Shown here in pieces: positions 1-64,000 of a stretch of DNA of 64,000 nt. This stretch comes from Marsupella aquatica (lineage: Eukaryota; Plantae; Marchantiophyta). The notes under the pieces are model-generated. The model saw only the letters and a program-made list of their open reading frames with translations. It made no database searches and was not told the origin of the DNA. The stretch is taken from positions 11,696,828 to 11,760,827 of the forward strand of contig OZ316894.1 in NCBI GenBank assembly GCA_973895155.1, read 5' to 3'. The stretch's first letter is position 1. Every line of letters begins with the position of its first letter. A program made the translations under genes and the position numbers.

Positions 1-819
1 TTCCATGCTGGTTTCCCAGAATATGTTGGCTGGACTTGGTGGGTTCTGTTTTTCGCATTTGATTTAGCCTTTTCAGTTAGTTTGTCAGGTTTTTCCTCCT
101 TGGCTTCCTCCCATTCTCTCTTTGATGTGCCTCCTCTCTTTTGGCCATCTGGGTGGGCCGGCCAATTGTATTCTCTATGGGTGTGCTCCTCCCTCTAGCC
201 GCCCTTAATTTCTCTTTTCTGGCCCGTCTCCTCTTTTCAGACGGGCAATGTTTCTCATTCCCCATTGAATTAAGTTCTGGGCTATGGCCCTTCATTATAT
301 GTTCTCTCCCTCATTCACAGAGAACTATGAAAGTTCCGAGGGTCTCTGGGTCAGACTCTTTTGTTCCTTTTACTTCTATAGAAGCTGCCTAGATATCATA
401 TATTTCAAACTGCCAAAAACCAAAAGGTGCCCAACCAGGAGACATGATCTCTCGGGCCAAAAACCCAATCAAGGGAGAGTGAGGAAAAGGCCTAAACTCT
501 AGAAATTCCAATGCAGAGCTCAGCAAGAAAAACCAACGAGACTTAAACCTAAACCCTAAGCCTACTTATGGGCAAATTGAAGAGCCTGGTAGAACTCAGG
601 TTAGACTGCATAGGAGGGATAAAACAAGGGAATCCTACTAGATACCCAAAACCAACCGCCTCTCCACTATAAAGAATAGTGAAGTTTGATGTGTTACATG
701 ACAACAAATTTCACTTTTAGAAGTTGTGGGAGAGCTCTTAAAGATTTACTCATTCAAAAAAGTTCTTTTACTTCTAGACTAGCCTGATTACCCATGCCTT
801 GAGCGTACATAGATGCCCC

Positions 820-1163
820 TGTTAGATATTGCTCTAGTCTTGTGACTCATGAGCTAACCACAGTTAGTCTAACTCGGGTTAGGATTTAGCTAATGTTAGC
901 GGTAGTGCTGTTGTGCATATAGCCAGGGCTGATGCCAGACCCTGGTGGAACTTAGGCTCATTGTTACGAAGCTAGTTGAGAGATAGGGAGAGCTTGTGCT
1001 GTGGATGTTTGGTATGGCCGGTCGACCTAGAGTGCAGTAAAGCTCTTGTGTGTTCCCGTGGACGTAGCCTCATGTGGAGGTGAACCACGTATCTCTCTGT
1101 GTTGACTCTTGTGCGTTGGATGGTTCATGGGCTTGCCGTTGCAAATGTCGTCTATGCTCAACA
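820..1163 (+). mobile_element. Solo LTR (family A, Copia-like U5 motifs)
   Basis: Starts TGTTAG and ends CTCAACA. Exact 5-bp TSD GCCCC at 815-819 and 1164-1168. Contains CCCGTGGACGTAG..GAACCACGTATCTCTCTGTG and is homologous to 45728-46049 and 25764-26026. Confidence 0.85.
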
Positions 1164-1449
1164 GCCCCATCCCTGTTTTTTTCCCACCCTCATTTCAGGT
1201 TTGTTTTTAGTTAGAGTCAATGTCACTTTTGTTCACCTTGGTCCCTTTTTTCTTCTACCCTCATTTTAAGTTTTGCCCTTATTGACAATCATTTTGTCCT
1301 TGTTGAGGTTGTCTAGGGGCTTCACTTTGCGAATTATTAGTAAGATAGAGTTTCTAGACAGAGAGGGCTACAGGAGGACTACTCTCACTTTTAGAGAAGT
1401 TGTGGGAGAGCTATGAAAGATTAACACTATGTGTTAAATATACGTCAAG

Positions 1450-1815
1450 TTAATGCGCTCCGTACACCATAACATAAACCAATACACTATATTTATGATC
1501 TACAAACCAAGTGATTTGAATGACATGTGTCTTGGTTGATGTTCTACTTGTATGGTTGACTTAGATTTATTGCACTAAATCTCCGTACACCAGAACATAA
1601 CCAATACACTATATTTATGATTTATAAATCTAATGATTTGAATGACATGTGTCTTGGTTTATGTTCTGGTTGTAGAGCTGACTTAGTTTTATCGCTTGTA
1701 CAACTAACTTAGATTTATCGCTTGAACAACTGACTTAGATTTATCGCGCTAAATTTATGACAAGCTAATGCTCTCCATACACCAGAACATAAAAAGATGC
1801 ACCATATTTATATTT
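1450..1815 (+). repeat. Tandem repeat, about 120-190 bp unit, 3 copies
   Basis: CTCCRTACACCARAACATAA..CACTATATTTAT recurs near 1458, 1581 and 1773. Confidence 0.75.
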
Positions 1816-2067
1816 AGTGTTCAAAGACTTCATTTTTAGTACTAGATTGAGCTTGAGAGAGAGATTGAGCTAGAGAGCTAGAGAGAGAGAGATTACAGGA
1901 GTCCGAAGCTCACTTTTAGAGAAGCTGTGGAATTGCTCTCAGAGATTTACTTGTTTAAAAATGTTCTCTTACGTCTTCTAGATAGAGAGGGTTACATGAG
2001 GACAAGAGAGAGAGAGAGAGAGAGATTACAGGAGTCCAAAGCTCACTTTTAGAGAAGCTGTGGAATT

Positions 2068-2360
2068 TGTTGAAATATCCAGCTTGCAGTGACAGTCTGT
2101 AAGCTGTTGTCTTTTTCCCCCTTGGATCTCGCTACCAATCTTGGTGTTCTCTAGGACTGAATTAGCAACCATTAATTAGCTTGTCCTTTGTATTAGCGGC
2201 GCCTACGTCTTTTAGCGTTTACTTTTCTTGTGATCCATATTGAGTCACGTCACGGACCTCCAGTTGTCGTGCCCGGTGCTATGCCACCTTACCTGTGTAT
2301 TTAACGATCCCCTGAGAGGGACTTATCAAGCAAATTTAATCATACTTAAATTTTTCTTCA
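2068..2360. mobile_element. Solo LTR (family B), 293 bp
   Basis: TGTTGAA...TTCTTCA termini with exact 5-bp TSD GAATT (2063-2067 and 2361-2365). It interrupts a repeat unit whose empty form GTGGAATTGCTCTC is seen near 1927. Confidence 0.85.
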
Positions 2361-2773
2361 GAATTGCTCTCATAAATTTACTTGTTTAAAAACGTTCTTT
2401 TAAAAACGTTCTCTTACGTCTTCTAGATAGAGAGGGTTACATGAGGACGAAGCTTACTTTTAGAGAAGCTGTGGAAGAGCTCTCAAAGATTTATTCCTTC
2501 AAAAACGCTCTTACGTCTTCTACAGAGATTGAGTTTTCGAGAGAGAGAGAGACAGGGAGATTTAGTTCTTCAAAAACGCTCTTACGTCTTCTACAGAGAT
2601 TGATTTTTCGAGAGAGAGAGAGAGAGGGTTACAGGAGGACGAAGCTCACTTTTAGAGAAGTGGTGGGAGAGCTGTGGAAGATTTTCTCGTTGAAAAACCC
2701 GATCAGCCAATTTCGGCGAAGAGCAGAGCAGAGCAGAGCAGAGCAGGGAGGGAGGATCGATCGATCAGCAGAG

Positions 2774-3142
2774 ATGCAGAGGGCGCTGGTGTCCGCTGGG
2801 GGAGCTGTGAGGAGAGTGTTGCAAAGGCAGCCACGGAGGGAAGGAGGCGGTGGTGGTGGGAGTTGGTTTGGACCTGGCACTCAGGAAGGACCGAATGGAG
2901 TCTTGTTCAACGAGACGCCTCTGGCTCCAGGGCAAACGCGCCGATGGGAGGATTGGGAGCTTCCCTACTACTTGACAGGGATCGCCACCGTGGTCATATT
3001 AACGGTGGGCCTTTCGTCCAAGCCGGACACGAGAATCGAAACCTGGGCCCGGAAGCGGGCCCTCGAGCGAATTCGGGCCTCAGGCATTGACGATGAGTAC
3101 TCCTCCGAACCAGCAGCTGCTAATGATGGCAACGAGGCCTGA
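2774..3142 (+). CDS. NDUFB11: Mitochondrial complex I ESSS subunit (NDUFB11-like), 122 aa, single exon
   Basis: MQRALVS... presequence-like start. Plant ESSS-type motifs PNGVLFNETP..PGQTRRWEDWELPYY, one TM helix, then KPDTRIETWARKRALER. Confidence 0.82.
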   Translation: MQRALVSAGGAVRRVLQRQPRREGGGGGGSWFGPGTQEGPNGVLFNETPLAPGQTRRWEDWELPYYLTGIATVVILTVGLSSKPDTRIETWARKRALERIRASGIDDEYSSEPAAANDGNEA

Positions 3143-6100
3143 TTGATTGCTTGCATTGCGCCGTCTTGCTTCATCTGCGGTTGATTGGCATCCACAGAGC
3201 GCCCTCTGGACGGACTCAGCAGCTGAGAGGCAATTCATTGAAGATAGGTATGTCCCTGCTTGATGGTTAGCAACTGTGGCGAGAGTGCAGAAAATTGTCA
3301 AGCTCGGAAAGCTTTACACTCGAGGATTGCACAGCATCTTCGGGATTTTTACTTGCTGCCAAACTGAACTAGTTTCCGATGCTAATTCAAGTCGTCTGAA
3401 ATTTAGGGTTGATGGTTCTCACGGGGTTAGAACATGCAGTCTAACACCGAATTCTATTATAGTAGGCTCTGGCTGAGGGTCCAAATAAGGATGATTCTGA
3501 TTTTCTGGTCTGAAACACTTTTTCTGAGGTACTTACTCGATGGAAATGCATGGCATATTCGGATGCAACTCGTCATTTCATGCTCACTATTCGCCTTCTG
3601 GGTTTAAAGATACCCAGCCGTGCCGCGAATTAGGTCGATCCCGTAACGTAATGGTAACAGCGGACGGTCAGTGAAATTAGTCTCCCATCCTCAATAAAAT
3701 TCTCGAAAACTTACAATACACCGCTGAAGAATCATTGTGTGATTTATTTGCTTTATTTGGCCGAAAGAGGCTTTCTTCTAAGTCTCCACATTTTGAGTCT
3801 TGGACTACTGCTTTCTGTAGCCTCCCTAAATCCACACAGTTACTCCAGATCTGCGGGCTTCTAAGGTGCCTGGCGGTGGAAATGGCAGTCGGTCCATTTT
3901 CATCGTATCGTCTTATGACTCTGATGAAGAGTAGCAAACAGGACTCAATGTGATGGTTGCAATGCAAATCCCCCCGCCGTCAGTTTTTGGTTCTTCACTG
4001 CTAGTTGATTGGTTTGGAATGATGGAGCCTGCAAATTGTCATATCTGCAAATTGCCTGCAAGCTTTGCCTGCCAGCTTGTGATACAAAGCTGCAATTTGG
4101 AAACTCAATTATTTGTGGCAAATTACAGTTACATTTGTTGCCTGCGGAATGCTATCATTTTTTGACCCGTTAATTTTTAAGGCCTCAGTGATCTCTAGTC
4201 TCATTCTAAATGGCATTGCATTATCGGATGCACTGCTATCTCTACACTGTATTCGTCTTCAGGATTCAATGCTGTCAACAGGCAATAATTCGTTCAGAGT
4301 CGGCGGTTTGCACGGGACAGAACTGGTTGTCGTAGAATGCACCACCATCAGACCGAACATGAAGTACCTAGTACACTTGGCTGCTCTGTTTTCTAATTGT
4401 TGTACTCAGAGAATTTTCAAACCCAACAAATTTTGTTGAACCTAATCGTGCACCTCGGGAGAAATCCATTTTTCCCAGTTGTTAGATTGCCACGAGTATA
4501 TATCCTTTGCTCTGTCCTTATTCTAAAATCCTTCATTCCTCTTATGATTTGCTATCCAGCTTTCAAACGCTGCCAGCAATCATTCACCAAGGTAAACAAA
4601 TGAGTTGATAGGTAGTCTGATTCGTGTAAGCCCATGGGAAGCCTCGCTCTTCAATTTGAAAGCTGGCACTTCAACTTGTGCAGTGTGTTTAGAATTCGTG
4701 GGCGGAGTGGTGTTGATTCACCCACTGTCCGAGTATTTGCCTACCCTTTAATACCTGCCCGAAACTTCGTTTGTAGATTGGAAGCTCTTTAGAGAAATTG
4801 TCGAAGTACACTAGGCAGAGAGCAGAATGCACTTCACAGTCTGGAAGAGGCAATTTCTGTTAACTGAACTCTAAAGTTACAAATTTTAGTCATGACTCAA
4901 AGCGATATTAAGTTCTCCCCTGTCTCGACGTGTTCAAATGAAAGCCCTCGGGCATCATTTTGGACTACTCCCTTCAGGGAGACCTTTACCTTACACAAAA
5001 GCTATGGTAGTGAACTTCATGCCCTTGGGCAGGGAGACCATTGCCTTACACAGTGCATGCCCTTTGGGAAGGACAACCTCGGAATGCCTTACACAAAAGC
5101 TATGGTAGTTCAGTTCATCCCTTTGGGAAGGAGAATCTCGGAGTCCAACCCACAGGCAGGGATGTAAACTGTTGGGCGGCTTTGAGCCATTTCCTAAGCG
5201 CATTTGTGTATCGATCGTTAACGACGTCTGGGTGATTCTTCACCCTTTGGGGTAAGCTGCTGCCACTATAGTACTTTTGCTCATCATTACATCTCATAAT
5301 GTTCACTGGATTCCATATGGTACACAGATACATTCAAATCTTACATCCAGGTATTAATGAATGTAAAAGTCATTGTTTACATAGTCTAGACCTCCTTCAT
5401 GTAAAGTCAAGAAGACTTGCTCATCCCATAATGACAGAAACTGCCCCCTGTATACGGTCTCCCCGTGAACACCATATACTGTCGACAATATATAATGTGA
5501 CATCGAGCATCCTTAACCGTATACATTATAGCTTCACATTTTGAGGGCCTCGTTTTTGGCAGCAGTCCTTATGTTGCCGTCCACTTCCTTGCATTTTCTC
5601 TATACACCATGTTGGCCAGCCACCCCACCATTCAACCATTTCTCGCTTGTCAACCGCCACTCTCATGTCCATGAAACCCACTACACTCCACCGTGGACAA
5701 GTGCAGGTGGATCCCCTACTCCTCAAACTTACAGTGTTTTTCCTGAAAAAGCACCCAAACATGCAGACTTTTCATAAGTGCTTATTGTGTCACTAAAATG
5801 CATTGTCTATAAGTGCATATATGCATTTATCCAGTACTGCCCGCATATGTAAGAAGAGTTTATTGATATATGTGGCATATAATTAGATAGAGTAGTGTTA
5901 TGCACTTATCCAGTTGAGTTGTGCAATAGGAGGGCTTGGTGTATCAGGTGTCCAACATGGGACACCTGAAAACACATACACATAGGGGAAGTGCATAAGT
6001 TTTCTGTGCAATTATGGGGTAGTGCAAGTAGCTAAAGTGCACTATTACTAAATGTCTATGCACTTATTCCAGCAAAGTGAGGGCTCTAGACAAACAATGG

Positions 6101-7806
6101 TTGTGTCTGTACATCCGTCCATCTATGTGGAGGGAGAAACAAAGGTGGCAAGCGAAGTGAATGCATAAAAAAAATGCAATTTGACCATATTGGGGCTTTT
6201 AGCAATAATTGTATTTATACTGTTATCAAGGATTCCCACTTGCAAAAAATATTTCAGCCCTGTTTGCACTAGAGAAGCTGCAAAAAAAGTGCAAACTCCA
6301 TGTAAAAAGAAAGGGAAGGACAGGACACCTTGCAGATTCCAAAATTTACACTGTTGGAGTTTGCACCTTGAGAGAGCCGGCTGCATTAGGGCGGCTCAAA
6401 TATGCCCATTTTCCTGCTTTGACTGCTTTGTGTTTCAGGATAACGGCCATGACTGGTCAAGCACAGATTGTGAGGCCCAATCAATCATGCCAGGAACCGC
6501 AAGAGGCCCCAATTTTGCAGGAAACACAGTCACATACACTGTGCCACTACTCCACCCATTTTTCAGTACCTCAAAAAATAACACTCATTGTTCAGTACCT
6601 GAAAAATAATTGCAGGGTTACCTTGTCGTGGAGCTCCCAGGTGCCTTGGGGCCTCCTTTGAGATGCCATTTTTTATATATATGAGATGCCCCAATAAGTA
6701 TTAGGGCTGCCTTGCATGTGCAAGGTCCTTTGATTTTTGGCCCTCAAATGAACCCGTGGCATCTCTAAACGAAGCAACAAGCCGGCAGTCCTGATGGCGT
6801 CTTTGGAGAATATGCAAGGGCAATTTCCGGCCCTTGAGGTCCCGAACTTTGAACTATGAATAAAACAAAATGGCAATAGATCCCCGACTCAATAAGCACT
6901 TCATACATAAAGTGTTCTTGATTGTGTTTAGATCCTAGGTCCACACTTTTTACTGATATCTGTGGGCTACTAAGGGTCCCAGGACTCTTGCACATGCAAG
7001 ACAGCCCTTAGGGTAGCTCTCTGGCCCAGGGGAACCTCCACTTACAGAGGGCCGGGCCTCGTGTCGCTACCCTGGACGTCGACCCGGCCACGCAGGGCCA
7101 TGCCACCTTCGTTGCCCGGCCTTGTTAGTCTGGTGGCGCCCACACACCACCTTCCTCATCGTTTGGGACCTGGCCAAGCCAGGAGGGCCATGCCACCTGC
7201 GTTGCCTGGCCTTTGTGCGTCGTGGCCCCTCATCGTCGATCACTTCGCGTTCACCAATCGTTCGAATCCTCTGCTCTGCGCTTTTTCTCTCTCGTCTTCT
7301 CCTCTCTCCATTTCGGCGCAATCCATCTTCTCCAAGCAAAGCACGACGGGAGAGTAATTCTTCATCCCAGATGGAAGATGACGGATGCCGGATGCCGAGA
7401 GCATTGTGAGCCAGCAAGCTACTGCCGCAAATCAGATCAATTGTGCCTTTCTGCTCGAGCGGAGTGGAGCGGCTCCGTTTGGTGATTAGAGTAGGCGGAA
7501 AGAGGAAAAACACCCGGCCATTGAAGAGAATTCGGTCACTGGGAGCTTTGGAGAGGCCGCCCCCGTCTGTGCTGTGTTTTTGGAGCAGTTGTTCTTTGCG
7601 ACGGGCAAGAGGAACGGAGCGGAATCGGACTGAATTGAATTGTGAAGAAGGATTTATTGATGATTTATTGATTGGATGAATGAATGAATGAATGAATGGC
7701 GTAGGAATTAGCAGGTTTTAAATCCTTCCAACTTGACTAGTTCGGGCTGCGGAGGTGGAAGTAGTGCCATTTCATTCAGTTCGGGACGGCGTTGCCAATC
7801 CGAGAG

Positions 7807-10800
7807 ATGGCGTCGGCTGTCGCGGGACGGCTTCCTTCTTCTCTGCTTTTCCACCAGCACCAGCAGCAGAGGACGAAATCTGGTTTCCTTTCGTCGTCAT
7901 TTTTCAATGAGCTACCATCATCCTTCCGGTCTTCCTCTTCTTCTTCTTCTAGCAGCAGTAGGCTCTGCTCGCGTTCTACGAGGCGCAACACTACGGTTCG
8001 CAGCTCGCTGGCCACCATGGTGTCCGACATGAGCCGAAAAGGTATGTATGTGTTCCAAGTGTCCCTCCCTCCCTCCCTCCTACCCTTCATCTCTTCCATG
8101 TTTTGTTTGTCTTTATCAGGATGTTTTGCCAAACCATGCTTCTCTGTGCACGATGAGAGACCTTGAGAATAGTTGCTCTTGTACTCACGCATTCGATAAT
8201 TCCCCTGGGCTGGTTTTCAATAAAATTTCTACGTAGCTCAGCTCAGCCCGGGTCTGAGAGTTCGTGAGCTACGAGTTTAGTTTTTCCCCGGCTTCTGAAA
8301 GTTGCCTCCTCCACCTTACTATTACTTCACTTTCTGCACGGGCGGAAGGCTGTTTTGGCCGGGAAATACTCTCCTCGTCTAAATGAGGGCTTTGAAAAGC
8401 CTCTCTTCTAATTTACTGATGATCACGAGGGAGGTCCCTCTCGTGCCTCTAAGTGTATATTTTTGCATTACAGCACTGTTTGCAACATTGGGAAGCCACG
8501 GAGGCTTTCCATTTTTATCGTCTTAATGTCTACAAGACAGACAATTCCATGTTTTGACGGCTGCATGTCTTGATTTGGTACGGCAGCTCCGAAAGGACTT
8601 TTCCCTCCCGAACCCGAGAATTATACTGGACCAAAACTTAAGGTAGCTATCATTGGAGCTGGTCTTGCGGGCATGTCTACTGCAGTCGAGCTCCTAGAAC
8701 AAGGTCACGAGGTGAGTTGACTTGCTGACAAAGCTTCCAACTGCCAACGTACAGAGCTTGATTATGATTTCCTCCTCGTTTTTTTCAATTTTATGGGAAG
8801 TGTGCGTGAGCATTATTGACATGTAGATCGTTTTCGTTCTGGAGAAGCATGGCCACTATCTCTTGTTGCAAGTCGACGGTTTACCTTCATGGCATAGATA
8901 AAACAACAGAGGGTAGCATCTGCAATTTTATGCCTTTGGATCTTGTCCGATGACGCCAATACGAAGTTGTAAATGTGCAGGTCGATATTTATGAGTCCCG
9001 TCCTTTTATTGGTGGCAAAGTTGGGTCATATGTGGACAAAAACGGGAACCACATCGAGATGGGTCTCCACGTTTTTTTTGGCTGCTACAACAATCTTTTC
9101 CGTCTCTTGGCTAAGGTGTGACAGCCGGCTGAATGTGAATAATTGGACCCCTTCATGTATATTACGTGCGGGAAGATGGTTCCAAGATTGGTCTTGACGA
9201 ATTGGGTGATTCAAGTGCTGGGACTCTGGCTGTTTAATGTGTCTGACGTGATAGGACTACGCACTTTGCTCAGGTCGGTGGTGATGAAAACCTGTTGGTC
9301 AAAGAGCACACCCATACTTTCATCAATGAAGGTGGCAACGTCGGTGGTAAGGCAACCATTTTTCACCCTCCGAGTTGGTTTGTACAGCACTACTCGGCTT
9401 TGGCCCAAATGACGTACCTTCCTTGATTATGCCTTTACGTCCAATAATACTCTCTTTTGCCTTCAAGGGGTCTTCATTTCTAGGACCTGTGAACAGATCA
9501 ACGCATAGGGTCACCATTTAGAACAGTTAAAATGCATGACTTATCACTTCGATTGGCCTGTCACAGAGCTGGACTTCAGATTCCTGGCGGGCGCCCCTTT
9601 CCATGGCTTGAAAGCTTTTGCCACAACGAATCAGCTCAATGTAAGTAGCTATGTCGCTCATAGTAATCTTCGAAGTCAGAATGCTCAGTAGTGCTCCCAT
9701 TGGTTCCGGATTACCCGTTCAATTCCCGTTTTGGAGAGTCCATCCTATATCCCTTCTACGAGAAATGAGTTCACTTAGTTTGCAGGCATGGTGGTTCGTA
9801 TCAGAAGATAATCATGGTTTAGTTTGCTGCTTTATCAGAGTTTGGCTGAGCGACCATGCTGACATTTTTTGCTGGACCACTGTTGCAGACTTATGACAAG
9901 TTAAGAAATGCCTTGGCCCTGTCTACAAGTCCAGTTGTACGAGCTCTTATCGACCCTGAAGGCGCTATGCAGGACATTAGAGACCTCGATAAGGTACCTT
10001 CGAGTAGTGTTGTCATTCCAGTTTATATGATAGTGTTGTCTTTGTGCTGTACTGTCTGGTGGACCATCAGTGCGGGGATGAGGGCAATTTAGCTGTCTGG
10101 CTATTTCTGAAGATGGTGGAGTTTGAAAGTCATTTTCAATGATGGCAGGTGAGTTTTTCAGATTGGTTCATTTCACATGGTGGAAATCGCTCCAGCATCA
10201 CGAGGATGTGGGATCCTATTGCTTATGCACTGGGATTCATCGACTGTGACAACATAAGTGCTCGCTGTATGTTGACCATCTTCGCCTTCTTTGCGACTAA
10301 AACTGAGGCATCACTACTGCGGATGCTGAACGGATCACCTGACCTTCGACTCAGTGGTCCTATCAGTCAATACATCAAGGACAAAGGTGGCAGGTAAGAC
10401 TGGTATGAAACAGGGTTCCGAAATATAGGGATGTGGAACTATCTGCGTGTTTTCAGAGATTGTGATTTTTGGGCTCGTTATCTGCAAATTCGTATCGAGC
10501 TTTCTCTTAACATTTGGAGTGCTATTGTTGCATGTCTGAATGATTTACCAGGATCCACACAAGATGGGGCTGTAGAGAGATATTATATGACAACACCCCT
10601 GAAGGGACACCCTATGTTTCGGGTTTTGTGTTGCAAAAGGTATATATCCCCACATCTTTTTTTCGTCGGTGGTGTGTATCGATTTTGGCCTCACGTGGAT
10701 TTACGGCTGAGAAATGTAGATTTCATGAACGTACAAAAATGGCATTCGGATGTCATTGTGTTGTCGTATTCAGACAGCCTTGCACGGGTTCTTTGCCATC

Positions 10801-12618
10801 CTGTACCTAGTAGAAGCAATCAACTGTTTGTTGTTTAACAACATCTTACATGGTTATAGAAGTGGTATCAGTTTTCGGGAACTTCAAGATGAGGGTGTAA
10901 GGAAAGTTTTAAAATCAGCTCGATGTGCTTGGCAGGCCACTGAGAGGAAGCTGGTTACAGCTGATGCCTATGTAGCAGGTAATGATACTTTCCTGTAGAC
11001 CGGATACTCTGACAGCGGAGGTCGTCCTTGGGTTGTTGAGTGAAGGTGACTTTGTATAGACATCCATCTCCGGGAAACCTCAGGGGTAGAAGTCTTGAAG
11101 CGGACGTTCTGATTGTTTCATATGAACTTTTTGTCATTACAGCTCTTGATATTCCTGGAATCAAGAAACTACTACCAGAGCAGTGGCGTGAATATGAGCA
11201 CTTCGACAATATCTACAAGCTGGTTGGGGTCCCAGTTATTACAGTGCAAATGAGATTTAATGGCTGGGTAACGGAAATGCAGGATATCGAGAAGCGTCGG
11301 TACGTATTCTTGTAACCTCGTGAGGGAATAGTTCTTTGTGCATAGGTTGTTGTGAACCGGATAAGACAAGATTTCATATAAAAATGAAGAACTTTCTAGC
11401 TAGCTCTTAGTTATTTTACCCATGATCTTCAGTGATTAATATAAGCCTGCTCAAACTTGACTCGCAGAAAATTTCTGTCAATGTTGCTCTGGTCGCACAC
11501 TTCGCTTGTTCTAATATCCTGTTACTGACCACAAAGTGTTTTTCCAGGCAATTGGAAGTTGCTGCGGGTATGGATAACCTTTTGTACTCGGCTGATGCGC
11601 ACTTCTCCTGCTTCGCTGACCTTGCTCTGACATCTCCATTAGATTACTACAAACCCGGTGAAGGATCACTTATGCAGTAAGCATACTATACCCAGCTTTT
11701 GTAACTTCTAAATAGAGATCTGATTTACTTCAATGTCTTGCTCTAGACCTCCATTGTGGATATGAGGGCGTGAAACTCTGCCTCCAAGTTTGATGTATCA
11801 ATTTGTTCTTGTACTCATGGACAAGCTTCATTATTTCAGGGTTGTCATCACTCCCGGCGATCCTTACATGCCCTTGACAAATGAGAAAATTGTGGCGGAA
11901 ATGCATAAGCAGGTATTCAACATGCTTCATATTTGAGGGTTTGAAAAAACTTAGCGTTTCTACTTATGTATAGAGATAAGTTAGGGTGCTCTGCTATCGG
12001 ATTCAATTCTCTTACTTTCAATGAATCGCTCTGGTATTAGTCGAAACAAATCCTTGAAAGACGCAACGTTGAGAACCGAGTTTGCCCGATGAGGTCCTAA
12101 CGCTCGTCGGAAGGCAATATCTAATTTCTGTGGCTTGCTTCTGTGACTGCAGTTATTAAACCTCTTTCCTTCAGCTCGGGAACTTGAAATGACATGGTCC
12201 TCAGTAGTCAAAATTGCGCAATCACTTTACCGAGAGGCTCCAGGGATGGACCCATATCGCCCTGATCAAAAGACACCTATTGCGAACTTCTTCCTGGCTG
12301 GGTCATACACGAAACAGGTTTAATTCAAACGACCTTTTTGTAAATTTTCTCTATAAAGTCCTGGACCAAATTTGCTATAACCTCCTCTATCTTTAGGGAT
12401 TGACCGACTTCTTTTTTCTGTGACAGGACTACATAGACAGTATGGAGGGAGCAACATTGTCGGGAAGGAAGTGCTCAGCTCGCATTAATGATGTTGGAGC
12501 ATCACTGGCTGAGCTTAGTCAAAGGTTGCCAAAGATTGACATCAAGGTTGTAGCAGAGATCTCAGACAACTCAGAACCAGAAGTTGAACAATCTCAACCG
12601 GAATTTACAATCGCTTAG
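7807..12618 (+). CDS. ZDS: Zeta-carotene desaturase, plastid-targeted. Approximate exons 7807-8041, 8587-8711, 8981-9115, 9274-9346, 9567-9640, 9889-9993, 10149-10393, 10552-10639, 10936-10978, 11143-11299, 11548-11676, 11841-11911, 12153-12317, 12427-12618
   Basis: Ser-rich transit peptide. Motifs [10 protein letters not shown], the FAD site [67 protein letters not shown] and [17 protein letters not shown] introns throughout. Confidence 0.95.
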
Positions 12619-13589
12619 GTAGTCCTAGGGGACAAAGGTATTCGTAGACAGAATTAGTATTCAAAGCAACCCATTGATCCTGGTGGTGGTCTCATCTTTG
12701 GTCGACTGTAAAATTTGAAACCTTCCGCCAATACAACTCCAATAAAGAATGAAGGAGTTTGTAGTGCTCAAAAGCAGCGACTGATCTCCGACGGTCGATG
12801 CGCCTGCTGGATGGAGCATCAGAAGGGGCTCTGTGTCCCTTCTACATTCATCATTACATGTCAACTGTAAGTTATGTTTTCTTCTTGTTCGTTACTCGAT
12901 GAGAGTACAGAAGGACCGGGAGAGTTCCTGGTGTGAGCAAATTATCAGCAGTATCCACAGTTGTACGAATGTCGTACAGAGCATGATACAATGCCAGATT
13001 CCAATATTTCGACGCACTTTCATTTATCATTGGATTTAATCAAGAGGATATCAGTTTCGTCATGATTTACCCGGAGCCTCTCACCTTCCTCACACGATAA
13101 ATTAGAGACAACACCTGGTGTCACGACCTCTGTGTACAGGTTGGTTGCATTCAATACAAAGAAATTCTCGGAAATCGTCTCAAATACCCATTTACCCAAC
13201 GTGTGTGGCCTACCTTCTCCTTCTTGGAGCACAAAAAACCCATCAATTTCCAGATAGTTTCTTACGTGGTTTTCTCGCTTGTATGTGTTTTCTGTTTCAA
13301 CTTCTCTGCTGTGACGTTTCTGAGCTTCACCTGGCGTGCCTCTTGCTTCATAGTCTACCTTCGCCGTCTAGGAGCTCAAAGAGCCTATCAATTTCCACAT
13401 AGTTACTTCAAGTGTTCCTCTCGCCTGTATGTGTTTTCTGTTTCGACTTCTCTCCTGTCACCTTTTTGAACTCCACATTCCGTGCCTCTTGCTTCCGGCT
13501 TTCTCTTTCTAATACTACCCGTTCGTTTGAACCTAAATAAAATATAGGTGACTAAAAGAAAACCTTCAAAAGATTTAGTCAACCTCCAA

Positions 13590-14105
13590 AGAAAAAATCC
13601 CTTATCATTGACGCTCATTTATTATTTGCCCCCAATTCTTTGTGGCCCCACTTTCATGCTCCCCTAAGTTAACGGTCAAAGTACAGGTCTCGAGGTTCAC
13701 TCTTGGAAAGAAAAGATTCCTTATCATTGACAGGTCTCGAGGTTCACTCTTGGAAAGAAAAGATTCCTTATCATTGACAGCGTCACTCTTCCAAAGAAAA
13801 TATTCCTTATCATTGACGCTGATTCTCTGTGCCCCCACTTTCATGCTCCCCCAGGTCACCTGACCCCAAAGTTATCGTGGACTCTCGTTTATTATGTGCC
13901 CCCACTTTCATGCTCGCCCAAGTTAATTAACCCCAAAGTTACTCTGTGCCCCCACTTTCATCCGCTCCCAAGTTAACTAACCCCAAAGTTACGGTCTAGA
14001 GGTTATTATCCCCCAATTCAACCCTAAACTGGCTCCAAAGTTATCTAGAGGCTGCACTCTGTTATCTAGAGGCTTCACTCTGTTAACTAGAGGCTTCACT
14101 CTATA
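13590..14105. repeat. Composite short repeats
   Basis: TTCCTTATCATTGAC about 4 copies, GCCCCCACTTTCATGCTC about 4 copies, CTAGAGGCTTCACTCT 3 copies. Probably a subterminal region of a transposon. Confidence 0.65.
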
Positions 14106-14243
14106 CAGGAGGCCATAAAAGTAGCTTCTATTGCAATGGGATAGCAAGATGTGTTTTGGAGTTAGACTTCTCTCCTAGCATCTTTTACTGCCATCACCCC
14201 TCCCGCACTCTCAACTCATGAACAACTTCATTGTATAAACCAA

Positions 14244-14650
14244 CTGGCTTTGGTTAGTTAGCTAGGGGATGAACCTAGAGACGGAGAGGTCCCAGGTTCA
14301 ATCCCCCTCTCCACATGCAGGGGTGTAGAGGTATGTGTGTGTATGTATGTGTGGGTGAGGTGTAGTGGAGGGAATCATGGTTCTTGGGGTGGAGGGTATG
14401 TGTGGGTAAGGTGTACTGATAGGAGTACTGGTTTCTGTGAATCTCTGAATGTGTGTGTATGTGTGGGCGGTGAGATGTAGTGGTGGGAATCCTCTGAATG
14501 TGTGTATGTGTGGGTGGGTGAGATGTAGTGGTTGGAATCCTGGTTTCTCAGGATGTGTGTTTGCATGGGTGAGATCTAATGGTGGGAGTCCTGGTTTCTA
14601 TGTGTGGTTGTATGGGTGAGATCTAATGGTGGGAGTCCTGGTTTCTACTC
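14244..14650 (+). mobile_element. tRNA-derived SINE-like head followed by GT-rich repeats
   Basis: A-box-like TGGCTTTGGTTAG near 14245 and B-box GGTTCAATCC near 14295, followed by repeated GTGGGTGAGATGTAGTGG units. Confidence 0.4.
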
Positions 14651-16242
14651 AGCCCTGGCTACCACCAAAGTTAGCCCTCTTCCCCTTCCTGGTCTAGGTT
14701 ACCCTGTAGTGATACCCTGTAGTGATGCATCCTCTAAAGTAGTCCCTCTTTGGAGCCTTGGTTCAACCTCTCGTGTGCGTATTATCCCCTTTGTGGGTTA
14801 CCCTACAGTGGTGTATACTCTGAAATAGAATGTCTATTCTCTATTAGACAGTGATCCATACTCTAAAGTAGAAAGTGTTTTACTCTACAGTAGAAAGGTC
14901 TATTCTCGTGGCGGGTACTCTAAAATAGAAAGTGTCTATTCTCTATCAGAGAGTAGTAGAAAGTCTATTCTCTATTGAACGTTCTACTTTAGAGTATAGA
15001 CTGACCTACTTTGGGATTTCAAGGCAAAAACAACAACTTCGTTGTATATTGACTCCTGTAGGCCGCGGCCGTCAGCAACTTGGCCGTCAGTTGACTAGTC
15101 TTGAAGACCAAGACGGTCTAGAACTTGGGTGATGTAGAAAAGTGCACACCTGCGGAGAAGATCTTCCCCTTGCAGATATGCTTAATAACGTCAGGGGAGG
15201 AAGCCAGACACACGGAGACGCGATTTCAAAAGGTACTGCAGAGGATCACCGAAAATCACCAAAACTGCTGATCTCAAGTTCGAGATTCTGATTCAAACAA
15301 TGAAGGCTACAAATTGCCAACCTCAAGTTCGAGATTCTAATGAAGACACTGAAGACTACGCAAACCTGTAATCAAAAAGAGGAACTACTGAGATGATTTC
15401 CCTTGAAGAGCTCGACAATTAGTAAGAACAATGATCATTTTCTCAGTTCTCCGATCCATTGCGCATGGCCTTGAAGGAACAGGCTCACAGCCATGCTGAA
15501 ACAGGGCCAACGAGTATTAAACATTGCTGACAAACGGAGGAACACTGAGATAAATATATTTTCAAATCATCACTATCTGATTGAAAATCAGCCATGATAA
15601 GCAATTGATTAAGCGATTTTGAGGACGAGTCCGGGTAGAAAAGCTATGAGGCGCAATTTTCAAATGACGGCTACCAGTGTATCCGCAGCAATTCCACATC
15701 CATTCCGACTTTTGCAAACGAAACAAAGATCGCAATACAACTAATAGAAACCATAGACGGTTCCAACTGGTCTGGCATTACGTCCCCTTTACTGATTACA
15801 CAGCGTGTACATTTTTGAACCGTAACAACACAGACCACTATCTTTGTGAACTTGGGCAACGGCCTCATGGAGTATTGTTAAGGCAAAACGGCCTCTCTGT
15901 CCATCTCTCTCTACGGAACACACTACTATGGACAGCATAACTGTACAGACTAATTTCAGTCATAGAAAAATTCTCCACTAATTTACAAGCCCGAGGCTCA
16001 AGGCCCTATCCTCTTCAGCACGGAACAAAAGGGAAAATAGTCCAGGTCACCCAAATCGTGGTGCATATGGCTGCACCAGGACTCCCGAGTTACCGACAGC
16101 ATCTAAAATGTTCATCAGATTTTGGAGGCCCCCACAGAAACTGTCTTTCGGACAAAACAAAGACTGGCTCAAATGAAGGGAAAAAATCCCCAAAGTCTGC
16201 TGCACAAATCGCCTATCAAGACCATGAATATGGACCTAGACA

Positions 16243-19200
16243 CTACCTGGACATCACTAAATTTGCGATTGGCAAAGATCCCATGAACATCGAACTTCCC
16301 ATTGGAGTTCCATGCAAGGCTTTCAGGCTGCTGTCGTTCCCTTTCCTGTGTTTCTTCTGTTTTACTATGTCGTCGCCTTCTCCATTCTTCCACCTCCGTA
16401 GATTCTCGGCATCCTCCAATGGGGCACACTCTCCATTGTCCCCATCACTACTAACGTCCTCTTTCAAGATGTCCATGCCAAAATCCTTCACTTCACTTAC
16501 AGAATGTCCTGCAGTCCTGTCCACCCTCGAAGTAACTAAGTCTCCTTGGCGATGCCGTTTCCTACCGGCCTTCCACTTGAGGCCATTTCCAGAAGGCTTA
16601 GTGCTGCCACTGGATACCGTTACCCGATTTTGCTTTACGTCAGAACTAATACCGTCATCATGGGAATCCTGTGGCAATTGACGAAAAACCAAGCGAATCG
16701 GAGTAGACGATCCACCAGATTTGGGGCTCCCTGGTACTTTGCATGGAGACGACGAATTCTGCGCTTCTTGCTGACCTTGCGTACCCGTCGCCACTCTAGA
16801 CTCTTCCTTTAGAGACACGCCACAACCTTTAATGCTTCTATTCCAATCATGTCCATTCTGACTTTGATCCACTGCTTCGACGATGCCGTTTCTTAACCCA
16901 TTCACCCGTGACGGAGATCTCTCCTCGCTAGGTGTTTGACCTGGCTCGACGAATAGACTACACTCACCTTCTCGCAAACGCTGATCCTTTTCCGTGGCCT
17001 CTAGTTCAACGGATAGACCTAAGATCATCACTAGATCCGGGAAGCTCGGGATAGCAGCCCATGTTCCATTTAGCCACTCCTTCGAAGCTCTCACCTCAAA
17101 GGGCTTCAGTATTACAGTCTCCAGTTCACCTGCGGATGCCAATCAGGGCATTAGAAACCACTTCACTTTCACCGCTGTTTCGTTTTTTATGACCAACACC
17201 TACAGATCACCTCCCAAACCAACTACAAATCGGCAACCCTCTGACAGAAACAAAATGAAAAAGTCAAACAAGTAATCAATCTCTAGGCAGTGACCACGGA
17301 CACGGATGTTAACAGTAACATCCGACGAAATTTTCTTAATCCTTAAGACTACTAGCAGTGAGGAACGGAAAAGAAGAGGTGGGATTAGCTTACCAGGAAT
17401 AAAGACACGAACTAGGCCAGATGGTCCGTTTCCACACAAAATTCCTTCCCACCAACCGTCATTCCACCACGCATCCACCACTTCACCCACATTCAGTTGC
17501 GCTGGAGAAGTAGATTCGGGAGAAGGAGGTCTGATACACGGCCTACCGGAAATCCGAACACCCAGCTTGCACGGTCCAGATATCTTGCAGCTTGAGATCC
17601 ATTCCTACATGAGAATATTAGAGGACAAACTTTAGACTCGATGTGCTGTTCAAACTATCAGTTGAAAATCAAGAGAGCCGGATACACACTCACAGAGGGC
17701 TAAAGGAGTTCCTTCTAAGTATCACTCCCGTCGAACATCTGTCATGGGAAAGATAGATAGGTCCGACTTGTATCATAAGAACAAAGACCCCGACTTCCTT
17801 AAAAAGACGGCATGCGATGCAAGGCATAGGGGACAAGAGGACCCACCTCAAGATATCCTTTTCCGTCTTCACAAATCACATCATCGTAACGCACTTTCAA
17901 CCGGCGGGACGATCGTCTCAAGATTGTTGCCTTGAACCAGCATCCTCGCAAGCCACTGTCCTCGGATAGGACCTCAACATGATCGCCGACGTCATATCTC
18001 CAGAGTTCTTGAACTTGATTAGTACCTTGGCCCCTTTCGACATTTCTGGAAAGAAACTTGATATCACTAGGCCCACTTCCACCGGCTTCACCAGACATAC
18101 AAGCGTCGTCACCGGCTCCGTCTCCAGAAGCACGATTGACCGTCTTATTCCCAAGCCCTGTACGGCGACGTGAACATCGAGCTGTACGAGGACCCCGTCT
18201 AACGCGCTTAGATGGATTGGCAGAATCTTCCTCGTCCATTTCAAAGTCTTCACTTCCCTGATCAGATTGCGGTGAATTTTCACGGGAGGCAGCGATTCGG
18301 CAAAGTGAAAGAATAGGCTGCCGCCAGTACCCCTTCACTTCATGGATGTTGAAAGGCTTGATGCCATCGTTGTCAAATTGACGAGAGCACATGAGCAGCT
18401 GTGCCGTCGACTCTGCCGGAAGCGTTGCCAAGCAAGTATCAAAATGCTCAGCAGCCAAAACTGTTGCTACGCCATCCACGCACTCCACACTTAAGTCCTG
18501 CTGAAACGTGGTGTAAAACACTTCCCGGCTGTGAGGTACGGGAGGGGGAATTCTGCAAGTCAACTCGCTTATCTTGTGGAACCAACGAACTCTAAGCTTC
18601 TTTCTCAGCTTCTTGTCCTCAAAGAGATCCTCGACGTAGGCAATATGCCGATCTTTCTCCTCCGTCATAACATAGACAAAGTTTTGCACCTAAATGATCA
18701 TACGAGCTCACTTATCAGAACTTGGATAACGAAAAACCTACGAGATGTTCCTGACAGACCATGAAGACACAAGAGACTAGTGGAGCTGATCAAACGAGAC
18801 ATCATCTGACGTTCACCTCTAAAGCATAGAACGATGATGACTGCTCCAAGATTCCAATAAGAAACGAGTGCACACTATCCGGCACAACGTCCTTGGTGTA
18901 TATCCACAATCACTTCAGCAGATCCTGCCATTGATCACTACGGAGATAAACCCCATCGCTAATAAGAGGAGAGCGGGAAAGTTTGCATAACTGCAAACAC
19001 CGTTAGCACCTACGGAGAGCGAATCAAAATCACCGGCCGACGGTAGGTAGGCCAAAGTCGAAAACAATACTATACCATTCTCAACTGCGGGAACTACAAA
19101 TACTTTCTGCCACACGGTGTAGCGGATACAGAGCTTCAACGAAACAACTCTCACACACGACCCACACCTGCTTCGAATGATCCATGCACATCACCGTGGT

Positions 19201-21519
19201 GGTCGCAAGAACATGACAAAATGGTCTGGTGAAGATGGGGTTTAACCTAGAAACGATAGAGGGTAAGCGTTATTCGTTCTGAAAGGAAACATGCAAGTAC
19301 TCACCGATATCGTGATTCCATTCCGCTGAAAAGAATTAAAGTGTCGCAGTCGCTTACGGCAGCTCCATGCACTCCCCACCCACACAACGTCCGCCTTCGA
19401 AACAGAGCATTGTTTTCTGGGATCGTGTTCCTGATACCATCATCGACACCACTTAGCAAACCCTCATGCCCGGTAACTAAGACAACAGCCTTCAAATGAA
19501 ACCCATGTACTCAGTTCTTCCATCCTTCCTACCGACCGCAATTTCCTTCCAGAAACGTTTCTGGATGCCTGTACTACGCTTCGTCTCGTTCCAACAAGGT
19601 GAACGCGCAGATGATGTACAAGAGTACGTATATCTCTGGGCACACTAAACACAAATCATTTCCAAGACCTGGTAACTGACTCGGAACAGACTAGTAAGGT
19701 TTCTGCAACACGAAGGAGTTCTCCAGCAATGAACAAAACTCGGACACTCACATGCGAGAAGGATACGAAGAAACCAAGGCGACCCTGGGGCTGCTAGATG
19801 GATCGTTACAACAGACGGGAGATGCAGCTAGCCTTGCGACCGACTCCATCCGAAGTATGAGCTAGACTCGATAAAAAGTATATATAACAATAAACATGCA
19901 AAACCTGAGATATCTATGCACAACAGTGAACACGTGCTCCTGCCCAGAAGCAACGATTGAGGTTATCTCGAGGAAAGGCTCCAATCGCATCAGCAAAACA
20001 TTGGGTAGAGGACACCTCCGCGCTCGCTCCGATGACTAGTCACAATTCTCGGGATCTACTAAGGGTTTGCTTTACGCCCTGTTCACTCGAGCATATAATC
20101 CTGTCCGGGGGCGAAAACTGGTTGGCGCAGTATATACATCGTTCAGTGGGGTGACAACGCACGTCGAACGAAATCAATAGCGCCGTCAATGAAACAAGCT
20201 CTCGTCTAGGACAAGTTTTGAATCTACCACTTATGTGAAGATGCCCAGTAACTGAGGACGACCCATACCGAGCCAACGTCTCGCGAGGCTGCTTCGATAC
20301 ACTCGCGATAACTCTAAAAGCTATAACGGTCAGCGGAACGAGCATACCAGAAACGTTTCCCCAGCGCTAAGCCGGCAACACAGTCCTACGACGACCAAAA
20401 GGAGGAAGACTAACGAAGAAAGTGAGATAGATTGCAACGAGGACTTTCAAACAAGGGAAAAAAACGTACATTGCCACGGCTCCTGCACTCTTCCTGGCCG
20501 CTTTCCAACCCATCAGCGCCCTCGAGTGAAAAAGAACTATCCGCATCAGTTGACGAGTGCAACCCGTTATGAGGAGATCCTGAACATAGTAACATAAACA
20601 AATATTACGAAATTATGCATCAAAGAACGGGATCTCCTTGCCTGAAGCAAGACCCTCATCTCTGGTTCAACGGACAAACTCCAAAGAAGACGCAATAACT
20701 AAGTGAACATCCTACGAGCGGGTTGCATACAAGGAAAGAAAACGGAGGTTCACCGTCAGAAACGGTTTTGTGACGCGCGCAAACAGTCCAGCTATATCGT
20801 ATCATTGCTGAGACAAACCCGAGGCACGTACCACGATTTGCATAGACTGCAAAGGGTATGGAATCTCATAGTAACTAAGGCTACTCGGTGAGGCCCTCAT
20901 GACGACATAGGAAGCAACTACTAACCACAACTCGCAAATACACCCACATACAACATTTCCAATATCCAAGTATTTAGATGTCAGAGAAAGACTTCACGGC
21001 TTCAAGATTGGTCGGATCTAAGGTCACTCGACGTTTACAGTTGGCCGCAAACGGTTACAACCAAGAAAAATGTTCACAACATGCGACCAGAAGCATACGC
21101 GCGATCTTTCGAATTCCATGCCACCAAAAGGAGAAAGGTCGTGTCAAAACACATTGACCACAATTCTCGTTAGGTTCTCTTGCAATTATACCTGCCGAAA
21201 GAGCGGCCGCTTCGGGAGACCGTGTCCTGATGAGAAAAGCCGACAACCAGTCCACCACTTCCCGCCTCGCTCTCCACTTGAATGCCGACGTGGTGGACTG
21301 GTCAAGTCCAGCAAGAGGTAGGAAGTCATCACAAACAACATAAACCATATGCCGTAGACTCCGCTCTGTTCCGATTACAGCCAGGCATTGCTGGCCCTGG
21401 CGGTCCCTGAGATAGTAGTGGACCACCCGACTGCCCCGATCGTGGGACACAAACCTCTCCTCCCAGTCCACAAACCGCCTCTGTGAACCCGAAGCCATGA
21501 AGCAGTTGTAACAACCCAC
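16243..21519 (-). CDS. BAH + Agenet/Tudor domain chromatin protein. Approximate exons 21519-21192, 20579-20470, 19570-19305, 18689-17845, 17605-17392, 17128-16243
   Basis: N-terminal WEERFVSHDRGSRVVHYYL...GTERSLRHMVYV. BAH domain WSCRKRLRHFNSFQRNGITISVQNFVYVM..AYVEDLFED..VRWFH. Agenet motifs VEVLSEDSGLRGCWFKA and GEVVDAWWNDGWWEG. Resembles the plant Agenet/BAH family. Confidence 0.88.
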
Positions 21520-24500
21520 GCGGCAGGAGCGCTTCCAGCATGAGAAATTCTTCCTATATTAACCGCTCTCACAGACAAGAGAGCACTGCTGCAGATCCAC
21601 ACACACACGACGATCTCTCTATCTCACCCAAACAACGACGCATTAAACCTCGTAGTGAGAACCCGCACAAACCACCATCCACCGAAAAAAGTGGTCCCTC
21701 GTATCAACACCTCCCCACAACATCTCAATCCCACATCCCTCGATTCACCGAAGTTTTTCCCCAATAAAACCGCGAGAAATGTGCTTCCATCCGAGTCTCA
21801 AACTCCCCAACCCCACCGAACTAGTCACTCAAACCCTACCCCGCGATGACGCCCCTCCCCGAGCGTGAATCTTCTCACCCCGCCTTCCTTTCCGTATCTT
21901 CAAACGCACGAAAGAAAACACATCGCCAGACAGCAAGCGGCAAAGACCCGTCGTCAGCAGCCGGCCGTATCGAGCATGTCGCAAACGCAGCAGCGGTAGT
22001 AGAAGCCAGCGACGATGAGAACCTATCAAAAGAGCGAGCAATCGATCGATAGCCTCGGCGGTGAAGCAGCAGCAGCAGCAGCAGCATCAGCAGGCGAGCG
22101 GGCGGACACTAACCAGTAGGCGTCTGTCTACACAACAATCTGCCTCGCAGACTATCCGCATGACCTCCGCAATCAGAGGCCCAGCCCAGCCACCATCACC
22201 ATCGATACACTAACAGACGCACAACGAAAAATCGCACATCCAAGCCACAAAACCTCTCTCCCTTCTGTGTTCTCTCCTCTCCTCTATGTATCTCTCTCGC
22301 TCTCCGTGTCTCTCCCTGGAATGACGCAAAGCTGCTGGTGGCATGTAGGCAAGAACAACCAAACGAAAGAAGCCGCTTCTCCAACGAAGGGAGGGAGCGA
22401 AGCAGACGGGGAGGGGAAGAGGGAGCCGAGAGGGCGGCGCCAGCGAAACCACGCACAGGAGCCGATACGAGGCACTACCGAACAAGAGACGGCCGGGCGA
22501 GACCCAAGGGCCAAAATACTCGGCCACATCGAGTGGCGACAAACGGGCGGGCCAGGCCAAAGACAGGCAGAGACCCGACCTGACCCGACCCGACTACCCG
22601 AGCCTGGACAGGTCTACCAGTAAGGCAAGGACGGACCGACCGGATGGTAAGAAGGTACTGTAAGGGGCGGGTCGGTGGCCCGTCAGGGTGCCAGCGCAGC
22701 CTGAAACCCAGTAAGCACCACCCACTCTTACACACTGTAATCCTTGGCGATGACACATTGGATTGTGTAACTACTCATGTCACTACTACTCATTTGCCCC
22801 CATCCAAGCACCTACCGCAATAAGATACACGTAACCACTCTACGTTTTACTCTCGACATTACTATATACGTTACTGTCTCGCAGCTCCTTCATATTCCAA
22901 CGCAATTTTGGGTCCGTTATTGCCAATTCGGAGCTCCTTCATATTCCACGCAGTTTCTCCGCAGCCACACCACACGGGATTAATTATGATTTCAAAATTC
23001 TCTGACAGCCGAGCGGAGCCGCCGATCCCGTTCCTGCGCTCTCATCGACGATGGATATCGAGCGTCCGCATTATGCAATAGTTGGGCTCGATGATGGAAA
23101 TGGAAAGTGTCCCGACGTGATAATTATTCAGTTAAATGTGATTCCTGTACGGCACGTACGGGCAATATCTACCGCAAGATGAGGAAAGGTCGGCTACCAC
23201 GAACGGTAATTTCAGGCCGCCGATGGTTCCACGCGTCGTTCATCTACCATCACAACTGGGTCCCAATGTGGCCCCCACGCTGGTGGCCCCACGCGGCGGC
23301 TTCTCGGCAGATCCCATCTTCTAAAGTACGACAGTCTTACGCTATTTCCGGTTGCATAAGTGCCATGGCCGATGTCGTTCCCGAAGTGGTGTTATTTTGA
23401 GTTCTGATACCCCAACCTGAACTATGCAGGCTTATCTTAATCAAGAAGATATCTGGATCATTGATCTCCTCGCTACACCGAGGCCAGTGGAGAGCGCATG
23501 GAAATTACCCACCTCGGCGTTATTGTGCAACACTCCGCTTAGGGTCCATAAAACGTACAGCCCACTTTATCTGTTATCTCCATTTTCGGGGTCTCGTTTG
23601 GAGTGGATTTAACAATCAATTTTCCAAAGATTGGAGCTCCATCGTTGGGTTCTTTTTCTGTTTTGCTATTGACCCCATGCAAAGCTCTAAATTCCCTTGA
23701 AGCACTTGCAACCACATCAGTATTATCCTTAGTTTACGCAAGAAGGCAAAAAAAATTAGTCAAACCCCATAACTGAATAACAATTGAAACCTGAATATAA
23801 CACTTGAACTAAACAAAGAAAAAATAGGCGAAAGAAAATAACCTTTGTAATATCAGTGTTTCTGGTATTTTTTTGAAATCTGTTTAATTGGAAAAAAAAA
23901 TTGAAATAAATATGGATAGAAAGAAATTCTTCAGCAATTATAACATTTACCGAGGTAACAATGAAACCCTTTAGCTACTATGGGTAGAGGAGTAATAAGA
24001 GAATGTAAGAATCACTTCAATTTCTATTCTTGTCAACGTAACATTTACCAAGATAATATAAGAAAGCCTTTGGCGACTATGGACAGAGGAGTAACAAGAG
24101 AACATAAGAAATCCTTCAACTTCCGTGCCTGCCCTGTAGTCCATGACTTTGGCACCAGACTTCAATTAATGATTTTGCATCCATAACAATAGCAACACCT
24201 AAAAAATGGAAGTTACAGCCAGGGCATATGTGGCACCAGCAACATCTATTGCAATTTCTCAATGGCAATTGCCAACAAACAAATGGACAGGATTGGATAC
24301 GGTGCCCAGAAGAAGGATGGCTCCAACTTGTTGAGCAAAATCAAGAATACTTAAGCTAGGGGTCCTCAAACTATTTTTCCTTAAACGACAGGACTCCCAG
24401 TTTATTTCAATCAGCCACCTCTGCAAGGACCAGGAAAGGCAGAGAGAAGCCGAAGCCAAAGGTCAATGCGTACAACAAAGTGCCATAGCACCAAACCCCA

Positions 24501-25763
24501 GAGGGTGCCCAAGATCACCCAAAAGCAACAAAGGCCAAGAGTGGATCATGGTCAATAACCAAAACACAAATTTAAATGAAATGAAACCAAAACCTAATCC
24601 AAAAGAAGGGGAAAACAGTCCCATCCTTCCTTGATTGGGGGAACACAAGCACAAGTGAAACTAGGGTACGATACACTAACATCAGTTCTTTGAGAGTGTT
24701 GTGATCCGCATCCCTACCAATGTGCAAAGCTTGATCCTGATTCCTGCCAAATTGCTCATTGGCAGGAAAAACAGCACAACCACCTGTCATCTCACCACCT
24801 GCCCTAGTGGTTGACACCAAGCTTGGGTGTTGCTAATTTCAAAGAGCAGTTGTGATACCATTGTTGTGAGACATTCTCAGAAAGGCTTGTTTAGTCACAC
24901 GCGTGATTTCACCTAAAGTTTGGCTCAAGCTACTGGACTTGCACACACTTATAGTATGTTGTAAAGTAGAGCACAGTTAATGTTCACAGCACCTCCATTG
25001 AGAATGCGGTGTAGAGGAAACCAGGAAGCATTAGTTTGAACATGCATTTGTGTCTCTCAACCAGATGTTGCAAACTATCTCATGAATGAGAAGAAGAAAG
25101 CTAGGGTTGCACCATTGTGAGCAAATAGTAGTATTATTTTTCCCAGAAAATGAGCAACCTATAGAATATTGAAGCTCTTGGGTATCATAGTATTTGAAAA
25201 ACTGCTCGGATGGGCTATAAACTCCCTTGGACTATCTAGCTCAACATTCTCACCTAGCTCAATTTTCCCAAAGAATTCTTAGGTGTCAAAAAGTTGTTGA
25301 AAGGGTTAAGTTCGTAATTCAAATATGGTGATTCATGCAAGCTATCAACTTCTTAGGTCAAACTTGATGATCCATCCAATCCAAACACCAAACCTAATTT
25401 GTGTAAACAAATTGATTCCTTTTAAATCTGATCGCGAGAAAAATCAAGGGGGCGTGATTAGCTGCTAACTCCAACCTGGCTACTTAACTGGCCTGCTTAG
25501 CAGCCCTACCCATTTGAAATGAGATCAGGGCAGGTATGGCCCTCCCCTTGGAATCCAGCAAGCAACAACGCAACAGCTTGGGTCTTCTATCTCGCGTGCT
25601 ATACCTCCATTCTTGACTTCTTATTACTCAAACTCTAATTTCTGGCTTTCTTATCTACCTCTAGGAGCATCAAATGGTCCCATGGAAACCTAATTCAAAT
25701 GCACATCCTTGAAGAGCATCCAAGGGAAAATTGAACTGTCCAATTCAAAAACAAGCCAGCCAT

Positions 25764-26026
25764 TATTAGACATAAACCCTAAACCCTAGTCAAGGGCTTG
25801 GTTAAGGCTAGATGTGCTTCTATATATTCACAAGCAAGACTTAGCTAGTGAGTGGACATGCAGTTCGTTGTTATGGAGATAGTTGGGAGCTAAGGAGAGC
25901 TTAGTCTGCGCAGACTTGGTATGGCTGTCTTGTGAGTTCCCATGGGTGTCGCCTCTGGTGAGGTGAACCATGTATCGATCTCTTGCGTCGACTATTTATG
26001 TGTTTGCTGGATGTTGTCTTTGAACA
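25764..26026 (+). mobile_element. Degenerate, shortened solo LTR of family A
   Basis: Shares TTGGTATGGC..CCATGG..GGTGAACCATGTATC with 820-1163 and ends TGAACA. Flanks GCCAT and GCGGT match only partly. Confidence 0.6.
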
Positions 26027-26989
26027 GCGGTGGTCAATCAATCAATGTCACCTGATTGATCAGTGTCACCATCTTGCAAAGCATCCAATTCAAGGACAAA
26101 TCCAACCCATTTTCCCACTCTAAAAATGTTTCAGCCAAGCTCTCGCAATGCTACTTGATTCTCCTCTCTATGTTAGTCACCATAGCTTTGAACTTGCTTT
26201 GTCTTGGTTACCAGTTTGAGGTGGGGCTTTAGTCTTGACACATTCTCTCCCTGGACTGCTCTCTAATCCTTACTGGCCAGTAGCACAGTCCTCTAAGTCT
26301 TCCTCTAAGCTGGTCATCCGGTTTAGCAGCACCTCCAAACTGGCATAACTTCAAAGCTACTCTAAACCTTGAATGCTCTAACTAGTGATCTCTAAGTAAC
26401 TCCAAAACACTTCTTGTAACTACAAATTAATACTTCTGGCTACTCCCATAGTACTCTAAAAACAAGACTGGTTTTTATTGTTGAAATCTTAAGCAATTTT
26501 ATTCATCCCTATACTCCACTAAAAGCTTCCTTCCAAAGTATCAAACTGCTAGCACTAATATGACACTTATTTAAAACTATTTACTATAAGCAGATCCTAA
26601 CCATAAGTCAACGGCAAAGGGTGGCTTAGTCCCTACCTCTCGTTAAACACTTTCCCTATTCTACCTTAGTATTCTATAAATGCATACTTTCTCCGAGATA
26701 GTTTTCCCAACTCTACTAATTTTCTCTAGTAAGGCCTCACAACAAGTTAACAACCAGTGTGCCACCTTTTAGAGGGGTGCACAACCACCTTCATTAATGG
26801 ACTCTGCTTAAACCACCACTCGGGGTATAAAGCCCCCCTCCAGCCTGCCCGCGCGTACGGACCACTCTGCCCAAGTCGAGCACAGTGCAGGGCGCCCCAG
26901 CCTCGCCCGTTGCTCACAGGGCCATTGCAGCGCCCCCGGCCTCCATGCAGCGCCCCTCCCAGCCCTAGCACTGCTGCTGTTACGAGCCC

Positions 26990-27580
26990 CTGTGCTACGA
27001 GCCCCTGTGTTACAGTGCTACTGTGAGCTGCTGGTCCGAGCCGCTGCTGCTGCTGCTGCTGCGAGCCGCTGCTGCAAGGAGGCAAGACCTGCTGCTGCCA
27101 TAGCCAGCTGCGAGCTCCCAACCGATGTTGCTCATCCCGCTCGCCTCCGGCTCAACTTGCTTGCCACCTGCTTGCCTGATTGTCGACTTGCTGCTACCGT
27201 TTCAAGCTCCCAAGATTTTGTGGCTGCCATAGCCAGCTGCCCCTCGCCTGCTCCTCGACTTGCTTGAAGCCTCGCTGCTCGACCTCCTCGCTTGCTGCTC
27301 GACCTCCTTGCTTGCTGCTCGACCTCCTCGCTTGTTGCTCACCTGATTCTCGACTCGCTGCCACCGCTTTGAGCTCTCAAGACTTCGTGGCTGCCATAGC
27401 CAGCTGCTTGCCTGCTGCTCAACTCGCTGCCAACCGAGCTACTTGCCTGCTGTTGAACTTGCTCGCCTGCTGCTCCTCCCACTCCTTGGCTACTGCTCGA
27501 CTCGCTGCCATAGCATGGGGAAACAAAGCAGCTCGCCTTGCTGCCAATCTTGGCATACTTTGTGACTGCCATAGCTTTGA
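26990..27580 (+). repeat. GC-rich degenerate repeats upstream of the KolX-like ORF
   Basis: GCTGCCATAGC(CAGCTGC) about 5 copies, plus TCGACCTCCTCGCTTG units. Confidence 0.6.
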
Positions 27581-28106
27581 TCCTGTTTGCTCATCGTTTT
27601 ATTACTTCATTCTGTCTCGATTTCATTTCAACTCAATTTGTGGGCAGAAGTGCTGTTGTTTCTTGCCCTTCTGCTTGCCCGGAAGATGCAGAGCCTGTGC
27701 TGCCATTTGTGAGCATTGCTTGTGTTCATTCCGGGGTTCATTCGATTCTACTGTGGCCTGGGTGGAGTTCCCGGTGCAATACTCTACTCGAATTTTGGCT
27801 GGAGTTGAGGCTGCGATTGATCCTAATCAATTTTTGCTCAGGTTTGTGCTTCATTTCTTTTGCTATTGCTGCCATTTTTGTTCATAGAATTTCAGCAGCA
27901 AGTTGCTGCAATTTCAGTTTCTCATATGTCTATGTTGCGCTCTCTGCTGTGAGGATTTCAGTTGTTGCAAGTGCTGTGAGAGTTTTCGGTGTTGATCCTG
28001 CTATTTTTGCCGTGACAACAGGGTGTCATTTTCAATTTACATTCTTTGCTAATGTTGGGCAAGAGCAGCAAGTGACATTGAATGTGATTGTTCTTGTGTC
28101 AGGAAG

Positions 28107-28505
28107 ATGGCACCGACTAGAAAATTGAGAGCCATGTTGACTGAAAATGGCAATGGGATCTACAATTTGACCTGGCAGGATCCTAGTGATGTTGAGGGCA
28201 CTCCACCCACTGTCCGGACTGTCACTCTGCAAGAGGTCCTTGCTGATTTTCCAGATTTTTGTACCGCAATTACAGAGTGTCACAGTGATCTCAACCCTGT
28301 AGTCCCAATTGAACAGTTGATCATGTGCGCTGCATATAGTTATGTTGAAACTGTCATGAGAAGGAAGAGATACCAAGTCTACACTCACTTGGCCTACATA
28401 GCAGGGTATGCCAAGAGAACTAAGTTTCTTGAACCTGTTGAAGCTTCTGTGAAAGCAACTTGGCATGATGAAGGAGAGGAATTCGTAGGATTCCTTGCTA
28501 ATTAG
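28107..28505 (+). CDS. KolX-like accessory protein of a Kolobok transposon (resembles the P2X7 ballast/Nanor domain), 132 aa
   Basis: C.AITE.H..L..V ... RRKRYQVY...GY.KR..L...V...VKATW....EFVGF resembles the recalled pattern CIT.H..F...R..AY...G.R..LP.CV...IR..FP...Y.GF. It lies convergent to the transposase. Confidence 0.6.
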   Translation: MAPTRKLRAMLTENGNGIYNLTWQDPSDVEGTPPTVRTVTLQEVLADFPDFCTAITECHSDLNPVVPIEQLIMCAAYSYVETVMRRKRYQVYTHLAYIAGYAKRTKFLEPVEASVKATWHDEGEEFVGFLAN

Positions 28506-29560
28506 GGATAGAGTGGCTTCTACCATACTTCATGTTTTTCTTTCAATGTTTGATATGACTAATAAAGTTTTTTGCAGAATACAACTCCTGCTGGTTGGCA
28601 GCATAAGGGGTTCAATTCCCCTTGGGAGTACATGTTACATCAACACAATAACAAATTTGCATGAGAAATACTTTGTTCTATCTTACTTACATTCTCCCTA
28701 GCTTGTATTATCTTCATTTCTTCTTTCCCAAATGTCGCATTTCTCAAAAGTTGGTAGTATATCCTACAGCACAAGAAAGGTCCTCCTCCAGTCTATTGTG
28801 CATGTCGACCAAACTACTTTTCTCACCAAACACTAAGTGTTTCATGTTCAAACTGCAAGATTTCCTTGTACTGATGGGTCATTGGGGTCGGCACCCTGAA
28901 AATTTGCCTCATTGTAGTCTCTAAAATGGCACTCTATAGTCTATGAAATGACACCCATAAAATTTTGCTCATTTCTCTAAAATGACACTCTGAAATATGA
29001 AATATTGTTCCACCACAATAAACACTTCACATTTGTTTGACCACAACAAGAACTTCATAGTTACAAGATCAGTCACAAAATAACACCAAAAAGACAAAAT
29101 AAAAATTTCCAATGTTCATAGCTCTCATATGAGAGTCAAAAGCTCCATCCATAGCTCTTGCCTTCAGTCCCAACACTACTGGTGCGAGGTCATCATTTTT
29201 CTAGTCAGGTCTCGGCCCTCCTCAAGAGAATCACCCCTACAACAATGACAACCATTTTAGAGGTAGTTACACAATGACAACCATTTTACAGCCATTGAAA
29301 TGATATCTATTTCAATGAACTAATTTTATTATTTGTCTATACTCACATGAAGTATGTTAGCCGAGGTCTTTTATGGAGGGTTGGCACCACTCCATAAGTA
29401 CACTGACAACTATGTTCACCATGTCTCAACCCTCCTGCATAAATCTCCCACAAAATTGTACATTATAATATTAATAATTGTCATCAACATCGATCTAGCA
29501 ATATGCTTACATTGCCACTTGTAAAAGACAATTAGCTCATCACATTACTTTACCTTGGTT

Positions 29561-32500
29561 CTAAGATGGAGGTGGAACTCCATAAATACGCTCACTCGTT
29601 CGGTCCTTCCAATTAGTGGTCCGGTCCACCAACACTCGAGTTCGACCAGGACGCTCTCTAATAGCAGTATTCACGGGCGTGCGATGGTAGACCTTCCATA
29701 CATGTCGGCGGATATTCTCATTCCAATCAAGGGCAGCACAACACAAGCGAGCCTCATGAGTAGCCGAGAAATGAATACGCTTGATGGCATACTTGCCCAT
29801 CACAGAGTGATAGGTCTCTGACATGAAGTTCTCCCGAGCCATCGTATAAAACCTCATCTTGGAAGGAGTAATATACTTCTTCATGAACTTTTGCATGGCC
29901 AAGTGAGTCTCGCCACCTACATGCACAAAACCCACTGACATTGTGAATAATGGGACCCAACAATAACACCCAAATGATATCAGGACAACTATAGTAAGTC
30001 ACATTCATTTGTACCTCGCTCATAATAACGGTCAACCTGGATGGCTCCAGGGTCTCCAAGATGCTGACAAGGTCTATCCGATAGTCTTGCACATAATGCA
30101 TGATCGCCAGCCCAATGATCGGCACAGTTTCCCAACTCAAAGGCCAACGACTCTGCATCTCCCCCACTGCCAAACAAAGAAATACTCAAAACTCTATTAT
30201 AAATGCTACTACACTTCAACCCATATGACAACAATTACACATAAAATGCAAAATTCAAGAAGTCACACCATGCATAAAAAGTTCACATACCTGGTCCTAC
30301 AGCGTCGACAACATACATAGAACCATGTCTTCAATTTTGTGGCCAAGTTATGCTGAGATAACTCTGGATACTTTTGACCACGAGTCTGAATGTGTACTAG
30401 CTCCTCATCAGGTAACCCACGCATGTCGGCAACTTTGTGGACCAGCCCCTCCTTCCTAAGGGTGGAGTACCCTCTCACTCCCTGTGCTTTCAACCAATCT
30501 TGCAACTTTTTAGCAGTAACCGCTTGGAGCTGAGAACGAGATGTGGCAGTATCGATGTCAATAGTAATAGTGTATGTGACGCTCACCATCTTCTCCACAA
30601 ACTTTTTGACCAGGTTCTTAGCCTTATGCCATAGGTCTTTCTGGTTCCTAATCCCCATATCCTCCACAATATTATCAATAGTGGCTTTATCATCATGGAT
30701 AACCTCTGTGATAGATATCCCTGCCTCTCTCAAACTATCCAATGCCTTTTTGGTACCCTTGTCCTCCATGTACCAGGCATTTCTCTCCTCTGGCCGAGTA
30801 ATTGTGACCATCTCAATTACTCTATTATCTTCAGTGTTGAGGATAGAGGTGGTACCATGAAAACCACTCCGAGAAGAATCCCAACGAGTATCGAGATACA
30901 ACACCAACCCTGGATCTGTGTCAAACCACACACAAGTACTAAGAATAAAAATTTAGGAGAAATTGCATCATGATACTAGAAATTTATGACTGGTCTTCTA
31001 GGGGAACTAACTTACTAACCTGTCTCAGTCGTCCGTCGATGCTGAAGCTGGTCCTTCAGCTGCTCCCATAGATGATTTTTGTCTTCCTTCCACTCTTGCT
31101 TCACAGCTGCTATCCATCCACCTTGGGGTCGCCCACGACCACTCTGAAAGTCATGCCAATGACCCGCAGTAGGGACATGTAATCCTAGGTGCGAGGTAAC
31201 AGAAGCCAAGGATGTGTAGGTCAATCCGGAGCAAAGGGTAGAATGATATAACTTGGGAGTAATCATGGGGGAACTCCTCCCTGGCTCATTGTCACCTGTA
31301 ACAAAGGTCCAACCATGTCCATCCACACCACAACCAATGCGAATTGACCATAACTGATGCAACTCCCTAACACGCTCAACTATTGGAGTCCTCAAACATC
31401 CCTGTACATGACATCGAGGGAGTAGCCGATCAACAAACGTAACCAGTAAATGGCGATCAAAAAACCCTACTGTAGCTGGCCGACGGGGTGGTGCTCTACG
31501 AGTCGGCTGAGAGTCCGGAACTGGAGTGGGCTGAGAGTCCGGAACTGGAGTGGGCTGAGAGTCCGGAACTGGAGTGGGCTGAGAGTCCGGAACTGGAGCC
31601 GAGTGAGATTCCGGAACGGGAGATGGCTGAATGTCCGGAATTGGAGATGCCTCCTGATATAATAAATCCACAATCTTATGTCAATAATTATTTTTGATTT
31701 TTCTACAAAGTTTTTGAAAAGGTGATGGTCATGAAAGATCTCATACCTGAAAGGTATCCCCATCCACAATGTCCAAGGCCCCTAGAGCTGCAAGAGCAAC
31801 TGGGTCATCATCTTGATAAAGAGCGTCATCCTCCGCATCTGAGGCATATTGCTCCGCAATATGTTCCTCCAAGACCTCATCCTCTACTCTATCTGAATCC
31901 CCTGCCTCATGTTGGGCAGTCTGCAAATAGTACAAAGGTGAAGTTTAGCAATGAATAGAACCCTAAAAGGTTACTAAACCCTAAAGTTGTAAAGTACCAA
32001 ATTATGAGCAACACCCATATGTTTGAGTTGTGAAAAATATTGTAGTAATAATATGACTGTGGTAACCCTAAAACATATGAAATTTTTTTATTCATGTGTT
32101 GGGGTTTCTTACAACAAAACAAACCCTAACTTTGGCAAACCCTAAACTGTATTTATTAGTAATGACATATTTTCATGGATGTGAGTTAGGTGAGTATATA
32201 GGGGCTCATTACAAAACATAATTATAACTTAGCAAAACTATGCTCAATTGTCATAATCCAACCCTAAACCATAAAATGGTGAAATTGAAGGAAGGGGACT
32301 GTTGGCCGAAATAAAATAGGAACACATGGATACATATATGAATGACACCATAAAAGAGACAATTGTACCTGAAGTGGTGGGCGTGAAGGCTGGCCACGGT
32401 CATGCTCAGCTGCGGCTGGAGGTGCTTCGTCCCCGGGTTCGTCCCCCATCAATTGAGTGGCCTCCGCTATACGCCATGCACGGAGTTCCTCAACCCCAGG

Positions 32501-32749
32501 TCGCGAGTGATCTAGTAACCATGTGACCACAGTAGAATGCGTGGTATCTGGTCCAAGCAAAGCTCTAAGGTCCTCCCACTCATCCCACCGCTCAAGTGGG
32601 ACCCGGATTTCTGGCTTGGCATCCGGTCTCCGTCTCTTCTTATAATCTATATCATCACTCGGATACCGTCGCCTGGGTGGACCACCCCCTCGTTGGGGAC
32701 GTTTCCGCCTCCCATCCAGAAGATTGGGGGGGCGCCCCCCTGTGCTCAT
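29561..32749 (-). CDS. Kolobok-type DDE transposase, spliced. Approximate exons 32749-32369, 31920-31747, 31653-31020, 30916-30291, 30168-30014, 29918-29561
   Basis: N-terminal RVPLERWDEW..L....LLD motif and C2CH ribbon CHVQGC..CGVDGH.W. Catalytic D in LYLDTRWDSS, then WYMEDKG, second D in IHDDK, QKDLWHKAKNL, NCADHWAGDH, and E in MSETYHSVMGKYAIKRIHF...ARLCCAALDWNEN. GT-AG boundaries visible. Confidence 0.75.
31500..31650 (-). repeat. 24-bp coding tandem repeat (PVPDSQPT, about 6 copies) in the transposase
   Basis: GGCTGAGAGTCCGGAACTGGAGTG repeated in frame. Confidence 0.9.
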
Positions 32750-33121
32750 ACTGTCCTATCCTAACACCACCCTGTGAAAATGTACCTAAAACCTAAAAAT
32801 AAAACCTTACATATGAGAACTAGAGACCGGATGCCAAGCCCAACCCGGTGAACAAACACAAAATTACACAAAACAATGCAAAGTCAAAAATGGAGAGGAA
32901 GAAAAGGAAGGAGCACTAGACCTCTTGGAGTCCACTTGTGAGTATGACACCCCAACCCTCCCCCCCTACCAAGACCCCCTCCTCCCTCCTCCGTTGTCCT
33001 CCCCACCTCCCCTCCACGGCTGATCACCTTGGCTGGAACAGAAACCCTAATCCCATGCTCTGGCCGCCACATTTTTGACCCCATAGAGGGGACTTTCCCA
33101 AAAAACAATGTCACATGAACT

Positions 33122-33187
33122 GCAAGGATTCGAACTCAGGACCACCTGGGTGGGAGGCAGGGGTTTGGACCATCATGCTAGGGGAGA
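33122..33187 (-). other. tRNA-like / Pol III promoter sequence
   Basis: Minus strand reads TAGCATGATGG (A-box) ... GAGTTCGAATCCTTG (B-box/T-arm) with tRNA-like spacing. The acceptor stem is not convincing. Confidence 0.5.
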
Positions 33188-33580
33188 TATTCAAAGTTGC
33201 AGATTCCTAAACTGTATATGAGCTAGTAGGCTGCGCCTCAGCCCTGGCCACTTCCCTGTTCTCCCGGCCTGCACCCCGCTTTCTCCCTGGCACCCGACAC
33301 TTTATCACACCAGGTGTCCCCTGCCCGGCCTGCCCGTAAATTTGAATTTCAAATTTACCTCCCCACCCAATCAGAAGCCCCCGTTTGTTTTTCAGTATTT
33401 TCTCGTTCATTTTGGATCATTTTCTAGTGCGGATTTTTCTGGGACGTAGATCTTAGCGAGATCTTCAAAATGAGCCGTAGATCGTTCAGTTTCATGGGCG
33501 GATGAGATTATGGCAGCGGTCGATCGGCGGGCTACCGATGGGCGCCCGTCCGCACTCGCGAGCATGCGGTTTCTGGAGTG

Positions 33581-33605
33581 AGTACTCCGGGTCACCCGGA
33601 GTACT
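33581..33605. repeat. Perfect hairpin, 11-bp stem with 3-nt loop
   Basis: AGTACTCCGGG-TCA-CCCGGAGTACT at the GC-rich to AT-rich boundary. Confidence 0.85.
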
Positions 33606-33899
33606 TATATTACGAATTGTGGTTTAATTGGCCAGATTATATATGCTCCTATTTTTCCTGAAAATCTACCAATTTGAAATAGAAGTGATAGCATGGCAAA
33701 TGCTATTGCTAAGTTGCAAAACCCTAATCTAATAGGAAGAAAAGGCAATGCGCCAATTATAGAACATGTGGGAAGGATTGTGGGTGAGCTTGTTTGACCC
33801 AATTGGCTTGCTGTGTATGTTTGGAAGTTGGGGATGATAGATTTGAAAAGTGTGGGATCTATGGATGATAATGTAATGGACTAAACCCTACAAAAGAGG

Positions 33900-35620
33900 T
33901 GTGCTTCAGCAGCCAATCAACAAAGTTATGAGGCAAGTGACAATACATTGCACATAAGTTTACTTTGGTAATGCCTGTGGTTATATTTATCTGTAAAAGC
34001 CATGTGAAGTTATGGCAGATTTATTGGGGTCAATGGCAAGTCTGAAGGACTGAGTTTGAGAGAGAAGGTGATGGTAGTTCTGGCAATGGCGGCTAGGGTA
34101 GGGTCATCCTGCTAGAATGATCCTTTGGAAGGCAAGATGAAAATATGGTAGAAGGGCCGTCATTGATCAGCTGTCTGAAATTAAAAGTACTGAGGAAAAT
34201 AAAGTCAATTTACTTGGAAGGAATCAGAAGCACAGGAGTGACAACACCAAGTGTCTTTTGACATGGAAGTATATTGGGATTTAGGCACAGTCAAGATGGA
34301 AGAGGAAGGGGCACAAGGACTCCATATCCACATAACAAAACAATGGGAATGGCCAGAAGGACCAACAGCAAACAAGCACACCTCACACAAATTGTAACCT
34401 TGACATGGGAAGAAACATTTCTTGGCAGGACTACAGTTGATACCAGACCAAAGGCAAAAGTTGGAACCACACCACATTACCAGCAATTGTAATATTGATT
34501 GGGTGGATAGTCATGGTGGTGTGCATAGGAACCGGATGTTAAAAAGCTCCTTAGCACATGCCACATTGCAAGAACACCACAAAGGTGATCACGAGTTTGG
34601 ATTTATGGACCCAGAATGGAACCCACAAGAGGGAGACTAGCAACAAAGCCAATCAGAGGAAGAAGAGAGCCATAACCCATAGAATTACAACTTGGATAAA
34701 GAAGCCAGAATGCATATCTTCAAGAAGGATCTTTGAGAGCAACTGGCGCATCTTCCAGGGATTCTGTCAGAAACCCTTGTTGCTGATAAGAACATCATGG
34801 CAAGTACAAAATTATTGCACCACTTCTGACAATAATCCATCTAGAGATTTATTGAAAACTTGAATTGGGCTCATAACTTGATTGGCAACCATATGGGATA
34901 GAGATAGAGCAAAGTAAATGTTTGCTTGGTAAACATTTCTGTTTGTTGTCTCTTCTCCAGTCGAGCCATATCTCCAATGGCATCTGGGCCACAAGATGGT
35001 TCTGGCCATGCCCTTGATCAATGTATGACTTTGACACAAATGCCATGTGATAATCCAACAAAGCTGCAGTCTGGGTGGATCTCCCCCTACTAAATTTTGC
35101 CTTTGAATATTATGAAAATCAGATGCTAGCTAAGGTGGGAATGGTGTTCACGCAAACGTACCACTCTAGAAGCAAATTCTCTCACCTTAGGGGATGTGTT
35201 TAATGTAATCTGAATGACGATTGTGATGAGGACACAAAATGATGACCCAAATGTTGGTAGATACTAGGCGGATTTTATCTACAAAACCATCCTTGATGCT
35301 TGCTTTGCATGCAATTGGGAAAAACAAAAGGTGGGTGAGCCTCAAGCAGATTAAAAGGAGAAAAATCCTTTTGAAACACTAGCCAACTATAATGAGGACT
35401 GGAATGAGGATGAGGAAGGGATATTGAACTAGACAATTGTCATATCACAACAACCAAAGACAGGGGCAACAAATTGACATAATTCATTGGCACCCAAGTT
35501 CAGACAATCTCAGGTCCCTTATGCACTAGGCGTCTAGAGAAAAGGAACCAATTTTTGTCACCTTTGTAAGCCTTGTTGATGTGGACAATTGCCTTGGAAT
35601 TTGATCAAATGAATAAACAT
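33900..35620 (+). mobile_element. Possible highly decayed LINE ORF2 3' region
   Basis: Weak remnants only: FTW...V(S/A)-like segment near 34210 and PLC....E-like zinc-finger remnant near 35520, with many stops. Confidence 0.25.
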
Positions 35621-35779
35621 CCACTTCAAACCGTTTGCCTTTCCACACCATGTAGAGCAATGCATCTTTATACCATATCCCCCGTCCCACATGAACGATT
35701 AGTCAAGACTCTATATACTCTACGTACACCAAATCAATTGACCAGGAGAAGCTAAAATTAATAGTAGTGGAGGCTTGGG

Positions 35780-36137
35780 GTCCCACTCTCCAAAAATTGC
35801 ACATCAGGTGCAACAGTCCGGTAATTGTCACACCATTCTGAGTAGTGTAGTAGTATATCATGCTATTAGAGTATGTATGTTTGGTATGAGTGCTATTGGA
35901 GCCGATAAGGTTCCGTCAGGTTTGTGTGAGAGGGTACTTCTCACTTGTGAGGCATTGAAAGGTCATCTTTCAATGTTGAGCCTTGGAGAGAGAGGAGCTT
36001 GAGTGGCTATGGTGGCTGTGAGCTCCGCTTGTGTAACGTGGATTCCTTGAGTAGTGCAAGGTGCGTTGGCTTGACATACGTGTGTGATCGGATCGGTTTG
36101 TAGGGTAGAAGAGATAGCCGATGATTGCTATTTAACA
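35780..36137 (+). mobile_element. LTR 3' portion of an unrelated element truncating the DNMT-bearing polyprotein
   Basis: Ends GCTATTTAACA exactly where the minus-strand coding character stops. The 5' end is not defined. Confidence 0.4.
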
Positions 36138-36276
36138 GTAGATTGAGCAGTCCCTTCCTGCTCAACAATCTGTCCATAGGTCCATGGACTGTCTGCTCGC
36201 CCCAAGTTGTGGTCAATACTGTCTCAATGGACCACAAGCTCACCAAGGGACAATCAGTAATTCCAGCAGAGCGCAT

Positions 36277-37302
36277 CTACAATTGTTCAGCTACTCCCAA
36301 GCTGATAATCCAAGTCAAATAATTCAGGTCCATTGCTTGACCAAGAACCTGGCGCCGCAAACCCTCTGACACAAAGGCAACTGCAGTGGTGCCAGTCAAA
36401 AATCCCATAGCACGCTCTCTCTCATCAGCAGTAGGCTCCACTAACTGCTGGACAGCTGTGTCCCACACAAGTCCAGGGCCACCTCCTCTGAATGCATATG
36501 AAGTAGAGTGGCTGACAAGAGTGGGTAATGCACAACGTGGGCGCCCAACTGCATTGACCGCTGCCAATGGAGGTCTATCAGGTTGGGTCACACCCTATGC
36601 ACGACGCCCTGGATCCAAAATATCATCCACCACTAAGGCTGGTGAGCGTGGAATGCTGTCAAATGCGCGCTTCAGCACCTCACATGGGATCAAATTGGTC
36701 CACCACAAGCGTGGACGATGTGCACGAGAACCCACACGTGCAACATCCAATAACACAGCAGGTCCAATCCAAGACCTCACTTGGTGAACACTGGCAACAA
36801 TCCGACTACGATCATCACCTAACAATGACACATTCTCCAAAATGTATGTTGGAGACTGTGTCTGATGTAGCTGGAGATAATGTAGCACCCGTAACATCTC
36901 CCAAAACAGTGCAGAGCGTGGATCATGAAGTCCATGCCCAACGCCAGCTCTAGATTGGCCCTGACATGGCCAACCAGCAATCACCAAATCAATGGGGCCA
37001 ACACGATGCAGATGATCCGCCCCCAGCAATGAAATATCAACAGGTAGTGCATGCTGATAACCACGAACAACATCCATTGGCAGCAATTGTGGATATCTAT
37101 CCACCAACATAGCCACATGTCGCAATGAGACCCTCCGTGCTGTCTCATCTATCTCCACATACAAATAACGATGCACAGGAATTCCTGCCTGAATAACAGC
37201 AGCCAATCCAGTGCTAATCCCACTAAAAAGATCCAACAAACAAATACCCTCCGGTGGATATTGCCAAGCAATAGGAGTGGTATCCAATGGTGAAAGAGTC
37301 AC
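36277..37302 (-). pseudogene. C5-cytosine DNA methyltransferase domain within a retrotransposon polyprotein
   Basis: Motifs in canonical order: I LLDLFSGIS, II YVEID, IV IAGWPCQGQS, V RSALF, VI YILENV, VIII RAHRPRLWW, IX ERERAMGF, X LGQAMD. One in-frame TAG at 36595-36597. Confidence 0.9.
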
Positions 37303-37356
37303 AGGTCCATCTGCAAGAGACTGCTCTGCTCCTGACTGTGGTGTAAAAGCATGATG

Positions 37357-38484
37357 TCATGCATCATGTACCAATCGTGCTGCTGCCTGTGGCAAGGCCT
37401 GTGCAGTGCCCCACACTGGTGGCACAACACTGCCAATAGGTAATCCTCGCATGATCTGCTCCTCATGAGACTCCTCCAATGGTGGAACATCGGCTGCATG
37501 CGCATTACCCTCAATCAAATCATCAGGTCCAGCAATTACACCACTGAATGCTGCCAAAGACAATGGTGTGGATTTAGGGCCTCCCACAGGTCCACTAAAT
37601 CTCACTGGCAATTTGCTCAATCGAGCATCTCCTGACTGCCAATCAGGTCTATATGACACTGATTCCTCCCAAAAATCAAGAATAAATCCCATGGGGTAGA
37701 GCACTGTACATCCCACCAACACATTATATGATTCTGCCTTAGTTAGGATAGCTCGCGCCTGTATCTGTGAGCTATCTGTGGTATGACCTTCCTGAATCCT
37801 CAAATCAAGTGATCTCCTGGTGATATGTTGTGTAGGTGTAGGTCCCCCCAATGAAGTCTGAATGGGAAAGGGACAATCCTCCAAATCTTCTAGACGCAAT
37901 CTCAATCCACGTATGGCAGACTTCCCCAACATCAAGGGCTGAGCACCAGTATCCAGTAACACTCTCTCTGGCTGGTATACTGCTCCAGAAGGCCCAACTA
38001 ATCGAAAGATACCACTCCAATTATCCAATGACACAACACTAGGTTTAAACCTAGTCCTCTCAAATGCAGGGCGTGCTGGTAAATCCACCAACCTTACTGC
38101 TGCTGCATGCCATGTCTCACTAGTAGCAGTAGGTGGTATGGTCTTCACTGCTTCAACACTGCAAGTTGCTTCTGCATGGGAAGCAACAACTGGGGTGTCC
38201 TCACAGAGTGTAGCTGGCAATCTGAACACTTCTACAAGACCAACTCCCAAGTTTAGCATGTTTGTCGCTGAAAATAATGGGGTGCGTACTATGGCAGTAG
38301 CCACCCCCAGTAGGGTACCTGTCATCCCTATTGTATCACTACCGGATTCTGCCAACTCACCCACGCCAGGGTTTGTCCAAACCGGGTTCATAGAGGCAGT
38401 CTGAACTGTCTCTGACAATGTAAAAGACTGAGGAAGCTTTGTCTGCCGACGTGCATCCCCTCTCTGTGGATCTAGCTCCACCAC
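37357..38484 (-). pseudogene. Retroviral-type aspartic protease region
   Basis: VLLDTGA catalytic motif and YNVLVG (YDVLLG-like). Same reading frame as the downstream DNMT. Confidence 0.85.
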
Positions 38485-40100
38485 TACTCCTCGGGCTCAA
38501 GAGCTTTGGCTGCCCCACGTGTCAAAGCTGCTGATGCATCAATATGTGCAGTGCCACACATGAATCCCATGGTGGCAAGATCTCCATCAGCTCCATAAGA
38601 TGTGGAAGGACCATGGGATGTGGAAGGTCCATAGGATGTAGATGCCCCATCACCAGAAGTAGGACTCACCTGGGAACTAGCCATGGCAGCTAGTTGTTGC
38701 TCCAATTGAGCAATCTTAGCATCCTTTGGATCTATGGTTACAGTAGGGGCAGCATCACCTCCCTGTCTCCCTGCATGTGGCATGCCACGACCACGTCCAC
38801 CACCTCTACCTCCTCCTCCTCTTCCCTGATCATGTGTATGGGATCCTCCCCTCCGTAACTCAGGGTGGAGTGAGAAACACCTATCCTTGGTGTGTCCAGG
38901 AGCTCCACAATGATCACACTATCGCTGATCAGGTGCTGATGCTCCCTCTGATCCTCTATGATCTGGGCAATATCTCTGTGCATGATCCCCACCACAGGTC
39001 CAACATCCTGACTGTTGTCCAACATAAGAGGGCACAGGTCTCTGGCTGGTAGACTCTCGTGTAGTAGGCTTCTCCCTCTGGCTCTTCCGTGCAGTAGGCT
39101 GTGGTGTAGATGTAGATGCAGCCTTTGGTGCTTCCTTGGCAAATCCGGAAGTCACCACCTTCTCATTCACCATATTGAGCTCAATACGCTCAGAAAGGGT
39201 GAAAACAACTGCTAATGTGGGATCTGCATCCCTAAGCAGAGTGACATCTCTCACTCTGCGTTGCAATTCTTTGTCCAGAATTGCATACCAAAACTGGACT
39301 GCTTGAGCCTCTGTCACTCCCTTGGTGATAGTGATCAATCTGCGCATACGAGTGTATGCCTCACGTAGACTCTCTCCAGTCTTGCGCTGGAACTCCTGAA
39401 GACCCTTCAACTTATCAGTTCTTACACCCTGATAGTTCTGCTTTAGTACCTCAAAGAATTCCACCACAGGATTAAATGCTGGCGCAACTCCAGTTCTTGT
39501 CACAATCACACCGGCAGGAGTAGCGGTGGATGCTGCTGGAGTGCTGCTGGTGGATGGTGTGCCACTCTGGCTAGTGCTGCTAGAAGAAGCAGCAGCTGTG
39601 GCAATGGGTTGGGCAGCCGCACTAGTGCTATAGGTGATGGACACGTAATTAGGCGACCAATGCTGCCTCCATGCCTCAATCTCAATCAAATGAGCCTTCC
39701 GAAACTCATGGTAGTCATCCATGGGTGGCCCCTCCAAATGCTGAAATAATCCCTTCCATGCCATGAAAGGGGTAAACAATGTGGCGTTACGCAATGTCTG
39801 CATATCGCACCACGTATCAAACTCCTGGATGAAGTCATCTAGATCAATCGTGCCAACTGCACCAAAGTATCGTCGTGGGCCCTTTGTAACCCCGTACATC
39901 TCGTCCATATCCCACAACAAAGGTGCAACCACCTGATGATGAGGAGAACTGGTCACTGAGTCCTCATCAGAATCACTGTCTGAAGCTGCACTGCTGACTG
40001 CTACCAATGCTGTTGGCCGAAACTGTGCCCCACTCCAAGTGAAACCGGTCCGTCGTCCATCGGGTAACCCAGCAGCACCAGAAGAATCCGTGGTGACCAA
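38484..40100 (-). pseudogene. Ty3/Gypsy Gag with two zinc knuckles
   Basis: Capsid-like DLDDFIQEFDTW and FQRKTGESLREAYTR. Knuckles CWTCGGDHAQRYC and, after an in-frame stop at 38919-38921, CDHCGAPGHTKDRC. The 38783-38484 ORF is in the same frame. Confidence 0.85.
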
Positions 40101-40172
40101 CCCTAACCTAATCTATGTGCTAACCCTAAGGGCAATCTGTCCCTATCAACACCACAAGCACTCACCATGGTG

Positions 40173-41395
40173 TGTTGGACATCACTCCAACATCACCAGG
40201 AGAGAAATACACAGCATACTAGAATATCCGGTTGCAAACCCGGATCACTCCTATGGAATCAAGCGCCCATACCGAACCAACATGGCGCATAAACAAGAAA
40301 CAAGTGTGGAGAGTATCCAATCAACAAGAATAGTCAAACACTAACTCTCCACACCAAGAGTGATCACACATTGATCAAACAAATATTCATAATGTTCAAT
40401 GAAAGGCCTTCATAATAGGCTTCATGATGTCCCAATGTTATAGATGAGAAACCATGCAAAATTGGTTCAATCTGTGTATTTAGATGAACTCAGAGCTATC
40501 AAAAACCTCTAAAGAGCCTCTGATTTGGCCCGAAACAAGGCTCTAAGCAAACCGGAAAGTGTATAAAGCCCCCTGGCGTTTGAATCTAAACAACAAGTTG
40601 TGAAAACTTGTGTGTACACAAGGTGAGATGATAACTTGCCAGTTAAGCGCTTGTGGCTAGGAATAGCCCCGGGATGGGTGACCTCCTTGCGCTCGACCTC
40701 GTGCTTTCCCTCGCGCTCACGACCTGGAATAGCCCCGGGATGGGTGACCTTGACCTCGCGCCTTGTGCTCACGATGGGTGACTTTGCGCTCGTGGTTGGG
40801 AGCACTTTCGGGATGGGTGACCTCACGCGTCGCCTTATGCACGCACAGTTGTGTGTGTACACAAAACAGAAGTCGTCGGGCTCAGAAATGGCAACATTTA
40901 CCACTCGAAAGCAACGATTTCCTTCACAAAAATGGCAACGTCGATGGCTCTTGACCTCTGCAAACCTGTCGCGCACGGTTTTGGGACATTTCGAGAGCGT
41001 CCCTTGACAATAAAACACTACGAGCACTCAAAATTCCAACAGATCTGTCCACAAAACAGTAGTGCAATACAAGCAGCAACCTTCGGCCATCTCTTTCCAG
41101 ATCCAGATCTAGACTCCGACTCAATCCAGATCCAGATCTAGACCAGATCCAGATCCAACAACGTTCAAGCTTGGCTAGAACCAGATCGAATAGCAACAAA
41201 GTACTCAAACAATAGAACCAACGATTCAAGAAACATGAATCCGTGTCAAACACAAATCCAATTGATTCGAGCTACCACGAACCGTCACTCGTCAACAACA
41301 AACTCAGACTGAGCTTCTGTCCGCACAACAGAGTTTGAAGCTCATGATCTTTCAATGTAATCTCCATAGGATCGGTACAACGATCCCGGTCAACA
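40173..41395 (-). mobile_element. Solo-LTR-like 1.2-kb element at the gag/pol orientation switch
   Basis: TGTTG...CAACA termini, internal GGAATAGCCCCGGGATGGGTGACCT repeats and TCCAGA hexamers. Flanks TGGTG and ATACC do not form a TSD. Confidence 0.6.
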
Positions 41396-44300
41396 ATACC
41401 CCATCGATCCCAAGAGATATTAGGGATTTGGTGGAGAGTTGGGAACCACAGCTTGGCCCTAAGTTAACAGGGGAGGAGAGACATCGCATGCATCGATTCC
41501 TGAAGAGTTATTGGAATTGTTTTGCATTCAGCATGAAGGATTTGGGGACACTGAAGGGCCCTGGTATTCAGATTGAATTGGCTAGTGATGCGCCAATCTT
41601 TCGTAGACCATACCGTTATAGTGACATGGAGAGAGCTCTGATTCAAAGCAGAACTCAAGATTTGTTGGAGGCTGGATTGGTGGAGATTTCATATGGGGAG
41701 TATGCATCTGCCATAGTGATGCCAGCCAAGAAGGATGTGCATGGCAATTACACAGATAGGCGCATGTGTGGTGATTACAGACCTATTAATCGCTAGACAA
41801 AATCTGATCGATATGCCATGCCCACACCTGAGGAGATCTTTGATGTTGTGGGGCATGCAAAGGTTTTTAGTTCATTGGATCTGAGGGCAGGGTACCATCA
41901 GCTTCCAATTAGGCATGCTGACAGGTCCAAGACAGCATTCTGGGGGATTGATTCTTATGGCAAAGATTGTTTGTATCAGTGGTTATTCTTACCATTTGGG
42001 TTGAAGAATGCATCAGCTGAGTTCCAGAGAGTCATGGATCGAATCCTTGCAGGTTTGGATTTTGTCAGATGTTATATTGATGATATTTTGGTCTATTCTT
42101 CTATTGCGGAAGAACATCAGCAGCACTTACAGATTGTGTTGGAGAGATTGAGAGCACATGGGTTGAAGCTCCATCCTGGCAAGTGTAAGTTCTTCCAAGA
42201 CCAGATTGAGTATTTGGGCCACACTATATACCCAGGGGGATTGGGTGTATAACAGACTAAAGTGGAGGCCATTACACAGATTCCTTGTCCTACTGATGTG
42301 AGTAGAGTTTGTGCATTCTTGGGATTGGCGAGCTACTACAGGAGGTATGTTAAAAGATTTAGCCAGCTTGCTAAACCTTTGACCATACTCACTAAGTTGG
42401 ATCAGGAATGGATTTGGGGTGATGACCAAGAGTATGTCTTTCAGGAGTTGAAGCAAAGGTTGGCATCATCCCCTATTTTGAGAAGACCCATTTCAGGCAG
42501 ACCATTTCAGCTACACACTGATTGGAGTGGAGTAGGACTTGGAGCAGTGCTGACTCAGAAGGATGATGAGGGGAATGAGTTTGTTGTGGCTTATGCCAGT
42601 AGATCAAACAATTCAGCAGAGGCTAAGTATAGCTCTTATGAGGGAGAGTGTTTGGCAGCAGTGTGGGTTGTTGCACACTTTCGTTGCTACTTATTTGGTA
42701 ACCCCTTCACCTTGATCACTGATCATCAGCCTCTTAAGTGGTTAATGGAGTCTGACAAGCTTACAGGGAAGCTTGCACGATGGGCATTGTTGTTACAGAA
42801 GTATAATTTCTAGGTGGTGCATAGGCCTGGAAAAGTGAACTTGGATGCAGATGGATTAAGCCGCAATCCATGTACCAGTCAACAGGATGAGACTGGAGCC
42901 AGATGGCATGATGAGTCAGATAAGGAGATGGTGCCAAGATGGCATGCATCTGCCTTTCTTTGTTGGGTGCCAGCATACAGTGGATCTGTGGACTCTACCT
43001 CATTGGATGGAGTGGATGATGAGTCTTCAGATGTGGATGTTAGTGAGGTAACTACTGGACAACAAGATATTCACAATGATGTGAGAGTGTTGGAATATCT
43101 GCGCAGTGGTTCTATTGTTGGCAGTGTTGATGCCAAGGAACGTGACAGGGTTCTATAGAGAGCCAAGAGGTTTCGATGGGAGAGAAACCATCTTTTGAGA
43201 GTACTACATGATGGTAGAGTGTTGGTGGTTCCAAAACCATCACAGAGAGTACATTTGGTGCGACATGCGCACGAGGAGTTGGGTCACTTTGGTGTAAAGC
43301 GCACTTACAGCTTGCTGCAGACACAGTATTGGTGGCGTGGTATGCACACTCATGTCCAGCAATTGATAGCTAAGTGTGTGGTATGTGATAGAGTGAGAGC
43401 ATCATTTAATGCTCCCACTCCCCAGTTGCACCCGTTGCCGATCATGGGTTTGGGATATCATTGGAGTTTGGATTTTGCTGGTCCATTACCTCTTACCCAA
43501 CGTCATAATCAGTATGTTTTGGTCATGGTAGAGCACTTCTCCAAGTGGATTGAGCTAGTGGCGTTGCCAGATAAAGCCAGTGGAGGAGTTGCTGCTACAT
43601 TTTTGGATCGTGTACTCAGTCATTTTGGAGCACCAGCTGAGGTGTTGACTGATCAGGGAACTGAGTTCCGTGGAGAGTTTGAGAGTTTGTGTGAATAAGC
43701 TTTGATTGATCATCGTACTACCTCTCGTGATCATCCTGAGGCAGATGGATTAGCTGAGAGAGTTGTGCAAAACTGTGAAGAGAGGATTGCGTAAGGATGG
43801 CTTGCAGGTTGGTCATCTGGGAGATTGGGATCTCCAGCTACCTTGGTTAGCTATGGGCTACTGTTTTAGTCGGCAAGCATCACTTGCATCCTTCTCACCT
43901 TACTTTTTGCTCTACAGTAGAGAGCCAAATTTGCCAGCAGCTATTCGTCGTGATGTTGCATCAGTTGTGAACTTGGATGATCCTGATGTTTGGGTCAAGG
44001 TGTGTTCAAAGAGAGCACGGGTATTTCAGAGAGTGATGCCCATGGCTTTCGACAACCTTGCCATTGCCCAACATCGTGATACTTTGAGGTATGCCACTAT
44101 TCGTGGAGGAGGTTACCGTGCAAGCATTCGGCAATTTCATCCTGGTGATTATATTTATTTGCAGCAGACAGCACCCATGACACTTGATGTGACCGCAGGC
44201 CAGACAATCTTACGTGTGCGTGAAGTGTTGGCTTCTGGTGTCCTGATGTTGGAGGGACGCGATGGTATGGTTTGGAAGGATCATGTGCGCAATTGTGCAC

Positions 44301-44509
44301 CATGTCACCTTCCCAACATTGATGGTACAGTAGATCCAAGCTTGGCACATGTTCGTGCTGGCTTGAAATGTATGTTGTGTGGATCAGCTCAGGGAGCAGC
44401 TACTATGTTGATTTGTGATAAGTATTCTAGAGGATGGCACATGTCATGTTTGACACCACCATTGCAGGTGATTCCTAGTGGATCATGGTTGTGTCCTCAG
44501 TGTCGGTGA
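41396..44509 (+). pseudogene. Ty3/Gypsy pol: RT - RNase H - integrase - PHD finger
   Basis: RT: RMCGDYR, LDLRAGYHQ, PFGLKNA, YIDD. RNase H: LHTDWS, YEGECLA, TDHQPL. Integrase: H-H-C-C and D(LDFAG)-D(TDQG)-E(LAER). C-terminal PHD CMLC..LICDK[Y]..WHMSC..WLCPQC. Five in-frame stops and one frameshift near 43763. Confidence 0.93.
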
Positions 44510-44671
44510 AGCCGACTAGTTATCATTTGTGTTCTCTTGGCAGATATGGATTGCAGGTAGGTGATCGATGGGGCTCACTTGCACCCGGCCTCCTGATCTT
44601 CACATCTAAAAAGGTGTATATCAACCTTGTAGAACTCATGGCTAGCTAGAGTTAGGGGACCTTATTCCCAG

Positions 44672-45400
44672 TTAGGGGGGCGATTGTGGGTTTTGGACAT
44701 GTGTGGACATGAGTTCCACTTGTATTCCATTCTCTTGTGTTTGTGATGTGGCAGTGTGACTATGTCTGGATGTATGTGGCAAGCGATGTATGTTGTGTAG
44801 CGATATGTATGCGCACGACATAATCAGTTTGTGTAAGAGCAATAGGGTGTATTTTTTTCTTGACTTGCTTCTAAGAATAGTAGGGTTATAGTATTATCAT
44901 GTACTCCATAGAATGACGATAATGGAGTTAGGGTAGTTTAGGGTCAGATTAGGCAAATTACAAGCGCGTGTCATGACTAGATTGATCCACATGGCACCTA
45001 TGGCTAGAGTTTGGGGTTAGTCATGGATTAGGGTAAGTGGGTGGGGTTTGGGGGGCCTCAACTTTAAGGGGTTGACCAAGGGTTAGCTTGAATTTCTATG
45101 GACGCATTTGACTGAAGCCATCTCCCTCCACTCTCCCTTGCCACTGCCCCATGACACCCGAGCTGTTTTCCTCCACTCCCCCACCACAGGCCCCTCCAAA
45201 GTGTCTTCTTGCATGCAGACAGAGCCTTTCCATGAACAGATCCTTTGTTGGTTTAAGAGATTGTGTGCAAATTGTTGCTTTCTTGAACGGTTTCTTTGCT
45301 TGTCTAGTGGAAGCTTCAATAGGGAGCTGAAACTTTGCAATGTGCTAGAGAGGTGGTGTTGCTCTTATTGATTGAGATTGTTGCTATGTTGTGAGAAGGA
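44672..45400 (+). mobile_element. Polypurine tract and start of the 3' LTR of the pol-PHD element
   Basis: TTAGGGGGGCGAT followed by TGTGGG at 44685, about 170 bp after the pol stop. The LTR end is uncertain. Confidence 0.55.
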
Positions 45401-45727
45401 CCGTGAGCTCTTTGCATGGACATGAGTTGGCTAAACTTATCTTTTCTTTCAAGGCATTTTCTATTAAGATGTGATGCTTGACTTAACAAATTTTAGGGCT
45501 GAAATTGGATTTGACTATTAGAAGAAAGAAAGGAGAGGAAATTTCATTTTATATTTAGTAAGTATGGGGGTCTAGACACAAAAATGTCGCAAGTGATGGG
45601 AGGTTCCCCATATAGTGAGACCCCAAGAGTGGACTCGAGGGTGGAGGAAATGTCTGGTAATAGGGGAGGGGCTTATTTTTGAACATGTTTTAAATGTTCA
45701 GTTCATTCAATTAGCTAACCTAATTTT

Positions 45728-46049
45728 TGTTAGGAATTTACTCTTAGGTCTAGAGTTACGACTGCACCCAACGTAGTCAGGCTAACCTTACTCGCGGACT
45801 TGGTTAGGTTAGTTGCATTGCACATCGTATATACAAGCTGGTGTTTGCTTGTTAGAGAGCCAGTTGAGAGATAGAGAGAACTTGTGTTACAGAGTCTTGG
45901 TATGGCCGACTGACCTAGTCTACAATAAAGCTCTTGTGTGTACCCGTGAACGTAGCCTCATATGAGGTAAATTACATATCTCTCTGTGTTGACTACTTGT
46001 TCATTGGGTATCTATGGGCATGTCTTGTGAATGTCATCTTTGCTCAATA
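45728..46049 (+). mobile_element. Solo LTR (family A)
   Basis: TGTTAG...CTCAATA (CA changed to TA) with TSD ATTTT on both sides. Colinear homology to 820-1163. Confidence 0.85.
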
Positions 46050-47184
46050 ATTTTTGCTCTTGATACTTCCATCTCTTAAGTGAAATCACATAAATTATGA
46101 GTGTATTGGTCTACATTTTTCTTGGAGAAAATCTGTTGTCTTTGAGCTACTATACTTGAGGAGAATTGCAGTCTCCTGTGTGGAATGCGTGTGGTGGTCT
46201 TAGTTCCAATTCCCAGATTTTAGAATCTTATTATGTTGTCTTTCAACCTCTACAGTTGTGGTAAAAGGAATAAGTTGTTCGTTTGAAGTCCCAAACTAAG
46301 TTTTAACATGAACCCACCATCCAAGAAACTTCATATGGAAATTTCAGTATTGTGAAGTTGAATGATAATGGATAGAGATGAAGAGATCATGATGATTGAA
46401 ATCCTTATTAGGCCTAAAACACTCAGTCTCGAGCTCATTTGCTTTGTAGAAGGCATGGTCAATTGAAGTTGCTTCCCCTCTTGCTTCCCCTCAAATATAT
46501 GTGGAGTTCATGTTGCATAAAGCAAACTTAATTAATCCGTGTACCCCCATGTTCATCCAAGGAATGTGTGTGTGATGAAATGAAATCAATTTCCAGCAAG
46601 GCGGTAATCGATGGTTTTGAATCTCGTGGTGGTCTTGGTGTGTGCTCATACAAAAGAAAATATTCAAAAGATAGAGGAGATTGATCTGGTTGAGATGATC
46701 TCTCGGGTTTATCAAACAAAATGTTGAATATGGAGGAATTGAGTTTATTGATGATTTTTGCTTACATATTGGAGAAATCGTGTTTCTACCATTCTTGATT
46801 GAATCGTTTGTGAGTTACATTGAGCATTACCGCCACAAGACAGATTGGAGGACAACACTCAACTATTGGCAAAAGAGTGCTTGTCATTTTGGTGGGAAGA
46901 ACACACAAAATGGACAACCGATCACTTCACATGAAGGTTTTGTAGTTTTTTTAATTTAATAAAGCTATGGTGTGAGGGTGAGACCAATGATTGTTTCTTC
47001 GACATAGAGACTGCATTTGGTGTCAACTTGTATTCAAAGTGAACTTAAGTTGAAGATTAGAGGGACGCAAACAATTCAAGTCGGGAAGCAAGCATTGTGG
47101 ACAAGCAATGGCGGCATAATCGAAGAAATCAATTTGCAGCCATGAAGTTTGTGACGGTGACAAGATTGTGACATCTCTTAATCG

Positions 47185-47670
47185 AGAAAGGGTTTCCAAT
47201 GAGCCTCATATTGACAAATTTTATTAAGTTCCAAATGAGTTTTTGAATTTCTCTGCCTTTCCAATGAGTGTGACAATAAGAAATCTCGATTATGAGTTCA
47301 TGAATTCTTTTAGCTTTCCAACATTGAGTCCAACATTGACAAATTTCATGTCAGATTTTGTCACGGTACTCATGAGGTTTCAATCTCTCTAGCTTTCTAA
47401 TGTATGACATTGAGAGTATTCGTACAAAATTAGAGAGACCATAAGTATCCGAATTTCTCAAGCTTTCCAATGAAACTAACATTGATAGATTTTGTCAAGT
47501 ACTAAGGAGATTATTAGTTTCTAATTTTACTCTAACTTTCCAATGAGTGTGAGATTGAGAGATTTTGTCAAGATAGTATTAAAGAGGTCATGAGTTTCTA
47601 AATCTTTATCTTAAACTTTCCAATGAATAAAAAATTAATAGATTTCATCATATAGTGGACAAATCTTTCA
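47185..47670 (+). repeat. Degenerate tandem repeat, about 55-80 bp unit, 7 copies
   Basis: CTTTCCAATGAG...ATTGAC/GAGATTTT recurs near 47192, 47257, 47313, 47393, 47463, 47536 and 47615. Confidence 0.7.
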
Positions 47671-47672
47671 TC

Positions 47673-50600
47673 GGGTCATGAGATACGTAGCCGGCCTAAT
47701 CTAGGCCTTCCCTTGTCTTCCTCTCCTTCTGGTTAGGTATGTTTGGATTCCGCAGCCGGAATGATCCCCAATAGGCTTGGTTAAGCCGCTAAGACCTCTC
47801 TCAGCTCGACACATCCAACTCTCACTCCCTTGCTTACTTTCCTTCCTTCTGGTTGATGTGGGCACTCTTCACACAAGTTAATGCGACACACAAATAGCAA
47901 AATGACTCCTTCTGACTGAGTCATACCATGCACTTGCCATACAAACAGTACATCTCATACACAAGCTCTGCGAACTAAGCCGTGAGGCCAACTCTATTCA
48001 GCTCTTAGGCATGAGGAAACATGAATATACACAAGGTCACGATATGACTAACCGAGAGCTTCTCTTACTACCTGATCCCAGACCGGCTGGTGCAAACTAA
48101 AAACTTGCTAAAGAAGAGGCCCTGAGCTCCCCGCTGCCTAGGTACTTATTTTGGTAGTGGATCCGCCTAATTCTTTGCAGCGTAAGCCTAACCTACCTAA
48201 CAGTAATCTACCTGCCCGAATCTACCTATGTACAGCAAGGCAGGAGCACAAGTGTTGCTCCTACCAGTGGAACCGCAATCCCACTAAGCTAAGTGTCAGG
48301 GCTGCTCCTGGTCCTGATCCTAATCCTAAACTTGGAGATCAGCGCCCGCCCTGCCCACTCACGCCTCCTACCTCCACGTCCGCCCTTCCTAAAAGGAACG
48401 GCGCCCTTGCACCGTCATGACACCGGTGGTGGATCCTCAATGGACGCCCCCAATGCTTCCTCCGCAACCACTACCGTTGGTCTGTCCTCTGACAGATTAC
48501 CTGCCTCTGACCGAGTCAACTTTTCATCGGCCTGACTAGGCCCACCCTCGGCTTCGGCATCGGCTCGGGAATCATTCTCGGCTACGGCCTCAGCCTCGGC
48601 TTTAGCCATTGTCTCCCCGACCTGCTCAAGAGGTGGATCTGGGATACCGGCCTCATTACTAAGTAGTTCGGCTTGGGCCGTGCCATCCCCACCTTTGGTG
48701 ATAGCGGAATCTATTGCCGTGTTCATGCCGGAGGTTGGTGCCGGTTTGAGTACGGCTTGAGGGGTCGAATAACCTCCGTACCTCGAAGGCTTCCGCTTCT
48801 TCTTCTTCACTATCTCCACAACCTGTTCCTTCCCTTTGCCGCCAATGTCCGGCACCGGGCCGTGTGTCACGGCTGGTCCTTCGGTAATTACCACCCCTGG
48901 TAACTGGTTTGCCCCAACGGGAGATGGACCTGATGTAGCTAAGCATTTAAATACTGCGGCTTGTTTCTTCAGCCGCTCAGTTTGGTTGTCGGCCCGCCGC
49001 TGTAGGTTCTCCATCTTCCTCGTGATTTCCTCCAACTCCTCCTGGGTCTCATCCAGGTCCTTACATGCCTTCTCCAGCTCGTTTTTGGCTTCCTCCAATT
49101 CCCTATGGGCTTCCTCCAATTCCTTCTTGGTGGTAGCCCTCTTCTCCTGGGTTGCTCTTAGCTCCTTGTCGAGCTCCGCTATGACCTCAGACTCCATGTT
49201 TTTCATCTTGGCATAAGTCTGGTCGAGCTGGGCGTCCTTCTCACGCAGGTCGGCCTTGAAGCTGGCCGTCAGGAATGCAAGCTCCTGCTGTAGCGCAATA
49301 ATCCCTTGATAGGATTTCCCTAACTCGGCCTCCTTCTGCTCAAGGGCTCTGCGGATGACCTCGAGCTCTCCCTTCAGCGCCCTCTCCCTTCTGAGTCTCC
49401 GTCGTGACCCGGTTGTTGACTGCTATATGGGCCTCCTCTGCATTTCTCAGCTCCTTCTTCCATTTCTCCCTGTCCTTGATTGCGTCGGCCAATTCTCCCT
49501 GGGTCTAAGTCAGTTTATCCTTGATAATCTGATTATCAGCCTGCGCTGTGTCCAACTGCCCCTGCATGATGTTCAGCTCATGCCTCTTAATCCGCAGTTC
49601 ATCTTGGGCTTTCTTGGCCGCCCTTAGATCTTCAATCTCGGCTTCCATCCTCCTAAGCCGCCGGATGACCTCGTCCTTCTTGCTTCTCTCTAAAGCCACC
49701 GCTTCTTCTAATTGGTGCTTCTCCAACTGCTCCCTATGGAAAAAGGGTCCTACCTCCAACTCCTCCCCAAAGATGCCGAGCGCAAGTTCCCCACATATCT
49801 CACCATACTCCATGGCTCTATTCTTAGCGTAGGTGGAGTAAGTAGAAGTGATCGGCATCGTCCATCGCGGCCTCTGCTCCCAAGCCGTCTTGCGGATCTC
49901 TTCAATCGTGGCTAGAGGTTTTCTTCCTTTTTCGGCTAGCCGCCTGATGTCCTCCGGCCAATCTCCTCCTGGAAAATCCTTTTCCCTAGCTAGGGCTGCC
50001 TCCTCTTCCTGCCTAATTCGCTCCTGAAATTCCTACGCCATCTGTTTTATGCCGTCAAAGCTCGGGGGAGCAACATCTGGTGGGGGAGACTCAGGGCTAC
50101 TCTGCTGGTTGGGGTCCCCTCATACTACCCTTGGAAGTGTGGGGATAAACCGGCCACAGGTCCTTACTCTTGGAACGTGATGGTCCGACCCATAGCCGGA
50201 GTTATCATGGCTGTAGTCCTCCACTGCCTCCTCTACTTCTTGGACTTCCGGCTTCTCCCTCTCTTCTTCGTCGGTAGGAGCTTCAGGCAATTCTGCCTCA
50301 GATTCAGAGCTTGAGACTCCCACGTACATTCTAACACCCGACTTGGATTCTGGCCTGATTCTGCTTAGGTTGACCTCTGGGGCAGTGTCCTGTATTGGTG
50401 CTGCTGCCGAAGCTGGGTCCAGTGCCGTCTTTTCCTTCTCCAGCATTTTCAGTAGATTCTGTATGCTTGGTTGCTGCATCGGCAAGTCTTCCTTCCTTGG
50501 CCTGAACACCTGCTCGATTGTAGGACTGTCAGGTGGTTGAGGCTTCTCTGCTACAGGCCTCGGTGCTGGAGCTTCCTCGGGTGCCCTTACCTACAGGGGA

Positions 50601-52149
50601 AGTACTGGGGCAAAGGTCTGACCTCTGGCATACCGGCACAATAGTGGCATGTGATAGCCAAGCTGCGACACACTCCCCGTGCCGATTACTTGCTGCTCCT
50701 CCTTTAAGATCTTCTTCAATTGGTTGAAGAGGTACCCATTGTAGTCCCGGCTTGGGTCTGGCCTCTCTGCCAGATAGACCTGTGCCTTGCCGATCTTTGC
50801 CCTCGGCAAGTTACAATGCATGGTCACCCGCAAGAAGTCGATCATCTCTCCTATGTGCGGGTTGGTGCAGGTGTTCCGGAAGAAGCCATTCTTTGTTGAT
50901 GGCCCGGGGAACGACCGGAACTCCTTGTCAGGCAAGGTCTTCCTGGTATCAACTTTGGTCTTATTGCCTATCAGCAAGCCAAACACTTCGGCAATCACCT
51001 TGGGAGTAAGATAGAAATCCTTCTCATATATCCTCGTGCAATTGGTCTCGGGTTCCCATGACCCCACGAATTCTAATAGGTCTGAATCCGGTACCTCCGG
51101 CTTCAGCCATGGTAATCTTACAAAGGCCTCTAAGACGGATCCGGCCATGAAGCCTTGGTACTTCTTGGTCTGCATGGCCGTAAAGCATGCATCCTCCTCC
51201 CGTGCAAAATGTAGTTGCACCTCCGTTGGTAGGGTTGCCGCCCAGCCTTTCCAGGTGTCATCCCTGGTTGGAATGGCTTTAATGGGATCGACCTCCTCCT
51301 CTTCGGCTTCTCCCTGCCTCCTGCTCTGCTGCTCGGCTGGCTTCTTTGGTGCCGTCGACCTCGTTCTTTTTGCCGGGGTGGCTTCATCGTTGACGGCTCC
51401 CTTCCTCTTCATCTCGGCTGCCGTGGAGGTTTCTCCTAGCACCGTTGCCTGGGTCCACCTTTCCTTGCTACCCTTCAATTCCCAATGTATGTCGTTGCAG
51501 TTCTTGATGGCCTCTCGAATGCCGATGATTCTGTCTTCGCAAAACAAAAGATCGTCGAGCTGATTGGAAGTAGGAGTCCACAAGAACTCGGCCTTGATGA
51601 GTTCGCCTCCTAAGAAAGCCGTCTTCTGCAGCTCCCACAATCGAGCGAGCTCCTGTCGTTCTCGAGCTGCCCTTTCTGATTCTTCGTCCTTGTAAGTCTT
51701 GATGTACTCAGTTGCCCGTTCGAACAGGCATCCCCAGAAATGTGCCGCTTGATTGACGTTGCTCATACCCTCCTTAGGTCGATCGTCGGTATCTACTCTC
51801 TCCCCGAGTGCTTGCCTAAGCAGCTGACAGTAGTTGGCCTCCCGTAGTCGTCTGCCTAGTTCGTGCTCGCAAATGAGCCACCATCTCCTGCAAGCGCTCC
51901 TTACCCCTCTCGTCTTCCGGTCCTTTCTCCCGTTGATCCTTCCTAGCCGCCGATGCTTAGCGCGCCCTAACCCTAATCTTGTCTTCACCCCCAGCGTCCT
52001 TACCTCCGGCCTCGGCCCGGGTTCCATAGTCGCCCCTAATTGTTTATATTTTCCTTGTTTTGTCCCTATACTAAGGTGTTTCTAGGGTGCACTCCTGCTT
52101 TACCCACTTAACTGGCCGAGTGATTCCTGGCTAGGCATCACAATGACCC
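47673..52149 (-). mobile_element. 4.5-kb element with imperfect inverted termini carrying one long decayed ORF
   Basis: Left end GGGTCATGAGATACGTAGCC versus reverse complement of right end GGGTCATTGTGATGCCTAGCC. Sharp GC-content boundaries at both ends. Confidence 0.6.
48415..52027 (-). pseudogene. Transposon accessory ORF of about 1200 codons: plant-transposon-protein-like segment plus long coiled coil
   Basis: ORFs starting at 52027, 50509 and 49858 share a frame, with a frameshift before 49206. LLEFVGSW...FYLTPKVIAEVFGL resembles plant retrotransposon extra-ORF domains. Heptad E/K-rich C-terminus. Confidence 0.55.
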
Positions 52150-53331
52150 TCCTATGTGGTTTACTTTGGAGCTTTACCATGCTTTTCAGTTTGCTTCCCA
52201 TTGAGGTTTTAGTTGGTTTTTAATTGATTGCTTTGTAGGGTTGTGTAGAGTTCTTTCACCCTTGTGGGGACTCTTGGACTTTTTGGCTATGTGGTCTTTC
52301 TAGGTTTTCTTCTTGTCTTCTCCCTTTGGCTGACTCTCTAGTCTATGGGATCCTGTCTCCTTGGTTGATGCCTTTTGCTCTTTGGCAATGTTATATATAT
52401 ATATACTTTTATTATAAGGAAAGATCAAATTATCAACAAATCAAAAATATTTGGTACGGTAACTAAATTAGACTTTGGATGAATGTTTACATTGTATCCT
52501 AATAAAAAAACTGGCTGACAGTAATTGGCTGATAGCAGTGATCTTGGACACAAATATTTTATTTATGTACAACTTTACACTGTACATTAGTTGTTCTATG
52601 TTAATGTTTTCAAATCTAGCAGAAGAGATTACTGGTCAATTGTATGCTTTGACATCCCTATGGTATTGTTCCTAATTGAATTCATAGTAAATTGGATGGA
52701 TGGATATGGTAACATGTGTGCTTTCACATTTCTATGGCTTTATAAAATAGGAGTTTAAAAATAGGAATACCAGAATCTGTGTTTGACCTCCAACCTGGAG
52801 GCACACCAATTGCTTTTGACTCCCATAGGAGGGTCCAATATATTGTCAATGCTAAAAAAGTCAGATATAAACATGTAATGTCAAATGGTAAACAATAGAT
52901 GATAACAAGTCAAAAACTTCAAATAAATAAATCTACAAGTATAACAGGCAAGCCCGCCATTTCCATCCTTTGTCTCGTTACAATATCCAATATTGACGGG
53001 AATCAAAATTGGCTGTTAGATATTCGAGTGGATTTATCGTATTTGTTTGATTCACTTGCGAGTACTTCCACTCCCGACAATACCATGCGGTCCCTCTACG
53101 CCTGCCTCGCAAATACGTGCCTCACATCGCCATTAATGAGGGGATAACGATGCCTCATCATTCCCCCTCCCCTCCGTGCCTCATCATTACCTCCCTCCCT
53201 CCTGAATGCTACCCCCATGCCTCCGTCAGTCCATCCCCTCCCCTCTGTGCCTCATCATTCCCTCCCTCACGAATGCTCCCCCCATGCCTCTGTCAGTCTG
53301 TCCCGCCCCGCCCCACCCCTCCGTGCCTTAA

Positions 53332-53496
53332 TTACGTATAGGGTAATGCAGGTCTGGGCGCAGGGTTACTAGGCTGTAACCCTGCGTCCGGAATATGAAA
53401 AGAAACTGACCGGCGGCAGCCGGGAAGCTTCTTTGAATATTCCGCGAGCAGGTTATAGCCTCTAACCCCAGCCTTGCCCTGCATTAGCGTACGTAA
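53332..53496. repeat. Imperfect palindrome of about 165 bp flanked by CCTCCGTGCCTCATC repeats
   Basis: The left arm TTACGTA..TAATGCAGG..GGTTA..GGCTRTAACC..GGAATAT is mirrored on the right arm. Confidence 0.6.
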
Positions 53497-56400
53497 CTCC
53501 TGCCCGGAAAGAGGTTACCGGCTCAACTTTTAAGGACACCAGATTATGATTATAGCAGGCCCCTGTAGAAATGGTTACACACCGGTAACCTCTTCTCCTG
53601 ACAGGATTTACGGAACCCCTCCCCTCCTTGCCTCATCCTTCCCTCCCTCCCTCGCAAAATCCCCTAGACCTTAGCAATTCCCTCCCTCCCTTCATTATGG
53701 ACAATCCCCCCTTGCAAATGCTCCCTCTGATATGGGTGGGCCATCCTTGCACAGTGCAATGCACTGGCATAGGGCTCATAGAGTTTAATACAACAAAGTC
53801 AAAACCAATCTGTCAAATTGATGAACAAGGATCCAATAACAAGTGTCAAATAAAGTAGTGTGAAACGAAGACATATCAAGTATAACAAATTAAAACATTA
53901 GAATGTGTGAACGTCTTAAAAAAAACATATGGAAAAATCAAAGATATCATTGAGGTAAGTATCTAGAAATAAATTATTGCTGGTAATCTAATGAACCACC
54001 ATGTGAAGCAAGGGTAGGCAATTTGCCCTTGCTTCACAACTCCAATTACATATATCCAATTCCAAAATCCTGGACAAACTTTATGAGCTCCACCTTTGAA
54101 AAACAACAAGCTCCTTCAACTTGAATGTCTTCAAGTTCTTGTTATCTGAAAGGTTTGTGAACTGCCGGTGAACAAAACCACAAAAGAGAGAGACGGCATA
54201 AAGTCAGGTTGCACAACTGAAAATCTTTGGAGCCAGCAATGAAGAAGAAAACAAAACATGCAGATAAAGATTACACCATTGACACGAGTTTGCAAGTGAT
54301 TGCTGGACGGTTTAATTGCTATAAACTTGCTTGCCAGTTATCTATTGGGTTTGCCACCAAATCCTCATTCGTTTGAGTCCGGGTTTGCATCCTCTCCAAT
54401 CAAGATTGGGGGTCAGACTCAAGGAGAAAACAGGGGGTATCAAATCCTACAAAAAATAATAACAAAAGTTAACCAAGCTAATAAAATGGCTACACACACC
54501 CGTTGAGGAGGCACAACTGAAAATCCACAGACAGCCAGTAATCCACCAGCCGGCAATGAAGACAAAAACAACTCACAAAAAAATACTGTGCACCCTGTTT
54601 GTCAACCAGCACCATAGGATTGAAGCTCCCCAAAATGGCATTGGACTGTGACTCCACTTAGAGTCCGGACATACCTAGCATGATCATGTGTTAGAATGGG
54701 ACGTTGTCATTTGATTCAGGCTCCTTCTTCCCAACAAGCAAATATGTCCCTAAGTAATAGGTATTGTGATTCAGCATGAGCATGAGCTCAAAAATATCAC
54801 CACCATAAATGGAAAGACCAACCCTAAACCCTACAACCCATGATATAAGACCAATCGGCATTCCCTGCATTTGAACAGTAGTGTTGACCCCTAGCTAATG
54901 GCAGCCTGCAGTGTCACTACCCTCCAAGCCTACACCCTATATACTGATGTTTGCCTGCCTCAAACTGCCATTGCCATTGCCCAAACCGAGTAAAAAATAT
55001 GCTTGTCTAAACCAAGGAGAGAAACAATGCTCTTGCCTAGAACCCACCAGGAAAACATCACATTGGTGCCCCACAACACACTGTGTCCCGACTTATCAAT
55101 CCCTAAAATCTAAAATGATTTATAGACATGATTCTTAACTGATGTCTACAAAAAACAACAGCCGGAAACCACGGTAGTGTGACAACAGGAAACTACATAA
55201 CTGCCATCCCATTGCATACACAGCAACATGGTCAAGCACAAAAGGCAACTATGTGCAATGTGACATGGTAAAGCAAGGTGGGAAACTGTGCAGTTTTGCC
55301 CTTTGGAAGGACTTAGTGTACGGCTCATTAAGAGGGAATCGGCTTGGGTAAAAACAATTTGACGGGGCTGATCAAGTAAACGTTTCTGGTAGGGGGTCCA
55401 TCCGGCATATCTCTCTTTTTCAGGACTTGAACCTTTCTACTGCGACAAACACAAGAGATGCCAAGTACCAATGACATTTTGTCGGAATTTATATTCACTT
55501 TTCTTTGCTCTAGCAAATCCAGCCATGATTTGTAACCCTAATCCACTCTGAGCAGTCACTCTTTCACAAAGATTGACAAGCCAAAACACAGGAAAACCAG
55601 TGTCACCTTGGACTACAGAATTTTTCAATTTATGATTATTATTCGCAATTTTTTGTGGTGATAGCAAATAATATCACTCCCTGCAAAGTCAGGGGCAACC
55701 CATCATTAATGTGTGTGACACTAATTGTTAAGTTAGTGAGACTAATTGTGTACCTAGACTATATGCTGTAAAGAGTGTCAATGAAAGGTAAGTGAACCCA
55801 CTATTGCATATGTAGGGGTTGGTGCACAAGCAGGTTTTACTTGTTGTAAGGAAGTCTTATACTGAGTGCTACCCACAAAACATCCCGCAAGCAGGCTACT
55901 TCAAGTCAGCTGCCACAAAATTGTCAAATTTTGATATATGTCTCAACAAGCCATCCCAAATTATTGTAGTACTACAGTTCTAAACTCAAATCAAACCTGA
56001 TTTTTGGGTTCTTGGGTGGCGTGGTTGTGTTACCTCATGTGGCGCCTACCATTGTGGCAAATTTTATGCACTTGCCCATCTTTTTAAAAATTCAGTAGTA
56101 GAATTTTGATGACATTTCTCAAATAATCCAATCAGTAGTCCTTTTGGTGTTTTGGTTTTTGCCTCAAAAGCTTTCTCATTCAAAGAAGTACTCAGCAGTA
56201 GTTTTCCACTTTGGGACAGTGGACTGATTTGTAATTTCTATAGACAATGTTGGTTTTGAGTTTAATGGAAGTTTTGATATTTGTCAGGCTTTACAAATTA
56301 ATTAACTTTATCCCATATTATAATATTATTAAGTCGCCCATCAACTTCAAAAACTGAAAGTGAAGCTACAAAGGACCAGCATGCTGGACCAGTGGTGTTC

Positions 56401-56679
56401 CATGGGAGTTTGAGGCCCATAACTTGTTGATTATGAGTTTTAAAATATTTGTTAGTTTTGCAACTGCAAGGCATCTAGACGAGATTAAAAGCAACTCAAG
56501 CCCAAATATATCATATTAAAATAACGAAAATATATCTCATGGAATTCACCCCTCCACATTTGATGATGAAAAACTCAACCCAAAGTGGCCAAAGTTTTTG
56601 GGATGAGGTCTATGGGGGGTTCAAAAACAACCTTGAAGTCCATATACCCTGGCTTCAAAGTCTTCAAAAACTAGTTTCA

Positions 56680-56735
56680 TCTGCTTTTATAGGGAAAAGG
56701 GAAACCTCTGCTTTTATAGGGAAAAGGGAAACCTC
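56680..56735 (+). repeat. Exact tandem duplication, about 27 bp
   Basis: TCTGCTTTTATAGGGAAAAGGGAAACC occurs twice in tandem. Confidence 0.85.
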
Positions 56736-57609
56736 AAGGGCTGGGTTCCATGGGCAGGGGGCAGGGAATAGTAGCACTCCCCACCCCCTCCTTCCTGGGC
56801 CCAAATAAGATGTATTCCAGTCTGTACATAATATTCAATATGGACGATTTTGGACTTGGCATCTAAGATTTGGACTTAGCCAATGCCATGCAGTGCAAGG
56901 GGTGCCCCTGGAACAGGGGTGTGCAGGAACATTGTACTGCCTGCTACAACATTTGTACGCCCCTTGGTCACTGTAAAAGCTGCAATCTTATTGGCTCAAA
57001 CATTCTGACAGCACATCTGTACTCACTACTGGCCCATAAACCCCTTCCCTAGGCCTCCCAACCTGCTTGAGAGTAAACCCCTAGATTTAACATTTTTGGA
57101 GATATTAGATAAATCTTATCATCAGCTACTATAGCTATACAATAAGATTTGAACCTTTGAAAGGGTGACGCATAACCAATGAGATACAAGTGAAGTGCCT
57201 GGATTGTTGATGACCCATCTACCTCACAGGTTTAAAATGCTAGTACTAATTCAGTAGTCTGATGTACAAAATGAGCAGATATGGTTCAGCCAGTATTAAG
57301 ATACTCTCCCTTCAAGTGATCCACTCCGACCACTTTTTAAGCAATTGTAGTTCAACAAATGAACCTGAGAAACACTTACCTGCACAAATTCTTTACATTG
57401 TAACTAATCTGCCCAACTACACCACTTCTCCTGGGTCTTATCACATGGGAAATTATGGACTTGCCGCATTCCTCTGTAGATTTACAATTGATTCTCTAAA
57501 ACATTTGCCGTGCGTATTGAGTGCTTGCAATGGTCTTTTTACGAGTCAAAGGACAACGTCTGGTTGAAGCTGCACGTTGCCAAGTAAGTGAAAAGTTCGA
57601 AACATGAAC

Positions 57610-60600
57610 TTAGAGTTTTGATTTGGTCTCAGCCTTGGTCACCGGATCACTCTGCAGACAGTGACAAACCAGTTCCTCAGTTGACTTTAAAACTTGTGTT
57701 CGAATACCTCCCTCATCAGACGGCAATCAACATCAATCTTTAACGACCATTCGGACCATTGCAATTAACCTTTGTGGTCATGCTAACAAATCAAACAATT
57801 CTCATATCTCGTCCTAGGGAATAATCAGTACTCACCAGTTTAGCCCCACTTGCTGCCCGTTGCACTAAGAAATCGCAAGGCTTGAAGAAAGCACCATATG
57901 ATTCTGTCCATTTTTCCAACTTTGATACAATGTAACTTATACCAACCAAGTCCGCCCAGAATGCAACACCTCCTCTGCAAAGAGACAGGGCCACAGTATT
58001 TGAGGAATAAAAATCATCATCGATGGTCTTTCCCATCATATTTCAAGGCATACCAAACACCCGATAACCTACAAGAAAGTGTACATTCAGAACAAATCTC
58101 CAAATCTCACTGCAGACCAATACAAGTCAAACAGCAAAAGGTGACTGGCAATAGGTTTCCCAACTCGACGACAATCCTCCATAAATGACAAGCAAGTGTA
58201 ATTGAATTTTTTTCTAGGGGCGATTTGCAATTCAATTCAGTTAAATCCAGAACCTGTGCTAGTACCAAGATGTTGTTGAGTAAGAAATATTGGGGTTCGT
58301 TAATAAAAAGGCAAAATACAAAGTGATTCATGTCTCGATGCGAGGGGCAACTAGACGCCTTCACTTTGATTCCCTGGCGTCGACGTGATAGGTGAAGAAA
58401 AGCAACATTTCAAGTTGGACATCATCTGAAGCATTGCATTTAAAGCTCAAGATGCTGGCTAGCAAAATTCGAAAACAGTTGCAGTTGATGTTAAACAGCC
58501 ATAGCAGAAAAAAACAATGCTTCAGCCGGTGGACCATTTAACTCCAGAAATATAACCCAGATGTAGAAGGGTTCATAACCACATCAATGTTGATCACTTT
58601 CAAAGCTTTCGCGTACAAGGTAATTATACCTGTAAGGTGGGAAGCCCATTCCCATGACAGTAGAGATATCCAGATCCGAGGCTTTGACAAATATTCCCTC
58701 TTCCAGCACTCTAGCAGACTCATTGACGACTGGGAAGAAGAGCATTTCCACGATCTCTTGATCTGTAATCTTCAATGGCTGCAACAACCCAGGGACCAAA
58801 TTTCACCGGGGCTTAATCAGTCTGTCTGGATAACAGCAGAACTGATAACATTGCATTTTATACTCTTCTCGAATGTTTCAAAAGATATTGACGGCCAAGT
58901 TCCCTTCTACAGAAGATGAATGCTTCAAACGTGGTAAGATCAACACATTGAGCCAATATGTGTGCACAGCAAATAAGCGTAATTTGAGGAATACCTTTCC
59001 CTCTGGCATAATATTCGCAACCTCCCGAGCCTTCTGCAAGTACTTCATGAGCTCTGGATCACGTTTTGGCCGCCGTCTTTCATCATACTGATAAACACCT
59101 TTACCACTCTTTTGACCTAAAATATAAAATCGGACAGAAAGTACGTCAGTTCTCCCCGCGTGGTATTCAGGGATGGATACGATCTGCGTGATGGAGATGG
59201 GGCCTACCAGCCTATTCCATCTGTGAGAGAGGTACCAGATAGTGTTCTGCTCGCCCCACAAAAATATCTCCTAATCACTGTTTTCATTAAGATAGGCAAA
59301 TCTGACCCAACAACACTTTATAGATAATTGCCTTCGGTAGATGAAGGCATACCTAAACGTCCATCCTTCACCAAAAGAGAATAGAACTCAGATTTGTAGG
59401 TCCGACCAGGACGAGCAGCCACATGTTGTTTGCCAACATCTAGTGCAACATCCAAGCCAACCAGATCTGCAAGTCTGGACACCCATCAGAAGTGGCATCA
59501 GTAGAAGTGAAGTAGCTTGCCAAGTAACGAAGCTCTGTTCCTTATCTTTTCTCAGCCAATACTAAACAGGTAAACATAGTGATTGAAATACAAATTTTAA
59601 CACATCAAGCGGAGACATACGTGAAGGGGCCCATAGGCATTCCAAAAGCCTTAAGGACTGCGTCCATACGGTATAAATCCACTCCAAGATCCAAGAGCAT
59701 GGCGGCTGCCATTCCGTATGGGAAGAACACACGATTGACTCCAAAGCCAACAGTGTTTCCTACCACAACTGGCGTTTTCCTAATATTTTTTCCGAGGTTG
59801 AGTAGATCAACTAGCACTTGAGGAGATGTCTGTTCTGTCCGAACAATCTCAAAAAGCGGCATGATGTGTGCAGGGCTGTTCAAATAATGACCACAAGTAT
59901 ATCAGCGACCATAATTTTGAGTCTACAACCAAAATAAAAAGAGCCCGACATTTAACGACCACCTCTACATGCTTTTTACTGGTATTGAGGTTCGTCTGTT
60001 CACTTCAATAACATCTTCAACACGCATTGAACATGAACGAGTCTGATGGACCATCACGCGGCATGTTTTACACAAGTCTCTACCTTGTACGCAATAAATT
60101 ATAATCAGAGAAGGAACTGGAGGAAAACAAATGTGACAGAATATCCATCCAACACTTTGGACCGACTGCCTAGCTAGAATGACCCAAACATTGACTTCAA
60201 TGAAGCTGAGTGCAACACCTGAAGAAATGAGCCCCAGCAACACGGGCTTGTGCGTTTGTCTTTGCTGCCACTAGGTTCAGATCGATGGTAGATGTATTTG
60301 TCGAAAGGACACAATCGGGTGACGTGTACTTTACCAAATCGGCAAAAATGCTCTGTTTGAGCTCAACATTTTCGATGACAGCCTACATCACAAGCATCAC
60401 CCAGATGAAACCAAGTTTGCTCCGTCTATGAATAAAGGATGGAGGAATCGACAGCACATGTCTTATGAGATTGTTATGAACATGATTCTTCTTACCTCAA
60501 TAACTAAATCCACAGACTTGAAGTCACTGTAGTCCAACGTTCCTTTCACAAGAGAGAAAGTTTTCTCCATCTTCTCTTTAGTCATCTTGCCTTTCTTAAC

Positions 60601-63600
60601 CCTGCTCTGCAGATTGGCTGTCGAAGATAAAGCACTTGAGCCCCAGAACAACGAATTCTAAACAACTCACAAATTGTGCTATTATCACACTTAGAATCAT
60701 AACATTCTGACAGTAACTTCGGAATTTGCTGATATAGAAACGAATCTCAGAAGGACATACAACTTACACTTGATGCGACCAAGTCCTGCTTGGAGAAACT
60801 TATCATTGACTTCCTTCAGGACCACAGGGATGCCCGCGAGGAGAAGGGCGGTGCAGATGCCAGAACCCATCAAGCCACCACCAATTACAGCTACTCGTTT
60901 CAAAGGCCTAGGTTTAAGGCCCAGGTCTGTAATACCTGCAATCTGTTTGTGTTTTTATAGCACGTCAGAAACCCGTATTATACACTTCTGTGTCCTGTCA
61001 GAAAGATTATAATAGTACCACTGACGTTTAAAGTTCACCAGCTTAGGAATAAATTCTCATGCGATTGAGGTATGAACATGCAGGCCTTGAAATAAGATGG
61101 TCATGCTTCAATTAAAGAAAGATGCAAAGAAAAACGACTCCCACCGTATCTAGGTTGCTACAGATACAAAGAGCAATATCACGAAGTAATGAGACTAATG
61201 GGAGAACCTCACAGTTGTCTACACGTCCAGCATAAAAAGCCTCGTCTTTGAGATAGCAGCCACTGGGCTATATAAAATTACTGACCTTGGAGGTAGACCG
61301 CTGGGCGAAGAAGACGTTCATCAGGGCCTTTGCAGTGTCGGCAGAGACAGCCTCAGTGAAAGCCTCCCCTTCCTGATATAAAAATAAAGGAAGGCAGGTT
61401 CTTGAGAATAAATTCAACTTAGAGATGTTACATATTTATAACTGAAAAAATTAGATGCATAACAACTGTGCTGCAATGAATTATTGAAGATATAAAAAGC
61501 CAATAAGCACCTTTAGAACCCCTGCAGAGCCTCCTTTAACAACTCCTTCTTCAATTGCATCAAGACAAACAAGAGGGTGACGCAGGTTTGGGGCTGTCTT
61601 CTTCACTTGGGCTCTTGCAAACTTGATAATCTCTCGTGCCTCTGACAAAGCTTCAAGCTTGTCAGTCCTTCTGAGAGAAAGTAGCCAAGGCTTACGGCCC
61701 TCAGCTATGTCCAACGCCCACTTGCGAGCTGTAGTTAAAAGGTCTTCCTTTGAAGAGAGAGTATCCACCAGTCCTAACTTCTGGCCCTCTTCCGCTGAGA
61801 TAGGTTTTGAAAGCTGTGCAGAAAACAGATATATCAGACATACTCTTCCCTAAGGCGATAATCTCACCAACAATTCCTTACATGCCACAGACAATTTTTT
61901 CAATCGCAGACCATCCTCACGGTCGGCACAAAAATTAAATGACTAGATGTTTTGCTGCAGCATCCCAAACATCATATTCTAGGTCTTGCAGCTGACCAGC
62001 ATCATCTCAATTGCCTTCGACAATCCAACCAAGCGAGGGAGCCTCTGCGTACCTGCAAATTAAACAAACAGATTACTTGACGGATCAATCCATCCAGATG
62101 ATTGCCAGAACCCTCACTCAAGAAGGGACAATGACGAGCATCCCGAGCTTTGCTAACACAGCTATATGGACTGCAGGTTAGCTTTGAGAACAGGGTCTAC
62201 AACCGACCCCTAACCGGAAGTTAGACTTAGCTTGGACAATAAACCCACGACCAAGCTGAGATTGAAAACAGGGCTTTACTAGAGACTGACGATCTAGTCA
62301 AATGCTTCGTTGGGCATCCTTTGGTGTCCTAAACATGGTCAGGGCTGTTCTCTTAAGTTGCTGCAAGAGTCCCTTTCTGCCAACCCTCTACTGCAGATTA
62401 CAGTGAGTGCAGAGATTTTGTTTATGTTCTGATCGTCTTAAGTAAGAAGCTCATTGGCTTGGCACTGCCTATACCTTTCACAGCTGCAGGACGATTCTAA
62501 GAAACTGAAGATGAGATTTTCTCGGGAGTTCTCACGGGAAACACAACGAACTTACCACCAAATCCAGGAAGGATACCAAGTTGAAGTTCTGGCAGGCCAA
62601 GCTGGGCCTTGGGTGTTGAGATGCGAGCAGTACATGCCTATCTCATAAAAAATCATTCCAACTGGATCTTATTAGAAAGCAAAAGTTAGCCAATCCTTGC
62701 GATAACACTTTGACCCAAACTCCTGAAGCAAGACACTAAAACACAGGAAGGTCAACAGTTGACTTCTCCACCAATACTTCAAACGTGTTCTTGCTTTTAA
62801 ACCATATCTGTCCCAAGAATTGAAGTGTCAGTCACTTGAACATGCAAATACAAGTGGTCCCCTTTCAAATTTACATTGCAAAGACAAACGTACCATTGCC
62901 AGCTCCAAACCTCCACCGAGGGCAAGGCCGTCGATTGCAGCCACTGACGGCTTACGAGCCTCTGTGACATATTAGTGATGAAAACCAATGTCACAAGTTG
63001 GATGGGCGGTTCAATCTGTATACACCTGATACTAATAAAAGTGCACAAAGAATTTTTTTACTCAAGACTCTGAATCAGCTTCTTGCATACCTTCGATAGT
63101 GTGTGTCATCAAGTCAACTGCAACTTTACGAGAAAATGTTGTGTCCCCTGTGTGCAAGAAGGCAAGTAATATCAATGTCCACTAGAGCTCAATCAAGCAA
63201 GAGCAATGACGACAAACATAAAAAGAAACGAGCTCTGCATATCACCACAGATGCATTTTCCTGGCACAAAATGGGTGTCATATTACCGGATGCCTGAAGG
63301 TCCTTGAAGGCGGTAATGTCAAAGCCAGCTGAAAACTTGCCAGTTGCACCTGTTTCGAGACATACGAGGCAAAGGGAAACGGAAACCACAACAGCTACTG
63401 GCATCAGCTCACGAAGAACTCGACTGGTCTATTATACGTGGGGATGACACAATCGAGCTGTCACTCTCTCGAGTATCTGAAGCCTCACAAAGACTTCAAA
63501 GTTCAACACAAGGACCAGCCAACTTTGCTAATTGGACTATTGTGCTGCGCCCAATACAAATATGCTAACGGAGAAATTACGAGCTTCCATACTTGAATCG

Positions 63601-63837
63601 CTCAGATATATTGCCTTCTTCAGATACGATCGATTCTAATAAGAAAGAGAATGTTGCAATCAAAATCAACAACGGCTCACACGACACACAAAATCCATCC
63701 GTTCGCAGTTGAAAGACTCATATCTGTCGATTTAAAACATAATGCTGATTAGACCAGAAGCATACCAGTGACTACTATCGCTCTAACATCATCTCTTTGA
63801 ATAGCTTCATCGAACTTCTCCTTCAAGCCTTCTAACA
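57610..63837 (-). CDS. MFP2: Peroxisomal fatty-acid beta-oxidation multifunctional protein (MFP2/AIM1 family), multi-exon, 5' end beyond the window
   Basis: Enoyl-CoA hydratase motifs FSAGFDI, ALGGGLELAM and LPELQLGILPGFGGTQRLPRL. HAD motifs VAVIGGGLMGSGI, SPAHIMPLFEIVR and GFGVNRVFFPY. Last exon ends AETKSKL* (PTS1). MFP2 versus AIM1 cannot be resolved by eye. Confidence 0.93.
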
Positions 63838-64000
63838 CTGCGATACAAAACCATAGAATACGAATCAATGCAAGAGGAGGATAAGCTTGGATTCTGAGGG
63901 AAAATGTAAGTACGTCTCTGTCCTTCCTTAGGGCTGACTCCCCATCAAAACACCGAAGCCAACGGGAGAATGCCACTGCAAAGTATATCAGATAATCGAC

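Follow-up and report, generated by a model that had tools for sequence, protein, structure and literature searches.

The closest described system is KnitGypsy-Dnmt3 of Klebsormidium nitens, a Gypsy element with an intronless, non-permuted Dnmt3-type domain in its Pol ORF. It combines Gypsy domains with DIRS-like A-coding-B-A-B repeats, is under purifying selection, and was presented as a capture specific to the K. nitens lineage (PMC5890265). Its enzyme was inactive in yeast, a result that its authors deem inconclusive (PMC5890265). The SymbioDIRS Dnmt3 domains methylate CG de novo; these elements, like other split-direct-repeat DIRS elements, have A-coding-B-A-B repeats and a tyrosine recombinase (PMC5890265). 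A PHD finger in a green-lineage Gypsy polyprotein is known from Chlamydomonas Gypsy-7a_cRei, which, compared by description only, shows no methyltransferase among the domains in its figure legend (bioRxiv 2022.06.16.496473). Troyka LTR retrotransposons, which are atypical Gypsy-like elements with unusual ends, were considered and set aside: they occur only in animals, have CG...CG ends and 3-bp duplications, and are described in a text whose accessible part mentions neither methyl nor PHD (PMC12440569).

Here, we describe a bryophyte Gypsy family starting from a 64-kb window, the whole stretch of Marsupella aquatica DNA that was analysed. The family resembles KnitGypsy-Dnmt3 and SymbioDIRS-Dnmt3 in its Dnmt3-type domain and split repeats, and Gypsy-7a_cRei in its PHD finger. 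Unlike KnitGypsy-Dnmt3, it lives in land-plant hosts, and the subclade of the window copy has a conserved stop between the methyltransferase (DNMT) and the reverse transcriptase (RT); the accessible text on KnitGypsy-Dnmt3 makes no mention of a separating stop, readthrough or target duplication (PMC5890265). In contrast to the DIRS elements, it encodes a DDE integrase and has TG...CA ends and 4-bp duplications. Sequence comparison suggests that the bryophyte family is likely part of the published KnitGypsy-Dnmt3 lineage and not a one-off capture. Neither a land-plant DNMT-Gypsy element nor its readthrough was found in the literature searched, which excluded Repbase, subscription papers, the supplementary trees of PMC12344493 and the figures of PMC5890265; bryophyte sequences may already be present in any of these sources.

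One inverted Gypsy element in the Marsupella window

The window holds a dead, internally inverted Gypsy retrotransposon of 8,995 bp (35826-44820) with a 4-bp target duplication. Gag, protease and DNMT on the minus strand and RT, RNase H, integrase and PHD on the plus strand (41437-44509) are the halves of this single decayed element, placed on opposite strands by a 5.3-kb inversion inside it. From the start of the window, the features are:

35822..35825 and 44821..44824, plus strand: left and right copies of the 4-bp target-site duplication, identical in all four bases
35826..36089, plus strand: first 264 bp of 5' terminal repeat A, beginning TG, placed by alignment to repeat A of L043
36086..36094, no strand: left inversion junction with two GATC sites, exact base uncertain
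36122..36130, minus strand: ORF1 stop, TAG CAA TCA (UAG-CAR-YYA), a predicted readthrough site
36131..36291, minus strand: spacer from DNMT to the conserved stop, with a premature stop at 36279-36277 and, near 36175, a change of frame
36292..37266, minus strand: Dnmt3-type C5 cytosine methyltransferase domain, with its catalytic Cys codon at about 36966-36964 and a premature stop at 36597-36595
37597..38121, minus strand: aspartic protease region, DTG at about 37953, with a premature stop downstream at 37359-37357
38877..39005, minus strand: two CCHC zinc knuckles separated by a premature stop at 38921-38919
39123..39914, minus strand: Gag core, likely start Met near 39908
39915..41336, minus strand: putative 5' untranslated leader, placed as in relatives by gag on one side and repeat A on the other
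41337..41409, minus strand: likely rest of repeat A (ends CA) and right inversion junction, GATC at 41406-41409
41437..42870, plus strand: reverse transcriptase and RNase H, with three premature stops
43186..44323, plus strand: DDE integrase, H2C2 finger and rve core, interrupted by stops and by a frame change near 43770
44324..44509, plus strand: C-terminal PHD finger (Pfam PHD 2.8e-9) and ORF2 stop
44672..44684, plus strand: polypurine tract; the same G-run precedes repeat B in 11 of 11 loci compared
44685..44820, plus strand: 3' terminal repeat B, TG...CA, 74% to repeat B of L043 over 44742-44820

With the inversion taken into account, the window shows the GAG-PR-RT-RH-INT order of Ty3/Gypsy elements, and the relatives are collinear throughout (Gag-PR-DNMT-RT-RH-INT-PHD). 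The RT/RNase H region matches Pfam RVT_1 (1.5e-31) and RT_RNaseH (6e-36) and is 63% identical to Marchantia P0014, itself DNMT-bearing. The earlier reading had overlooked the plus-strand RT, integrase and PHD as the remainder of the element.

The inversion might be an artefact of assembly, since GATC, which common Hi-C protocols cut, lies at both of its junctions. GATC is abundant, however, with 35 sites inside the inverted segment; both ends share a short inverted microhomology, and L032/L033 likewise hold an internally inverted piece. We regard an artefact as a real but doubtful possibility, and the family-level reading is the same whether the inversion is real or not.

All the minus-strand parts named in the original prediction are present: gag, two zinc knuckles, aspartic protease and C5-methyltransferase. 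The profile check that it proposed matches Pfam DNA_methylase at E 1.5e-9, with weak matches for Retrotrans_gag (E 0.05) and for the protease (E 0.069), whose DTG is intact. Gag is 53% identical to Marchantia P0008, and the span from protease to DNMT is 56% identical to it. That the coding region is free of introns was borne out by the relative P0004, which aligns over residues 1-705 in one frame (75%). The claim of a single frame from protease to spacer held for the ORFs ending at 38496, 37356, 36594 and 36276, which are in frame and divided by three stops, but not for the whole spacer, whose frame is homologous only to about 36175. The real ORF end is the TAG at 36130-36128, in the neighbouring frame; the last 15 residues of P0004 give a weak alignment that reaches 36131 (E 7.2), and past about 36090 the minus strand crosses the inversion junction. 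A further frame change between gag and protease, near 38490, is decay, because Marchantia P0008 and locus L038 are uninterrupted there; with relatives reading through, a programmed gag/pol frameshift at this position was ruled out.

The family ends in split repeats, with A and B unlike each other, arranged as A-coding-B in 5 of 8 copies and as A-coding-B-A-B in 3 of 8. The longer form is complete in L025, L043 and L058, and L050 retains its 3' part. The window copy has the shorter form. Its repeat A aligns to that of L043 with a local score of 118 (200 shuffles: mean 65.5, maximum 93). For 41337..41409 as the remainder, the length fits (264+73 against ~340 bp), and the alignment to family repeat A is not significant (score 55, shuffle maximum 64.5). 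A 4-bp target duplication flanks all eight copies with both ends located, and the ends are TG...CA as in Ty3/Gypsy elements, with the first dinucleotide mutated in three of the eight. A canonical pair of identical LTRs, as in Ty3/Gypsy elements, was sought in the window and not found, and LTR finders requiring such a pair would likely miss split-repeat DNMT-Gypsy elements. The 64-kb window contains no tRNA gene, and no tRNA primer site was obvious by eye downstream of repeat A.

The methyltransferase domain and its relatives

As first read, the DNMT has the canonical motif order (FxGxxG, E, GWPCQ, ENV, RxR, ER/GF, LGQ), is not DRM-permuted and has no CMT chromodomain insertion. Its family, left unnamed in that reading, is Dnmt3: the profile E-value is 4e-24 for DNMT3A, whereas the next group reaches 3e-13, DRM2 3e-9 and HhaI 2e-9. 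The structure prediction (pLDDT 96.7) has DNMT3A as its top Foldseek match (E 6e-20, TM 0.73/0.84), and the closest solved relatives by both profile and fold are DNMT3A/B/C. The predicted fold is a complete Dnmt3-type one. An ESM Atlas search returned generic DNA_methylase clusters only.

Across the family, the catalytic PC, ENV and RxR vary little or not at all. We find dN/dS of 0.12-0.16 for the DNMT in 7 of 10 pairs, these seven being between lineages and under a Ka/Ks of 0.2; the other three pairs gave 0.46 (a close pair), 0.24 (a saturated pair) and saturation. RT values were saturated in 5 of 9 pairs. As judged from these ratios, the DNMT is under purifying selection.

All 12 proteins found via the protease region also carry the DNMT. 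The family is present in Marchantia, Calypogeia and Sphagnum, consistent with the earlier proposal of an element-borne DNMT in a land-plant Gypsy lineage, here with relatives in liverworts and moss. More widely, 241 clusters match at E<=1e-30, with named hosts from Scenedesmus to Sphagnum. The DNMT groups with Klebsormidium and Closterium proteins. One of these, K. nitens GAQ93235.1 (P0103), has a zinc knuckle, protease and DNMT, with 37% identity in the DNMT; its species and domain content lead us to infer that it is a KnitGypsy-Dnmt3 copy. A fast tree with this one K. nitens protein and no host DNMT3 outgroup places it with the domains from bryophytes and Closterium (SH-aLRT 92). In the majority of distant relatives the DNMT adjoins the integrase; RT/RH precedes the DNMT in 61 of 150 representatives. 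The DNMT and RT trees agree (Spearman 0.77 between distances for 61 elements, pairs not independent), and elements of the same order as ours form a clade in both (0.996, 0.944).

These data bear on whether a host DNMT3 was inserted once, as a processed copy, into a single Gypsy element. The domain is of the Dnmt3 type, and bryophytes have host DNMT3 (PMC6453930). Such an event is nevertheless refuted by the spread across families and by the 12 protease-found proteins, and is further opposed by the correlated DNMT and RT distances and the shared clade. Nor does the element DNMT have the DUF3444 and introns of host DNMT3; DUF3444 is on none of the relatives scanned. We consider a one-off insertion practically out of the question. 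In contrast to a capture specific to K. nitens, relatives occur in Scenedesmus, Closterium, liverworts and moss, and this wide range suggests an old green-lineage capture rather than a Klebsormidium peculiarity.

The conserved stop before the reverse transcriptase

The original prediction called the DNMT a pol domain, not a captured host gene. It is element-borne, but in this subclade it closes the Gag-protease ORF, with a stop before RT. Among 42 loci with both a DNMT end and an RT start, the frame is shared in 31, of which 30 carry an in-frame stop in between. The stop nearest to RT on its upstream side is 15 or 22 codons away and precedes CAR in 39 of 43 loci; for comparison, the most recurrent decay stop is found in 13 of 54. 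The Marchantia and Calypogeia models end 78-82 residues past the DNMT, like the moss family, and K. nitens P0103 also ends, 12 residues past it, in a record marked partial. Two more distant relatives of the same order, P0038 and P0201, are fused with no stop.

The exact UAG-CAR-YYA occurs in the window, L007, L038/L039 and L040, with the RT ORF in frame; L038 is stop-free over 1369 codons, then has TAG CAG TTA, then continues for 1047 codons. Exact CAR-YYA is found in only 4 of 43 loci, where the third codon varies between CCA, TTA and TCA; in the background, 37 of 8543 TAGs have this context. In the moss family (35 loci, partly redundant and of one lineage), the stop is followed by CAA-CCC or CCT, one mismatch away, and an ATG comes next in 34; in one copy, L045, TAC replaces the stop. 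A second minus-strand TAG-CAR-YYA in the window, at 40003, is out of frame and was taken as chance.

UAG CAR YYA is the signal of TMV, read through at 6-10% in plants, and rice gypsy elements have been cited as readthrough candidates (PMC2754532). The CAR YYA context functions with all three stops in plants (PMC13517186). As in TMV type I readthrough, the window, L007, L038/L039 and L040 have the same nine bases with a polymerase downstream; unlike in TMV, the stop belongs to a retrotransposon, where it parts a DNA methyltransferase from RT, and its readthrough is predicted. Readthrough of env in SIRE1 is a parallel case. MLV gag-pol readthrough is another. A candidate stem begins about 12-18 bases past the stop, with fold z of -2.7 (L038), -3.0 (L040) and -0.6 (L007 and L003). 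Of 8 rows compared, 4 had the best duplex with their own partner, and in 7 other RT windows did at least as well; with arms picked after the folds had been viewed, the pairing is suggestive only.

To express its RT-integrase, the same two-ORF element might instead splice out the stop or re-initiate translation at an ATG beyond it. Ogre elements use splicing, and some annotated gene models from Marchantia and Sphagnum (P0013, P0014, P0029) jump the stop as splicing would. Separate Gag-PR and RT-INT layouts are known in other plant LTR groups (PMC6317226). Re-initiation could draw on the ATG three codons past the stop in the moss family and on the in-frame Met ahead of RT in 4 of 6 loci checked (L003, L039, L040, L041). 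However, L007, L038 and the plus side of the window have none, their first Met being at codons 48, 117 and 27, respectively. In every lineage, the spacer also keeps its frame and is open apart from this stop (5 loci: 1-2 stops in the coding frame, 4-11 in the other two frames), neither of which an intron would need, and the stop motif is conserved at the nucleotide level while residues vary. Splicing or re-initiation thus appears unlikely, and we favor low-rate readthrough of the conserved stop to give RT-RNase H-integrase-PHD, which the sequence comparisons make likely.

A proposed packaged methylase and what it would mean

We propose that the first ORF encodes Gag, protease and a Dnmt3-type methyltransferase and terminates at the conserved stop, and that low-rate readthrough would add RT, RNase H, integrase and PHD. 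The DNMT would then be made in bulk with Gag and packaged at capsid-like abundance, about 10x RT if the readthrough rate is that of TMV; this favors a methylase that acts inside the particle or from it. Its release by the protease and its packaging are quite probable. Once packaged, it would methylate the element's new cDNA, probably at CG, a step to which we give an even chance; the purpose may be disguise as host chromatin or self-dampening. CpG observed/expected is 0.31-0.34 in the element ORFs and 0.46-0.86 across four regions elsewhere in the window; host methylation of transposons would account for this low CpG just as well.

The domain could also be kept for binding or for another substrate, such as RNA or the host target site. 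The Klebsormidium enzyme was inactive in yeast (PMC5890265), capsid-level abundance exceeds what catalysis on one cDNA needs, and the DNMT beside the integrase in the majority of distant relatives fits action at the insertion site. Against this, the catalytic PC, ENV and RxR show little or no variation, the nearest folds are DNA enzymes, and SymbioDIRS Dnmt3 domains methylate CG de novo (PMC5890265). We find another substrate rather improbable and retain methylation of the element's own cDNA. The reading as a whole, namely a dead inverted copy of an element whose DNMT sits in the Gag-PR ORF before a leaky stop, is packaged and methylates cDNA, seems to us moderately probable.

A broader history is more tentative, somewhat short of an even chance. 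An ancient green-lineage Gypsy clade, passed on vertically from algae to liverworts and mosses, may have moved Dnmt3 from the integrase side to the Gag-protease end, with a TMV-type leaky stop behind it. Many active methylases per particle would write 5mC on the cDNA before the DDE integrase inserts it via split repeats.

On the present reading, many gene models called 'DNA methyltransferase' in bryophyte genomes are such elements. Why retrotransposons carry an enzyme that normally silences them has been a question since 2018, in part because the known hosts are hard to work with. It is now testable, because long Gag-PR-DNMT models with intact motifs, such as Mp4g09160 (P0008), exist in the genetic model Marchantia polymorpha. 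If the proposal is true, this would be a retrotransposon arriving pre-methylated in a model land plant.

Extent and structure of the element

The original prediction placed gag, zinc knuckles, a protease and a C5-methyltransferase (DNMT) on the minus strand of the window, and this part holds: with stops entered as X in the window frame, Pfam returned DNA_methylase at E 1.5e-9 and weak matches to gag (0.05) and protease (0.069), and Gag and protease aligned to the Marchantia protein P0008 at 53% and 56%. The extent had been drawn too small, missing the RT, RNase H, integrase and PHD finger that lie on the plus strand.

Features of the window
2390-3139, plus: complex I ESSS subunit gene (weak Pfam)
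16246-21558, minus: BAH/Agenet protein gene, a host gene
35826, plus: start of repeat A (alignment score 118, against a maximum of 93 in 200 shuffles)
38496-36277, minus: protease and C5-methyltransferase, in a second frame; premature stops at residues 380, 634 and 740
40112-38484, minus: Gag with two CCHC knuckles, in a single frame with one premature stop
41437-44509, plus: RT, RNase H, integrase, PHD finger
44820: end of repeat B in the window copy
58881-61849, minus: likely peroxisomal multifunctional enzyme gene (by eye)

Both P0008 and the related locus L038 read from Gag to DNMT in a single frame, so the break in frame near 38490 reflects decay of the window copy, which is dead. Its RT-to-PHD part shares 63% identity with a Marchantia model in which the DNMT is present too, and the DNA of this part is 71% identical to DNMT-bearing loci, reaching 44820.

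Relatives end in two unlike TG...CA units, A (~340 bp) and B (~115 bp), laid out as A-coding-B-A-B (L025, L043, L058) or as A-coding-B, a form that could come from direct insertion or B-to-B recombination. Given the start of A, the end of B and the identical four bases flanking both, the window copy is one 8,995-bp insertion with ~36090-41406 inverted. Among copies with both ends placed, 8/8 carry a 4-bp target duplication. By codon count the ends of the inversion are mutually in phase, and the likely remaining piece of A in the window gave no significant alignment to the family repeat A. GATC occurs at both inversion junctions, which would fit the alternative that the inversion is an assembly artefact; we consider this possible but somewhat doubtful, and retain the reading of a single insertion with an inverted segment.

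Junctions between B and A, in either order, read CA, two bases, TG and resemble joined integrase ends (L025, L043, L050, L058, L019). No locus with repeat A had a same-strand B upstream of it; a single reversed B lies upstream of gag at L009:6311-6423 and L010:6321-6433. At L032:12650-13546 and L033:4923-5819, one copy has its RNase H truncated by inverted pieces from its own 5' region and still retains a 4-bp duplication. The 5' leader (window 40660-40830) holds short repeated units with GGTCACCCATCCC.

Elsewhere in the window, the BAH/Agenet exon near the element matches Calypogeia fissa along its entire length at 81% identity, against 45-54% for Marchantia, mosses and lycophytes, which makes a leafy liverwort the likely host. 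Positions 28000-32800 contain a 24-bp tandem repeat (31476-31667) and several broken ORFs that Pfam does not clearly match, and look by eye like a decayed DNA transposon. Long ORFs of 496, 175 and 335 aa at 48418-52081 (minus), coiled-coil in character and matching no Pfam family significantly, are possibly another mobile element. A 200-bp dispersed repeat (961-1161 and 45849-46047, 79% alike) has a partial third copy near 25928.

The stop codon between DNMT and RT

Where both boundaries were present, the frame was kept in 31 of 42 loci, with an in-frame stop in 30 of the 31; other frames of the spacer contain 4-11 stops. Reading towards RT, the final stop comes 15 or 22 codons ahead of it, with CAR as the next codon, in 39 of 43 loci; the exceptions are two doubled stops, one insertion and one TAC. 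No decay stop is shared by more than 13 of 54 loci. L038 is otherwise free of stops (1369 codons, stop, 1047 codons), and full-length Marchantia and Calypogeia protein models end 78-82 residues past the DNMT, in agreement with the position of the conserved stop. The exact UAG-CAR-YYA, with three different third codons, occurs in L007, L038, L039, L040 and the window (36130), against a background of 37/8543; the moss family has CAA-CCC after the stop, then ATG. UAG CAR YYA is the TMV readthrough signal, with 6-10% efficiency in plants (PMC2754532; PMC13517186). We thus predict that the conserved stop is leaky and read through into RT. Against readthrough, 4/6 loci have a Met before RT, the stop is bypassed in some gene models, and the fused proteins P0038 and P0201 lack one altogether. 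A stem downstream of the stop is only suggestive.

L038:976-8226 is an apparently intact element with two ORFs, one stop, a polypurine tract and a B-A junction; L040 resembles it with one frame change. On the Klebsormidium side (clade P0103, P0114, P0123, P0174), proteins P0103, P0123 and P0174 end 12-13 residues past the DNMT, a hint that a conserved stop may occur there too.

Enzyme class, range and domain order

Searched as a single sequence against solved structures, the enzyme matched DNMT3A best (1e-12), with DRM far below and DNMT1 and CMT absent from the matches; a 25-sequence profile gave DNMT3A 4e-24, DRM2 3e-9 and HhaI 2e-9. An AlphaFold2 model built from 75 sequences (pLDDT 96.7) likewise had DNMT3A as its best Foldseek match (E 6e-20, TM 0.73/0.84). 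The PC, ENV and RxR motifs are invariant or almost so among relatives, and dN/dS was 0.12-0.16 in 7/10 pairs, the others giving 0.46 (a close pair), 0.24 and saturation.

Among longer proteins there were 28 DNMT matches; where named, they come from Marchantia polymorpha, Calypogeia and Sphagnum. All 12 matches to the protease region carry a DNMT. One metagenome scan added 69 loci, several near-duplicates, which were picked by DNMT and so are blind to DNMT-less copies.

An unindexed search yielded 241 clusters at E<=1e-30. The best 150 comprise 61 with RT/RNase H before the DNMT, 16 DNMT-integrase fragments, 14 with protease before the DNMT, 6 DNMT-RT and 53 unplaced, among them Klebsormidium P0103, which turned out to be protease-DNMT. 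Among 30 proteins whose names were looked up, the DNMT adjoins integrase in Scenedesmus and follows protease in Closterium and Klebsormidium nitens. RT-RH-DNMT-INT-PHD is the commoner order among distant relatives (L059, L060, L061; P0062, P0064 and 59 other representatives; Scenedesmus named), some with a G-patch (P0089, P0104, P0140) or two PHD fingers (P0131).

Trees were built from 61 elements holding both DNMT and RT, after most moss loci and redundant members of clusters were dropped. The 15 with DNMT ahead of RT group together in the DNMT tree (0.996) as well as in the RT tree (0.944); DNMT and RT distances correlate at 0.77. A 62-sequence DNMT tree joined Klebsormidium, Closterium and bryophyte elements (SH-aLRT 92); like the other trees, it contained no host DNMT3. 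The DNMT seems to have changed place within the polyprotein.

Proposed working and relation to known elements

Members of the family encode Gag-PR-DNMT and RT-RH-INT-PHD in two ORFs that share a frame, and they have split repeats and 4-bp duplications. Most ribosomes would halt after the DNMT, a few percent continuing into the RT ORF; the protease would release individual domains, leaving DNMT in the particle at about the level of Gag. The DNMT may then methylate the cDNA, with CG the probable target, as for SymbioDIRS Dnmt3, and integrase would insert the cDNA via the TG...CA ends, perhaps PHD-guided. CpG o/e, at 0.31-0.34 in the element ORFs versus 0.46-0.86 elsewhere in the window, fits self-methylation, yet is equally expected from host silencing.

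As far as the available text of PMC5890265 describes them, the Klebsormidium nitens KnitGypsy-Dnmt3 elements work alike and are probably akin to this family, which is set apart by its host range and the DNMT-RT stop. In the portions available, a 2025 paper cites such elements for no groups beyond the streptophytes and dinoflagellates reported in 2018 (PMC12344493) and REXdb lists no lineage with PHD, Marchantia or methyltransferase (PMC6317226); our literature search found no land-plant report of Gypsy elements carrying a DNMT. The element type is already published; the liverwort range and the predicted leaky stop are added here. Together with long Marchantia models with intact motifs, they make the question of why retrotransposons carry their own DNMT testable.
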